DNA of 64,000 nt. It comes from an uncultured Candidatus Obscuribacterales bacterium (GTDB taxonomy: Bacteria > Cyanobacteriota > Vampirovibrionia > Obscuribacterales > Obscuribacteraceae). Below the pieces are notes generated by a model that was not told the DNA's origin, did not search any database, and worked only from the letters and a program-made list of their open reading frames with translations. The stretch's first letter is position 1, and every line of letters begins with the position of its first letter. A program made the translations under genes and the position numbers. The stretch covers positions 62,895-126,894 of the forward strand of contig CAZCZI010000011.1 in the NCBI GenBank assembly GCA_964503045.1, written 5' to 3'. Below are positions 1 to 64,000 of the stretch, piece by piece.

Positions 1-738
1 GACAATTCGGGCGTAACACGCGCATCCATAGTCAATATTTTGATTATCGTGGCGAACATCTTGGTTTTCGTCTTCCTTCAGGGAATGGGTTCCAACCAGG
101 CTTTTGACATGGCGTTCTCAGCTGTTCCATCTGAGATTCTGTCAGGACATGACGTCGCAGGCGCGTTCTCGATCTCATCCGGTGGGCAAACAGGGACGAT
201 GCGGCTTGAGCAAACGCCGATTCCCGTCTATCTGACCTTAATCACATCCATGTTCATGCATGGAGGGTTCGCTCACATTTTCGGCAACATGATGTTTCTC
301 TGGGTGTTTGGTGACAACCTCGAACATGCGATGGGTCACTTGAAGTACTTGTCCTTCTACTTGGTTTGCGGAGTGCTGGCTGGACTGTCTCACGTTTTTG
401 CAACAGCGTTCGGTCACCAGGATCTCAATATTCCGATGCTTGGTGCATCCGGAGCTATCTCTGGTGTTCTTGGCGGCTACATCATGCTGTTTCCCCATAG
501 AAGAGTACGCGTGCTAGTAATGCGCATGGTGACTGACATGCCTGCGATTGCTGCGTTGGGAATCTGGTTCGTGTTTCAAATAATTGAAGGAATGGGAATT
601 CTAGGTGGCGGTGGCGGAGTGGCTTACGGCGCCCATATCGGCGGATTTGCCGCTGGCTGCATTTTGGTTCACGTGTTTGCCGATCGCAGCGTCGTCGAAG
701 AAATGAACTCCAGTTCCAATACCGGTTACAACTACTAG
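1..738 (+). CDS. Rhomboid-family intramembrane serine protease (5' end probably lies outside the window)
   Basis: The frame is open from nt 1, and the TTG at 40 is only the first in-window start. Motifs seen: HIFGNMMFLW (HxxxN), GASGAISGVLGGY (GxSG catalytic Ser) and AHIGGFAAG (catalytic His). There are multiple hydrophobic helices. Confidence 0.85.
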   Translation, partial: DNSGVTRASIVNILIIVANILVFVFLQGMGSNQAFDMAFSAVPSEILSGHDVAGAFSISSGGQTGTMRLEQTPIPVYLTLITSMFMHGGFAHIFGNMMFLWVFGDNLEHAMGHLKYLSFYLVCGVLAGLSHVFATAFGHQDLNIPMLGASGAISGVLGGYIMLFPHRRVRVLVMRMVTDMPAIAALGIWFVFQIIEGMGILGGGGGVAYGAHIGGFAAGCILVHVFADRSVVEEMNSSSNTGYNY

Positions 739-780
739 AATCATCTGTTTCGCAGTGAGAGCAACCTCGAGAAAAATCAG

Positions 781-1944
781 CTACTTCTTCTTGCTCATCT
801 TGTTGCAACTCGCGCCCAACGCACCGCCAAGTGCGGTCATGCCGCACACCGAGAGAAATGCAATTGATAAAGTAGTTGCATCCAGCAAACCATTTGGAAG
901 CGGACCATCTGTCGGAAAGAAACCAAACAGCGCGCCGAATGCAGCGATGCTGGTCAGTCCAAGACCCAATAGTAACGGGGACTGCGTGACGACTGAAAGG
1001 AATGCGCAGCCGGAAATCGATTTCGACTTCGATGCGATTGCCATGCAAAATCCTGGAACCATGGCGGAGTATGCAAGCATGATACTGACTATTGCCAACG
1101 CAGAAGAAGTAGCTGGTGAGTAGGGTCTGGAAGGTTCGCCCGAGGAGCTCATTGCGAAGGCCATGGCGATTGATACGCCACACAAAATCGCCGGTGCCAA
1201 AAGTCCCCACAATGTTGATCGTAGGAGTTTCGGTACAGACAACGATTTTGGAAGGTGGTCTCGAAGTAGAGAACCAAGTCCCCGGCTGGCAAAACAGATT
1301 CCCAGCGTGAGTGCTGCAAGGATCAGACCACCTACGAGTGTTATTGAACCGCTTGATACTGCGCCGACGTACAACAACACAGCAAGGAACACTGCCATGA
1401 ATGAGAGTGAGCGGCGAAGGTGTTTTGATTTGCGCGAATCGAGAGCAGTAGCCCAAAACGCGGCATTGGCTATCAAGCCAATGTAAAAACCAAGCACCTG
1501 TGGAGTCATTGATGCCCGCATGAATGTGTCCATGTTTACGGCTGTGAAAAGCCAGGAGACATGACCGGCAAAGAAGTACGAAAGCGGGAAGAGCAGCATT
1601 GCTGCAAGTCCCCCAGTTACAGCGCCAACGAATGTGAGAATCGCCAACAGCACTGCCTTTGTGCGTGAATTGTTGTTGTCCCCATGCAATGATTGCGAAC
1701 CGGCAACGGTGCATGCCGCCATCCACGTTTTTTCAGCTGCGAATGGATCGCCGACGATTTTGGATAGAGAAGCCGGCTTCGAGAGCGACTCAATGCTGCA
1801 TTGGTCTGATCTCGGCGAATCTTCGACTTCGCTTAGTTTGATATTTTCCGACTCTTGAACCTTGCAGCGAGAGAATACACCTCTGGTTCCAAGGGAGGCA
1901 TGACGCTTCAACTTGTCTTTGACGTCCATCGGTAAAAGCCCCAT
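781..1944 (-). CDS. Polytopic membrane protein, function unknown
   Basis: 387-aa ORF with a soluble N-terminus of about 100 aa followed by 8 or more Gly/Ala/Leu-rich hydrophobic segments. It is convergent with the rhomboid gene. I recognise no motif. Confidence 0.55.
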   Translation of the reverse strand: MGLLPMDVKDKLKRHASLGTRGVFSRCKVQESENIKLSEVEDSPRSDQCSIESLSKPASLSKIVGDPFAAEKTWMAACTVAGSQSLHGDNNNSRTKAVLLAILTFVGAVTGGLAAMLLFPLSYFFAGHVSWLFTAVNMDTFMRASMTPQVLGFYIGLIANAAFWATALDSRKSKHLRRSLSFMAVFLAVLLYVGAVSSGSITLVGGLILAALTLGICFASRGLGSLLRDHLPKSLSVPKLLRSTLWGLLAPAILCGVSIAMAFAMSSSGEPSRPYSPATSSALAIVSIMLAYSAMVPGFCMAIASKSKSISGCAFLSVVTQSPLLLGLGLTSIAAFGALFGFFPTDGPLPNGLLDATTLSIAFLSVCGMTALGGALGASCNKMSKKK

Positions 1945-2094
1945 CGCCGCTTATGTTTTTATTCCACGGCGGATCGGCTGTTTCACATCATTAGAGGATG
2001 CTAACCAGCTTTGATGACTTTGGGTGGGGCATCTGGTTACTTAAGTAATGTGCGGTGCAAAATGCACGGATTTGCCAGCGGTGAATTGGTCAGG

Positions 2095-5000
2095 TTAGAA
2101 CGAGAAGAGAAACTCGAGATCTTCTTGCGTCAGTTCCTTCGCAACGCTTTCGTCTCCGCCGATGACGAGGTCTGCCAGCTCTTTCTTTTTCTTTTGCAAA
2201 CCAAGAATCTTTTCTTCGACGGTGCCGCGTGTGATCAACTTGTAGTTGAATACGTGCCTTGTTTGCCCGATTCTGTGAGCTCTGTCCGTGGCTTGGTTTT
2301 CGACTGCCGGGTTCCACCATGGGTCATAGTGAATGACATAGTCGGCGCCTGTGAGGTTCAATCCGGTGCCGCCTGCCTTCAAACTGATCAAGAAGATCGG
2401 AATTGATTCATCGGCATTGAATCGATTTACTTTGTCGAGACGATCTTTGGCTGGTGTCTGACCGTCAATGTATTCATATGTATAGCCGGCTTTTTCGATG
2501 TCGGCTCGAATGAGCGTGAGCATCTCGACGAATTGGCTGAAGATCAGAATCTTGTGACCTTCGTCGACGATTTCATCGATCATGTTAAGCAAAGCGTCGA
2601 GTTTGGACGAACCTTCTTTCGCTTCTTCTTCGCGATTCTTGAGAAGACGTGGGTCGCAGCAGACTTGCCTCAAGCGCAGAAGCGCCGCAAGCACGGAAAT
2701 TTGTGAACGCTTGATGCCGCGCGTGGCGATTTCGTTGAATACTTTCTGGCGGCACTCGTCCAGTACGTCCAAGTACAGTGAGCGCTGGTCGTCTTCTAGT
2801 TCGCACAAGTGAATGATGTCTGTACGATCCGGGAGTTCTTTTTCCACCTGACTCTTCAAGCGGCGCAGAATGAATGGGTGAACGATCTTGCGAAGCTTTT
2901 GCCCGACGCCGTCCACGCCTGCTTCGATGGGACGCTCGAAGGTATCGTTGAACTCTTTATGTGTGCCCAAGAAATCGGGCATAAGGAAGTCGAAGAGCGA
3001 CCAGAGTTCTTTCAAGCGGTTCTCTACCGGTGTACCTGATAAAGCTAGGCGGTGGAACGCTTTGAGGCTCTTGGCTGCCATCGCGCCCACTGATTCCGGA
3101 TTTTTGATGTTTTGAGCTTCATCGAGAATGAGGAATTCGAACTGAATGTGCTTCAGCGCCTCCCAATCTCTTCTGATGATACCGTATGTGGTGAAGACCA
3201 CGTCCGGTCGATTGGCGGCTTGCTTCTCCAGCCTCGTGAGCAGTTCTTGGCGGTCGCGACCGAGGAAGAGCCCGGTAGAAAGAGTCGGGGTAAACTTTTC
3301 GGCTTCAGAGAGCCAGTTGTATACGACTGAAGTCGGTGCCACCACCAGTGAAGGCGCACGTTTGCCGCCTTTGTGACCGTTCTTGTAATGATTGAGCAGA
3401 AGTGCCAGCGCTTGTATGGTTTTTCCAAGACCCATATCATCGGCAAGAATACCGGCCAAACCGTACTCTCGAAGGAAGGACAACCAGTTGCAACCTTCTT
3501 TTTGGTATTCGCGCAACTCACCTGAAAAGTCTTTGGGAATCTTTGCGGGTTCCAACTCTTTGAAGTGATGAATCTTGTGAATGAATTCCTGGAAGCCGGT
3601 ATCGGTTTCGATGTCAATGTCGTGCGTGTCTAGGGCGTGGGTGATTGCCAACGCTTGATAGAGCGGCCGTGATGTGTCTTTGCTTTGCCCGATAGACTTG
3701 AGCAGACTCATAAGCGATGTCGTAGGAATTCGCACATTGTCGCCGTTGGAAAGCTTGAGATAAGCCTTGTTTCTAAACAATGCATCCAGCACCAATCCAA
3801 ACGGAATCTCTTCAGCGTCTGAAGAGCAAACGAGATCGAAGTCAAACTTGAATGAGTCTTTTTTGAGCGACAACTTCGCTTGCAGATGCAGTTGCTGTTT
3901 CTTGACTCGATAGTTCTTTAGTGCATCGAATCCGGTGATATCCCAATCGCTGCACTGTTCTGACTGCAAATAAAAGAGTGCATCCAGTGCCGGTTCGTCC
4001 ATGAAGAAAAAGCGATCTGCGATCGTTCTTTGCGGCTGCATGTTGGAGAGGAATCTTCGTACTTGATTCTCTTGATCCCAAAGACGTTTTACCCAAACGC
4101 TCTGCCCGGACTCGGATATGGTTCTCGTGTACTGTTCTGATTCGACTGCGCTGGTCTCGTCTTTGGACGGCAGAACGAGTACGCCGTATCTAAAGCCAAG
4201 AGAAACCTCGAGAGCGCTCGCGGTAGAACTTGCTGATCCACTGGCGGCACCCGCCTTTCTTTCCCCTAGTCTGATCACCACCTGCGGTGGCTCGGTGATG
4301 GCGACGGGGAATGGTGCGGATGTCTCGTCGAGCCGCACAGCCATGCGTTTTATGAGAATGGGAAGATCGACCGCCAGGAATTTGGGGACCACTTCCAGCT
4401 TCACTGTCATCTGACCGTGCGCGTCAAACCATTGGAACAATTTGTGCAGAGGGTTGAGATCGATTGAGTAAAACTTGTTTTCGGACAATACCCAAGAGCA
4501 GGACTGGCTGAGGAAGAAGACCGGGTGTGCGACCGGCTCTCCGTTTTCATTGAGACCTTCGAGCCTTAGCAGCAACTCGCCGCTTTCGGTTTCGGAAAGC
4601 ACCGCGCGTGGTTTTAGCTGTGTCGTCGAGAAAGTTACTTCAGTTTGATCGACAGCGCTTATCAGTCGCGTGCAAGTGCTCAATTGAGCGATAACCACGC
4701 CTTCATCGTTGCGCGGAATGCGGTGCCCGCCGGCAGCTCCTTTGGTCTGCTGGGGCTGAGAGGTGAGGTATTTGGTCAGTTTCCAAATACGTGACTCGGG
4801 CTCGAGTGTATCGAGAATCATCGGTGGAACTTTAAGAATATTGACCTTGCCTTGTTGTTGCTCAGGCAAGACACCCAAAATCAAGGCCAGTGGTTTTTCC
4901 AAAACGAGAATGCCAAGCTCGAAATCTCTTTGACAAGGTTCGCTCAGATTCATGGTCTTGGGATCATCAAGCACATCCTTGGCTTTAGGACCCCGCTCCA

Positions 5001-5355
5001 TGGGCGAATCTTTTGGCCGTTCCCCCTCATTTAAATCAAAGCGAATACCGGGATTTGCTTTGGCGATATGAGTGAGCAAAACCGAGACTGAGTGTTTGCA
5101 AACTTCTTCAAAGTAGGGACATGAACATTCGGCTTTGAAGTTCTCAGGCGTGTCTATAGTGACAATGACTTTGTACGGCTGAGGCTCCGATCCGATGACG
5201 AGTGCTTCAATGCGACCAGCATCGTCTTCATCGTATTTGAGAACTTTTTTGCGGCGGTAGTATTGCACGCCACGGCGATAAACGGGCTCACTGCTTGCCT
5301 CCTGCACAGCTTGGAGGGAGAGCACCTGTCGTTTGCCAGAAACCGGTTTAGACAT
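2095..5355 (-). CDS. SNF2-family helicase with N-terminal SWIM zinc finger
   Basis: SWIM finger CSCPYFEEVCKHSV. SNF2 motif I LADDMGLGKT, motif II DEAQNIKN. Helicase-C motifs LIFSQF, GGTGLNLTGADYVIHYDPWWNP and QATDRAHRIGQ. 1086 aa with an ATG start at 5355. Confidence 0.9.
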   Translation of the reverse strand: MSKPVSGKRQVLSLQAVQEASSEPVYRRGVQYYRRKKVLKYDEDDAGRIEALVIGSEPQPYKVIVTIDTPENFKAECSCPYFEEVCKHSVSVLLTHIAKANPGIRFDLNEGERPKDSPMERGPKAKDVLDDPKTMNLSEPCQRDFELGILVLEKPLALILGVLPEQQQGKVNILKVPPMILDTLEPESRIWKLTKYLTSQPQQTKGAAGGHRIPRNDEGVVIAQLSTCTRLISAVDQTEVTFSTTQLKPRAVLSETESGELLLRLEGLNENGEPVAHPVFFLSQSCSWVLSENKFYSIDLNPLHKLFQWFDAHGQMTVKLEVVPKFLAVDLPILIKRMAVRLDETSAPFPVAITEPPQVVIRLGERKAGAASGSASSTASALEVSLGFRYGVLVLPSKDETSAVESEQYTRTISESGQSVWVKRLWDQENQVRRFLSNMQPQRTIADRFFFMDEPALDALFYLQSEQCSDWDITGFDALKNYRVKKQQLHLQAKLSLKKDSFKFDFDLVCSSDAEEIPFGLVLDALFRNKAYLKLSNGDNVRIPTTSLMSLLKSIGQSKDTSRPLYQALAITHALDTHDIDIETDTGFQEFIHKIHHFKELEPAKIPKDFSGELREYQKEGCNWLSFLREYGLAGILADDMGLGKTIQALALLLNHYKNGHKGGKRAPSLVVAPTSVVYNWLSEAEKFTPTLSTGLFLGRDRQELLTRLEKQAANRPDVVFTTYGIIRRDWEALKHIQFEFLILDEAQNIKNPESVGAMAAKSLKAFHRLALSGTPVENRLKELWSLFDFLMPDFLGTHKEFNDTFERPIEAGVDGVGQKLRKIVHPFILRRLKSQVEKELPDRTDIIHLCELEDDQRSLYLDVLDECRQKVFNEIATRGIKRSQISVLAALLRLRQVCCDPRLLKNREEEAKEGSSKLDALLNMIDEIVDEGHKILIFSQFVEMLTLIRADIEKAGYTYEYIDGQTPAKDRLDKVNRFNADESIPIFLISLKAGGTGLNLTGADYVIHYDPWWNPAVENQATDRAHRIGQTRHVFNYKLITRGTVEEKILGLQKKKKELADLVIGGDESVAKELTQEDLEFLFSF

Positions 5356-5536
5356 TAGTTCAGGGCTACCTGAATCAGGGATTAAAGTTCAATAGCATCG
5401 TCTGCACTCGCCACAAGATGCGGTAAGGGCAGAAGATATCGCCTCAACTAAAAGCTTAGCACGTCGCTTTGCCGGACTATGAAAAACATAATAATTCTTG
5501 AAAATCGCTCTATATTTGTTTGGCGCCGCCGACCTA

Positions 5537-6715
5537 TTATCTGGGCGGGCTCATGTCGAAGAGGTTTTCAGGCAGATTCGGGTATTGAGGCTGTACCTGA
5601 TTTTCAAGGTCAGGAACGCCTACAAATGCAGCGTTGTCCACAATCTTCTTCATCTCCGACTGCCTTTGCTCCAGAATGGCGCAATAGTCATGCAGCAATC
5701 CGGCTTGGCTCTTCAACGTCCTGGCATTGTCGGTCAATTCCGGAATCAATCCCTCGATTTCTTCGAGAAGTGCACTAGGTGGATGCACGGGCGGACGCAC
5801 TTTGACGCCTGCCTGATTGGTGTATGGTGCCGGCTGGGCTTGAGGTTGTGCTCCTTTTAGCGAGTCTCGCAGCCGTTCCAATCCTTGTTTCAAGCCAAGA
5901 GCGCGGCGATAGGCTTGATCGGCTTCTTTTTCAAGCCATGCCTTACGCGTCTTTTGAGTGGTCAGTTCTGCCGAAAGGTGCTCAAGTGCACGTTTCCTGA
6001 TATCCAGCTCGCGCTGAATGTGCTCCAACTCCTTCTGTTTAAGCTCGATTCCGCGTCTTCTCAGCCAAACCAGAAGAACGGCCACTAGGCAAAACCCAAT
6101 AATGCTGAGCGTAATGAAGAGGTATCCGCGTTTTGCACCCGACATTTCCCAGAAACCGGTCAATGCGAAGCGGGCAATATCTTCGAAGAATGTTGGCGCG
6201 TCGGCTCTAAGGTAATAGAGACGGCCCAAGATTCTGCCCTTGGGGATGCCTGTAACTTGCGTTGCTTTGTCGGCTCTGGGCGAAACATGCTCATACATCG
6301 GCTCGAGCTGAGGTGGATCGGTCAAAACGTCATAAGGCTCACCTTCTTTTGTAAGCACCTCGGGACTTGCTTTGTGTTGCCATGATTCACGATTGTTGTA
6401 GGTCTTGTTGGTTCTGTACAAAATGGCATTCCCGGACGGATCTGTAACGACCAGACCAAACAATCCGAAGTTGGCATCAAGCACCTTTTGAACGAGATCG
6501 TCTCTTCCTGCTTGGATGTACTGGGACAGAGTCATCGGCAAGGTGTGATGAAGAAGGTTGAAATCAGTGGTTTGAACGCGATAGATGGTTCCAAACCAGT
6601 AGCTCTGGTAATGAGCGTGACAGAGGATTAGCCAAGCCAATAGCCCTAAAGCGCAGACCACTGGAATTAGCATTCGCTTGCGAAGACTCAATAAATACTT
6701 GTCGACATCGAACAT
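5537..6715 (-). CDS. Bitopic membrane protein with a ~190-aa extracytoplasmic domain and a cytoplasmic coiled coil
   Basis: Two TM segments (LIPVVCALGLLAWLILC and YLFITLSIIGFCLVAVLLVWL) followed by heptad-rich ELKQKELEHIQRELDIRKRALEHL. The start is uncertain. I chose the ATG at 6715 (an alternative ATG is at 6673), because the longest ORF, running to 6943, adds a Cys/Arg-rich non-protein-like leader. Confidence 0.6.
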   Translation of the reverse strand: MFDVDKYLLSLRKRMLIPVVCALGLLAWLILCHAHYQSYWFGTIYRVQTTDFNLLHHTLPMTLSQYIQAGRDDLVQKVLDANFGLFGLVVTDPSGNAILYRTNKTYNNRESWQHKASPEVLTKEGEPYDVLTDPPQLEPMYEHVSPRADKATQVTGIPKGRILGRLYYLRADAPTFFEDIARFALTGFWEMSGAKRGYLFITLSIIGFCLVAVLLVWLRRRGIELKQKELEHIQRELDIRKRALEHLSAELTTQKTRKAWLEKEADQAYRRALGLKQGLERLRDSLKGAQPQAQPAPYTNQAGVKVRPPVHPPSALLEEIEGLIPELTDNARTLKSQAGLLHDYCAILEQRQSEMKKIVDNAAFVGVPDLENQVQPQYPNLPENLFDMSPPR

Positions 6716-7018
6716 AAATGATTGGTCGCAAAATTTCCCATGACAACCGATGTTGTAGCATCGCCATATCCGTTTGTACATACGTACACATACGAACTGG
6801 CGCCGCTGGCTGGCACATTTGGGGATTTCGCAAAATTCCTTCATTAATGTTGTCCACACAACAGTTTTGACGGTTAGAGAAACAACAGCATGGGAACTAA
6901 AGAAGTGTTGGAAGCTCATAACGGAGGAGTTAAGAGCGTTCAATTATCCAAAATATGATCTCATCGAGATCCCTTTGGGAAATACCACCAATAGGTGGAA
7001 TCCGAATACCGGATACGA

Positions 7019-7048
7019 GCCAGGCCTCGAGCCTGGCTTTTGCTTTTT
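7019..7048 (+). terminator. Intrinsic-terminator-like hairpin in the leader of the MshEN-repeat gene
   Basis: GCCAGGC-ctcga-GCCTGGC forms a 7-bp GC-rich stem followed by TTTTGCTTTTT. Two smaller hairpins lie upstream (gatctc/gagatc near 6955-6969 and ccacc/ggtgg near 6995-7008). Confidence 0.4.
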
Positions 7049-7157
7049 GATGAGATCACACTGTGTCGCACTGTTTGCAGCCAATTGGCGCTTGCGTTGG
7101 CATATTGTTGTCGAGCGGTTACGCTATATTTATGGAACACTTGAAAGTGGTTACAAG

Positions 7158-9134
7158 ATGACGACAGACGGCTCGGCGATCAGGCTGGGTGACTTACTGA
7201 CAGGCGCCGGACTTCTAAAGCCCGAAGATCTCCGAGAGGCGATGGTCATTGCTAAGAATCAAGCTCTTCCCGTCGGAAGAGTCCTCATCATGTCTAACTA
7301 CATCAGTGAGCACAACCTTCAGGCTGCTGTGCAAGCACAATCTTTGTTGAAAGATGGATTGATCGATCTCGACACGGTTTTGACCGCGTTGAGGGGTGTC
7401 ACGGCAGAAGGAGTGACTCTCGAGCAATCTCTCAATAATCTTGGATGGAGTCAAAAAGCGGCGCTGCCTACCAACAAGCTCGGAGAGCTGTTGGTTGAAG
7501 GCGGCTTGATTACCGCAGAGCAATTAGATGGTGCGCTCAAGCAATGCGTGTCGAGCGGACTGCCCTTAGGTAGAGTGTTGGTCGTCACAGGGCTCATTAA
7601 CGAGCAGCTTTTGACAGCATCTCTTAACGCTCAGATCTTGCTGAGAGATCAAAAGGTGACTCGCGAACAAGCACTCCTCGGTTTGAAGGCTTGCCGAGAT
7701 CGCCAGATTTCGATTGAGCAATCGCTCACCGAATCAGGCATGATGCAGTTGCCGACCAACGAAACCGTTCGTCTGGGCGAACTGCTGGTCTCAGCCGGAT
7801 TGCTTGACGAAAGCCAACTGATGCACGTCGTCGAACTTGGTTTGATCAACGAACAACCGGTCGGACAAATACTGATCAAGCTTGGACTCACAAACGAAAC
7901 CACATTGTCATCGGCACTTTCCATTCAGGCAATGGTGGCAAGCGGCAGCTTGAAAAAATCCGACAGTGGACAAGCCTTAGCCAATGCAAACAGCAAAGGC
8001 ATTTCTGCCGAAGAGGCAGCAAGAGAGTTTCAACCGAATGTCTTGCAACCGGTCGATCCCATTCCTTTGTATCAATTCCTCCAGCTCGCCGGAATCATCG
8101 GACCCAAAGATATCGAAGATGCGCTCAAAGTCGGCTCTCGCGATTCCGATCTGATGGGCAAGATGCTGATGCTTTCAGGTAAGTTGGAACAGCCATTATT
8201 GACTGCAGCGCTTTCCTGCAACGATTTGATCACGCAAGGATATCTAAAGTCGGAGCAAGGAATCATTGCCATTGGTGTATGCCATAAGAACAATTGCAGC
8301 TTGGACAGCGCATTTTTAGAGCTCGGTTGGAATTTGGCGGCAGGCCCGGTTACGGGACCGGCACCGGTTCAAGCAGCTGCGGCTGCTCCGGTTTCTCAAA
8401 CGCCGGTTGCTCAAGACGTCGTTCAGTCTGCACAACCGTTCTCTCAAGAGGCTCAGCCGTTTCCGCAAGCGACTCCGCAACCCTTTCCATCACCGACTGA
8501 ACCGGTGCCGGCTCCAGCCGCCGCTGCTGCTTATGCATATGCCGAAGCGAATGATGGTGGGTGGTCGCAAGCCACCGACGGCGGATGGTCTCAAGCTGCA
8601 GCTGCCGCGCAGCAACCGACTGCTGCAGCCGGATACGAATCACAGCAGGTAACAGGCCCGCAGCCGGTTTTCACCTCGGCTGCAAGCGAGCCACAAGCTA
8701 CGCAACCAGCGTACAACTATGAGTCATCACATGTGACACCGCCTCCGCAACCGGCATACGACTACGAGTCATCACATGTGACGCCGCCTCCGCAACCGGC
8801 ATACAACTACGAGTCATCGCATGTGACACCTCCGCCATACCATCAACCCTCGCCGACGATGGAAGTCAACGAGCCCGATCTCGGAGTGCAGACATCTCCG
8901 ACCGTTGGTGCTATCCCGGTCGCTCCATTCACCCAAACCCATGACCCCATGTCCATTGTCGAGGCGAGTTCGCGGACTATGGACGTTCCTATCGTTCAGC
9001 ATGAGCTGACTGGTGAAGCAGCCGAGCCGCCGCCACCGGAAAAACCACGTAAACGCCTGGCCGATCTCGTGCCCAACACGCGTCCACCGTCTGCCGGCGG
9101 CGGAAGCAACACCAACCCAGGCGTAAATATTTAG
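7158..9134 (+). CDS. Stand-alone protein with four MshEN/T2SSE_N-like repeats and a Pro/Gln/Ala-rich repetitive C-terminus
   Basis: Four modules of about 95 aa begin IRLGDLLTGAGLL, NKLGELLVEGGLI, VRLGELLVSAGLL and IPLYQFLQLAGII, each followed by a second half such as PVGRVLIMSNYISEHNLQAAVQAQ. There is no ATPase domain. I take the ATG at 7158 as the start because the in-frame upstream extension from 6774 runs through a terminator hairpin. Confidence 0.7.
   Translation: MTTDGSAIRLGDLLTGAGLLKPEDLREAMVIAKNQALPVGRVLIMSNYISEHNLQAAVQAQSLLKDGLIDLDTVLTALRGVTAEGVTLEQSLNNLGWSQKAALPTNKLGELLVEGGLITAEQLDGALKQCVSSGLPLGRVLVVTGLINEQLLTASLNAQILLRDQKVTREQALLGLKACRDRQISIEQSLTESGMMQLPTNETVRLGELLVSAGLLDESQLMHVVELGLINEQPVGQILIKLGLTNETTLSSALSIQAMVASGSLKKSDSGQALANANSKGISAEEAAREFQPNVLQPVDPIPLYQFLQLAGIIGPKDIEDALKVGSRDSDLMGKMLMLSGKLEQPLLTAALSCNDLITQGYLKSEQGIIAIGVCHKNNCSLDSAFLELGWNLAAGPVTGPAPVQAAAAAPVSQTPVAQDVVQSAQPFSQEAQPFPQATPQPFPSPTEPVPAPAAAAAYAYAEANDGGWSQATDGGWSQAAAAAQQPTAAAGYESQQVTGPQPVFTSAASEPQATQPAYNYESSHVTPPPQPAYDYESSHVTPPPQPAYNYESSHVTPPPYHQPSPTMEVNEPDLGVQTSPTVGAIPVAPFTQTHDPMSIVEASSRTMDVPIVQHELTGEAAEPPPPEKPRKRLADLVPNTRPPSAGGGSNTNPGVNI
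8703..8837 (+). repeat. In-frame 45-nt tandem repeat x3 inside the MshEN-repeat gene
   Basis: Three near-identical units at 8703-8747, 8748-8792 and 8793-8837 encode QPAY(N/D)YESSHVTPPP. A DGGWSQA duplication lies just upstream, near 8556-8600. Confidence 0.9.
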
Positions 9135-9327
9135 CACCGCCGGTGGTGTTAGAAGGCGAGTGCGACTTTAGCCCGACTTCCGGTGTCGGGCTCATGAGAA
9201 GCTGGCTTGCCGCCACAACTTAATCTAGATAAAGCCCCCTTGATAAACGATCTATGGTATATAAATCGCCCTATATATCTGGCAGCAGTTGCGCAAGCAC
9301 ACTTACTTTGTTGCATAGGAGAATCAC

Positions 9328-9942
9328 ATGCTACAGCAAAAGATCTCGTACAAGCCCTATGCGGAGAAGGATTTCTCGCATCTCAAGGGTCTCAACGGTA
9401 TCTCCGACAAGACCTTAGAAATCCATTTGGCTCTGTATTCAGGCTATGTCAAAAATACAAACACTTTGAACGAAAAGGTCATCGACCTCACTGAAAAAGG
9501 ACAATCGGGCTCTCCCGAGTACAGCGAACTGAAGCGTCGCTACGGTTTCGAGTACAACGGAATGCGCTTGCACGAATATTACTTCGGCAACCTGAAAGCC
9601 GGCGGTGATGGCGAACTCAAAGACTCGTCAGCATTGGGCAAAGCAGTGGTCGAAACCTACGGCTCGCTCGAGACCTGGAAGAACGATTTCTTCAAAGTCG
9701 GCACCATGCGTGGGGTTGGCTGGGCGATTCTGTATCAAGATCCGTTCACCAAAACATTGTCCAACCACTGGATTACCCTGCACGAAGAAGGCAACATTGC
9801 CGGCTTCGTACCGATTCTGGTGATGGATGTTTGGGAGCATGCATTCCTTCTGGATTACAAACCTGCAGAACGCCCGAAATATATCGAAGCCTTCCACAGC
9901 AACATCGACTGGAAGGCAGTCGAATCGAGACTGTTGAAGTAG
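9328..9942 (+). CDS. sod: Fe/Mn-family superoxide dismutase
   Basis: C-terminal signature VMDVWEHAFLLDY (Asp and His metal ligands) plus N-terminal His candidates in LEIH and RLHEYYF. 204 aa. An AGGAG Shine-Dalgarno sequence lies 7 nt upstream of the ATG. Confidence 0.8.
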   Translation: MLQQKISYKPYAEKDFSHLKGLNGISDKTLEIHLALYSGYVKNTNTLNEKVIDLTEKGQSGSPEYSELKRRYGFEYNGMRLHEYYFGNLKAGGDGELKDSSALGKAVVETYGSLETWKNDFFKVGTMRGVGWAILYQDPFTKTLSNHWITLHEEGNIAGFVPILVMDVWEHAFLLDYKPAERPKYIEAFHSNIDWKAVESRLLK

Positions 9943-9975
9943 TCAGCTTGCAAGTTTGAAGCAAATAAGCCTCTG

Positions 9976-10006
9976 GAGCCTCCGACGTGTGCGGGGGCTC
10001 TTTTTT
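9976..10006 (+). terminator. Rho-independent terminator after sod
   Basis: GAGCCTCCG-acgtgtg-CGGGGGCTC forms a 9-bp stem (one G-U pair) followed by TTTTTT. Confidence 0.75.
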
Positions 10007-10157
10007 CATCTCTGGGTTCTTTAATCCTTTTCAACAAGGGAACACCCTGGCCGCTTGAGGCTTTCAAGAAGATTTGATACGTCTTCAGATTCGTGGAAAC
10101 TCGCAAAGGGGAAAGCACAGCTAAAATTGAGTGTTCGAAATTGGCGGAGTATCGCAA

Positions 10158-10997
10158 ATGGCCGAAGAAACAAAACAAGCTGACGGTGACCTCAACCTGG
10201 AATCCCAATTCGATTTTGGTTTGGCAGAGCAGGCTTCTGAGTCTTCCTCATCTGTTGAAGAGTTGCTCGAAGGCTCCTTGTTCGATGATGACGAGTTTGG
10301 CTCTTCCGAAACGATCATAGTGCAGTCCGCCTCACATGCTCTTTCGCTGACGGATGCAGCCAGGGTTCTTGGCTCGTCGGTACGAGCGCTGGAGCGTGGA
10401 ATCATCGGGAAGTGGGGAAAGAAGCTTCCCGAGGGATGGACGGCAAGAAAGTTTAGAATCAGCGGCCGCGACGAATGGCGAATCATTCCTCCAGCCGGCT
10501 TCAGAGTAAGAATCCGCGAAAACGCCGGTTCTGCCGCTGACTACAAAGACACTGTCGATGAAGTCAAAGACACGGTTATGGAGGTCAAAGAAACCGCTAA
10601 GTTTTTCATCGATCGGTTAATCAACTCGTCGAAACAGGCAGTGAAAAACGAATTGCTCAAGCCAGAGTCCGGCTTTCAATCTCCGAAGCTTCCGGCCCAG
10701 TCTATTGAACAACCGATGATCGTAATCGACCGCTCAGACGAAGTTGAACGGCTATTGAGAGAACTCGCCGATAGCCAAAAGCAATTGGCCGAAGAACGCA
10801 AACAACATCTTGAAGACATGCGGCTTTTGGCTCAGATGCAAAATTCCATGCGCTTGCTTGAAGTCAATGCACAGCATACAGCGACCCTCAAAGATGAGTT
10901 GGCGCTAGCCAAGGATGCACTGACAGAACACAAGCGCCAGTATCAAGAGTTTCTATCGTTACCTTGGTGGAAGCGAGTCTTCAAGTCATCGCCCTGA
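10158..10997 (+). CDS. Hypothetical protein: acidic N-terminus, putative helix-turn-helix, C-terminal coiled coil
   Basis: ATG at 10158 is preceded by GGCGGAG. LSLTDAARVLGSSVRALERGI looks like a MerR/excisionase-type HTH. The C-terminus has heptad-rich LLRELADSQKQLAEERKQHLEDMRLLAQ. Confidence 0.5.
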   Translation: MAEETKQADGDLNLESQFDFGLAEQASESSSSVEELLEGSLFDDDEFGSSETIIVQSASHALSLTDAARVLGSSVRALERGIIGKWGKKLPEGWTARKFRISGRDEWRIIPPAGFRVRIRENAGSAADYKDTVDEVKDTVMEVKETAKFFIDRLINSSKQAVKNELLKPESGFQSPKLPAQSIEQPMIVIDRSDEVERLLRELADSQKQLAEERKQHLEDMRLLAQMQNSMRLLEVNAQHTATLKDELALAKDALTEHKRQYQEFLSLPWWKRVFKSSP

Positions 10998-11077
10998 TTG
11001 GTTAATATGTTTCTTTGTAGGCATGTACGAAAGAAGCGATTTCGTAGCATTCAGGCCCACTTACAAGGAACAGTCCT

Positions 11078-12139
11078 GTGGACGTAATTTTTGAGGGGCG
11101 TTTAAGCGAACAAGCCAGCATCAAAGAGGTGCTGCAACAGGTCTTCGACCAGGCGCATCCAGGAAGAACGATCTTGCGCCTCACCGCGGTCAGAGGAGAT
11201 GATTTCACCGGGCGTATCCTCATCTCCAACGGGCGGCACGTTGTCGCTGCTTCCATTGGCGAGAATCAGGTGCTTGGCTATCCTGCGCTCAAGGGACTTC
11301 TCGATCGCCAAGATTGCAGCTTTGCGCTTCTTAAGGTGAGCCCCAACGATAACCTCGACTTGGGAACAACGCTCAACATCGACCTGATGCGCATCATCAT
11401 GCTTCTTCCGGATCTTCCGGATTCTCCTGCCGGACTTTTCGATGAGAAAGGGCTTTTGGACAAACTCTTTGGCGACTTTGATGAAGAGCCGCCGGGACCG
11501 TCTCAGCCAAAAATGGGGCCTCCGGCGACGATTATTCAGTCGGCTTCTCAAAAGGCCGCGTTCGACATGCTCGAGCCCTTTCTTTCAGGCGGCTATCCGG
11601 CCGCCGATGAAGATGAAGAAGAGGACGACGAGGTTTCCGGTGATCGAGACTACGGCAGAAATCGCGAGCCGGCTAAGCGAGTTCGAGACGATAGAAGTCG
11701 AGATCGCAAACATGAAGGTGATGAATCCGAAGGGTCAGACCACATGGACTTTTCTCCTCACCAGACTCCAATCACTCCGCTGTCTCCAGTCAAGATTGTG
11801 ACACCACAGGCGATGCAGGAAAACAGCAGTCGCTTGAGACAACTTGCCAAACCCTCAAAACCTTCCAAACGGTTGCTTCGAATTCCATATGTTCCAATTG
11901 CAAGTGCTTTTGTAATCTACATGCTGACTTCTCTAATTTTGGCTTATCTGCGTCCCGGATTTGCAGAATCGTATTCATGGAGCTATTCATGGGCTACAGT
12001 AATGTGGGATTATTTGGCTCCCAATCGTCTCACCACCGTCAAGCAGCAGACCCTTGCTCCTGGTGCTCCTGTTGGTTCGCTAAAACTCAGCTGGCATGGA
12101 AAAGGTGTACAAAATGAAAGAATTTTTGTCTGGGGTTGA
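11078..12139 (+). CDS. DUF4388/PATAN-like domain protein with acidic linker and C-terminal TM segment
   Basis: The N-terminal ~90 aa (FEGRLSEQASIKEVLQQV...GRILISNGRHVVAASIG...GYPALKGLL...CSFALLKV) fits the PATAN/DUF4388 pattern. It is followed by a D/E/R-rich region and a hydrophobic helix, IASAFVIYMLTSLILAYL. GTG start. Confidence 0.55.
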   Translation: MDVIFEGRLSEQASIKEVLQQVFDQAHPGRTILRLTAVRGDDFTGRILISNGRHVVAASIGENQVLGYPALKGLLDRQDCSFALLKVSPNDNLDLGTTLNIDLMRIIMLLPDLPDSPAGLFDEKGLLDKLFGDFDEEPPGPSQPKMGPPATIIQSASQKAAFDMLEPFLSGGYPAADEDEEEDDEVSGDRDYGRNREPAKRVRDDRSRDRKHEGDESEGSDHMDFSPHQTPITPLSPVKIVTPQAMQENSSRLRQLAKPSKPSKRLLRIPYVPIASAFVIYMLTSLILAYLRPGFAESYSWSYSWATVMWDYLAPNRLTTVKQQTLAPGAPVGSLKLSWHGKGVQNERIFVWG

Positions 12140-12149
12140 AGGAGGCTGT

Positions 12150-12863
12150 GTGACACTCAAGCCTGATGACGACCACCAACTGCAAATTGCCATAGATGGA
12201 CCTGCTGGAGCCGGCAAGTCAACGCTGGCGCGGGAAGTGGCCTTGAAAATGAACTATCTGTACATCGACACCGGCGCCATGTACCGCGCCGCCGCTTGGC
12301 TGGCAATCAAGAATAATCTTTCGCTGGACAAGCCGGCTCAAATTGTAGAGGCTGTTCGCAAGTCGCACTTGGTTTTGTGGCCGCCTGATGTGCAATCGCA
12401 GGGTCGCATTCGTGTTTATATGGATGACGAAGACATAACCACGCAAATTCGCAGTAAGGAAGTAACTCAGCTTGTCAGCCCTCTTTCTGCGATTCCAGCA
12501 CTCAGAGAGATTATGGTGGAAAGGCAAAGACAAATTGCAGGAACATGCGGATCAGTTCTCGATGGCAGAGATATCGGAACAGTAGTTTTGCCTAATGCGG
12601 ACCTCAAGATTTTTCTTGTCGCGTCGCCATCAGTGCGTGCCTTGCGCAGACAAAAAGAGCTAGAAGGAATGGGTGCGACAGTCGATCTCAAAATATTGCA
12701 GCAGGAGATCGAACAAAGGGACTATCAAGATTCAACAAGAGCAGTTGCTCCTCTGCGCGCGGCAGAAGATGCAATCACAATCGACACCGATGATATGACG
12801 ATCGAGGAAGTTGTTGATACCGTTTTGTCATTGTGCAAGAACAAATTGAAAGAACGTGTCTAA
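12150..12863 (+). CDS. cmk: Cytidylate kinase
   Basis: IAIDGPAGAGKSTLAREVA P-loop followed by YIDTGAMYRA. I chose the GTG at 12150 because GAAGGAGG lies just upstream and it follows the stop of the preceding gene. In-frame ATGs at 12096 and 12114 are alternatives. Confidence 0.9.
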   Translation: MTLKPDDDHQLQIAIDGPAGAGKSTLAREVALKMNYLYIDTGAMYRAAAWLAIKNNLSLDKPAQIVEAVRKSHLVLWPPDVQSQGRIRVYMDDEDITTQIRSKEVTQLVSPLSAIPALREIMVERQRQIAGTCGSVLDGRDIGTVVLPNADLKIFLVASPSVRALRRQKELEGMGATVDLKILQQEIEQRDYQDSTRAVAPLRAAEDAITIDTDDMTIEEVVDTVLSLCKNKLKERV

Positions 12864-12880
12864 CCGATTTATTTGGCGGC

Positions 12881-15100
12881 CTATTTGCCGGCGTTTATCG
12901 GCAATTTTAGTTTCAATCTAAGAGCTTCGCCCATCTCTTCCATTCGGCGAGCCTTTCCGGTTTGTCCGAGTTGCCTCAGAAGACTCGCCCAGCGAACATA
13001 CATAGTGTGGCTAAGCACGGCGTCATGTTGTCGTAAAGAAACGAAGTAAGCGTCGTAAAACTCTTGCCCGCTTTGAAGATCTCCGACCAGTCGAGCATTG
13101 TCAGCCAGCCAAAGGAGATATGCATCATCAAGAGACTTTTCCTGAATAGCAGCTTGGTTGGCTTTGTAGTAAGCCAATGTTTCTTTCCAAGTCTCCTTTG
13201 CTCGTGCAAGATCGTGATTCGTGTAGCAAACGTTTACTGCTTGAGACAAGATGTATAAATGTTCAAGCACCTTGTCTTTTTTTGAGTTCTTCTGTGCCAG
13301 TTGAAGCGCCTCATCGAGGATCCTTTTGGCTTCATCTATGCGCTTGCCGTGCGAAAGAGATGATGCCTGCTGCATCATGAGCATTGCCACGCGCTCGTTG
13401 CCTCTTTGGACAGACCGTTCGAGCTCCACTGCTTTGGCAAGTGACTTTGAGGCCTGTTCAAAGTCGCCTGCGTGCGTTCTTGTTACTCCATCTTTGTGGT
13501 AAAGCTCGATAAGTGTTGAAACAGAAAAATTCTTTTGCAGGTTAGCGCGCGCGATTGCCTTTTGCATCACGTTGCCTGATTCTTTGTACTGTAGTTTGTT
13601 TCGCAAAATAGAAGCGATTCCTGATAATGCGCTTACTTCGTGCGTGATGTCTTTGCGCTTTGCTGCAATTTTTTCGATTGAACGAAAATCTGTTTCGGCA
13701 CCGGTCAGGTCTCCTTGAATCTCCTCGATGTTGGCAATTTGAAGAGCTAGATCTAACTCTGCTTCGGGATATTCTTTAGCGTTCAAATAGCCTTGTGCGA
13801 TTCGATCCATCGCCATTGCTTCGAGGTATCGGCCCTGGCGAACCAGTGACGTGGCAATCTCCATCGCCGGAGCAAGAAGGGCACTACTGGATTTCGAGGA
13901 GTTGTCTTCTGCGGTCTTTAGAGCCAATCTCGCTTTGTCGACATCATCGCAGCGTGCGCTTGCGGTCGCCAGACGAGCATAGAGCGCGGAGAGCAATTCT
14001 CTTTTTGCATGTATTTTCTTTGCCTCTTCAATAGATTGCTCGCAATACACTCGAGCAGCTTTCGGGTTGCCCTCATCCAGTTCGACTTGAGCCAGGCAGA
14101 ACAGTCCAAAGATTACATCTTGCGATTTGATTTTCTTTGCCAGCACGACTTGACGCTTGAATATAGATCTGGCTTTGTGAAGTTGACCGGAATTCTGGTA
14201 TGCGGTACCTAACTCGAAGAGAGTATGCATTAGTATCTGTGCGCGCACGACGATGTCTTCTCCGGGGTCGTCGGAGTTGATGGCATGTTCGGCTGCTTGG
14301 AGAACCTCCACCTCTCTTGTGAGCATAAGAATCGAACGGTCATATAGTTTGCCGGCGTTAAGACATGCAAGCAGCAGGGATTTCGCTGTTTGGTAGTTAG
14401 TATCTTCAATGTCATATTTTTTTCTGGCTTCGTCAAAGAGTGCTTGCAGCTCCTCAGCGTCGCAAAGCTGACCAGGCTTCGGTTTTACGTTGAAGAGCCG
14501 CTCTTTGAAGGTTGCGCGTTCTTTCGCGTCAATCGATTTTGCTTCTTTCTTCAGTCCATCGCCTTCGTGGAAGCGATCTTGGAGCATCTTCGAAAATTCA
14601 ACTCGAATCTTGCTGTCTGCCGGCTTGATACCCAGCTTGCTTTCGACCTTCATTGTCTTTAAGTAAACAGCTTTTGCCATGCCGATTGCATCGAGTCCGC
14701 GATGCACTTCCGCCATTTTCGTGTATGTTCGCAAACACTCTTTTAACCACTCTTGTTTAGCTTCGGCTTCGTGACTGGCGAGATAACGATCGCACATGTC
14801 TTCGGCGCGCATGACGGTGTATTTGACTTTCGCGGGGCTGACTTCCGACTCCAGGTCTGCTTGATCGTTTAACAGTTCGACCAGCCGCACGTCTTCTTCT
14901 CCGTCGGCAGCTTTGATTGCTTCCTGGCACTCTAAGGCGGATTGCTCTGCTTGTTTTTCAGCTTGCAGTTTTTTTGCCTTTGCAATGTGAGTCTCGACTG
15001 GTGGAAGCATCTGCGGTTGCGAGCAAGAAGTCATGCACGTCGACAGAAGCAGTGCTGTCACAACTGCCGAAAACAACTGAAGTGTATTGCTGCTATTCAT
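12881..15100 (-). CDS. Large TPR-like repeat protein with N-terminal signal peptide (possible lipoprotein)
   Basis: From the ATG at 15100 the N-terminus is MNSSNTLQLFSAVVTALLLSTCMTSC. The rest is helical-hairpin repeats rich in A/L/Y/E/K. The start overlaps the stop of the upstream paralog as ATGA. Confidence 0.7.
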   Translation of the reverse strand: MNSSNTLQLFSAVVTALLLSTCMTSCSQPQMLPPVETHIAKAKKLQAEKQAEQSALECQEAIKAADGEEDVRLVELLNDQADLESEVSPAKVKYTVMRAEDMCDRYLASHEAEAKQEWLKECLRTYTKMAEVHRGLDAIGMAKAVYLKTMKVESKLGIKPADSKIRVEFSKMLQDRFHEGDGLKKEAKSIDAKERATFKERLFNVKPKPGQLCDAEELQALFDEARKKYDIEDTNYQTAKSLLLACLNAGKLYDRSILMLTREVEVLQAAEHAINSDDPGEDIVVRAQILMHTLFELGTAYQNSGQLHKARSIFKRQVVLAKKIKSQDVIFGLFCLAQVELDEGNPKAARVYCEQSIEEAKKIHAKRELLSALYARLATASARCDDVDKARLALKTAEDNSSKSSSALLAPAMEIATSLVRQGRYLEAMAMDRIAQGYLNAKEYPEAELDLALQIANIEEIQGDLTGAETDFRSIEKIAAKRKDITHEVSALSGIASILRNKLQYKESGNVMQKAIARANLQKNFSVSTLIELYHKDGVTRTHAGDFEQASKSLAKAVELERSVQRGNERVAMLMMQQASSLSHGKRIDEAKRILDEALQLAQKNSKKDKVLEHLYILSQAVNVCYTNHDLARAKETWKETLAYYKANQAAIQEKSLDDAYLLWLADNARLVGDLQSGQEFYDAYFVSLRQHDAVLSHTMYVRWASLLRQLGQTGKARRMEEMGEALRLKLKLPINAGK

Positions 15101-17397
15101 CCAGATTTGGGGGGGGTTGCATTTTGCTGCTCGAGCGGCTTGTCGTACACTTCGTCTGCCGATAAATTGAGGCGCTGCCTCATATCTTCGCATTTTTGTT
15201 TGTACTGCTGAGCCTGCGAGGCGTCGCCAAGTTTTTGTGAGACGAACGCAAGTTGGGCAAGGCATTTTGCTGTCATTTTGTCTTCCGGGCGCGACTTTTT
15301 GATATCAAAATACTGTTTGAGGAAATCAAGCGATTCTTTGAAATGTCCAACCTGTTTTGAGACTACGGCGAGCCAATACAAATGCTCACAAGTGGGGTCT
15401 TCTTTCTCGAGCGACTTCCTGTTTCTTTCATAAAAATTTAGAGCTTTCTTGTAATCGGACAGCGCTTGCTCGTTCAGGTGAAGCAACCTGGAATGGATCA
15501 CCGCCATGCAATAACCTGACATTGCATAACGAATCGAAATCAAGTTGTCCGACTGCACCTTCTGTGCTGCCTCGAGGCAGGCAGCGCGGGCTTCGGTGTT
15601 TCGGTCGAGCTTGAGAAGATGCCCGGCCAGCTGCATGTTGGTGCTTTGGTACGGGTCAATTTCTTTAGCGTTCTTGCAGGCTTTGGCCGAGTCGCGAAAG
15701 CGTTTTATCGATTCTTCGGCTAGACCGAGCTTCATACAGATGCCGGCAAGCTTGTTGTTGATGCCAGCAAACGTAACGTCCTTTGGATAGTATTTGTTGT
15801 GCAATTGAACTGCTGTTTTGAAATAGGCATAGGCATTTTTCCAGTCCTTGCAGTGGGCGCTCGAGTCGCCGAGTAGCTCGTACAATGCCACTACATACAA
15901 CTTCTCACTGGCGTTTTTCATGGGCTGAAGCGCGCGCGTCAGTATACTTTCGGCCGCCTTGCAATCATCTGCCTTTATGCAGATGACGGAGGAGTCTCTA
16001 AAGGTGCCCAGCATCTGCTGTTCCTCTACCTTTACGTCGAGCAAGAGTGCCGCTTGAGCGGCTCGTTGGCAGAGAAGCGCAGCATCTTTTTGAAATTCTT
16101 TGTGCCTGACCATGCAATCGGCTGCATGCAAAATCGCCGTGATTTCGAAGGTGTACATATTCGGCCCGTCAAGGTAGTCGAAGAATTTGTGGGCTGCATC
16201 AGCGCTTGCTTTGGGATTATCGACGGTTGCATAATAGTCGGCTAGAACTCGATAACGTTCTCTCAAATTCGGTTTGTATGACTTGGCGTTGCGCTGGTAG
16301 AGCGGTATTGCCTTCAATGAGTATTCAATGGCATCATCGATTTTTCTAGACTCGGCCGCGACGTTGGATTTTTGACTGTAGGCCTCGGCGAGACTCGCCC
16401 AGTGAGGTCCTTTTAGGCGTTCCAATAACTTTATGCGCCTGTCTATCACCTTGTCGGCGTCGCTGAATCGTTTCTGAGTCATGTAGCAAGCAGTGAGTTG
16501 AACCAGATTTTTCTCGAGCAACTCGACACGGTGCATCGTATCTTGATCCATGCTCCTTTCAGAAAGATAGCACTTCTCGTCTTTTTCGTAGACGGCAGCG
16601 TCTCGCTCTAGGATCAAGCCTGCATTTGCATGGTTTCCTGATTCGCAATAGAGGCAATACAAAGTTGAACGCACGTCTCCGTAAAGCAGATCGTGAACAC
16701 CTAGATCTTGACGTGCTTTCTCATAGATTGGCTCGAATGCTTTTATGTTTTCTAGTGTAGTTCGAGAAGTCCTCTCTTTGTTGTAACTGGCAACCAGCCG
16801 GCTTATCTCTTTTCTGCGTTTGCCGCGTTGGACAAAGGGTCCGGTGGCTGAGTCCACGTCGGTTTTCTCTTGCATCGTCTTTTTCAAGAGTTGCTCAAAC
16901 TGCTTGCGAATTTTGCGGTTTTCGGCGGGCATGTCGATGCGCTCTTCGAACTCAATTGCTTTTCGGAAATAGGATTCGGATGTTGTAAATGATCCTAAGT
17001 TGGAATAAACCTGGCCGAGTCCGGAGAAGGTGGCTACTGCCTCCTTGAGCCAATTTGCATCGGTGTTGCTGTCGGAAACTTTGACGTGTCTGTCGCAAAC
17101 AGTGGCAGCTCTCTCGTAGAGTGAGCGCAGCTTCTCAATGTGATCTTCTTTCTTTTCGATTTCTGCGAGATTATTGAGTGCCCGCACGGTCTGAAGGTCA
17201 TCCTCGGCTTGCTCAGAGAGTTTGATTGCCTGATCCAACTTCAATCGAGCATCTTTCAAGTCACCTCTGGCGGTGGCAGCTTGCGCTTGCTCTATGAGTC
17301 GATTGGTCGAGACTTCTGTGGTTTTCGTGCATGCATCCATTAGGAAGGCACTACATGCAATTGCAAGCGAGGCGAGGACTGAGCCGAGACGAGACAT
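15097..17397 (-). CDS. Large TPR-like repeat protein with N-terminal signal peptide (possible lipoprotein)
   Basis: MSRLGSVLASLAIACSAFLMDAC signal-like N-terminus. 766 aa of TPR-like repeats (for example ARGDLKDARLKLDQAIKLSEQ and LNNLAEIEKKE). Confidence 0.7.
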   Translation of the reverse strand: MSRLGSVLASLAIACSAFLMDACTKTTEVSTNRLIEQAQAATARGDLKDARLKLDQAIKLSEQAEDDLQTVRALNNLAEIEKKEDHIEKLRSLYERAATVCDRHVKVSDSNTDANWLKEAVATFSGLGQVYSNLGSFTTSESYFRKAIEFEERIDMPAENRKIRKQFEQLLKKTMQEKTDVDSATGPFVQRGKRRKEISRLVASYNKERTSRTTLENIKAFEPIYEKARQDLGVHDLLYGDVRSTLYCLYCESGNHANAGLILERDAAVYEKDEKCYLSERSMDQDTMHRVELLEKNLVQLTACYMTQKRFSDADKVIDRRIKLLERLKGPHWASLAEAYSQKSNVAAESRKIDDAIEYSLKAIPLYQRNAKSYKPNLRERYRVLADYYATVDNPKASADAAHKFFDYLDGPNMYTFEITAILHAADCMVRHKEFQKDAALLCQRAAQAALLLDVKVEEQQMLGTFRDSSVICIKADDCKAAESILTRALQPMKNASEKLYVVALYELLGDSSAHCKDWKNAYAYFKTAVQLHNKYYPKDVTFAGINNKLAGICMKLGLAEESIKRFRDSAKACKNAKEIDPYQSTNMQLAGHLLKLDRNTEARAACLEAAQKVQSDNLISIRYAMSGYCMAVIHSRLLHLNEQALSDYKKALNFYERNRKSLEKEDPTCEHLYWLAVVSKQVGHFKESLDFLKQYFDIKKSRPEDKMTAKCLAQLAFVSQKLGDASQAQQYKQKCEDMRQRLNLSADEVYDKPLEQQNATPPKSG

Positions 17398-17420
17398 GCC
17401 CTTATTCTCTTAACTGGGGG

Positions 17421-19769
17421 TTAGACGTCCTCGGTGACTTCGTCGCGGTTGATCGCCAGCTCGACCTTGCGGCACAGTTCTACTACTTCCTCGGGCATTC
17501 CTTCGGCTCGAATAAATTGCCGCGCCAAATCGAGCGTGCGCCTAAGGGCTCTGACCACGTCTCCTTCATCATGGTTGGTCATTAGTCTGACTTGTTCCCA
17601 TGTGGCGCCTTGCGCCCACATTTCAGTCAAACCTGAAAACACGGGGCTATATTCGACCGGAATATCGACGTCAAACTCGCGTTGCAGGCGAATTTGTTTT
17701 CTTGCCAGCTGATGCACGTCTTGCAGTGCCATATCGACAGCAGGACTGACTCGTACTCTGATTGCGTCATGCAACCGGCCTTCCTCGTGAACGAGCGCCG
17801 TCAACACGGCTGCCATCTCGTGTGGTCTTAGATGGTTGAGAATGCCGCTAATCGCTACTTCTGCAAGAAACAGCTCGTTGGTTCCTCTGATTGACGCAGT
17901 CATTCTTCCCAATTTTGTTGGGGTGGAGCCATCAAGACATCCCTGCAATCTCAAAATGTCGGTGAGCGCTACAAACGTTCGCCAATACCTTGTGGTTTCG
18001 CGCTCCACGCGCTTATTTATCTCTTTTATGCGTTTTTCCAGTTGAGCGACGCGCTCAGTTTGTTTGCTGCAAGGTTTTTGAACCGGACAACCATGGCACG
18101 GCATGGAATAAGCTTCCGCCAGTTTGCTGTTGATGTCGGATCGAACATCGGTGAGTGCTGATTCACCTGCGTCCTCAGCGGTGGTGGAGGTCTTCGAGAC
18201 TTTGTGTGTGGTTTTGAGACCGCGTTCCATCGACTTGAGCTGTTTGTGTTTTGTGCGAATCGCTTCCAGCCGCTTGGCGTAAAGGGGCAGATCGCCTAGC
18301 TCTGCTGGGCACAGCGGATTTGCCAAACGCTCCAACTCTCTTTTCCATGCCATGGTTTGTTCGTACAGAGGTTCGAGCTGATGGTTGATGAGAAACTGTC
18401 CGAAGCTGTGTTCTATTAAGTCGCGTGCATCTTCTACCGTGTGGCGCTGCAGGAGATTGAGCACCATTCCGTAAGAAGGGGTGAATCTGCTTGCCAGTGG
18501 ATCTGCAGGCGATGAAGCCAGTTTTGCTGCGTCTTCCACAGACTCGAACGGATGATGCAAGACGATGATGTGTCCGACTTCATCCATGCCTCTTCTGCCT
18601 GCGCGACCGGACATTTGCAAAAACTCTGATGCGGTCAAAGTTCTGTGTCCCTCGTCGTCGCGTTTGTAGATTGAGCTGATTATGGTTGAACGGGCAGGCA
18701 TGTTGATGCCGGCTGCCAATGTCTCTGTCGCGAAGACCACTTTTAAGAGCCCGCGTTGGAAGAGTTTTTCCACCATGCCTTTCCAGCTTGGAAGCATGCC
18801 TGCGTGGTGCACCGACATTCCTTCCAGCAGATATGGAAGATGCGGGTGATTGCGCAGGTTGGGGTTTTCGCTGGTGAATCGTTCGACTGCTTTGGCCAGT
18901 TCTTGCTGCTCTTCTTTGCTGACCAGAGGAATGCCGCGAGCGCGCTTCATTGCTTCCTCGCAGCCGCGACGAGAAAAGAGAAAGTAAATTGCAGGCAACA
19001 TGTTGCGCGCCGCCAAAACCGCGAGCACATCACCAGGATTGGTGGCAAATGCAGCCGATGATCTTCGTCTTCGATCGCGATGCACTGGTCGCTGTTTGCC
19101 GAACCGGCTCTTCAAGAGCGAATTGACGACTTTGCCTGGACTGAGAAGAGGATAGATATGGCGATCGCCAAAGTAATAGAACCTGAGTGGAACCGGTCGA
19201 AAATCAGACAGCACCAACCCGGTCGGTCCGTGGGTTTCGTCTATCCATACTGTGAGTTCCTCGGCATTGGCAATGGTGGCAGAGAGCGCAACCAGTTGAA
19301 TGTCTTTCGGGCTGTAGATGATCGATTCTTCCCAGACCGTTCCTCTTTCCGAATCATTCATGTAATGGCACTCATCGAGCACTACGTAGGCGACGTCACG
19401 CAGGTTTTTGCCTACGTCTCCTAAAATCGTGCCGTACAGCATGTTGCGAAACACTTCCGTGGTCATCACCACGATTGGTGCATCACGATTGATTGAAACA
19501 TCCCCCGTCAAAAGTCCGACCTTTTCATCGCCATACTTCTGTCTTAGATCGAAAAGCTTTTGGTTCGACAGCGCTTTCAAGGGCGTCGTGTAATAGCAAC
19601 GCTTGTTGCTGCGCAATGCCATTTCAACCGCGTATTCGGCAATTACTGTTTTGCCTGCCCCTGTCGGAGCGCACACGACGACGCTTTTGCCCTCTTCCAA
19701 ATGTTTGATTGCGTCCAGCTGAAACTGATCGAGTTGAAAAGGAAAGATGTCTTGTACGCTGATTTCCAA
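17421..19769 (-). CDS. helY: Ski2/HelY-like DExH-box RNA helicase
   Basis: Motif I CAPTGAGKTVIAEYA, motif II DECHYMND, SAT motif LSATIANAEE, motif VI QMSGRAGRRGMD, and a C-terminal DSHCT-like region. TTG start at 19769. Confidence 0.85.
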   Translation of the reverse strand: MEISVQDIFPFQLDQFQLDAIKHLEEGKSVVVCAPTGAGKTVIAEYAVEMALRSNKRCYYTTPLKALSNQKLFDLRQKYGDEKVGLLTGDVSINRDAPIVVMTTEVFRNMLYGTILGDVGKNLRDVAYVVLDECHYMNDSERGTVWEESIIYSPKDIQLVALSATIANAEELTVWIDETHGPTGLVLSDFRPVPLRFYYFGDRHIYPLLSPGKVVNSLLKSRFGKQRPVHRDRRRRSSAAFATNPGDVLAVLAARNMLPAIYFLFSRRGCEEAMKRARGIPLVSKEEQQELAKAVERFTSENPNLRNHPHLPYLLEGMSVHHAGMLPSWKGMVEKLFQRGLLKVVFATETLAAGINMPARSTIISSIYKRDDEGHRTLTASEFLQMSGRAGRRGMDEVGHIIVLHHPFESVEDAAKLASSPADPLASRFTPSYGMVLNLLQRHTVEDARDLIEHSFGQFLINHQLEPLYEQTMAWKRELERLANPLCPAELGDLPLYAKRLEAIRTKHKQLKSMERGLKTTHKVSKTSTTAEDAGESALTDVRSDINSKLAEAYSMPCHGCPVQKPCSKQTERVAQLEKRIKEINKRVERETTRYWRTFVALTDILRLQGCLDGSTPTKLGRMTASIRGTNELFLAEVAISGILNHLRPHEMAAVLTALVHEEGRLHDAIRVRVSPAVDMALQDVHQLARKQIRLQREFDVDIPVEYSPVFSGLTEMWAQGATWEQVRLMTNHDEGDVVRALRRTLDLARQFIRAEGMPEEVVELCRKVELAINRDEVTEDV

Positions 19770-19987
19770 GGATCTAATTGGTTGAAAGCCTCATGTGCCG
19801 ACCTGGCATTCCACTACGTATCACTCAGCCGAGTTGAGCAAATCAAAATGCATTGTACCAACTAAAGGCTGTCGGAAACTGGAATCTGGGCTTGGGCTGA
19901 GGATTCTATGAGGAAGATTCTATGAGGAAGGCAGGTGGCAAAATGGCAGTTGGTCGAGATCATATATAATGAGCGAAGCCACATTTT

Positions 19988-20062
19988 CGGGGCGTGGCGC
20001 AGGGGTAGCGCGCACCTTTGGGGTGGGTGAGGCCGGAGGTTCGAATCCTCTCGCCCCGACCA
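19988..20062 (+). tRNA. tRNA-Pro (anticodon GGG), CCA encoded
   Basis: Hand-folded cloverleaf. Acceptor stem CGGGGCG/CGCCCCG. D arm GCGC-AGGGGTA-GCGC. Anticodon arm CACCT-TTGGGGT-GGGTG. Variable loop AGGCC. T arm GGAGG-TTCGAAT-CCTCT. Discriminator A followed by CCA. Confidence 0.92.
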
Positions 20063-20075
20063 TAACAGGAAGCCG

Positions 20076-20115
20076 GAGCCGGAGTCCAACTAATTGGATT
20101 GCCGGCTCTTTCTTA
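20076..20115 (+). terminator. Hairpin terminator downstream of tRNA-Pro
   Basis: GAGCCGG...CCGGCTC outer stem with an inner TCCAA/TTGGA stem, followed by TTTCTTATT. Confidence 0.55.
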
Positions 20116-20122
20116 TTGTCGT

Positions 20123-20158
20123 CCGGTTTTCGGTTTTCGGTTTCCGGTTTCCGGTTTT
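20123..20158. repeat. Microsatellite (CGGTTT/CCGGTTT)n
   Basis: ccggttttcggttttcggtttccggtttccggtttt, five units of 6-7 nt. Confidence 0.9.
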
Positions 20159-20220
20159 GAGAAGTAGGCAAAAACGGGCTAAATTGGCGACCTTGGTGGT
20201 TTGGTTTTTTCGTCTGGTTT

Positions 20221-20332
20221 TTACCTGAACAATCTAGGTAAGCGCCTCCGAACCGTGCTCGTAACCGTATGCCTGGCTTGGCTTTCGGGACTGCGATCGT
20301 CCGCGCTTACATGCTTTGTTCCGCAAAACCTA
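20221..20332 (+). repeat. Copy C of a dispersed ~110-nt hairpin element (GTAAGCGCC...GGCGCTTAC)
   Basis: It shares the 5' TTACCTGAA...GGTAAGCGCC, the internal AACCGTG, and the 3' GCGCTTACATGCTTTGTTC(C/A)GCAAA with the two copies at 31876-32105. The inverted 8-9 nt arms are about 55 nt apart in all three copies. Confidence 0.75.
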
Positions 20333-20378
20333 GCCAGTTAAAAAAGGGCAGGTCGAGGCGTTTTTCAACTGGAAATTT

Positions 20379-20666
20379 TTAGAGAATGACTTGACGTGCG
20401 GCGGGGCGGCGGTGGCCAACCACGCGATGGCGGTTGGGGCACTCGTCCAAGAGTCTCATACCTTTCGCCAATCCTATTGGTCGAATGTTTTCGGAGCTGT
20501 CTGACGCTGTCCGGCGCATGTACGCATAGTTGTTTACGTCGATACTTGGAATGCCTTCAAAGAAGGGGCTCATGTGGATGAATTCGCGAATCTTGAATTT
20601 CAAGATGGTCTTTAAATAATCATCCAGTTCTTCCAGTTCGACTGGTACTTCGGTTGAGCAGAACAT
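20379..20666 (-). CDS. Small hypothetical protein (95 aa)
   Basis: ATG-initiated ORF in an otherwise empty interval with balanced composition. I recognise no motif. Confidence 0.4.
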   Translation of the reverse strand: MFCSTEVPVELEELDDYLKTILKFKIREFIHMSPFFEGIPSIDVNNYAYMRRTASDSSENIRPIGLAKGMRLLDECPNRHRVVGHRRPAARQVIL

Positions 20667-20882
20667 GATTTTTCTATCTGTCCAATATCTGATGTATCAA
20701 GGGGATGCTTCCAAACTCACTCGTACTCTGGTTTTCGACTTATTTGATGTCTGCCGCCAGGCACAAGTGAAGAATGTTAGCAGACCTTAATTGATTGTCA
20801 ACAACGCTCTGGTGAGTATCTTGCGATTTAACGTTAAATCGCCGCTTGATAACCCGCCGTAAAAGGCTGATGAATAGCCGGT

Positions 20883-21953
20883 TTAGACCGTCGCACCCCG
20901 CATGGCGCGCTCAACGTCATCGCGGTTGAGAGCGAATTGGCTGGCGGACTCACTGCTGATTGAACCTTGTTGATATGCTCGCAACACTGCTTCATCCATC
21001 AGCTGCATGCCCACATGTGAGCCGTTGCGGATATATTCGGTTAGTTTGTCAAGTTCACCAAACAAGATTGCCTCTTGCACGGCCTCGGTGTTAATCATGA
21101 TTTCCTGGAGCGCCCGTCTGCCTTTATCGATTGTCGGAACCAACTGCTGGCATATGACGGCCCTCAAGCAATATGCGATCTGCATGCGAACAGCCGCTTG
21201 ATCGCTTGGTTCGAACATGCCCAGTAGTCGTTGAATCGTTTTGACGACAGATGACGTGTGCAACGTCGAGAAGACGAGGAGCCCTGTTTCAGCAGCTTTC
21301 AAGGCTTCCAAAACTGTCTCTCGATCGCGCAGCTCACCCAAAAGCAAAACATTCGGGTCGGCCCTGAGCGCCGATCTAAGCGCCGTGGCAAAGGATTTCG
21401 TGTTGACTCCGACTTCGCGTTGTGTGACGATCGATCGCACCGGTCGATGCACGAATTCGATTGGATCTTCGATTGTATAGATGTGAAGCGAGTCTCGACG
21501 ATTGATGCAATCAATCATCGAGGCAAGCAGTGTCGACTTGCCTGCTCCGGTGGCGCCTGCAACCAAAACGAGACCAGAGCGCAGTGTGGTCAAACGCTCG
21601 ACTACAGGCGGCATGCTGAGATTATCGAGGGTTGGAATCTCAAACGGCACGATTCGCATCGCACAGCCGATTGAGTCCATGTCGCTGTAAACATTCAATC
21701 GCACTCTGGCGCGGTCGGCGTAGTTGAGTGCGACATCCAGTTCCATATTTTCCGAGAAATGCCTCTGTTGCCTTTCGTCCAAGAGGCTCATGATTGCTAG
21801 GTGGAGGGGCTTGTCTTCAAGCGCAGGGAGATCGCTGAGCGTGCAAAGCTGACCGTCGATTCTGAGAACCGGCGGCATGCCCACTTTTAAGTGCAAATCG
21901 GAAGCCTGCCTTTCAAGAGCGATGGCTACGATTTCTTCTAAGTCGACCGTCAT
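20883..21953 (-). CDS. pilT: Type IV pilus retraction ATPase PilT
   Basis: ASDLHLKVGMPPVLRIDGQL, Walker A GATGAGKST, TIEDPIEF, ALRADPNVLLLGELRDRETV, and ETGLLVFSTLHT. The 356-aa length is typical of PilT rather than PilB. Confidence 0.9.
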   Translation of the reverse strand: MTVDLEEIVAIALERQASDLHLKVGMPPVLRIDGQLCTLSDLPALEDKPLHLAIMSLLDERQQRHFSENMELDVALNYADRARVRLNVYSDMDSIGCAMRIVPFEIPTLDNLSMPPVVERLTTLRSGLVLVAGATGAGKSTLLASMIDCINRRDSLHIYTIEDPIEFVHRPVRSIVTQREVGVNTKSFATALRSALRADPNVLLLGELRDRETVLEALKAAETGLLVFSTLHTSSVVKTIQRLLGMFEPSDQAAVRMQIAYCLRAVICQQLVPTIDKGRRALQEIMINTEAVQEAILFGELDKLTEYIRNGSHVGMQLMDEAVLRAYQQGSISSESASQFALNRDDVERAMRGATV

Positions 21954-21957
21954 GCGA

Positions 21958-22725
21958 TCAACAAGTTTCGCTTTGCAGAATCTCTTTTAGTTTGCGAAGA
22001 GCCGTATGAACCGCTCTTGAAACGCCCATTTCGGACAGCCCGAGCACATAGGCCGTCTCCTTCTGGGAGAGATCATAGAAGAAGACGAATTCAACGATTT
22101 GACGTGTTTTTTCGCCAAGCCTCTTGAGTGCTTGCGTAATCAGCTCTCGATCTTCTGACGCGTGTAGAGAATCTTGATATTTTCTGTCAGCCACCAACTC
22201 CGATAAACAGCGTTTGTCGTCGCGTTCATCATCGTCCGTTCCTGCATCTAACGATTCATAGTGTATGCGGGCTTCCCAAGACTGTTGAGCTTCCAAAATG
22301 TCTTGAACTGCAATTCCAGAGTGCTCGGACAACTCGTGCACGCTTGGAGCGCGGCTGAGACTGCGTGTCAGCTTCTCTTCCAGTTGACTGAGTTGAGAGT
22401 TCATCTCGGTCAGCTTGCGCGGAACCTGTACGATCGAGCAATGATCCCGAAGATAATGCCGTATCTCGCCACGAATGTAGCAAGTCGCCAGGGTTTTGAA
22501 GCTCGCTGACCGTGCCCGGGTGGGGTCGTAGTAACGAATAGCCTTCAAAAGCCCGATTGACCCGACCTGGATTAGATCTTCCAGGGAGTCGGGTTGAAAT
22601 TGGCTGTACCGGCGCGCAATCTGCCTAACCAACGGCATGTGCTTGCGCACAATCTCCGAGATTTCAGCCTCGGAGCCGCTTACGAGCAGACTTTGCGTTT
22701 CCTTTTGATTTGCAGAGGTCGCCAC
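21958..22725 (-). CDS. Alternative RNA polymerase sigma factor, SigB/F/G (group 3) type
   Basis: Region 2 DLIQVGSIGLLKAIRYYDP...FKTLATCYIRGEIRHYLRD and region 4 HTH ETAYVLGLSEMGVSRAVHTALRKLK. GTG start. Its stop lies 4 nt before the pilT ATG. Confidence 0.85.
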   Translation of the reverse strand: MATSANQKETQSLLVSGSEAEISEIVRKHMPLVRQIARRYSQFQPDSLEDLIQVGSIGLLKAIRYYDPTRARSASFKTLATCYIRGEIRHYLRDHCSIVQVPRKLTEMNSQLSQLEEKLTRSLSRAPSVHELSEHSGIAVQDILEAQQSWEARIHYESLDAGTDDDERDDKRCLSELVADRKYQDSLHASEDRELITQALKRLGEKTRQIVEFVFFYDLSQKETAYVLGLSEMGVSRAVHTALRKLKEILQSETC

Positions 22726-22895
22726 TGTGGTTGCACCTTTCGTGAGACCCTCTTGCCCCTTGCCGATATTCTTCCCTTGACAACCCCGGTTTAAACCGTG
22801 AGAACCGTCATATCTGCCTCAGACCTTGCTTAACTTCTTCTATTCAAGCTATGAAATTTGGCTAAAATTGTTGATAAGACTGCAGTCAGAGGTTT

Positions 22896-24851
22896 TTGGA
22901 CATTTCCGTCAATCCCATCGTTAAGCTTGCTGCCCGCGTGAGGCACTTCTGGGGTCGCATTTCAGCCCAGAAGCAGTTATTGGTACTCGGGCTGACATGC
23001 ATAGCTGCCCTTGTCACCTTCACGGCATGGCTATGGGTTGCCCGTACGCAGGCAATCATCGACCAATCGGTGCGTCAATTCGGGCTTGCCATGGCGCATG
23101 CCCTGGCCCGTGGCGGCGCTGAGGCGCTGACCCATACCGGCAACCTCGAGGGTCTCAAGTACTACATTCTTACCGAGCGCGGGCAGACGCCGGCTCTGGC
23201 GTATGTCGTCTTCTGCGACAAGGACGGCAACGTTTTGCTGGACCCGACCCCGCAATCGGAGCGGGCTTCAATTTATCCAATCTTCAGGCAAAATCCTGCC
23301 AACTATACGGTTCCCGGGGTCTATCACACAGACATCCCCGGCTATAGATCAATCACTAATATTGCCGTTCCGATGAGAAGGAACAATGAAGAACTCGGAA
23401 TTTGCTGGGTTGGTTTGGACAACCATGACTTCACCATTTTGGGAACGCCCAAAGAGACGCGCTACTTCCTTATGAGCGTGTTCGGATTGGTCGGTCTTTT
23501 GGGTGCGTTGGGTGTGTGGGCTAACTATGCGCTCATTCACACTCCACTGCGCACGTTGTCTCAAGGCGCAACTGAAATTGCCGCAGGACACTTCGGCTAT
23601 CAAATCAAAACCGGGCGTGCCGGGCGTGAAATCGACCAGCTGGTCAACGCATTCAACTACATGTCCAATCGCCTGCAACTCTACGACAAGCACAACGTAG
23701 ACAACTTGATGGCGGAAAGAAACAAATACATCTCCGAGCGCAACAAGTTGGAGTTGGTTTTGATGTCTATTGCCGATGGTGTCGTGGTGCTCGATCGCGA
23801 CAACAAAGTGCAGATCGTCAACCTCGCTGCAACGCAGCTTTTTGCCAAAGAGGCAAAAGAGCTGCTCGGCAAACCGCTCGTATTTTGCACGGAAGGACCA
23901 GACTCGCCGCAAATCTGTCAGGTGGTACAGGCGTTTACGGATACGGTGTCTCCAGGCAGTCTGGAGCCCGTCGAGCAACAAGTTCATTTGGCCGAACTAG
24001 TCGTCAGATTGCACATTGCGCCGATTATCTTGAACAAAGAATTCCTCGGCTCAGTCATGATCATGCACGACATTACGCGTCAAGCCGAACTCGAAAAGAT
24101 GAAAAACGAGTTTATGTCGAACGTCTCTCACGAGCTCAGAACGCCGATTACGTCAATCAAGAGCTATGTCGATACTCTATGCAATCACGGCGAAAAACTA
24201 GACCCGGAAATCTATCGCGAGTTTCTGGAAATCATCGACAACGAAGCCGATCGTTTGATGTACTTAGTCAATGATGTTCTCGAACTCAGTAAGCTCGAGG
24301 AGGGAGATCGAGAGCTGGAGATGGTTCCGACCGAAGTTCATCGTCCATGCGAACGTGCATTGCGCTCACTGAATATGATGGCACGCGATCGCGATATATT
24401 GCTCGAACTCAAAGTCGACGACAACATGCCTCTGATATCGCTCAACGAGGAATCGATAGAGCGAGTCGTCATCAATCTTTTGAGCAATGCCATTAAGTAC
24501 ACGCCGTCAGGCGGAAGCATTACGATATTTGGGAGACTGCACGCAGACCGCGGTGAGATTTCCATTGCCATCAAAGATACCGGCATTGGCATTCCGGAAG
24601 ACGCATTGGCGCACATTTTCGACAGGTTCTATCGGGTCGAGCGCAAGGTGCATACTATAAAAGGAACGGGACTCGGCTTAACCATCGTCAAGAAAATCGT
24701 CGAGAAGCATGGTGGACGCATCACTGTGGAATCAGCCCTGGGCGAAGGCTCCACCTTTACGATATTCCTGCCAATCGACATAGAGGTGGCAATTGCAGAC
24801 GAACTGTCGGTGGTTCCGCCGAGTGAGAGTGCTCACGTGCATAAGAGCTAG
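22896..24851 (+). CDS. Canonical membrane sensor histidine kinase (extracytoplasmic domain-HAMP-PAS-HisKA-HATPase_c)
   Basis: H-box FMSNVSHELRTPITSIKSY, N box VINLLSNAIKYT, G1 KDTGIGIP, F box IFDRFYR, G2 GTGLGLTIVKKIV. HAMP-like EIAAGHFGYQIK...EIDQLVNAFNYM. Confidence 0.9.
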   Translation: MDISVNPIVKLAARVRHFWGRISAQKQLLVLGLTCIAALVTFTAWLWVARTQAIIDQSVRQFGLAMAHALARGGAEALTHTGNLEGLKYYILTERGQTPALAYVVFCDKDGNVLLDPTPQSERASIYPIFRQNPANYTVPGVYHTDIPGYRSITNIAVPMRRNNEELGICWVGLDNHDFTILGTPKETRYFLMSVFGLVGLLGALGVWANYALIHTPLRTLSQGATEIAAGHFGYQIKTGRAGREIDQLVNAFNYMSNRLQLYDKHNVDNLMAERNKYISERNKLELVLMSIADGVVVLDRDNKVQIVNLAATQLFAKEAKELLGKPLVFCTEGPDSPQICQVVQAFTDTVSPGSLEPVEQQVHLAELVVRLHIAPIILNKEFLGSVMIMHDITRQAELEKMKNEFMSNVSHELRTPITSIKSYVDTLCNHGEKLDPEIYREFLEIIDNEADRLMYLVNDVLELSKLEEGDRELEMVPTEVHRPCERALRSLNMMARDRDILLELKVDDNMPLISLNEESIERVVINLLSNAIKYTPSGGSITIFGRLHADRGEISIAIKDTGIGIPEDALAHIFDRFYRVERKVHTIKGTGLGLTIVKKIVEKHGGRITVESALGEGSTFTIFLPIDIEVAIADELSVVPPSESAHVHKS

Positions 24852-25055
24852 TCTAAAGCAAAAATAAAACCGAAATTCACGCACTCAGTAAATGTACTGA
24901 TTTCGCAAAGTATTAGCTCGTTATCATGCATCTTGAAAAGGTCGCAAGTACCCTGTTTGTGGGCGTGGACGCCGTATTTCGAATTTGTCCAAATTGACGG
25001 ACGATAATTCGATATATACCGAACTCCAGCGCGTACTCAGTCGAGGAGACAACAT

Positions 25056-25544
25056 TTGATTCGGGCCATTTACCCTGGTTCTTTCGATCCGATGACGCAT
25101 GGCCATTTCGATATCGTTCAAAGATGCAGCGTGCTCTTTGATGAAGTAATCATGGCTGTGGTCTCCAATCCCGGCAAAGCACCGATGCTTCCGATCGATA
25201 TAAGAAAGAGTCTGATCAGAGATGTGGTGAAAGACCTCAAAGGGGTGAGGGTAGACGCGTTTCAAGGATTAACAGTCGATTATGCAAAAGAAAATCAGGC
25301 GCAAATTCTCATCAGAGGCCTTAGAGCCATCTCGGATTTCGAGGCTGAGATGGCGATGGCCCAAACCAATAAACAACTCTTTCCTGAACTAGAAACTATG
25401 TTTCTCATGACAAAAGCCGAGTATTCTTTTATAAGTTCTTCGACAGTCAAAGAGATCCACCGCTTGGGCGGAGATATCTCTCAGTTTGTTCCACAACCAG
25501 TGAACGAATATCTGAAAGAGCATTTGAGCAGAGGCAACAAATGA
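25056..25544 (+). CDS. coaD: Phosphopantetheine adenylyltransferase
   Basis: AIYPGSFDPMTHGHFDIV signature (T/HxGH), RGLRAISDFEAEMAMA, and ISSSTVKEI. 162 aa. GAGGAG Shine-Dalgarno sequence upstream of the TTG start. Confidence 0.92.
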   Translation: MIRAIYPGSFDPMTHGHFDIVQRCSVLFDEVIMAVVSNPGKAPMLPIDIRKSLIRDVVKDLKGVRVDAFQGLTVDYAKENQAQILIRGLRAISDFEAEMAMAQTNKQLFPELETMFLMTKAEYSFISSSTVKEIHRLGGDISQFVPQPVNEYLKEHLSRGNK

Positions 25545-26275
25545 CCACAATCACCACTGTTCCACCAACAGCACAACAACAACAGCAACAAGCTGCGACG
25601 TACAAGCAAACCACCATCTACAAGCATCTCGATCTGCTCGAGCACTTGATTGATGACGCTGCTGGTGTTTATAAGTTTAAGTTTATCAACGCCGACGAGT
25701 TTCTTGATGTGCTCGATAAGGCGCGGGCGCGCTTGCCGGAAGAGTTGCGCGAAGCTGCAGAGGTTCTGCAACAGCGCGGCGAAATCATCGCCGAGTCGCA
25801 ACGCCGTTCTGAGCAAATCGTTGCCACCGCACGCCGTCAGGCTGAAAATATGCTTCACGAATCTGAATTGCTCAAAGCGGTTCAGGCTGAAGTTGAGCGC
25901 ATTCGTAAGCAAGTTGTCGGTGAAGTCGAGCAAATGCGCCGCGAAGCTTTGGCTGAAGCGGAGCGCATCAGGCTTGAAGCTGAAGAAGATGCAGCACGCG
26001 TTCGCGAAGGCGCCGATCATTATGCCGAATCGGTTTTGAATCGAATTGACAATGACCTGGTCAACTTGGCTCAACGTGTCACTGAGTCGCAAACGATTGT
26101 CCGCAACGGCCAGCGTTTGCTTGGGCAGGTGAAGCGTCACAGCCCTTCGGGCGTGCAAGCCGCCTTGCAGTTGCCGCCTATGCCGCCGATGCCTGCACAG
26201 CCTGCTTCGACTCAGATAACGACTGCTCCATTGACCAGCCCATTATTGGGAACCGGTGGACCGAGAATCGACTAA
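25541..26275 (+). CDS. Coiled-coil protein (ATP-synthase-b/DivIVA-like heptad region) with Gln-rich N-terminus and Pro-rich C-terminus
   Basis: The ATG overlaps the coaD stop (ATGA). It has a long charged helix: RRSEQIVATARRQAENMLHESELLKAVQAEVERIRKQ...EAERIRLEAEEDAARVRE. Confidence 0.55.
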   Translation: MTTITTVPPTAQQQQQQAATYKQTTIYKHLDLLEHLIDDAAGVYKFKFINADEFLDVLDKARARLPEELREAAEVLQQRGEIIAESQRRSEQIVATARRQAENMLHESELLKAVQAEVERIRKQVVGEVEQMRREALAEAERIRLEAEEDAARVREGADHYAESVLNRIDNDLVNLAQRVTESQTIVRNGQRLLGQVKRHSPSGVQAALQLPPMPPMPAQPASTQITTAPLTSPLLGTGGPRID

Positions 26276-33627: not shown

Positions 33628-35094
33628 TTACGAGCCCCCGGATGGGATCGCTGTTGCGACTTTTTGAAAGCGCATTTGAAACCGCGTCGTTTTCGACTCG
33701 AAAGTCACCGTGAGTTGTTGACCGTTGAGTGTGACTAGCTGACGTGCAAGTGCAAGTCCGTGACGGTGCTCCGGAGTCAAGGATGAGCCGCCTTGCTCTT
33801 GGTTTGTGGCGAATCTGTTAAATGGGTCGCTTTTGTCGACACCGCATTCGATTGGCGAGTGCGCTTCCACAGTGACTGTGCATGGGGAGGTTGCATCATC
33901 GAGTGATGAGCCCTCAATGGTGATCTCTCCTTCCGACGCGAAGAGGCAGAAACTGACAATGCGAGTCAGCGCCGTATCGATTTGGTCTGCGTCGCAAAAG
34001 ACCGTTGTTTCCCTTGTGTATGGAGTTACCTTGATCCGATCGGTAATCATCTGCTCCGAAACCTTTTCGGAAAATGAGCTCAGAAGACTGTTGAGGCTCG
34101 TGTTCTTTTTGTTGCTCTCAAATAGGTTCGCCTCGATTTTTTCAAGATCCAATACATCAGAGATCATTGTTACAAGCGAATCAACACCTCGGGCATGGCG
34201 GCGGAATCCGCGGCGCCCCTCAACAGAGATGTCACCGTACACGCCTTTTCCGAACATCTCCAACGACATGCCAAGCGAGGTAAGAGGGGAGCGCAAGTCG
34301 TGACTCACCATCGCAAGGAAATCCTGTTTGCGGCGGCGCGCCATTGCGAGTTCTTTTGAAAGAGAATCGAGTTTGACTTCGATGCGTTTGATTTCATCGT
34401 CACCGCGAAGCATTGGCTCAAGTGTTTTGTTGGCAGTCAATGCTTTGGCTCGACGTTGAAGCGAGCTGATTCTTCCTGCAACATGACGGCTAAAAAAGTG
34501 AAGCAGGACAATGCAAAGAATCAGATTTACGAGAAAGCCCGCTGCGACGATGTATGAGGCATTCGTAGACTTTCGTTCGATTTCGGTCACGGCCTTTTCC
34601 GACCTGCCGGTGAGAATTTGGAACATCGCCTGAAACGGTATTCGCGTCCTCGAGTAGTCTGCAAAGAGTTTTCGTTTGAGATCCAGCGGCAAGAATATCG
34701 TCTCGGGAGGATCGGCCGGAATCAGCACATTAACGGCGTGTTCCAGCTGAACATGGGCAGTCCGCATGTTGGTTCTAATGATGGACAACTCTGCATCGCC
34801 TTTGACTAGTTCCTCGACGGTCGCTAACTTGGCATCGGCAGAGCTTTGAAGACCTCTTATTTTGGTGACGGTATCCTTTCCGCCACCTGCAAAGCTCCAG
34901 TAAAGCAGCGTTTCCAGTTGGGAAAGGTAAAGGGCGCCCAGGCGCGCATAGGTTGTTAGTTGAACCACTCTGCGAGTGTGCGCCTCAGCTTCGGATTCTA
35001 TGTCTAGGCAGAGTGCACCCAGGACGATTGCAACGATAATTCCGGTGGCGGCAGGCAAAATTGTGATTGCCCAGGCGCGTTGTATAAGGGTCAT
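33628..35094 (-). CDS. Histidine-kinase paralog B1: phospho-acceptor His present, ATP-binding boxes degenerate
   Basis: TM-sensor-TM-HAMP-like (RGDDEIKRIEVKLDSL). H-box DFLAMVSHDLRSPLTSL, with a CAC His codon at 34300-34302. The C-terminal domain reads RIVSFCLFAS for the N box, VEAHSPIECG for G1 and EHRHGLALARQL for G2. Confidence 0.85.
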   Translation of the reverse strand: MTLIQRAWAITILPAATGIIVAIVLGALCLDIESEAEAHTRRVVQLTTYARLGALYLSQLETLLYWSFAGGGKDTVTKIRGLQSSADAKLATVEELVKGDAELSIIRTNMRTAHVQLEHAVNVLIPADPPETIFLPLDLKRKLFADYSRTRIPFQAMFQILTGRSEKAVTEIERKSTNASYIVAAGFLVNLILCIVLLHFFSRHVAGRISSLQRRAKALTANKTLEPMLRGDDEIKRIEVKLDSLSKELAMARRRKQDFLAMVSHDLRSPLTSLGMSLEMFGKGVYGDISVEGRRGFRRHARGVDSLVTMISDVLDLEKIEANLFESNKKNTSLNSLLSSFSEKVSEQMITDRIKVTPYTRETTVFCDADQIDTALTRIVSFCLFASEGEITIEGSSLDDATSPCTVTVEAHSPIECGVDKSDPFNRFATNQEQGGSSLTPEHRHGLALARQLVTLNGQQLTVTFESKTTRFQMRFQKVATAIPSGGS

Positions 35095-35120
35095 TTTTCT
35101 CTTCCAAACACAGTATCAGT

Positions 35121-36563
35121 TTATGGCAATTCCCTGCACTTTGGAATCGAGAATGAAAACTTCGAACCCATACCAACCGTGCTTTCAACCCATATCTCGC
35201 CGCCATGCGCATCGACGATGGTTTTGCAGATGAAGAGCCCCAACCCGGAGCCCTTTTGATTTTTGCTGTCTTTGAGTGGATCGACCTGCTCGAAGCGAGA
35301 GAAAACCCGATCCTTCAGTTCGTCCGGAATTCCTTGCCCCTGATCTTCAACTGAAATGACGGTATCATCGGCGGTTTGCAATATCGAAAGAGTGATCGTG
35401 CTTTCTGGCGATGAGAATTTGATTGCATTTGCCAAAAGATTGATGATTACTTGCACGAGCCTGTCAGGATCGGCTTGAATCGCCTGCTCATTTTCTATGG
35501 TTTCAACTACGATTGTCGGTTGCTCACCCCCGGTTTTCATGCTGTCGATCGCGTAGTTGAGTACATCGCTTGGTTTCACATTTTTCACCGAAAGAGTCAT
35601 AGTGCCTCTTTCAATCTGATCGAAATCAATCAGTTCATTAAGAAGTGCAATCAGGCGCTTCAAAGAGCGCGAGGCTGCCGTCAGTGCTGCTTGTCCCTTG
35701 GTGTTTGGAGCACCATATGATTGTCTCTCGACACTGGCCAAAAAAGCGTCCACGTCCAAAAGCGGTTTTCTCAAAGATGAGCTTACTATGTCCAGGTATT
35801 CCTGGCGTTCCAAACGAGCTGATAGAACACCATCCACGATATCGTGAAACGATCTGTCGAAGGCCGCTACTTCATCATCGCCTTTGAGTGGTGGCATCAA
35901 TTCGCGATTTTCGGAGAGGTTCCGGAAGTTGACTTCCATACGCTGAATCTGACTAACGACACTGCGCCTGATTACATACCACATGAGAACAGCGGTTAGA
36001 AGATTGACGATCATGCTGACGATCATTGCATTTTGAATAAGCACCGGTGCATCATCCAGTTGCACTAAACCTGTAGGCGGCTCCATCGCGCGCGCACCCA
36101 GCCAGTCCAGATGCCGAGAGAGAGTCGTCCTTGCTGATTGAACGTCGTCGATCACGCGTTTGGTATCTAGTCTTTTTGCATCTTCGAAGCTTTCTGCCAG
36201 CCGCAGGTTGAGCCCTGTAAGCAAATCGGCGATTTTGTCTGTTCGAGATGATATGTCCGTGTATGGAAGCCCGCAGGAGCGCAGTGCCGACAATTCCGTA
36301 TTCAGCTGTTCCACCTGCGCGGCCAGCGAGCCGAACGCAACTCTCATGTCGGTGTGCATGCAGTCGATGAGGCTGTCTGCGAGGTCGTGCGTCAGATCTG
36401 CCACCTTCAAAACTTGCATGGCGGCGTCAACTGCGACGGTTTGATATCTCAAGGATTCTGTCGCCGAATTGTACATGTTGACGAAGTAGAAGATGGTGAT
36501 CAGTTGCAAAACCAATGGTATGGCGACTAGAATCAGTCCCTTCGTGAATAATCCAACCCGCAC
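35121..36563 (-). CDS. Histidine-kinase paralog A2: intact CA domain, phospho-acceptor His replaced by Ser
   Basis: H-box YLDIVSSSLRKPL, with a TCA Ser codon at 35778-35780. N box IINLLANAIKFS, G1 EDQGQGIP, F box VFSRFEQ, G2 GSGLGLFICK. The GTG start at 36563 directly abuts the stop of B2. Confidence 0.85.
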   Translation of the reverse strand: MRVGLFTKGLILVAIPLVLQLITIFYFVNMYNSATESLRYQTVAVDAAMQVLKVADLTHDLADSLIDCMHTDMRVAFGSLAAQVEQLNTELSALRSCGLPYTDISSRTDKIADLLTGLNLRLAESFEDAKRLDTKRVIDDVQSARTTLSRHLDWLGARAMEPPTGLVQLDDAPVLIQNAMIVSMIVNLLTAVLMWYVIRRSVVSQIQRMEVNFRNLSENRELMPPLKGDDEVAAFDRSFHDIVDGVLSARLERQEYLDIVSSSLRKPLLDVDAFLASVERQSYGAPNTKGQAALTAASRSLKRLIALLNELIDFDQIERGTMTLSVKNVKPSDVLNYAIDSMKTGGEQPTIVVETIENEQAIQADPDRLVQVIINLLANAIKFSSPESTITLSILQTADDTVISVEDQGQGIPDELKDRVFSRFEQVDPLKDSKNQKGSGLGLFICKTIVDAHGGEIWVESTVGMGSKFSFSIPKCRELP

Positions 36564-37997
36564 CTAATTGTTCTCCGCGATTTTGGGTAGGATTATTTGA
36601 AAGCGAATTGACTTGGGTGTTGACGAAAATTTGACTTCGCCCGAGTGCAATCCGATGAGCTGTTTGGCCAATGCCAGACCATGACGATGTTCTGCAATCA
36701 GAGGTTCGGCTTGATCAGTGCTTGCAAATCTGTTGAATGGATCTTTCTTGTTGATTCCTCTTTCAATCGGTCCGAATGCTTCGACGTTAATAGTGACTTC
36801 GAGTGGTTCCTCAGTGTGTGCTGTAACCAAAACCTCTTGAGTGCTCGCATACAAGCAAAGAGCAATGATACGATTCAATGCTGCTTCAAACTGATCTGGA
36901 TCACAACATATCGTGCACTGCCCACACGGGTTGACTGAGAGGCGGTCGGTCAAGAACTGTTCCGAAACCGACTCCTGAAGCTGCTTCAGGATTTGATTCA
37001 ATTCTGTATTGGACTTGGCGCTTTGAAGGAGATTCGCTTCAATCTTTTCGAGATCGAGCAAATCGGAAATGATCGTGACGAGACGATCCATGTTTTTTGC
37101 GTGCATGCGAAACAGCCTTCTTCCCTCTACCGAGAATTCGCCGTAGACGCCTTTGCCGAATAGATCGAGCGACATCTGAAGCGATGTAAGCGGCGATCTG
37201 AGATCGTGGCTGACTAATGCGAGAAACTCCTGTTTGCGTTTTCTTGCTGATTCCAATTCGCTAGATAAGGCAATAAGCTTCACTTCAAGCTGTGCTATTT
37301 CGTCTCCTCCGACCAGCTGAGGTTGCACCGAACGATTGCAAGAGAGTGCCAAAGCGCTTTTTTGAAGCGAATTCATTCGGCTTGCGATGTGTCTAGCAAA
37401 GAGATAAAGAAGCACTGTGCACATAAGCAAGTTGAAAGTGAAACCGGTTGCGACAATATATGCGCTAGCCAGCGCCTTGTTTTGCGTGTTTTTGAGTGTG
37501 ATAGCCGACCGAGCAAGCAGAATGTCTGCGACTTGTTTGAATAACTGCCGGGTCCGCGCATAGTAGCCATAGAGGCGTTTTCTCTCGACACCAGTCAACG
37601 CTAGTTTGTCTCCACCACGCGCAATAAAGGTGTTTTGGGTATCTATATAGGCTTCATGTGCCTTCTGGCTTTCAACAATGAGTGGTGCAACTTCTTTGTC
37701 GTCACGATAAAGCTTGGCGAATGTCTGTAGCTTTTCGGCGGACTGCTTTTGCAGAGAGCGCAAGGTTTGTTCTGATTCACTGCCATGCGCTCCAAAGGTC
37801 CAATAAAATATCGTTTCAAGCTGAGCAAGGTAGATGTTACCGAGCTGTCCGTCTGTTCCAAACCCCCTAACGATTGCCGCATGTTTTTTTATCACCGAGA
37901 CAATATCAAGACAAAGTGCTCCTAATGTCGAGGAGATGATTATCCCGGCAATTGCCGGCAGTAAAGTTATGGCCAAAGCCCGTTGCGTCAGAGTCAT
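36564..37997 (-). CDS. Histidine-kinase paralog B2: phospho-acceptor His present, ATP-binding boxes degenerate
   Basis: H-box EFLALVSHDLRSPLTSL, with a CAC His codon at 37206-37208. The CA region reads RIIALCLYAS / VEAFGPIERG / EHRHGLALAKQL. I chose the ATG at 37997 (MTLTQRALAITLLP) by homology with the B1 N-terminus. The longest ORF extends to 38048. Confidence 0.8.
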   Translation of the reverse strand: MTLTQRALAITLLPAIAGIIISSTLGALCLDIVSVIKKHAAIVRGFGTDGQLGNIYLAQLETIFYWTFGAHGSESEQTLRSLQKQSAEKLQTFAKLYRDDKEVAPLIVESQKAHEAYIDTQNTFIARGGDKLALTGVERKRLYGYYARTRQLFKQVADILLARSAITLKNTQNKALASAYIVATGFTFNLLMCTVLLYLFARHIASRMNSLQKSALALSCNRSVQPQLVGGDEIAQLEVKLIALSSELESARKRKQEFLALVSHDLRSPLTSLQMSLDLFGKGVYGEFSVEGRRLFRMHAKNMDRLVTIISDLLDLEKIEANLLQSAKSNTELNQILKQLQESVSEQFLTDRLSVNPCGQCTICCDPDQFEAALNRIIALCLYASTQEVLVTAHTEEPLEVTINVEAFGPIERGINKKDPFNRFASTDQAEPLIAEHRHGLALAKQLIGLHSGEVKFSSTPKSIRFQIILPKIAENN

Positions 37998-38088
37998 CAG
38001 TTGCTTGGTGCGACCACAAAACAGAAATTCCCGTTGCAGAGGCAACAATAACGGCGTCTCGGGATCTCAGAAGAATAGCCGGTTATGA

Positions 38089-39207
38089 CTATCTTTGATC
38101 GATTGCCGCGTACTTGAGGTTAGAAGCGCCAGTGTATTCAGCACGCGGGCGAATCAGTCTATTGTTGGAATACTGTTCGAGCACGTGTGCCGCCCAGCCG
38201 GACATGCGGCTGATGGCGAAGATTGGGGTGAACAAATCTACTGGAATGCCCAACATGTAATAGACCGATGCCGAGTAGAAGTCGACGTTGGCATACAGTC
38301 CTTTGTCTTTGTGCACAAGCTCTTCAATTTCGCGCGACATCGTAAACCACTTCAGCTCATTGGCGCGCTTACCGAGTTCTTCAGACATCCTTCTGAGGTG
38401 GAATGCTCTTGGATCTTCAGTCTTGTACACACGGTGACCGAAGCCCATCACCTTCTTGTGCTCTTCGAACATCTTTTCGATGTATCCGCGCACTTTTTCT
38501 GGAGAGCCGATGTCCAAAAGCATTTTGATCACTTCTTGGTTGGCTCCACCGTGCAGTGGTCCCTTGAGGGTTCCAATTGCGGCGGTGATCGCGGAGTGAA
38601 TATCGGTTTCGGTTGCCGCTGCAACGCGAGCAGCAAACGTCGAGGCGTTGAGTTCGTGGTCGGCATGCAGAATCAATGCGACGTCGAGAGACTTGGTCTC
38701 TACTTCATCGGGAAGTTTGCCACTCTTGAGCAAATAAAGGAAGTTAGCTGCGATGCTGATGTCTTCCTTGGGTGCCACGGGTTCTTTGCCGTTGCGGATG
38801 TTGTCCCAGTAGGCAACGATTGTCGGAAGCTGTGCCGTCAATCGAGTCGCTTTGCGAACGTTGGCTTGACGACCGTTGTCTTGAGCATCGGGGTCGTACA
38901 TCGAAAGAAGCGACACGGTCGTTCTTAAAACTTCCATAGGGGACGCTTTCTTTGGATACGCCTTCATTGCCTTAACGACGTCATCAGGCAACTTGCGATT
39001 TACCTTGAGGTCTTTGGTGATTGTTTCGAGTTCGGTCTTTGTCGGCAGTCTGCCGTACCACAGCAAATAGACGACTTCCTCGAAGGTGGAATGCTCCGCC
39101 AGGTCGTGAATGTCATAACCTTGATAAATCAGTCTTCCTTCTTTGCCATTAACATCGCAAATCGAAGAAGATGCGGCTACTATGTCCTCAAGTCCTGCCT
39201 TGACCAT
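38089..39207 (-). CDS. gltA: Citrate synthase (short ~370-aa type)
   Basis: GLEDIVAASSSICDVNG..GRLIYQGYDIHDLA, the catalytic-His context in LILHADHELNAST, GFGHRVYKTEDPRA, and NVDFYSA. Confidence 0.92.
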   Translation of the reverse strand: MVKAGLEDIVAASSSICDVNGKEGRLIYQGYDIHDLAEHSTFEEVVYLLWYGRLPTKTELETITKDLKVNRKLPDDVVKAMKAYPKKASPMEVLRTTVSLLSMYDPDAQDNGRQANVRKATRLTAQLPTIVAYWDNIRNGKEPVAPKEDISIAANFLYLLKSGKLPDEVETKSLDVALILHADHELNASTFAARVAAATETDIHSAITAAIGTLKGPLHGGANQEVIKMLLDIGSPEKVRGYIEKMFEEHKKVMGFGHRVYKTEDPRAFHLRRMSEELGKRANELKWFTMSREIEELVHKDKGLYANVDFYSASVYYMLGIPVDLFTPIFAISRMSGWAAHVLEQYSNNRLIRPRAEYTGASNLKYAAIDQR

Positions 39208-39341
39208 GAACAGCTCCCGAATATTCAGTATGATTACTGGAATTTATACACTAAATGACAACTTGCATATTGCAAACATAGCCTAATCTTCCCAATCCCC
39301 TCGATCTCTTGATAGTTCCCTGACATCTGTGGCGTAAAAAA

Positions 39342-41663
39342 TTGTCTTCCAATTCAGCCCATAGAGCCCAACTTACATCAATAGCTCGTGTGTTGAGGCG
39401 ACTAGAAGAAGCAGCTGGGAGCAGTGTTTCTGCCTCGGCAAAAAATCCTCCTGCAATCAGATTCGCATTATCGGGGGGATTTTCGGTGTTGAGCCTGGCA
39501 GTGTTGGGACTTTGCCCACAACATTATGAAGGTTCGATAATCGAACGACTGATTCGCAAAGCGAAGACAGCCATTGGTGTTGAGACTCCGCTTTGCATTG
39601 ACCAAACAAAATTTTCAAGCGCTTGCCGAAACGAGCTTGTGGACGACTTTGCTGTGCTTGCTGCTTCCAATGACGCGCTTGAGGAAGCTCTAATCGATGC
39701 GGCCAAAGAGTTGTCTTCAAACGTGTTGCAGGATCCGCTGCTTTGCGGATGGGCATACCAAGCCCAAATCGGCGCCAAAGTCAGCACCAAGGAGAGACCG
39801 AAAGAATCGTCGCAGACGCGTGAAAGTGATATCGCCTTCTTGACCCAGTGGTTTACACCGGATTGGATCAGCACTTTTCTGGTTGATCAAACGCTTACAT
39901 CAAAGACTTCGAATGCCAATTCACCAGTGGCGAGCTTTTGGGATCCCGCATGCGGAGCTGGTCATATTCTGATTCGCGCTCTTGAGAAAATGGCGGTCGC
40001 CGATGGCGAGAATCTGCATCAATGCCTCGACAACTTGTTTGGTTGCGACATCGATTCTGTCGCACTTCAACTTGCTTCGACCGCTGTTTACTTGAAGTGC
40101 CGAAGCATCGAATTATCTGCGCCCCGCGATTCGCTTAGTGAACTTCCGCTACCTAAGCTCTTTTACGTGTCTTCATCGCCGTCGTATCCGACCGAATGTG
40201 GAAGTTTGCTTCTGGGAATTGGGCAGGATTTCGATCGATCTAAACTCAAGCTCAAACAACTCAACGGCACCGAGCATGTCGCACAAGAAGTGCTTCCCGA
40301 GCACTTTTCGTGCATTGCGACAAACCCGCCCTATTTGAGTCACCGATTGCTTCCATTTTCAATCAGTGAACTGTTGCGAAAACACTACAAGCATTCCCGT
40401 TACGATCTTTACGCTGCATTTATCGATCTGTGTTTGCGAAAGCTGCGCGATGATGGACGTTTTGGCATGATCTGTCAGCAGAGTTTTTTGACTATTCAAA
40501 GGTATAAGAAGCTGCGCGAAATTCTGATGAGCCAGTGCGGAATCGATTCGTTGGTGATGCTCGGTTCTGGATCTTTTGCTATGAGAGCCGGTGAAAAGGT
40601 GAATAACGCCATTATCGTCGCGCAGAAAATGGAGGCTGATCGACAAGATGAAATCACGGTCAAGTATTGGCGGTTATTGGGGAACCTCGAAAAGCTGGAA
40701 GCGGAGCAAAAGGGAATTGGAGCGGTGGAGTTCGATTCCATCAGCGATTCTGACTTACGCACTTTGAGCTCTTCGATTGACGGTGCGCCGATTGTTCCCT
40801 GGTGTCCCGCGCCAATCGCTAAGTTGTTTACTACTCTGCCTGCGCTAGAAAACAAAGATGGCGACATTCGTCTCGTGAATGGCCTTTTCACTTGCAACAA
40901 TAGCTACTTTGTCTCGCATCATCGTGATGTTGTCGAGGGCGAGCGCCACTTGTATGTGCCTTACGACAAAGGCGGCGGGCACAAGTGGTACAAACGCACA
41001 CCGTACATGCTTCGCTGGGAAGGCGATGGTAAGCGGATTCGTGAGTATCGTTCGTCGCGCGGGCAGTCTTCCAAGTTGCCGGGTGAAGAGTTCTACTTTA
41101 AGACCGGCATCACATACTCCTATATTGGAACGCGCGACTTCAGGGCGCGCCTTTTGAGCCCTGGATCTATTTTCGATATTGCAAGCTCGGCTGTCTTCAG
41201 CGAGTCTGTCGACATCTATTATTTGCTGGGGTTTCTCAATTCCACGCTGGCACGATACATGCTCTTTGTGCTCAATCCTACGATCAATTTTCAAATTGGC
41301 GATCTCAGGCGCTTGCCTTTTGCCAAGCCGGATAAGTCCACCGAAGTTGCCGTCTCGAAACTGGCCACGGAAGCCGTCGAGTTGGCGATGCAACTGGAGC
41401 GGTACGACTCGGATTCTCCGGATTTCGTCGAATTCGTCAATGGTGCAAAAGCTGAAGCCAAAGCGAGATTCGATGCCATAAACAAACGAGAGTGGGCAAT
41501 TCAGGACGAGATAGACCAACTCATTTATGCGCTCTACAAAATCGATAGCACCACGCGTAGAGTCATTGCCAAAGATCCTATGATCAAGCGCTCGGCGAAA
41601 ACCGCTCTGGCAAGATTTGCAAACGAAACAGAACAGCCACCCCGAGAGGTGGCTGTTCAGTAG
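39342..41663 (+). CDS. Orphan gamma-class N6-adenine DNA methyltransferase, PglX/type-IIG-like, no nuclease domain
   Basis: TQWFTPDWISTFLV (the fYTP-like motif of the family), motif I DPACGAGHIL, motif IV IATNPPYL, and the PglX/MmeI-like YVPYDKGGGHKWYKRTPYMLRWEGDG. TTG start. Confidence 0.8.
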   Translation: MSSNSAHRAQLTSIARVLRRLEEAAGSSVSASAKNPPAIRFALSGGFSVLSLAVLGLCPQHYEGSIIERLIRKAKTAIGVETPLCIDQTKFSSACRNELVDDFAVLAASNDALEEALIDAAKELSSNVLQDPLLCGWAYQAQIGAKVSTKERPKESSQTRESDIAFLTQWFTPDWISTFLVDQTLTSKTSNANSPVASFWDPACGAGHILIRALEKMAVADGENLHQCLDNLFGCDIDSVALQLASTAVYLKCRSIELSAPRDSLSELPLPKLFYVSSSPSYPTECGSLLLGIGQDFDRSKLKLKQLNGTEHVAQEVLPEHFSCIATNPPYLSHRLLPFSISELLRKHYKHSRYDLYAAFIDLCLRKLRDDGRFGMICQQSFLTIQRYKKLREILMSQCGIDSLVMLGSGSFAMRAGEKVNNAIIVAQKMEADRQDEITVKYWRLLGNLEKLEAEQKGIGAVEFDSISDSDLRTLSSSIDGAPIVPWCPAPIAKLFTTLPALENKDGDIRLVNGLFTCNNSYFVSHHRDVVEGERHLYVPYDKGGGHKWYKRTPYMLRWEGDGKRIREYRSSRGQSSKLPGEEFYFKTGITYSYIGTRDFRARLLSPGSIFDIASSAVFSESVDIYYLLGFLNSTLARYMLFVLNPTINFQIGDLRRLPFAKPDKSTEVAVSKLATEAVELAMQLERYDSDSPDFVEFVNGAKAEAKARFDAINKREWAIQDEIDQLIYALYKIDSTTRRVIAKDPMIKRSAKTALARFANETEQPPREVAVQ

Positions 41664-41707
41664 CTTTGAAGCAATAATTGAACTTCGAAGTTCCGTTGAT
41701 ATGTGGA

Positions 41708-43360
41708 CTACTTCTTCTTCGACTTCACATCAGTCAGAATTTCGCCTCTAACCTTGGAAGATGCACCCGGTATCAATGTCGCTTCCGTAGCGGCTTCACC
41801 GGTGAACTCTTGCTTGAACTCGGCTTCGAATTGGTCGCCGGGTTTAACAACAGCTTCTTGTCCTCTGATAATCGTGTCGGCAATCAGGAATCCACCCGGA
41901 AGTCCGGAGACAACGCCCATGGCAAAGCCTTTAAGCCTGCGATGCGGAACGTTGGTGCCCACCGGATGCAAGAATGCAAACGATGGATTCATTGCGCCGA
42001 CGACACCATATGCAAGCGGAACGATACCGAAACTGAATACGCCACCTGCAGACGCGGCGCCTCTGATTGCGAGGTGGGCGGCTTGGTGCTTCAACTGTGT
42101 CGATAGCGGGGCTGCTACTTCACCGTTGTGGTTGACGCCAAGAACTCGACCCTCTGCTTTGTTCTTTACGATGCGTGCGTGTTGTGCTGGTTGAGCAACC
42201 AGGGGAAGATGTTCGCCGTTGTGGTTGATGATTTCGTCAAACTGGAGTCCAACGGCTCCGTTGGCTCGCATCCAGCGCTTAGCGGACAGTTCTGCATGAA
42301 GAATTCTGCGAGCTGGTTCGGCCGATGATACATGACCGCGAACCAAATCTCCTTTTTTGGCAATTAACTTGCCACCGATGGTGATGTCAACGTTCAACCG
42401 GGCTTCGATGGGTTGACCGACTTTGGCTGTTTTGCTGCTGAGCGAACTCATCATCGTGATTGGGAAGGTGGCTCCACTTACGATCTTTGTTTTGCCGACT
42501 TCGTCTTGAATTTCTTTCCAGACCACTTCGGCTTTTTGCGGCACGTCTGCATCGTTGTCGATGACGATAACTGCAGAGGCCTCTTCAGAGGAGTTCGATT
42601 CTGCCGCGGCTTCGATGTCCTGAATTGCTTCTTTTGCAGATTCAACTTTGGGTTCAGCAGCCGTCGGTTCAACAGCCGTCGGTTCAACAGCCGTCGGAGT
42701 AACGGCCGTCGGAGTAACGAGTGTCGGAGTAACGACTGTCGAAGTAGCAACTGGCGAAGTTGCAACTGGTTGTTGTGTTGCAGCTTGATCGACTTGTGTT
42801 TCACCTGCTTGAGTGTGATCTCTGGATTGATCTTGCGGTTGAGAATTATCTATCTCCGGGCACTCTTGCATGTTGAACGGCACCATGTTGTGGTCGAACC
42901 GTTGCGCTGGTCCTTTCGTGGTTTCAGAAGGGACTGGCACCGCCGTTGGTGTGGCTGTCGATGCTAATTTCGACGGAGCTGCCACCGCTCGAGTCGGAGC
43001 TTGAGTCGCGGCTTGAGTCGCGGCTTGAGTGCTAGGAGTTTTAGCAGAAATTTGCGAAGATGCCTGAGTGGACGGAGCTGGCGCGTCGTTCCACCCTCTA
43101 ACTTCTTCAATGATCATTCCGTTTCCATCGCCCGGGACTGGTGCGCCTAGAGGCGCAACTTGAGGTGCGTTTGCTTCTGTCAGTGGACCATTCATTGGAA
43201 GCTGAAATGCAGCAGTCTTACCATGGGTCGAGCGAGCTGCTGTATTTGCCGAGCCACTTTGCGCCAGGACCGGCAGTGCAAGGTTGCCACCCACCAGTGA
43301 AATAGTGACGGCGATTGCAAGCATACCTGCTGCCGGTTTCCTTGAATCACGCTTGATCAT
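41708..43360 (-). CDS. Secreted protein with Thr/Pro/Ala/Val pentapeptide repeats and a C-terminal beta-rich domain
   Basis: Signal peptide MLAIAVTISLVGGNLALPVLAQS. TQAATQAATQA and (T[AL]V[TE]P)n repeats are encoded by 15-nt units near 42655-42745. The C-terminal IVSGATFPITMMSSLSSKTAKVGQPIEARL..GGKLIAKKGDLVRGHV pattern is reminiscent of TrbI/VirB10-type barrels, but this is a weak resemblance. Confidence 0.55.
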   Translation of the reverse strand: MIKRDSRKPAAGMLAIAVTISLVGGNLALPVLAQSGSANTAARSTHGKTAAFQLPMNGPLTEANAPQVAPLGAPVPGDGNGMIIEEVRGWNDAPAPSTQASSQISAKTPSTQAATQAATQAPTRAVAAPSKLASTATPTAVPVPSETTKGPAQRFDHNMVPFNMQECPEIDNSQPQDQSRDHTQAGETQVDQAATQQPVATSPVATSTVVTPTLVTPTAVTPTAVEPTAVEPTAAEPKVESAKEAIQDIEAAAESNSSEEASAVIVIDNDADVPQKAEVVWKEIQDEVGKTKIVSGATFPITMMSSLSSKTAKVGQPIEARLNVDITIGGKLIAKKGDLVRGHVSSAEPARRILHAELSAKRWMRANGAVGLQFDEIINHNGEHLPLVAQPAQHARIVKNKAEGRVLGVNHNGEVAAPLSTQLKHQAAHLAIRGAASAGGVFSFGIVPLAYGVVGAMNPSFAFLHPVGTNVPHRRLKGFAMGVVSGLPGGFLIADTIIRGQEAVVKPGDQFEAEFKQEFTGEAATEATLIPGASSKVRGEILTDVKSKKK

Positions 43361-43586
43361 CGCTCGTCCTCCAAAAACTTTGCATGCCGAAATTGCGAGG
43401 CGCCTGCCTCACTTTGATCCCGACTCCAAATGCGGAATTGCACTTCCAAAGTCTTTATTCACGCATCAGAGGTCGAATAATCCCTTGGAAACTGGAATTT
43501 CCAAAGATCGGTTGTCGAGTGGAGCTCTCGAAACGGTTCAGTCTGCTTGAACTATGGATGGTGCCGAGACTATTGTCTTCTTGCGA

Positions 43587-45716
43587 CTATCTTCTTTGTT
43601 GTTGCGGCTGCTGTTGTTGCTGCTGTCTTTGACGTATCGCTTGAACTTCCTGTTCGGACAGCGGTCGGTCGTTGCGACGCACAACCGCGGTTTGACCTGC
43701 CGGATTCGTCCACGTGATGTTGCCGTCGGCGCCGACTTGCGCTTTTCCTTCGAAGTATCTGTATGCCGGTTGTCCCGTTCGAGGATCCACAGCGGCCCGG
43801 CGCATCGGCTGACCGGTCTTCTCGTCGATTTGAGGTCTGCCTTGATTGTCGGTGACGTTTTCTATCACAGGGGTTCTCCAGCCCATCTTGCCGTCCTGTG
43901 AGATCTGTCCATATTGCCAATCTTCGATCTTTTCATTTGGATAACTGATTTGTAGTCTTGAAGGTTCACCTTTATCGTTATATGTGACGCGAGTGAATAC
44001 GCCTTCTGCTCCCAAGATCATTTCTGGCTTGAGCTTGCCGTCGGCTCCTTTGGTGCCGAGGATTTCGCTGCCATCTGGTTCCATAGCACGGCTCTTGCCG
44101 GTTGGTTTGCCGTCGGCTCCTAATGTAGTCATTGTCACCGAGCCATCTTTTCCAGCTTCCACCTGCATCTTGAACTCTTTGCCGGAGCTGTCTTTCCAGC
44201 TGTCGGTATTGCCGACGCGAGTGACTGATGTTTCTGCGCCGGGAACGATCTTGACCTTACCGTCGGTGCCGCGTTCTTGTTTGTCCGGTCCCTTTTGATC
44301 GACTCTTGATACATTGCCTTGAGCGTCGTAGTGGAAAATGAACTTGTTGCCGTCTCTTGTTTCTGTGCGCATCAAGCGATCGTTTCCATCCGGTCCTTTT
44401 TCGGTGACGGTGATGCGATCTTTTTCGTGACGTGCATCGCTGTTTTGACGGAAAGTTCTGGTACCATCGCTCGATTGCCAAATGCGATCGCCGTTAGCCA
44501 TCACGTTTCTGCGTTCGCCGGTGGACTGATCGAGATTTACGGCAGCAACCCGATCGTTGCCTTTAGCAAACGGCAACTTGCCGTTTTGCATTTCGGCTTG
44601 TAGTGTCTGCAGGTTGGCCACGGCTTTGCGTGGATCTGTCTCGGGCTTGGTCAACTCTTGAATCCGTTGAACTTCTTTAGGATCGAGCTTTCCTCCAGGC
44701 GGAGCCTTGAGTGTCACCCACTCGTCGGCGACCGGCGGCTGACCGGGGACTTGTGGTTTTTTCACTGTCATCTCAGTGATGTTGCCGTTTTTGTCCTTCG
44801 CGGTATAGCCGTTTAGTGTTTGATACTCCTTGCCGTCTTGGCGAACTGCTTTCGAGTATTGATAGTCGGTGGTGCTGCCGTCAGGCTTCCTTTCCGAGAG
44901 AATCGGACGCGCCGGCTGCAAATAATACTTGCCGTCTTGTCCGCGAACGGGCATCATCACGTCTTTGTCGGTACGCTGTAGCCCGACTCCACTTTGTCTG
45001 TCGACTCTGTAGTTGTCTTTGTCGACATATTCCAGGCGCATTCCTGGTGCTAACTCGACGTTTTTCACACCTTTGACTGCGGCATCCGGTTTGTATGTTC
45101 CATCCGCCTGAAGCTTCTCTACTGTCCAATTGCCGTCTGCGCCGGGCTTTCCGCGCTCGGCCAGAACTTCTTTGCCGGCTCCATCCTTTCTGTATATTTC
45201 AAAACTTCCGACCTTGTTTTTATCGTCGGCATAGGTCAGTTTAGTTCTTTCTTGTGGTGTCTGAATTTCGGTTGGGCGTTGCTTGTCGTCAAACTTGATT
45301 CCATATCCATTTGGATAAACTCTATCTTTTATCTTGCCGTTTTCGAAATGCTCTACGGCTCCATTTTGCAGCTTTCTTTCGGTGAGCTGTTGGTTTTTGT
45401 CGTACTTTTCCACCATGCCATTGCTGTGGGTTCGCACGATTGAGCCGTCAGCGCCTCTGGCGTCTTGAAACTGAGGTTGCCCACCTTGCTGTTGGGCGCG
45501 AATGACGTCGCCTTGTTGCTGTGAGAAACGCCCATCGCCGCGTTGTTGGGCAATCATCATGTCGTGATAGGTTTGCCCGCCCGGTCTGTAAGTGAGCGCC
45601 GGATCACCGACACGTCCCTGTCGGCCGCCGAATGCATCATAAACTGCCCCAGTTAGATCTACCGGTTGTGCCGGATTCGGTTGAGCTTCACGACGTTTGT
45701 CATCGCCTTCTGCCAT
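43587..45716 (-). CDS. Large charged Asp-Gly/Lys-rich repeat protein (degenerate YD-like repeats) with poly-Gln C-terminus
   Basis: 709 aa with no signal peptide. Recurrent xDGxx(Y/F/W) beta-hairpin-like units occur throughout (FIFHYDAQGNVSRVDQ, RVTYNDKGEPSRLQISY, GADGNWTVEKLQADGTYKPD). The C-terminus is IRQRQQQQQQPQQQRR. Confidence 0.5.
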   Translation of the reverse strand: MAEGDDKRREAQPNPAQPVDLTGAVYDAFGGRQGRVGDPALTYRPGGQTYHDMMIAQQRGDGRFSQQQGDVIRAQQQGGQPQFQDARGADGSIVRTHSNGMVEKYDKNQQLTERKLQNGAVEHFENGKIKDRVYPNGYGIKFDDKQRPTEIQTPQERTKLTYADDKNKVGSFEIYRKDGAGKEVLAERGKPGADGNWTVEKLQADGTYKPDAAVKGVKNVELAPGMRLEYVDKDNYRVDRQSGVGLQRTDKDVMMPVRGQDGKYYLQPARPILSERKPDGSTTDYQYSKAVRQDGKEYQTLNGYTAKDKNGNITEMTVKKPQVPGQPPVADEWVTLKAPPGGKLDPKEVQRIQELTKPETDPRKAVANLQTLQAEMQNGKLPFAKGNDRVAAVNLDQSTGERRNVMANGDRIWQSSDGTRTFRQNSDARHEKDRITVTEKGPDGNDRLMRTETRDGNKFIFHYDAQGNVSRVDQKGPDKQERGTDGKVKIVPGAETSVTRVGNTDSWKDSSGKEFKMQVEAGKDGSVTMTTLGADGKPTGKSRAMEPDGSEILGTKGADGKLKPEMILGAEGVFTRVTYNDKGEPSRLQISYPNEKIEDWQYGQISQDGKMGWRTPVIENVTDNQGRPQIDEKTGQPMRRAAVDPRTGQPAYRYFEGKAQVGADGNITWTNPAGQTAVVRRNDRPLSEQEVQAIRQRQQQQQQPQQQRR

Positions 45717-45942
45717 GGTAAAGATCCTCGGTTTGATGAACGATCTGAGATTGCAGCCTCTTGTTGGAGGTCGCGAAATCCAGCCATCTGGTAACTATTT
45801 GCCACTTACGGGGGCGTATGAAACTATGTCCATGGCGTAAGGGGCGGTGCTACAGCAGGATTACAAGAACTATTAATCCCACAAGAGACACTCTATCCGC
45901 GCTTGACAACCGTGTATAGTGGGGAAAACCGCAAGGAACACA

Positions 45943-46716
45943 TTAAATCTCAAGTTTCACAGCCTTTCTTAGAACCAAATCGGCTGAAATTTCCTGGGAG
46001 GACACTTTCTTTTTTCCTGAGCTGGAAGTGACGGAATGCCTTCCTTCGGGTTCCTCGACGCGAATGTCTATGTCAAATACCAGTACCTCAACACCAGCCT
46101 TTTGAGCCTTTCTCAGAGTTTCTCCATACTCTCGATCGATATGATCGGCGGGCGAGAATTTGTGGCAGTCGGCGCGGGCAATCAAATAAAACTGAACTGC
46201 TCGGTAGCCGCTGTCCACCGCGTGCATCAATGCGTTTAAGTGCTTGCGTCCGCGCTCGGTCGGAGCGTCGGGAAACATAGCAAGACCGCAGTCGGTATCG
46301 GCCAGCGTGGTTGATTTGACCTCAATAAAACAGTCGGGCCCATTTTTGTATTGGCTCAAAAAGAAATCAAATCTGCTGTTATGAAAACCAACCTCCGATT
46401 TCACTGACTCATAGTCCTTGAAACAAGGAATTTCTCGTTTCTTCAAAGCCTCCGCCACCACTTTGTTGGCGAGCATGGTGTTGACGTTGATGGCAACATC
46501 GCCACTCCAAACTACGCTCAACGTATATGGAAGTTTCCTTTTAGGATCAGATGATTTCTGAATCAAAACGGGAGAGCCCGGTTCTTGGCACCCAAGCATG
46601 CTTCCTGGGTTTGGGCAGTGTGCAACGATAACCTCTCCAGATTGCAATTGCACATCTGCAAGAAATCGCTTGTACCTTCTAATCAATCGTGCACGTTCGA
46701 GATTTTCAATTCTCAC
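45943..46716 (-). CDS. sfsA: SfsA-family nuclease/sugar fermentation stimulation protein homolog
   Basis: LIRRYKRFLADVQL..GEVIVAHCPNPGSMLG, FIEVKSTTL, and FPDAPTERGRKHL are SfsA hallmarks. GTG start. Confidence 0.85.
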   Translation of the reverse strand: MRIENLERARLIRRYKRFLADVQLQSGEVIVAHCPNPGSMLGCQEPGSPVLIQKSSDPKRKLPYTLSVVWSGDVAINVNTMLANKVVAEALKKREIPCFKDYESVKSEVGFHNSRFDFFLSQYKNGPDCFIEVKSTTLADTDCGLAMFPDAPTERGRKHLNALMHAVDSGYRAVQFYLIARADCHKFSPADHIDREYGETLRKAQKAGVEVLVFDIDIRVEEPEGRHSVTSSSGKKKVSSQEISADLVLRKAVKLEI

Positions 46717-46761
46717 AATGGTAAGCCATATCCTTAGATGAAGGGCTATAGCATATATCGA

Positions 46762-48147
46762 TTAAGGTCCATTTGAGAAGCGTGCAGGATCTGCGCCTTC
46801 GCTCATATCGCTTACGCCTACCACTACAGGGGTGGGAGCTGCGATTGAGCTTCCCAGCGGATTGTTGTCCAAAGGACCACTTACTGTTGGTTGAACAGAT
46901 GTCACACCAGGCATTGAGATCGTTGGTGAAGGGGTGCGGCTGATTGTTCCGGCCGAGGTGACAGCAACGCCTGAGTTGGAGGTTGTAGCGTAGCCGGTGG
47001 TGGGGGTGGTGGAACCCTCAAAAAGTGTTGGGTCTTGCGCAACGGATCCGTACCAGTTTGCGAAGTGAGTCCAGCCAGCTTCAACTGCTGGAAGGAATCC
47101 GGCGCCTTGAGTGTAGTTCAATTGTTGAACGAAATTTTGCACCGCAATTATCGAATTGCCGTTTTGCGATTGGCGGTTCCAACCGACGGTGAACATATTG
47201 CGAAGTCCAATGTCTTGTCCCGGGTCGACGGTGTAGGAAGTGGCATGGCCGGTGGCGTCTTGAACCATGAATGTTTCAAGTTGATTGGTCATTCCATTTG
47301 CCGATGGCGTGAGATGCACGCCGTGGAATTCTACTGTGAGCTCAAGGCTCTGACCGGATGTTTGAAGATGTCCTTGGTGATCGAGCGAGATTTGAAGAAG
47401 GTATGCGCCGGCGCCTTGGGGATCATTGACGAGAACGTAGCTGATGCCGCTTCCTGGTTGAGTAATCACATCACCAGGATTTATCCACTTGCCGGCTCCG
47501 GTGGGGTCGACGGTGAATCCAGCGGGCAGACCGTTGAATACTTTGGCGAGGCTGGTGAGGGTTCCATATCCAGTCAATCCTTCCGGATGCTCGACTGCTC
47601 TTGATGCAGTGCAATGAAGACGGGCTGGTTTTCCAAGAAACGGGATTTGGTTGAGTCCAGGAAAACTAGACATGTTAACGAACGGGCCGACATCGTAAGT
47701 GCAATCGGCAGTGTATTCGTACACATTGGCGGCGGTGTCGATTGGCGCAGGAACTGGAGTGTTCGGACCAACCATGCGGGTTGTGCTGGTGTTTTGGTTG
47801 CGTTCTTCGACGTAGAGATTCAATCCGGAGTTGGCGAAACCAGCTACTGGCTTCATTTTCACCCAGCTGGCGAAGCCGGAGTTCATAAGCTGCAAGCAGT
47901 TGTAGGTAGAACTTGCCAGAGCGCGGTCGTAGCTGGTTTGAGTAGCGGCGCTGACTGCGGAGTAAGTAGTTATGAAATAGGCTCCGGCGACGCTTGCAGA
48001 GATCATAACCAGATTGATGAGACCGAAGATTGACAGGAAAACCACGAACATGCAAAGGGTGAACTCAACGATGGAGCTGCCCTTTTGGGTTCTTTTGCTT
48101 TGGGTTCTTCTGTTGGTGTTGTACATTTTTTGAAAATCCTTGGGCAT
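46762..48147 (-). CDS. TadE/TadG-like (Flp-pilus pseudopilin-like) N-terminal domain protein, unusually large
   Basis: KGSSIVEFTLCMFVVFLSIFGLINL matches the TadE N-terminal motif. It is followed by a ~400-aa Gly/Thr/Ser/Asn-rich extracellular-looking region. Confidence 0.55.
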   Translation of the reverse strand: MPKDFQKMYNTNRRTQSKRTQKGSSIVEFTLCMFVVFLSIFGLINLVMISASVAGAYFITTYSAVSAATQTSYDRALASSTYNCLQLMNSGFASWVKMKPVAGFANSGLNLYVEERNQNTSTTRMVGPNTPVPAPIDTAANVYEYTADCTYDVGPFVNMSSFPGLNQIPFLGKPARLHCTASRAVEHPEGLTGYGTLTSLAKVFNGLPAGFTVDPTGAGKWINPGDVITQPGSGISYVLVNDPQGAGAYLLQISLDHQGHLQTSGQSLELTVEFHGVHLTPSANGMTNQLETFMVQDATGHATSYTVDPGQDIGLRNMFTVGWNRQSQNGNSIIAVQNFVQQLNYTQGAGFLPAVEAGWTHFANWYGSVAQDPTLFEGSTTPTTGYATTSNSGVAVTSAGTISRTPSPTISMPGVTSVQPTVSGPLDNNPLGSSIAAPTPVVVGVSDMSEGADPARFSNGP

Positions 48148-48311
48148 TATTGATGCCGCAAACTTTCCAAGGCTGGAGCCAGTGGACGCTTTTGTCCTTG
48201 GAATGGTGATGGAGTGGGGTGCGATTAATATGAGATTAACGGAAAGGACGTGAACTAGTCATGACGTCGATGTGATGTCAAAGTGAAGCGCTCGTGATGT
48301 TTTTGTGAAGG

Positions 48312-48986
48312 CTAGCCCTTATCGACTTTGTAGCCGACACCATGGACTGTTTTGATGATGTCCTCGCCGCCCGCTTGAGCGAGCTTCTTGCGGATTTTCT
48401 TCAGGTGCGTATACAGGGTTTCGCTGGTGGCATGAGAATCAGAACTCCACACATACTCAAGTAGAGAATCTGTGCCTACGACTTTGTCGGCATGTCTAAT
48501 GAGAAACTCCAGTATGGAAAATTCCTTCGGTTGAAGATCCACTTCGGTTTCACCGATTAAGACTTGGCGTTTCGCCGTGTCAATCGTGACGCCGCTGGCA
48601 GTCAAGGATGTGCCGGAGAAATTTGAAGGACGCCTCAACAGTGCGCGCAGTCGTGCTGATAGCTCTCTTACGTCGAACGGCTTGGTCAAGTAGTCATCAG
48701 CGCCTGCGTCGAGCCCCTCTTCTTTCTCTTTGACCTCGCCTTTACCGGTCAAAAGCAATACCGGAGTGTGTGCGCCGCTCGACCGAAAACGCTTTAGAAC
48801 TTCCAGCCCACTTTGACCGGGCAGACCGATGTCCAAAACCACAATGTCAAATTTGAAGCATTCAAGTTTCTCTTGTGCATCCAAACCATCGCCTGAGTGC
48901 TCAACCATGTGACCTTCAAACTTCAGCCACTGCTGAATTCGGGTAGCCAGGTCTTGGTCATCTTCAACGAACAGAATCTTTGCCAT
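48312..48986 (-). CDS. OmpR-family response regulator
   Basis: Receiver domain KILFVEDDQDL...DIVVLDIGLPGQSGLEV...TGKG...DDYLTKPF. Winged-helix output LQPKEFSILEFL...TVHGVGYKV. Confidence 0.92.
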   Translation of the reverse strand: MAKILFVEDDQDLATRIQQWLKFEGHMVEHSGDGLDAQEKLECFKFDIVVLDIGLPGQSGLEVLKRFRSSGAHTPVLLLTGKGEVKEKEEGLDAGADDYLTKPFDVRELSARLRALLRRPSNFSGTSLTASGVTIDTAKRQVLIGETEVDLQPKEFSILEFLIRHADKVVGTDSLLEYVWSSDSHATSETLYTHLKKIRKKLAQAGGEDIIKTVHGVGYKVDKG

Positions 48987-49128
48987 TTTATCTAACTACC
49001 AGCGTCTCCTGACGTTGCCGCCTAATCAGAACAACATGATAGCAACCCTGTAAGTGAGATTTTTCATTTCATGGCCGTCGTGCCATGATTAACACGTTGA
49101 GCCATTCCACAGTTAACGGTAACAACAC

Positions 49129-50472
49129 TTGTCTTCACCCTCAATTCGCCCCCACTTCTGCGCAATCTTCGGAAGCGTTGTGGCCACCTTCGCTTTGAAT
49201 GGTTGTGGTGGTGACCTCGATCGCGAGTATCGGTTGAGGTTTTGGGAAAAATATCAATCAGATGGCGAGAAGGCTCTTCTCGATAATCGCTTGGATGCTG
49301 CAAAAACGTTATTCAATTCTGCCGTCAGTGAGGCGCAGTCTCTGCAGGCAAACGATTTCCGCCTGGCGATAAGCTTAGATCGGCTGGCCACAGTCTGTTT
49401 GGCTCAAGGAAAGGATGACGAGGCTCAAAAATATCTCGAGCATGCCGTCAAAGTGTACGAACGCGAGCAAAGTCCTTCGAAAGACTCGCTTACCAGAAAA
49501 GAAGTGGTGCGAAGCTATCGTGCGCTCGCAGACATTACCACTAAGAAAAAAAAATTCAAGCAAGCTTGCGAGATTTACTCGAAAGCGGTGAACGCATACA
49601 GACAGTCGCTCGCACCCGGCACCCTCAAAAGCTCTGACTGGTTGCTCAACGAAGATTATGTGAGGTGTCTGTACGGGCTTGCCATCGCATATGATGCACA
49701 AGCCGAAAATGGAATTGCTGAAAAGCATTTTGAGCGTGCATTGCAAGCTGCTGAAGAAAACCAGCTGCCCAAGCCGTTTGTGGAGTCTGTGCAAGCGGAC
49801 TATGCCAAGTTTTTGCGAAAAACCAATCGCTTGCAACAGGCCGATCGCATTGAGGGCATGCTTCGAGAATCAGGTGAAGAGAAACAACAAACTGATCTAC
49901 TTCGCCAGTGGACAGAGTTGCATGACTCTTCGGTGGCTGAGGCCGATCGCAAGCAGTGGAATCAAGCGGAAGCTCATTGTCGCAGCGCTTGGCTGATTGC
50001 GCGTAAGCTCGGTGAGACCAATATTCACGTGTTGATGTCGGTGCAGCAGTTGTTGAGAATTTTCTTGCAAGCACGTAATTACGAAGCTGCTTATTCGTTG
50101 ATTAGTGAGACCAGTCCGCTCGTGAAGACATTTCCCGACTCAAAAGAGTTGGATAATTTGATCACCCCGATGGCTAGGTTGCAGGAAACGAAACAAAATT
50201 GGTCGGAAGCCATCGAACTCACCGAGCAACGTATCAACTTGAGAAAACGCCTGCGTGGATCTGAGAATGAGCATGTGGCCGAGGCTCTTTACGATGCCGC
50301 GAAACTCTACTTGAAAGTAGGAAGAATCGACGTCGCTCAAGCAAGATGCAACGAGGCTATTTCGATTTTGCAGAAAAGCACCGAAAATAAATCCAAAGAA
50401 CTTGCCGAGGCGAAGGCGCTTCTTGGACAGCTTAAAGAGGCGGCAGCGGTGCCTCAGCACCCAAAAAACTAA
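49129..50472 (+). CDS. TPR-repeat lipoprotein
   Basis: Lipobox-like VATFALNGCGG. TPR units (LDAAKTLFNSAVSEAQSL..., LAISLDRLATVCLAQGKDDEAQKYLEHAVKVYE). TTG start. Confidence 0.7.
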   Translation: MSSPSIRPHFCAIFGSVVATFALNGCGGDLDREYRLRFWEKYQSDGEKALLDNRLDAAKTLFNSAVSEAQSLQANDFRLAISLDRLATVCLAQGKDDEAQKYLEHAVKVYEREQSPSKDSLTRKEVVRSYRALADITTKKKKFKQACEIYSKAVNAYRQSLAPGTLKSSDWLLNEDYVRCLYGLAIAYDAQAENGIAEKHFERALQAAEENQLPKPFVESVQADYAKFLRKTNRLQQADRIEGMLRESGEEKQQTDLLRQWTELHDSSVAEADRKQWNQAEAHCRSAWLIARKLGETNIHVLMSVQQLLRIFLQARNYEAAYSLISETSPLVKTFPDSKELDNLITPMARLQETKQNWSEAIELTEQRINLRKRLRGSENEHVAEALYDAAKLYLKVGRIDVAQARCNEAISILQKSTENKSKELAEAKALLGQLKEAAAVPQHPKN

Positions 50473-50477
50473 CTACC

Positions 50478-50513
50478 CGGCAGAGGTCAGGTGCTCTGCC
50501 GAGTCTTTAGTTT
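50478..50513 (+). terminator. Rho-independent terminator after the TPR lipoprotein gene
   Basis: CGGCAGAG-gtcaggtg-CTCTGCCG stem-loop followed by a T-rich tract, AGTCTTTAGTTTT. Confidence 0.6.
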
Positions 50514-50668
50514 TGATGGCATCTCCCCTCGATTTGCCACTTGCTTAAGGGTTGCATTGCTTGCTGACGATGAGTATAGATTGCGGATCTGAACAAATCC
50601 TGAAATTTAGAATGTTCAGGTCGGACCTTCCATGAAAAAGGGAATAGCCGCAAAGGTCTAAACGGCAC

Positions 50669-52120
50669 CTATTTGGCAGGCACTCGGAACCAAAAAGTGC
50701 TTCCTTCACCAACCTTGCTTCTAACGCCTATCTCACCACCGTGGCCAACTACGATCCATTTGCAAATGGCCAGCCCCAAACCAGTGCCACCGCTTTTGGA
50801 TTCTTTTGTTCCGGCCTGCTGAAATCTGTCAAAGATCTTGTCTGTCAAATCTGCCGGAATTCCCGGCCCGCGATCGATCACTCTAACCTCTTTATATGCG
50901 TCATTTGTTTCATCACATTCCAAGGCAATCTCGCTGCCTTCAGGAGAAAACTTGATTGCATTGGACAGGAGGTTTACCAAAACTTGTATTATCCGGTCGC
51001 TGTCGCCGTTTATGGTGGCGTCGGTCTCTTGAGCCTTGAAAGTGATTTGTCGCGAGTCTGCATAGGCTCGCACCGCATCTAGTGCTGACTCGAAAACGTC
51101 GGCAACTTCAATTGATGATCTGAAGATCTCCAACTTTCCTGCTTCCATCCTTTCGACATCAAGCAGATCGTTGATTAGTCGAATGAGCCGATTGACGTTT
51201 GATTCGGCAACTACTGTTTCCTTTTTCGCGTCATCAGGTAGTCCTCCGAGAGCGCCCACGGACAGGAGTGCGAGCGATGCTTGCACAGACATGAGCGGAC
51301 TTCTCAAATCGTGGCTGACCATAGAGACGAGCTCTTGCTTGTGGCGCGCTGCCTCGGAGAGTTGATGCGCCATATCGTGGAAGACTGAGTCTAAGTGGGC
51401 GATTTCGTCGGTTCCGCCAACTAGCGGATTGAGCGGCTCTTTCTTGACCAGTTTCGATGTGTTTTGCATTAACACTTGCAGTCTTTCTGTAATGCCTTTG
51501 TTGATTAACAGCGCCAGAGCAACAGCTAGTGCAATATTCACGGCGATACCACCGAAGAGGCAGGCAATGATAAGCTGGCGTGAACGAGCTTGCGCATAAG
51601 GTGACGATTCTTCAATTTTCTTTTCTTCGTGGACGAATTTGTGAACTTCCGTAATTAAGTCATTGACGCGCATTTGAAGCACCCTTCTGCCGCTGGATGC
51701 AGCTGTCAATGAGAATTGGTGGTTGGTGTCTTCCACCATTTGGCGTGACTCGCGCAACATTCCGTATGCGCTGTAGCCCGCAGCTTCTACGTGCTTAAAA
51801 GCCTCTGCCTGACTGGGATCGCAAGATACCAAGATTTCCAGCGATCGAATCATCTGAGGAATCTGTACGCTAATCTTTTCGAATGACTGACTGTACTTCT
51901 CGTTTCTTGTAAGTGCATAGTTCATGATGGCCATGCTGCCGTCATAAAAGACTTTGATCAAGTTGTTCGAATCGGCAATGATTGCCTTGGAATGTCCTTC
52001 TCGCCAAGTCTCGTACTCTGCTTGTTTGAGCAATCCAATGAGGACGGACACAAATGCCAGTTCGAAAAAAACTGGAATCATAACTACGATTAGTGCTTTG
52101 TGCGAAAGCTTGAGATGCAT
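50669..52120 (-). CDS. Canonical sensor histidine kinase (CHASE3-like sensor-HAMP-HisKA-HATPase_c)
   Basis: H-box ELVSMVSHDLRSPLMSV, N box LVNLLSNAIKFS, G1 IDRGPGIP, F box IFDRFQQ, G2 GGTGLGLAICKWIV. The N-terminal TM motif MHLKLSHKALIVVMIP resembles those of A1 and A2. Confidence 0.9.
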   Translation of the reverse strand: MHLKLSHKALIVVMIPVFFELAFVSVLIGLLKQAEYETWREGHSKAIIADSNNLIKVFYDGSMAIMNYALTRNEKYSQSFEKISVQIPQMIRSLEILVSCDPSQAEAFKHVEAAGYSAYGMLRESRQMVEDTNHQFSLTAASSGRRVLQMRVNDLITEVHKFVHEEKKIEESSPYAQARSRQLIIACLFGGIAVNIALAVALALLINKGITERLQVLMQNTSKLVKKEPLNPLVGGTDEIAHLDSVFHDMAHQLSEAARHKQELVSMVSHDLRSPLMSVQASLALLSVGALGGLPDDAKKETVVAESNVNRLIRLINDLLDVERMEAGKLEIFRSSIEVADVFESALDAVRAYADSRQITFKAQETDATINGDSDRIIQVLVNLLSNAIKFSPEGSEIALECDETNDAYKEVRVIDRGPGIPADLTDKIFDRFQQAGTKESKSGGTGLGLAICKWIVVGHGGEIGVRSKVGEGSTFWFRVPAK

Positions 52121-52152
52121 AGTATTCCACTACGAACTCAGTCGAGTTGTTG

Positions 52153-52464
52153 TTAGCAGGTTGGACCTGTTTGCGGTCCGGGACCACCGCAGGCGCGCAT
52201 CAAGCTGTCGATGTGAGCGACTTTGAACACTTTGTAGATCGTGGGTGGAACATTTGTGAATCTTACCCTGGACTTGGTGGAATCTGCTCTCAAAAGCAAC
52301 TCTTCAAGCCATTCAAGACCGTCGACTGAAATGAATGTGCAGTCGGTGAAATCGAGGGTGAGGTCATGGGTTCCTGAAGCTAATATGCGGTCGGCTAAGT
52401 CAATGCCTCGTTCGAGAGGTCCTTGAATCTTGTGTATTTCGACCTGTTTTGAATCAGCGGACAT
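52153..52464 (-). CDS. STAS-domain protein (anti-sigma-factor-antagonist-like)
   Basis: LTLDFTDCTFISVDGLEWLEELL...RVRFTNVPPTIYKVFKV follows the SpoIIAA/RsbV pattern. It lies 32 nt upstream of the kinase on the same strand. Confidence 0.7.
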   Translation of the reverse strand: MSADSKQVEIHKIQGPLERGIDLADRILASGTHDLTLDFTDCTFISVDGLEWLEELLLRADSTKSRVRFTNVPPTIYKVFKVAHIDSLMRACGGPGPQTGPTC

Positions 52465-52486
52465 TGGTTTACTCCAGATTGTGTGG

Positions 52487-55108
52487 CTATGGACGTTCTC
52501 GCGGTGGGTAGGTCTTGATGAAGATTTCGACCATTTCGTTGACCATCGGGTAGCTTGGGTTTGTCTTCAAGCTCATGTCTAGGAAGGAATCCTTGACGAG
52601 ATCAGGTAACGCTGCATCGAGGTCTTCACGTTTGATTCCAAGCTCTGAGATGCTCGTGGGTTGGCCTACTTGTTTGGCGAGGTCGTAGATGGCCCGTCTC
52701 AAGGCTAGTGCACCGCGCTGGGTTTCGTTGAGATCGCTGTTGGGTGTGCCGTCATCTACAATTCCGAGGAACTGTGCTGCACGTGCATATTTCTTGTCGG
52801 CGATCCAAATCGGATAGTTGGAAACTGCCACGAACTTTGTCGGAATGCGTGAATTGTATTCGAGGGTCGAGAGCAAGAAGACAGAGTTTGCTCTGCCGTG
52901 AGGAATGTCGAAGCGTGCTCCGAAAGCGTGAGCCAGCGCATGGTTCATACCGACTGAAGCATTGCCTATAGCCATGCCGGCAAGGCAGGCTGCATTGTGC
53001 AATTTGTGGCGCCAGAGAATGTTGTTTGGATTCTTGAGGGCTTCCGGAAGAGCTTCCACTATCAGGCGCATGGCTTCAAGCGCCAATCCATCGGTGTAGT
53101 CGGAGGCGAATGATGAAACAAGCGCTTCCAGGGCGTGAGTGAGGGCGTCAAATGCGGTGTCACGCGTAATATCTGCCGGCAGCGACTTCGTCAAATTGGC
53201 ATCGATAATGGCAACGTTTGGCATCAAGCATTCGTCGACAAGCGAGAGCTTTTTGTGTTCGTCGTTATCTTTGAGAACGGCAAACGGTGTGACTTCCGAG
53301 CCGGTGCCTGATGTGGTTGGAATGGCCACGAGCTGCAATTTCATGTCTTTGGGAAACTCAACTATACGATGGTTGAAGTCCAAGAAAGTAATCGCTGCTT
53401 CTTGCAGTGAAAGTGATGGAAACTCGTAGCACAACCGAATCACTTTGGCCGCATCCAACACCGAGCCGCCACCAAGCGCGATGATCGTATCGGGTGGGCT
53501 TTGGCGCATGGCTTGAGTGGCGCGTTGAATCGTTTTCCAATCCGGCTCTGCGCCGATGTCGCTGAAAACATCAACGTGGCAATCGGGTGGAAGTTTCTCC
53601 AATACTGTCGAGAGGTGTCCGCGCCGAGAAGCCGATCTGGAAGTGACGATGAAGGCGCTCTTGGTCTTGAGACCGCGCAGATGCTCGATGCTTCCCGGGT
53701 TGATGTAGATGTTCTTGGTGGTTTGGAACGTGATTGTATAGTTCTTGCGGCGCGGAACCCGTTTGTAGTTTATTAAGTTCTTGATGCCGACGTTGTCTGT
53801 GGTGATGTTGCCGCCGCCGGTTCCGCAGCCGAAACTGAGGGTGGTGTTGAGGTTGTTGTAGACCCCGCCCAGTCCGCCCATCGATGTCGGGCAGTTGACG
53901 ATAATGCGGCCGGCGTTGATGGCGGTGGAAAACTGTTCGATTACATCTTCGTCTTCCGCGAAGATACCGGACGTGTGTCCCGTGCCGCCGGCGTAGTTGA
54001 CGTCTAGTGCGCGGTTGATGCCTTCTTGGACGGTATCGACCGTGACAAACCCCAAAACCGGCATCAACTTTTCGACGGCGAGCTTGTGATAGCGCAACTC
54101 GCCTTCAAGTGGACACAACAGTATCTTCGTGCCGGGTGGAACCTCGAATCCCGACTTCTCCGCAATGAGTGCTGCGGGCTGCCCGACCAGTTTGTAGTTC
54201 ATTCCACCGGTGCGCGCGTCGATAACCGTGTCGGAAACTTTTTGCACTTCGTCGGCAGAGCAGACGTGGCAACCAAGACGTTTCAGTTCTGAAAGCAGAT
54301 TGTCGGCGATGGCGTTGTCTATAACGAGAGTCTGTTCTGACGGGCATTCCGTGCCGTTGTCGAAAGTTTTGGAGATAATGATATCCATTGCGGCCGAGTT
54401 GATGTCGGCCGATTTGTGCACGTAAACGGGAGTATTGCCCGGACCCACGCCCAATGCTGGTTTGCCTGAGCTGTAGGCGGCTCTGACCATGTTGGTTCCG
54501 CCGGTTGCAAAAATCAGGTCGACTTCCGGGTGCGTCATCATCAACTCGGTTTCTCTGCGAAGTCTGGGCGACTTCTCGACCCATGTGATGAAACCCTTGG
54601 GCGCACCGGCTTTCACTGCCGCATCATAAAGAATTTTGGCGGTCAAATTGCTTGAATCTGCAGCCATCAAGTGCGGGCTGAAGATAATGGTGTTGCGTGT
54701 TTTAGCGCAAGCAATGCTTTTGAAAATGACAGTTGAGGTTGGGTTGGTGACTGGTGCCAGACCCAAGATAACCCCTATCGGTTCGGCAATCTCCACCATG
54801 TTCTCTTCAGGAAACTCTCGAACCACACCAACTGTTCGTTTGTCTTTGATTTGGTTGTATTGAAATTCCGATGCCACCAAGTTTTTGAGTAGTTTGTCTT
54901 CCATCAGCCCCATGCGTGTTTCTTCGTGGGCCGACTTGGCGAAGAGCGCCGAATTTTCGACGGCGGCGATGGTCATCGCTTTGACGATTTTATCGACTTG
55001 CTCTTGCGAGTATTGCGTGAAAACTGCTGCTGCAAGCCTTGCTTGTCTAACCAGGTGATTCACTCGATCGGCAAGTGCTGCATCTTGATCTTTTATCGAC
55101 GTTACCAT
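52487..55108 (-). CDS. adhE: Bifunctional acetaldehyde-CoA/alcohol dehydrogenase
   Basis: 873 aa. N-terminal ALDH half with the catalytic Cys context FDNGTECPSEQ. C-terminal Fe-ADH half with IIALGGGSVLDAAK and His-rich metal ligands (GMNHALAHAFG). Confidence 0.92.
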   Translation of the reverse strand: MVTSIKDQDAALADRVNHLVRQARLAAAVFTQYSQEQVDKIVKAMTIAAVENSALFAKSAHEETRMGLMEDKLLKNLVASEFQYNQIKDKRTVGVVREFPEENMVEIAEPIGVILGLAPVTNPTSTVIFKSIACAKTRNTIIFSPHLMAADSSNLTAKILYDAAVKAGAPKGFITWVEKSPRLRRETELMMTHPEVDLIFATGGTNMVRAAYSSGKPALGVGPGNTPVYVHKSADINSAAMDIIISKTFDNGTECPSEQTLVIDNAIADNLLSELKRLGCHVCSADEVQKVSDTVIDARTGGMNYKLVGQPAALIAEKSGFEVPPGTKILLCPLEGELRYHKLAVEKLMPVLGFVTVDTVQEGINRALDVNYAGGTGHTSGIFAEDEDVIEQFSTAINAGRIIVNCPTSMGGLGGVYNNLNTTLSFGCGTGGGNITTDNVGIKNLINYKRVPRRKNYTITFQTTKNIYINPGSIEHLRGLKTKSAFIVTSRSASRRGHLSTVLEKLPPDCHVDVFSDIGAEPDWKTIQRATQAMRQSPPDTIIALGGGSVLDAAKVIRLCYEFPSLSLQEAAITFLDFNHRIVEFPKDMKLQLVAIPTTSGTGSEVTPFAVLKDNDEHKKLSLVDECLMPNVAIIDANLTKSLPADITRDTAFDALTHALEALVSSFASDYTDGLALEAMRLIVEALPEALKNPNNILWRHKLHNAACLAGMAIGNASVGMNHALAHAFGARFDIPHGRANSVFLLSTLEYNSRIPTKFVAVSNYPIWIADKKYARAAQFLGIVDDGTPNSDLNETQRGALALRRAIYDLAKQVGQPTSISELGIKREDLDAALPDLVKDSFLDMSLKTNPSYPMVNEMVEIFIKTYPPRERP

Positions 55109-55551
55109 CGCTTATCGGTCCTCGACTCTAACTACATTAAAGTGTGACGCATTGACAGAGCGAATTGCCACCGCCGACGCGAGATTTGTATTGAAAATTG
55201 GCTCAAGGTTCAAGAGATTCCTTGGGGATGAACATCGGAATCTGCAATCTGCAACAAGAGGCAGTGCTTGTCAGTATCCCCCGAGGTTCCTTCCTCGCCG
55301 AGATTTGGCGCTTATCAAGTGTACGCCAAAACGATATATAGAAGGGGTTTGGACAGGCTACCTTGAGTAAAGATAATGTTGAGTTTCTGCATGAAACATT
55401 GCGAACTCTTTCAAATCTTCTGAAACTAGCTGGAATAAGGGTGGGGCAACCACGTAATTTACCCCTTTGATTGTAAAGGAGATCTGAATAGAATACCTTT
55501 TGGCTGTTGTTATAAATGAACAGCTAGCCCGGTGAGGGCGAAGGCAGTGGT

Positions 55552-58500
55552 GTGGTACAGGCGAAAGAGTTGACCTCAAACGGCAGACACCGGGATCTTT
55601 GTGTGTCTGGCTTTGCGCTAGCGGCATTGTCAATTGTAGGGGGCGGCGTCTCGGCTCTATCTGTGAGTTTGACGCTCGGTGTCTCCTGCGTGCAATCGGC
55701 GCAAGCAGCTGATTTTAGCCATGTGAAGCATGTGTTCGTCCCGCCATCGAGAATTCCTCGTCGCTTCGATTACGAGTCGCAAGGCGGCGGACGCGAAGCC
55801 ACCTATTACGATTCAGCACCGACTGCGGAGTACATACCGCCGGTTCCGTCTTCTTCTTCTTCCAAACCTGGCAAGTACGGCATGGTTCCACCGCCGCCAC
55901 CGGTGACACCTAGTTTGTTGCCGTCCAGTCTCAAAGTTCCACCACCTCCACCGGCACCGTCAATCATTCGATCAAGCTCTAGCTCTGGCTCTAACTCTTC
56001 GTTTGGAGCACCTCAGCGCAACTCGTGGACATCGACCGTCCAAACAACGGACAGACCTGCATCTGCCAATGCGCCGACAGCCAACGTGGTTTTGGATCGT
56101 GCTCAACAGAAGGTGGAGTCTCTGATTCAGCAAGGCAAATTGACTGAAGCACAAGACCTCGTGAAGCAGTACATGCAGGCTTTTCCGAAAGACAGGCAAT
56201 TGGCTTCGCAGATGGTCAGAGCCACTGTCGAGAAGGCGAAGGGGTTGCTTGCCGAAGGCGATGCAGACGGCGCTGCGAAGCAAGCGCGTGAGGCTTTATA
56301 TATTGATGGTTCAAACCAGGCTGCCACATCAGTGTTGGCTCAGGCTTTGACCAAGAGCGGCACCGATCCGAAGTCTGTGGCTTCGCGCATCAAAGCGGGT
56401 GATTCTCTGGTGGCGCAAGGGCGCAATGCCGAAGCGGAAGTGGAGTATCGTGCGGCCATCAAAATCAAATCGACGGAAGAAGGGCATGTCGGTTTGGGAA
56501 ATGTTCTCTTCAAGCAAAACAAACGAGATCTGGCTAAAGCCGAGTATCAAAAAGCGCTGGAGCTCAACCCGGATTCACCGGTTGCACTGAGACAAATGGG
56601 AATCGTTCGGCTGGCAACCAATGATGTAGTTGGTGCCAACGCAAATTTGACGCGCGCCTTGGTGATTGATCCCACCGATAAAGTTGCCGGAAAAAGTTTG
56701 CTTGAACTTTGGCAAAGACAAGTTTCACGCAACCCTAAAGACGCCAATGCCCATCTGGGTTTGGCTAGAGCGTATCAGCTGACAGGCGACCTGAAATCTG
56801 CTCAGGCGTCGTATCGAACTGTTGTTCACGTCGACCCCAACCATCCAAACCTTCCTGCAGCACGTCAAAGCTTTAAGTTGGCTTTGGCAAGACAGGAAGC
56901 GGTCAAGTCTTACGAGGCGGCGAAAGTCCTGGAGTCGCACGGTGCCATAAAGGATGCCTACGATCGCATGATTGAAGCGGTTGGACTGTTTCCCGCCGAA
57001 ATGAACTATCGACTGTATCAGGCCCAGCTGGCTGAAAAGCTCGGAATGATTCAACAAGCGCATGACTATTATGTGTTTATCCTGCGCGAAGATCCCAAAA
57101 ATCTGTTGGCTGCTCAGCGACTGAAAGCGCTGCCTCAAGTAGGTGCAAACGGTCAGCCGGTTGCGATGATGGCAACTGCCGGCAGTCTTGCTCAATTACA
57201 GCAGCAAGCCCCATCTCAACTTTTGGAAGCGCCTCCGGCGCAGACCATCGCCCCACCGCCGGTGGTGGCTGGGCTTGGTGGGGGCGGCGTGAGCGCACCG
57301 ACTGGAAAAATCTCCACTGATACCAATGTCAATTCGATTGCCGGATTCCTCGGGCAGCTTCGCAACTTTTCGCTCGTTCAGCAGCAACAAGTGAAAACGG
57401 TTGAAGACACCGCCCACAGTGCAATCAAAGATTTGACTGCGGCATTAAATCCGAATGCCGCGCCACCTGCATCCGCTGCATCTGCAGCTACCGCAAGTGC
57501 GGCATCTGTTGATGTCCCACCCATAAACATTCCAGGGTTGGGAACTATTGCAGGACTCGGCGGCAGCACCACTGCATCTTCGGCGCCTCAAGCTTCGGCA
57601 TCATCATCTTCATCTTCTTCAGCGCCTTCGATGACCGGACTTGCGCTTGCACCGTTGCTCAATGGCAGCGACAAGGGAGCATTGGCGTCGCTCGGGGCGC
57701 AGGCGGCACCGGCATTGATGAGCGGTAAGTTGGATAAGCTCAATCAAGGCGATATCGACAACATCTACTCGCTTTTGAAAGGTCCGATTGGCAAAAAGTT
57801 GGGCGTCAAGACGGCGCCACCGGCGGCGGTGAACTCCTCGAGCGAGACACCACCCACGGCACCAGGTCCTGCCGCTGCGCTGACCGTGACACCGGATCAG
57901 CTCCAGTTCGCAATGCAAAAGCTAGGCAGTCTGGAAGCGCGCAACAACGAATTGCAGGCGCAACTCACCAAGGCGCATCAAGCGATTCAAGAGTTGAAAT
58001 CGTCTCCTAACTTCATGATGGGACCGGCTCCGACGACGCCGACTCCAAGCTTCATGACCAGCAATGCAACCGCAGCTCCTAACCTTTCGAGCAACCCCTT
58101 GGTTCCACCTGGGAGCGTTTCAATAACGCCGACTGGACCTATTCCAATGATTCCGGCTGCCCAAAGCAAAATCTTCGTTCCTGGAAGCTCTGCCAACTCA
58201 TTGGCTGGGGTAGCACAACCGGTGTTCCAAACAGAAACTCCGCGCTATGCCACACCATCAGACTTGCCTGAACCGGCGCCGACTCCTAACGCACCGGCAA
58301 CTCCGCCGAATCTTTCGGTCAACCCGAACTTGCAGTCTATGCAGTCTTGGCCGGCTGGCGTAGTGAAACTGGAATTGGAAGGCGTCAATGCATCGATGAC
58401 CGACATCAAACTCAAAGTGGTTTTGCGCAACGAGCAAAATCAGGTGTTGACGATTCCATCATCGGCTCAAGCCGTGGTGCGCATGTCCGGGCGTCCCGAT

Positions 58501-58674
58501 CGCAAGGCGAAAGTAAGCTTCCCTTCCGATTCGATACCTGCACATGGTGAAGTTCGCGGCGTAATCAAAGTTTCCGGGCACGATTTGAACCCGTCTGCAG
58601 ATGTGTTCATCCCTCTGACCACGGCAAGCGGCAGCAATGAGATTCATCTGACGGTTCCGATTTCATCGCTGTAA
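55552..58674 (+). CDS. Large secreted TPR protein with Pro- and Ser/Ala-rich linkers and a C-terminal beta domain
   Basis: Signal-like GFALAALSIVGGGVSALSVSLTLGVSCVQSAQA. About 8 TPR units span aa 180-520 (for example AEVEYRAAIKIKSTEEGHVGLGNVLFKQNKRDLAKAEYQKALELNP). Low-complexity SSSSSS/AAPA tracts. GTG start is uncertain. Confidence 0.7.
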   Translation: MVQAKELTSNGRHRDLCVSGFALAALSIVGGGVSALSVSLTLGVSCVQSAQAADFSHVKHVFVPPSRIPRRFDYESQGGGREATYYDSAPTAEYIPPVPSSSSSKPGKYGMVPPPPPVTPSLLPSSLKVPPPPPAPSIIRSSSSSGSNSSFGAPQRNSWTSTVQTTDRPASANAPTANVVLDRAQQKVESLIQQGKLTEAQDLVKQYMQAFPKDRQLASQMVRATVEKAKGLLAEGDADGAAKQAREALYIDGSNQAATSVLAQALTKSGTDPKSVASRIKAGDSLVAQGRNAEAEVEYRAAIKIKSTEEGHVGLGNVLFKQNKRDLAKAEYQKALELNPDSPVALRQMGIVRLATNDVVGANANLTRALVIDPTDKVAGKSLLELWQRQVSRNPKDANAHLGLARAYQLTGDLKSAQASYRTVVHVDPNHPNLPAARQSFKLALARQEAVKSYEAAKVLESHGAIKDAYDRMIEAVGLFPAEMNYRLYQAQLAEKLGMIQQAHDYYVFILREDPKNLLAAQRLKALPQVGANGQPVAMMATAGSLAQLQQQAPSQLLEAPPAQTIAPPPVVAGLGGGGVSAPTGKISTDTNVNSIAGFLGQLRNFSLVQQQQVKTVEDTAHSAIKDLTAALNPNAAPPASAASAATASAASVDVPPINIPGLGTIAGLGGSTTASSAPQASASSSSSSSAPSMTGLALAPLLNGSDKGALASLGAQAAPALMSGKLDKLNQGDIDNIYSLLKGPIGKKLGVKTAPPAAVNSSSETPPTAPGPAAALTVTPDQLQFAMQKLGSLEARNNELQAQLTKAHQAIQELKSSPNFMMGPAPTTPTPSFMTSNATAAPNLSSNPLVPPGSVSITPTGPIPMIPAAQSKIFVPGSSANSLAGVAQPVFQTETPRYATPSDLPEPAPTPNAPATPPNLSVNPNLQSMQSWPAGVVKLELEGVNASMTDIKLKVVLRNEQNQVLTIPSSAQAVVRMSGRPDRKAKVSFPSDSIPAHGEVRGVIKVSGHDLNPSADVFIPLTTASGSNEIHLTVPISSL

Positions 58675-58864
58675 TTGCGCCTGTTCAACGCGAACGTTAC
58701 AAAAAATTCTAGCGTGTACCTATAGCTACCGACTGTGTGCTATCTAACGATGTTCTGGGGTTTTCACCAGTGTATGGCGTGCGCGTGCACGCCATAATGA
58801 CATAGCGAGAGAACTACCTAGTACGCAAGGCAAAGTCAGTCGGTCGGGTTAATTGGAGTCGTCG

Positions 58865-59716
58865 ATGTTTCGGCGCAATTCTTCTGTCGGTAAAACTTGT
58901 ATAAGTGCTGTAACGATCATCGTTGCGGTTGCAGCTTTTGCGCCGAACCCTGCTTGCGCACATCCTGATCGGTTTTCGAAATCGTTTGACACTCCGGACG
59001 AGATTCGTGATGCCGAATACGCTAAGGCAGCGAGCTACTTCAATAAGGTTAGCTCATCGCATCTCGGTGACAAAGACCCGCGATTCATCGGCGCTATGAA
59101 GGCTCTAGCCGAGCGCACTGCACGTCTTGGTGTGTATCGCTCGTCACTAGTGTTGTACGCCGGATGCCTTCGTCTCGAGGAGCGTGCATACGGAAAGGAC
59201 AGTTTTGATTTGGTAGAAACTCTTCAAGATTTCGCACGAGTTTGCACTGAAGCAGGTGAGCTGACCGCAGCCAAGCAATACTATATTCGTGCACGAACTC
59301 TATACCAACAGAATGACCGAGACGTGAGGTTTAGCAGGGAGCTTGCTGAAGTGTGCACCAAACTTGGTGACTACGATCAGGCTCGATCGTATCTTCAAAG
59401 TGAGTTGGAGCAGGCGAAGGCAACCATGTATCCATATAGTCCGCCTTTGCAAGATGCGTATGTTGCCCTGGAGTCGTTCTACTTAGACAGAAAAGACTAT
59501 GTATCGGCAGGTTTGATCTATCTTGAACATGCCGAAAACGATCGACTCGCTTTTGGGAGAAAGGAATATATCGAACAACTTCTAAAGGCGAATGCGGCAT
59601 TTGCAAAACATGCTAAACGGCTGGCGAACCGGCCCCAACCTTGGATCGAGCAACTGAAGTCAAATCTCGAAACCGTTTTTCGTTTGACGCTTGCTTTAGG
59701 AGTCGCAAGTAAATAA
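58865..59716 (+). CDS. Secreted TPR-like repeat protein
   Basis: ATG at 58865 gives MFRRNSSVGKTCISAVTIIVAVAAFAPNPACA as a signal peptide. The rest is helical repeats such as LVETLQDFARVCTEAGELTAAKQYYIRARTLYQ. Confidence 0.6.
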   Translation: MFRRNSSVGKTCISAVTIIVAVAAFAPNPACAHPDRFSKSFDTPDEIRDAEYAKAASYFNKVSSSHLGDKDPRFIGAMKALAERTARLGVYRSSLVLYAGCLRLEERAYGKDSFDLVETLQDFARVCTEAGELTAAKQYYIRARTLYQQNDRDVRFSRELAEVCTKLGDYDQARSYLQSELEQAKATMYPYSPPLQDAYVALESFYLDRKDYVSAGLIYLEHAENDRLAFGRKEYIEQLLKANAAFAKHAKRLANRPQPWIEQLKSNLETVFRLTLALGVASK

Positions 59717-59718
59717 CA

Positions 59719-60801
59719 ATGACTCTGAGAAATACAATGATGTTTTACCTTTGTCTAATTATGACGTTTACCGTTAGTCTGCAGCCGTGCGATGCCCAAG
59801 GACTCAGGGGCATGCTGCCGGAGGGCATGTCCAGTCGGCAGTGGCAAGATGATTTATTGAATACGGAGATTGCACTTCGAAAGAAGCTTGACCTGATCTA
59901 TCGTGCGCCAATGGGTACTCTTGATCCGCGCTACATTCCATTGCTTCAAGACCTGGAGCGAGTTCTGGATGACCAGGACAAAGATGGTGAGCGCGAGATT
60001 GTATTGCGTAAACTGATTCGCGCACAAAAGGAAATGCATGGTCCGGAGACGGATGGTTTGCAAGACCTGACCGAATCAATGTGGATGCTTGGCTGCGCTC
60101 TAATTGATAAACAGCCGAACGAGTCTAAGAAGTTGTATGCGGAACTGTTGCAGATTTGCAAGAGCGATAAGGAATGCCAACCACGCTTGATTTATTACTA
60201 CATGATTGAACTTGTCGAGGCTGAAATTAAGCTTGGCAATACAGGTGAAGCTGAAAGATTATGTTATGCGGCTCGTGCCTTTGCAAAGCGAAATCATGTC
60301 GAAGACGAGCTCACCGAGTCCAAATTGTTGGAAGCCTGTTTGAAGTCTAAGTCTTACTCGAAAGCGGCTCAAATGCTTAATGCGCGCATCAGGAAAAAAC
60401 CGAAAGCTTACTCTGCCACCTTGTTGCAACTGGCTGAAGTTTACTGTGTAGCCGGCAATGATGCAGCGCTCTTGGACGCGTATCACAAATATCAGCTGTA
60501 CAGAAAAACACATCATCAGGCAGATGAACAGCTCGCGGGGATGGCGAAGGTCCTCGCCAAGCGGCGTATGTTTGACGAAGCCTGGCAATTACGGAAGTGT
60601 GAGATCGCACAGCGAAATTTGAAATACTATTTGGACGAACCACGCGAAGAAGCAAAAGCTGTTGGGAATCTTGCGCGTGTCGCTCAAAAACGCAGATCTG
60701 TGTCGCAGGCGGAATGCAAATATTTGAAATCGTGGAGCGACGCGCTTTTCCGGAAGGTAAAAGAGCAAGAGCTAGCTGACGCACGAGGTGCCCATGAGTA
60801 A
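59719..60801 (+). CDS. Secreted TPR-like repeat protein
   Basis: Signal peptide MMFYLCLIMTFTVSLQPCDA followed by helical repeats. It starts 2 nt after the stop of the previous gene. Confidence 0.6.
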   Translation: MTLRNTMMFYLCLIMTFTVSLQPCDAQGLRGMLPEGMSSRQWQDDLLNTEIALRKKLDLIYRAPMGTLDPRYIPLLQDLERVLDDQDKDGEREIVLRKLIRAQKEMHGPETDGLQDLTESMWMLGCALIDKQPNESKKLYAELLQICKSDKECQPRLIYYYMIELVEAEIKLGNTGEAERLCYAARAFAKRNHVEDELTESKLLEACLKSKSYSKAAQMLNARIRKKPKAYSATLLQLAEVYCVAGNDAALLDAYHKYQLYRKTHHQADEQLAGMAKVLAKRRMFDEAWQLRKCEIAQRNLKYYLDEPREEAKAVGNLARVAQKRRSVSQAECKYLKSWSDALFRKVKEQELADARGAHE

Positions 60802-61774
60802 GAGGTGCAACATCAAACCGGCGCATCTTCTAATTGCTTCACGGCTGCTCGCGAAGTGCCTTAGGGCTCTGGTATTAGTTGTGGTGGCGGCACTCGTTGC
60901 CTTTGCCGGAACTCCAGGTGATGCCCGCTGGGGACAGAATCCGGACGATGAGATCTCCAAAATAAGAGAGCAACAGGCAAGAGAAGAAATTGCCTCTCTA
61001 AAAAAACGTGGAGTTCGCGATGATGATGCGGCAATGGTTCCCTTGCTGCGCAAGCTATCTCAGGCTTTGGGCGGGCAGTTGGATTGGAATCGGCAAGATT
61101 TGATTCTCGAGCGAATCATTGTTCTCGACCAAATTTATCCTCAAGCAAGCACTTGCTTCGAGAAGGCAACTTGTCTAATGGAGCTTGGAGATCACAAACA
61201 AACTTCGAGTCCAGTAGAAGCTCGAAAGCTATACGAGAGAGCCATCCCTCTGGCGATGCAGATTTCGACAAAGAGCCGCGAATCGAAGCTTGAAATCGAA
61301 TTGCGTTGCCGTCTTGCTTCGATGGACTTTAAACGCAAAGATTTTAGATCTGCCGCAGCCCAGTATCGAAGTGTCGATACTGTAAGTGGTGGCATGGAAA
61401 ACGTCAAAGAGTTTCCGGATGAACTCCTCGAATCATATGGAAACGTGCTCGTTGAGCTGAAAGAGTACAGAGAGGCCACCAGGGTTTTTAGACGATTGGT
61501 AGCTTTAGATTCTACTCGTCCAAAAAAGTATGACGATAGAGAGTTGACCGATCTGGTGTCCTTGGCCAGGTGTTTGCTTGCGCAAGGGCAACGAGGTGAA
61601 GTTCAGCGCTTGTCCGGCATCGTAATCGAAAAGGCGGGCAAGGATGCTAAACGAGGCTGGATACCGTCTGACTCTAAGCGAGCACTTTTGGATCTAGGCG
61701 AACTGTTGGAAAAAGACAATCAGCTCGATCGAGCCGAACAAGTTTATCGATTGATTCTGGTCAGTGAGCTTTAG
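60794..61774 (+). CDS. Secreted or anchored TPR-like repeat protein
   Basis: The ATG at 60794 overlaps the upstream stop (ATGAGTAA). Hydrophobic N-terminus ALVLVVVAALVAFAG followed by helical repeats. Confidence 0.6.
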   Translation: MSKRCNIKPAHLLIASRLLAKCLRALVLVVVAALVAFAGTPGDARWGQNPDDEISKIREQQAREEIASLKKRGVRDDDAAMVPLLRKLSQALGGQLDWNRQDLILERIIVLDQIYPQASTCFEKATCLMELGDHKQTSSPVEARKLYERAIPLAMQISTKSRESKLEIELRCRLASMDFKRKDFRSAAAQYRSVDTVSGGMENVKEFPDELLESYGNVLVELKEYREATRVFRRLVALDSTRPKKYDDRELTDLVSLARCLLAQGQRGEVQRLSGIVIEKAGKDAKRGWIPSDSKRALLDLGELLEKDNQLDRAEQVYRLILVSEL

Positions 61775-62253
61775 GGGCGAATGAATATTCGTTCCAATCT
61801 TCTAAGGGCGGTTTTCCATGATGGCTCTACAATGCTCTTCAGTGGATACACAAGCACAGTCTTCATGCTTGCTCTGTGACCACCCCAAACATCAGTGAGG
61901 GGGCGGTCTCCGACAACCGCAATCTCTTCTGGTTTGAGGTCGAACTGCGTCATCAATTCAATAAAGCCTTTCCTGCTGGGCTTTGCGCCCCAGAATATTA
62001 CCGGCATGTTCAAAGACTTTTTGACCAACTCCAGGTAGTCCTGTCGTTTGTTGTTGCTCAATACCGCCAGTTTGAACCTCAGTTCGGCATCTTCAAGCCA
62101 CTTCGCGGTTTCAGGCGTAAGCACACCTGCTTTGGGTGCCATGATGGTGCTGTCGAGATCGAGGATGAAGGCTCTGATACCGTCGTTATACATCTGATCG
62201 AGATCGATATCGGTGACGTCGCCCGCTATCAAATATGTAGGCTTAAGAAACAC
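61771..62253 (-). CDS. HAD-superfamily phosphatase, YqeG-like (subfamily IIIA)
   Basis: Motif I AFILDLDSTIM, motif II AVLSNN, motif III/IV KPS...VVGDRPLTDVWGG. 160 aa. Confidence 0.8.
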   Translation of the reverse strand: MFLKPTYLIAGDVTDIDLDQMYNDGIRAFILDLDSTIMAPKAGVLTPETAKWLEDAELRFKLAVLSNNKRQDYLELVKKSLNMPVIFWGAKPSRKGFIELMTQFDLKPEEIAVVGDRPLTDVWGGHRASMKTVLVYPLKSIVEPSWKTALRRLERIFIRP

Positions 62254-62534
62254 GTCTTTTGGAACCGTTCAGTAATATTCACTATTCACTGCAGCGAGAG
62301 GCTGAGATACCCGCCGTCATTCAGTCTATACGATTCCAGGAGCGAAAGCGGCGTGAGTAAATATTCATCTGTCAATGTTCGATTGTTGGCGATGTTAAGA
62401 ACCTGGAGGGCAGCTTGAAATGTCCCTTTGAGGCGTTATACCGCTATTTGGGTGCCGCTTGGCGCCAAAAGTGGCTGTTATCTTGAAGCAAAATTTGAAA
62501 GAGAAAACGGGCTTCAGTAGCGTCTCACGCTAAA

Positions 62535-63335
62535 ATGGCAATTGAAAAACCGTATCGCGTGTTCGCAAGAATGACCAAATCGTCGCAAGGACTAGCAAAA
62601 AAAATTCAACAGAATCAGTTGACGGATTCCCCTTATGATGTCCTGCCTCTTTCGCACATTGCCATCATTATGGACGGAAATCGAAGATGGGCTGAATCAC
62701 GCCATCTTCCGAAGATGATGGGCCACAAAGAGGGCGTCAAGACGCTCAAGAAAATCGTACGGCATGCCGGCAAGCGCGCTCTAAAGTATCTCACCGTCTA
62801 CGCCTTCTCCAGTGAAAACTGGCAACGCAGTCAAGATGAAGTCGACTACCTGCTCGAGCTTTTCACCAACGTGCTCAAGGGAGAACTAGATGATCTCTCA
62901 AAGAACAATGTAAGGCTCAGATTTCTCGGGCAGCTTTCCTCGATGCCACAGAACCTGCGCAAGTCCATGGAGAAATCCATGGAACGAACGAGCACCAACA
63001 CCGGACTTTGCCTGCAAGTTGCAATCAACTACGGATCGCGTTTAGAGATTACTGATGCAGTCAAAGCTATCGCCGAAGAAGTCGCCGCCGGTAGATTGAA
63101 GCCAGAGACCATCGATGAGAACTTGATCTCAAAGCATCTTTATACGCGCGAACTTCCTGATCCCGAACTTCTGATCAGAACCGGCGGCGAACAAAGATTG
63201 TCTAATTATCTGCTTTGGCAGTGTGCCTACACTGAATTATATGTGACGCCAACCTTGTGGCCCGACTTCAGCGAAGAAGATTTCGAGTCTGCAGTGACCG
63301 AGTTCGCGCAACGCAACAGGCGATACGGCAGTTAA
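62535..63335 (+). CDS. uppS: Undecaprenyl-diphosphate synthase
   Basis: HIAIIMDGNRRWA, LTVYAFSSENWQRS, ELLIRTGGEQRLSNYLLWQCAYTELY. Confidence 0.93.
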   Translation: MAIEKPYRVFARMTKSSQGLAKKIQQNQLTDSPYDVLPLSHIAIIMDGNRRWAESRHLPKMMGHKEGVKTLKKIVRHAGKRALKYLTVYAFSSENWQRSQDEVDYLLELFTNVLKGELDDLSKNNVRLRFLGQLSSMPQNLRKSMEKSMERTSTNTGLCLQVAINYGSRLEITDAVKAIAEEVAAGRLKPETIDENLISKHLYTRELPDPELLIRTGGEQRLSNYLLWQCAYTELYVTPTLWPDFSEEDFESAVTEFAQRNRRYGS

Positions 63336-63355
63336 GCAAGCATACTTCTAATCCA

Positions 63356-63616
63356 GATCGCGCAGCCATGATCGCGCAGCCATGATCACGTAGCGCGTGA
63401 TCACGCGCTGCATGGCCACCACATACGATGCATGGTCACCACATACGATGGCCACGCGGCGCGTGATCACGCAGTGCGAGATCTCGTCAATGCGAGGTCT
63501 CGTCAATGCATGATCTCGTCAATGCGAGGTCTCGTCAATGCATGATCGCGTCAATGCATGATCTCGTCAATGCATGATCGCGTCAATGCATGATCGCGTC
63601 CATCTACATGATCGCG
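63356..63616. repeat. Compound minisatellite rich in GATC
   Basis: GATCGCGCAGCCAT x2, CATGG(C/T)CACCACATACGATG x2, then about 8 copies of a 16-17-nt unit GATC(T/G)CGTCAATGC(AT/GAG). About 12 GATC sites fall within 260 nt. There are no unique spacers. Confidence 0.9.
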
Positions 63617-63620
63617 AAGG

Positions 63621-64000
63621 TTATTGCGGATAAAATCCGCCGGTCATCGGTTGTTGCACCGGTGGTTGCTGATACGGTGCGCCGTATTGAGGTGCTCCGT
63701 ACGCGGGTTGCTGCGGGTACGGTTGTTGTGGCTGTTGTGGATACACCGGAGGTGGCTGATATGCCGGACCACCGGCCGTTATCTGCAATGACTCATCGAG
63801 TTGAACAGGAAGTGCTTGACCGGCAGGCAGGCTCACTTCAGAACCTTTTCTGACGCCTGCGCCGACCAGACCAATACCGCCGCCGATTGCCGTTCCGAAC
63901 ACAGCGCCCATACCAGTCGCTTTGCCTACGCTTCTGCTGCCTGATGTTCCACCCACAATCGCTCCCAGCGCGGTGCCGAGTGCGGCACCTGAACCGGCGC
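63621..64000 (-). CDS. Glycine-zipper membrane protein with Pro/Gln/Tyr-rich C-terminal tail (5' end outside window)
   Basis: GTALGAIVGGTSGS...ATGMGAVFGTAIGGGIGLVGAG glycine-zipper pattern. C-terminus QPPPVYPQQPQQPYPQQPAYGAPQYGAPYQQPPVQQP. The frame stays open to nt 64000. Confidence 0.6.
   Translation of the reverse strand, partial: AGSGAALGTALGAIVGGTSGSRSVGKATGMGAVFGTAIGGGIGLVGAGVRKGSEVSLPAGQALPVQLDESLQITAGGPAYQPPPVYPQQPQQPYPQQPAYGAPQYGAPYQQPPVQQPMTGGFYPQ

Follow-up and report, generated by a model that had tools for sequence, protein, structure and literature searches.

A histidine-bearing kinase paralogue with a degenerate ATP-binding domain, probably the acceptor half of a two-gene histidine kinase in Obscuribacterales

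The gene B1, in a window of 64,000 nucleotides (the whole stretch of DNA that was analysed, from an uncultured Candidatus Obscuribacterales bacterium), probably encodes one half, the phospho-acceptor, of a histidine kinase encoded by two genes. B1 and its neighbour A1 would form an obligate complex, with the His of B phosphorylated in trans by the CA domain of A. The pairs in the window were reciprocally defective; B proteins retained the His without ATP boxes and A proteins retained the ATP boxes without the His. Judged at the sequence level only, ATP-binding function and the acceptor His were therefore placed on separate polypeptides. Because the defects of A and B are opposite and their adjacency is constant, the two proteins most likely work only as a pair, and this layout is repeated many times over in the lineage. 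Obscuribacterales are non-photosynthetic relatives of cyanobacteria, and we lean towards the broader view that histidine kinases with hard-wired asymmetry arose among them as a whole class. This class would comprise abutting gene pairs and single-chain "pseudo-dimers", derived from tandem double kinases by reciprocal loss, after which one module would have just the catalytic ATP-binding domain left, and its counterpart just the acceptor His with the regulator-facing helix.

B and A genes of the window

The features of the two pairs were as follows, with the basis of each call in brackets.

33628..35094, minus strand: B1, membrane sensor kinase paralogue of 488 aa (ORF call, Pfam, AF2)
34300..34302, minus strand: CAC codon of the B1 phospho-acceptor His265, in the H-box SHDLRSPL (sequence)
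34090..34344, minus strand: DHp (HisKA) helical hairpin of B1, residues 251-335 (Pfam and AF2)
33631..34089, minus strand: degenerate CA (HATPase_c-like) domain of B1, residues 336-488, about 150 aa (alignments, AF2, dN/dS)
32171..33625, minus strand: A1, partner paralogue of 484 aa (ORF, Pfam, profile alignment)
36564..37997, minus strand: B2, second B-type paralogue, likely start ATG 37997 (ORF, Pfam, alignments)
35121..36563, minus strand: A2, second A-type paralogue of 480 aa (ORF, Pfam, profile alignment)

A and B were diverged paralogues of one architecture (TM, helical sensor, TM, HAMP-like linker, DHp, CA). In B1 the sensor was a helical periplasmic bundle, the DHp was intact and the CA degenerate; two TM helices and a HAMP-like linker completed the protein. 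Its HisKA match scored 45.2 bits (Pfam cut-off 26.9) and spanned residues 256-322, and the DHp helices of the AF2 model ran over residues 234-282 and 291-321. HATPase_c reached 15.8 bits, below the gathering score (cut-off 26.4). His265 sat in FLAMVSHDLRSPL and was followed by Asp, as in canonical HisKA kinases. No Response_reg match was obtained with Pfam in B1 or B2.

The boxes of the CA domain were assigned by three independent alignments, using MAFFT and hmmalign to a DHp+CA profile of 31 canonical relatives. In all three, the degenerate strings of B1 and B2 aligned under the N, G1, F and G2 boxes of intact paralogues. The N-box Asn of B1 was replaced by Phe, G1 DxGxG by AHSPI and G2 GxGLG by EHRHGLA, while the F-box FNRF was retained. 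At the key positions, the N-box Asn was F in B1 and L in B2, the D/G/G of G1 was A-S-I and A-G-I, respectively, and the G/G/G of G2 was E-R-G in both proteins. Of the features of a canonical HisKA autokinase, B1 thus had the H-box and was devoid of the N-box Asn, G1 and G2.

B2 was 47% identical to B1, shared its H-box and had likewise lost N, G1 and G2; it scored 51.0 bits for HisKA and 18.1 bits for HATPase_c against the same cut-offs (26.9 and 26.4). An earlier note on this DNA had reported the ORF at 33628-35094 and two perfect H-boxes, with His265 encoded by CAC at 34300-34302 and the B2 His by CAC at 37206-37208, and all of this was confirmed. The note numbered the B2 residue His264, which holds from the ATG at 37997; however, it is His281 in the longer mechanical ORF (36564-38048, TTG start). 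The strings that the note gave for the degenerate domains (RIVSFCLFAS, RIIALCLYAS, AHSPIECG, AFGPIERG, EHRHGLALA and PFNRFA) were all found. Its reading that N, G1 and G2 are erased also stood and was no artefact of alignment by eye, since no shifted ATP boxes, the outcome that it had itself named as a refutation, appeared in any profile or alignment.

The A proteins had the opposite defect. In A1 the His position was Thr267 (MSTSLRKPL) and the CA domain was intact, with the N-box NLLSNALKFS including Asn385, followed by DQGEGIP, FSRFEQ and GSGLGL. Pfam scores were 107.2 bits for HATPase_c and 13.4 bits for HisKA. Likewise, A2 had Ser262 at the His position (VSSSLRKPL), an intact CA domain, and scores of 105.6 and 16.5 bits, respectively. 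The A1 ATG began 2 nt past the B1 stop codon, and the GTG of A2 abutted the TAG stop codon of B2 in the same reading frame.

Fold and constraint of the degenerate domains

The AF2 model of B1 had a pLDDT of 91.6, and the alpha/beta sandwich of its CA domain was intact from E330-333 through E470-476. The best PDB match of B1 was the kinase region of RetS, with a sequence E-value of 9e-7 and a Foldseek TM of 0.69-0.76; DivL of Caulobacter was among the Foldseek matches as well. Values of dN/dS were taken from the closer pairs L005/L006 and L007/L008/L009, as synonymous sites were saturated between B1 and its 72% orthologue and between B1 and B2, making these comparisons unusable. In orthologue pairs, dN/dS was 0.10, 0.075 and 0.067 for the dead CA domain of B and 0.057, 0.086 and 0.022 for the His-less DHp of A; over all domains it was 0.02-0.12. 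On the basis of the predicted model and these ratios, the degenerate CA of B is retained as a folded domain under purifying selection. The earlier note had proposed that the domain is probably kept as a non-catalytic module, and its retention is borne out by the pLDDT, the TM range and the dN/dS of 0.07-0.10. The note's estimate of about 130 aa was slightly short, as the domain measured about 150 aa.

The dead CA domain of B probably serves as the "parked" CA of an asymmetric kinase dimer, or controls access to the His; docking or the control of phosphatase activity are further candidate roles. In 13 fused relatives, the B-type module was without any CA domain. Because the dead domain is wholly missing from these modules, it is doubtful that it has a general essential role.

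Pairing and fused chains across the lineage

In a search of 50%-identity clusters (1.84 billion representatives), an A gene came directly after each of the seven stand-alone B representatives, abutting or overlapping it. Obscuribacterales MAGs and metagenomes yielded 11 loci with identities as low as 30%, all with the order B then A; their junctions ranged from a 2-nt gap through direct abutment to an overlap of up to 26 nt. A genes at all B loci carried the same defects as A1 and A2, three A orthologues having Arg at the His position, and the genes flanking the pair varied from locus to locus. Identity between any two B proteins correlated closely with that between the corresponding A proteins (r = 0.99), and the duplication that gave B2A2 and B1A1 copied the whole pair as one unit. 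Two more split-pair architectures of the same logic were present in the lineage as independent recurrences.

Approximately 60 single chains among the best 150 profile hits combined one A-type with one B-type module. The search was seeded with B, and this census of architectures is therefore biased to B-containing proteins: with the states of the two modules separated by a slash, the fused classes were hC/Hc (35), hC/H? (5), hC/H_ (4), Hc/hC (4), H_/hC (9) and H?/hC (1), alongside 28 relatives with two intact modules and a few intermediates. No hC/hC or Hc/Hc protein, and no module without both elements, was seen among the best 150 hits. In the approximately 60 fused proteins, His loss and ATP-box loss always fell in separate modules. 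Module states were read from profile-anchored key columns in place of a classification of boxes by regular expressions; regular expressions misjudged some modules, e.g., in P0118, which scores well for both CA domains.

The key columns separated the two types sharply. B-type modules had the His in 57/57, Asp or Glu at H+1 in 57/57 and the N-box Asn in 0/57, and A-type modules had the His in 0/71, the Asn in 71/71, the G1 Asp in 71/71 and G2 in 70-71/71. Ser was the commonest residue replacing the His in A-type modules (26/71), and Asp, Arg, Gln, Lys, Asn, Gly, Tyr, Phe, Val and Ala were found as well. B1 and B2 read H-D-L-R-S against the phosphatase motif H-E/D-x-x-T/N, and Ser at H+4 was just as frequent among the intact relatives of the lineage (48 of 111). 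The AF2 model of one fused A-B protein had a pLDDT of 80.7 and a pTM of 0.56. The fused chains provide a Rosetta-stone argument for the association of A with B. This strict and widespread complementarity, together with the single-chain versions, goes beyond what the earlier note had proposed. The comparisons do point to the outcome for which the note suggested looking, phosphorylation of B only with A present.

Proposed mechanism, alternatives and known systems

We infer heterodimerisation, trans-phosphorylation, a role for the dead domain and an output regulator in the following form. B and A would be co-translated from their abutting or overlapping frames and would associate 1:1, the simplest assembly being a DHp four-helix bundle built as a heterodimer. 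B, which has the His and the rest of the H-box, would be unable to bind Mg-ATP; A would offer a canonical ATP-binding CA domain without a His of its own. The CA domain of A would then phosphorylate His265 of B in trans, and B~P would hand its phosphate to an unlinked response regulator. Kinase dimers are known to act asymmetrically (PMC3904827). Here the asymmetry would be hard-wired, and the kinase would have a different periplasmic sensor domain in each half.

A different arrangement, to which we give a rather low probability, is that A and B form separate homodimers that meet transiently, or higher-order A2B2 arrays, A still phosphorylating B but outside a heterodimeric bundle. Split kinases with transient kinase-substrate contact are known from CheA3/CheA4 of Rhodobacter sphaeroides, in which neither protein autophosphorylates alone and the ATP-binding protein phosphorylates the His of the other, which serves the regulator (PMC3591291). 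Both DHp domains of A and B are also well conserved and could homodimerise. However, the fused single chains fix a 1:1 stoichiometry and hold the modules close, and the His-less DHp of A is strongly constrained (dN/dS 0.02-0.09), which is easier to explain if it is half of the bundle that bears the acceptor His. CheA3 and CheA4 further differ in belonging to the CheA class, in carrying the His on a separate P1 domain and in being set in a chemoreceptor cluster. Their missing domains are physically absent, whereas A and B are full length and keep the degenerate domains.

It is less probable still that B behaves as RetS does, as a kinase-dead His sensor that heterodimerises with a fully canonical kinase encoded elsewhere in the genome and inhibits it or acts as a phosphatase, with A functionally separate. 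RetS of Pseudomonas aeruginosa acts via contact with another kinase, GacS, and its kinase region was the best match of B1 by both sequence and fold. Like B, RetS belongs to the HisKA family and has an intact H-box and a retained degenerate HATPase domain (PMC5992135; PDB 6dk7, 6dk8, 7n0e). Its CA domain is without G boxes, which abolishes autophosphorylation (PMC5992135). The Asp at H+1 and the Ser/Thr at H+4 of B would be compatible with phosphatase activity, as in kinases that have it. A canonical relative is present in the same window, and the CHASE3 kinase at 50669-52120 would be a candidate partner. However, a RetS-like role would leave unexplained the translationally coupled His-less A after B at 11 of 11 loci, the perfect ATP site of A without an acceptor of its own, and the constant makeup of the fused chains from one A-type and one B-type module. 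The RetS type is a hybrid whose receiver domains, two in RetS, drain phosphate from a complete partner kinase, and B1 and B2 have no such domains. GacS, its partner, is a complete kinase with its own His, whereas the conserved A partner is His-less; and RetS inhibits GacS from an unlinked gene, whereas B is proposed to be completed by the adjacent A.

That A and B are decaying duplicates, or that A uses Ser/Thr as phospho-acceptor in the manner of a serine-kinase-like GHKL protein, with a merely coincidental complementarity, is highly improbable; Thr in A1, Ser in A2 and the prevalence of Ser overall fit such a reading, but the replacement is not consistently phosphorylatable, the low dN/dS over all domains excludes decay, and losses in separate modules in every one of approximately 60 fused proteins are very unlikely by chance. 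Ser/Thr at the His position of A was rejected as an acceptor, as the replacing residue varies widely.

FasBC, RetS/GacS and CheA3/CheA4 come nearest to the proposed trans-phosphorylating A:B pair, which can also be set against other systems. DivL of Caulobacter is a natural kinase-like protein without the His; it is not known to have a complementary partner of the B type, whereas A has one. When His-minus and ATP-site-minus mutants of EnvZ, NtrB or CheA are mixed, a His-less subunit can phosphorylate an ATP-site-dead subunit within the dimer. Those heterodimers are artificial, whereas the same arrangement in A/B would be natural, conserved and apparently obligatory. HK1/HK2 of Mycobacterium tuberculosis are reported to be one kinase cut in two. 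In work attributed to Shrivastava et al. (2006-2009), HK1 reportedly has the ATP-binding domain and HK2 the His-containing domain. These adjacent kinase genes serve one regulator, TcrA (Rv0600c/Rv0601c/Rv0602c; PMC3544749, PMC9321153). Unlike A and B, HK1 and HK2 are short, with one domain each, no retained pseudo-domains and the regulator in the operon.

FasB and FasC of group A Streptococcus share the labour between two full-length kinase-like membrane proteins whose genes are adjacent and co-transcribed, and the B-A pair is alike in gene layout. Genetics and two-hybrid data point to a heterodimer whose kinase domain and His come from different partners (PMC12675982). The indispensable His is that of FasC, which was termed a pseudokinase by the authors and can do without its HATPase domain; FasB needs only its DHp and HATPase domains (PMC12675982). 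The two-hybrid assay gave heterotypic interaction only. The systems differ in kinase class: FasBC is of the HPK10/LytTR type, has six TM helices and works with a LytTR-type regulator, whereas the B/A proteins are HisKA-type with two TM helices. FasB still has DHp His residues, and phosphorylation in cis may still occur there, whereas the A proteins are His-less. The regulator FasA lies in the fas operon, whereas none adjoins the split B-A pairs. FasBC is a single system, with no family-wide reciprocal erasure of motifs and no fused versions described. The literature searched contained no account of kinase pairs with reciprocal degeneration or of kinase modules doubled in tandem. The published work on YiaZ/PP_2664, the ChrS pseudokinase, Ramlibacter phytochromes and Streptococcus agalactiae does not set out such a design.

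Histidine kinases are commonly treated as symmetric homodimers. In kinase structures only one subunit fires at once, and whether phosphorylation is cis or trans must be worked out for each kinase. A pair of a give-only and a receive-only subunit would fix both the asymmetry and the cis/trans choice by design. Such a pair would serve as a clean model of how asymmetric kinases work, of what the "idle" CA domain does and of how two sensor inputs are integrated in one signalling unit. If the proposal is true, the class would prove, by natural example, that trans-phosphorylation in an asymmetric bundle suffices for signalling, and, with a sensor in each half, its members would be built-in two-input integrators. 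The family also shows reciprocal degeneration after duplication among the domains of one complex, with intact doubles, intermediates, fused and split forms coexisting. In genome annotation such proteins appear as ordinary or hypothetical kinases, and any census that scores proteins with HisKA alone or HATPase alone as orphan or split kinases would misread both A and B.

A scan for promoters and terminators over 31600-38400 scored no better, or barely better, than shuffled sequence and yielded no operon boundaries. No response regulator adjoined the split B-A pair in the window or at L001, L002, L005, L007, L032 and L033. The sole tie of the OmpR-type regulator at 48312-48986 to the pair was its proximity (approximately 10 kb). 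An OmpR-type regulator adjoined one fused relative (L029), and regulators were present near PAS-type split pairs; we take both observations as hints.

Motif state of the four tandem genes

The tandem genes encode two B-type kinase paralogues (B1, B2) and their A-type partners (A1, A2):

36564-38048, minus strand: B2, mechanical ORF with a TTG start at 38048; likely true start ATG 37997
35121-36563, minus strand: A2, ORF
33628-35094, minus strand: B1, ORF
32171-33625, minus strand: A1, ORF

The first 17 residues of the mechanical B2 ORF had no counterpart in any relative and ATG 37997 was aligned with the B1 start, so translation likely begins at this ATG and B2 is probably 477 aa long, agreeing with the His264 numbering of the earlier note. 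The H-box region of B1 was FLAMVSHDLRSPL, including His265, and the His codons of B1 (34300-34302) and B2 (37206-37208) were both CAC, as had been claimed. The DHp, or His-bearing helical hairpin (Pfam HisKA), scored 45.2 and 51.0 bits in B1 and B2 (cut-off 26.9); the catalytic ATP-binding domain, CA (Pfam HATPase_c), was sub-threshold at 15.8 and 18.1 bits (cut-off 26.4). At the N-box Asn position, B1 had Phe and B2 had Leu; the D/G/G positions of G1 were A-S-I and A-G-I, respectively, and the G/G/G positions of G2 were E-R-G in both. Boxes were placed with three alignments, namely MAFFT of the 4 paralogues, MAFFT of 17 family members, and hmmalign against a DHp+CA profile of 31 canonical relatives. 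All peptide strings quoted in the earlier note were found in the translations, and in all three alignments those said to replace N, G1 and G2 sat exactly beneath the boxes of intact kinases, with no ATP boxes present in shifted positions, confirming that the boxes were erased.

A1 and A2 showed the mirror image of these defects. HATPase_c reached 107.2 and 105.6 bits, and the N, G1, F and G2 boxes were all perfect; HisKA reached no more than 13.4 and 16.5 bits. In place of the His, A1 had Thr267 (MSTSLRKPL) and A2 had Ser262 (VSSSLRKPL). No other conserved His was observed in the DHp of A in the family alignment and module columns. This His-less DHp was also under strong constraint (dN/dS 0.057, 0.086 and 0.022).

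The TAA of B1 was followed after 2 nt by the A1 ATG, and A2 was separated from B1 by 26 nt. B2 and A2 shared a reading frame, the TAG of B2 running straight into the GTG of A2 (window 36561-36566, minus strand). With one TAG between them, read-through or a single point mutation would yield a fused B-A protein of ~975 aa, matching P0143, P0156 and P0162 among the fused relatives in size. A and B had a common architecture and HAMP-like linker signature (N..L.P.L.G.DE) and only 14-19% identity; they are old paralogues, and the two pairs of the window derive from duplication of one whole pair.

Split and fused relatives

In 5.8 billion proteins, a word-indexed search retrieved no more than four B1 relatives sharing its defect; the remaining matches, most of them from Candidatus Obscuribacter or Melainabacteria, were complete kinases. 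When 1.84 billion cluster representatives were searched exhaustively with a profile, a total of seven stand-alone B-type representatives emerged. The genomic context of each of the seven was recovered, along with that of five Obscuribacterales MAGs from a genome collection, and B-A loci were found in the window (two pairs), L001, L002-4, L005, L006, L007, L008, L009, L032 and L033. The A gene was directly 3' of B in every recovered locus; the two genes were separated by at most 2 nt, abutted directly or overlapped by as much as 26 nt, with TAATG, TGATG and ATGA overlaps among the junctions. Every B kept (S/G)HDLRSPL and lacked the Asn, G1 and G2; in every A the His was replaced by Thr, Ser or Arg and all four ATP boxes were kept. 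The B-B and A-A pairwise identities were correlated with r = 0.99. Genes flanking the pairs differed between lineages, indicating that only the pair itself is conserved, and no linked response regulator was found beside the split pairs of the window, L001, L002, L005, L007, L032 and L033.

The same three genes, encoding an IS1595-family transposase, an RDD protein and a SpoIIM-like protein, followed A1 in the window (28981-31712) and its orthologue in L002 (3649-6353) and L003; being common to these loci, the transposase represents an old shared insertion beside the pair. TPR-repeat proteins were encoded a few kb from the B-A pair in L005 (5295-5966), L007 (4074-4778), L002 (8255-9457) and L001 (18876-21251), in otherwise unrelated contexts, a recurrence that may just reflect TPR abundance in the lineage.

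Two other split architectures of the lineage obey the same complementarity rule:

L001 2792-7251; L022-L025 2803-7160: PAS-PAS/PAS-PAS pairs
L026-L028 3181-6845: PAS/CHASE3-HAMP-PAS pairs

The first protein of the PAS-PAS pairs (719 aa) had an intact CA and, in place of the His, Arg or Ser; the second (~720 aa) had SHDLRSPL and a dead CA. In the other pairs, a 607-aa PAS protein whose CA was intact and whose His was replaced by Thr was encoded first; its gene overlapped by 4 nt that of a 614-aa CHASE3-HAMP-PAS protein, in which the CA was dead. The His-less, ATP-competent gene was thus first in both, opposite to the window. Response regulators were located near these PAS-type pairs. A 531-aa protein with an unusual fusion of receiver, OmpR-type DNA-binding and Ser/Thr protein kinase domains adjoined the PAS/CHASE3 pair (L026 1311-2906, minus strand; also L027 and L028).

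After the seven stand-alone proteins, the best matches to the B profile were chains of ~1000 or ~1250 residues with two complete kinase modules. Module classes were read from key columns of the profile alignment.

Module classes among the best 150 matches of the B-seeded profile search. H/h, His present/absent; C, at least three and c, at most one of four features present (Asn, G1 Asp, G1 glycines, G2 glycines); underscore, domain absent; question mark, ambiguous.
Class (first-second module) Chains
hC-Hc 35
hC-H? 5
hC-H_ 4
Hc-hC 4
H_-hC 9
H?-hC 1
HC-HC (both intact) 28
hC-HC 2
HC-hC 1
Hc-HC 1
HC-H? 1
H?-Hc 1

Approximately 60 single chains among these 150 matches were reciprocally degenerate; none was hC-hC or Hc-Hc or contained a module with both elements lost. 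One 2017-aa protein had four intact modules. His was present in 57/57 B-type (Hc) modules, as were Asp/Glu at H+1 (57/57) and Thr/Ser/Asn at H+4 (57/57); the N-box Asn was retained in 0/57, the G1 Asp was not lost in all, and the G2 glycines were degenerate. A-type (hC) modules had His in 0/71, Asp/Glu at H+1 in 46/71, Thr/Ser/Asn at H+4 in a minority, the N-box Asn and G1 Asp in 71/71 each, and the G2 glycines in 70-71/71. Their His was replaced by Ser (26), Asp (9), Arg (9), Gln (5), Lys (4), Asn (3) and others. The double-module architecture was confirmed with Pfam in six examples, a check that also revealed a regular-expression classification of the boxes to be too crude. The AlphaFold2 model of P0131 (fused A-B, 991 aa; pLDDT 80.7, pTM 0.56) had two complete modules with the dead CA folded. 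Public names were available for two of the fused proteins, MBA3995352.1 (Cyanobacteria bacterium DS2.3.42) and MBY0357195.1 (Candidatus Obscuribacterales bacterium), each with a generic annotation.

Tandem-module single chains occurred within the profile matches P0073-P0215 (e.g., P0076, P0131, P0077, P0147). The gene for an OmpR-type response regulator (L029 4231-4920) was divergent from that for P0077, a fused B-A kinase; no other regulator was found immediately beside any member of the split and fused set.

The degenerate domain and the proposed A:B kinase

The full-length AlphaFold2 model of B1 (46-sequence alignment; mean pLDDT 91.6) consisted of a helical periplasmic bundle flanked by two membrane helices, a long helix continuing into the DHp hairpin (H234-282 and H291-321), and a complete alpha/beta sandwich at residues 330-476 with a 29-residue loop at the ATP-lid position. 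Only DHp-CA kinase cores were matched by Foldseek in the PDB, the best being the RetS kinase region (6dk7, 6dk8; target-normalised TM 0.69-0.76), which was also the best PDB sequence match; DivL gave 0.65-0.70. In close orthologue pairs with unsaturated synonymous sites, dN/dS of the degenerate CA of B was 0.10, 0.075 and 0.067, similar to that of the intact CA of A in the same pairs (0.12, 0.10 and 0.038). The dead CA is under constraint in the split B-A family and is retained, not decaying; to the limit of sequence analysis, its interpretation as a non-catalytic module was supported. In 13 fused chains, however, the B-type module has no CA at all, and the role of the domain is more likely modulatory or structural (for instance a parked CA or His gating) than essential.

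The simplest reading for all data is probably a trans-complementing, obligate A:B kinase. ATP would be bound by A, the CA domain of A would phosphorylate the His of B in trans, and B would then serve a response regulator. Fusion of the partners in one chain (the Rosetta-stone argument) argues for a direct functional partnership at 1:1, as does the strict location of the two losses in different modules. Intact doubles, intermediates and reciprocal forms make up a series that suggests an origin by tandem duplication and subsequent reciprocal degeneration. B1 is probably one half of a conserved two-part kinase, and belongs to a sizeable and apparently undescribed set of reciprocal kinase modules, both split and fused, in Obscuribacterales. 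Mixing His-minus and ATP-site-minus kinase mutants is a classic experiment, of which the A/B arrangement is the natural counterpart; the asymmetry that structures of kinase dimers display (PMC3904827) is also hard-wired in this arrangement.

A and B could instead be separate homodimers meeting transiently in the style of CheA3/CheA4, which departs from the obligate A:B reading in quaternary structure only and seems unlikely. RetS-like inhibition of a complete kinase by B agrees with the fold match, but gives no account of a conserved, coupled, His-less and ATP-competent A, and is distinctly improbable. Decaying duplicates, or a Ser/Thr acceptor in A, are scarcely credible, being contradicted by the dN/dS values and by the varied residues at the His position of A.

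The mycobacterial HK1/HK2 pair is reportedly a split kinase with its missing domains absent instead of retained. The same is true of CheA3/CheA4 (PMC3591291), whereas A and B retain them as degenerate copies. In SMART, 3.66% of HisKA proteins are without a HATPase domain and were speculated to be split kinases; reciprocal pairs were not described there (PMC3591291). RetS resembles B in keeping the His, losing the G boxes and retaining the domain, but has a different partner, architecture and sign of action (PMC5992135). The nearest functional precedent is FasB/FasC, a proposed heterodimer in which one protein provides the kinase domain and the other the His; its kinase class is another one, its regulator lies within the operon, and it is a single system (PMC12675982). 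Searches of full-text literature outside subscription journals found neither reciprocally degenerate kinase pairs nor tandem double kinase modules described.

Other genes in the window

22896-24851: another complete kinase
39342-41663: Eco57I-like restriction-modification methylase
41708-43360: 550-aa ORF, no Pfam match
43587-45716: RHS-repeat protein
46762-48147: 461-aa ORF, no Pfam match, adjoining the OmpR-type regulator
48312-48986: OmpR-type regulator, within 46762-52120
50669-52120: complete CHASE3 kinase near this regulator, with the H-box SHDLRSPL as in B

The region 39342-45716 had a strongly negative AT skew, reaching -0.22 to -0.30 at 42-46 kb.
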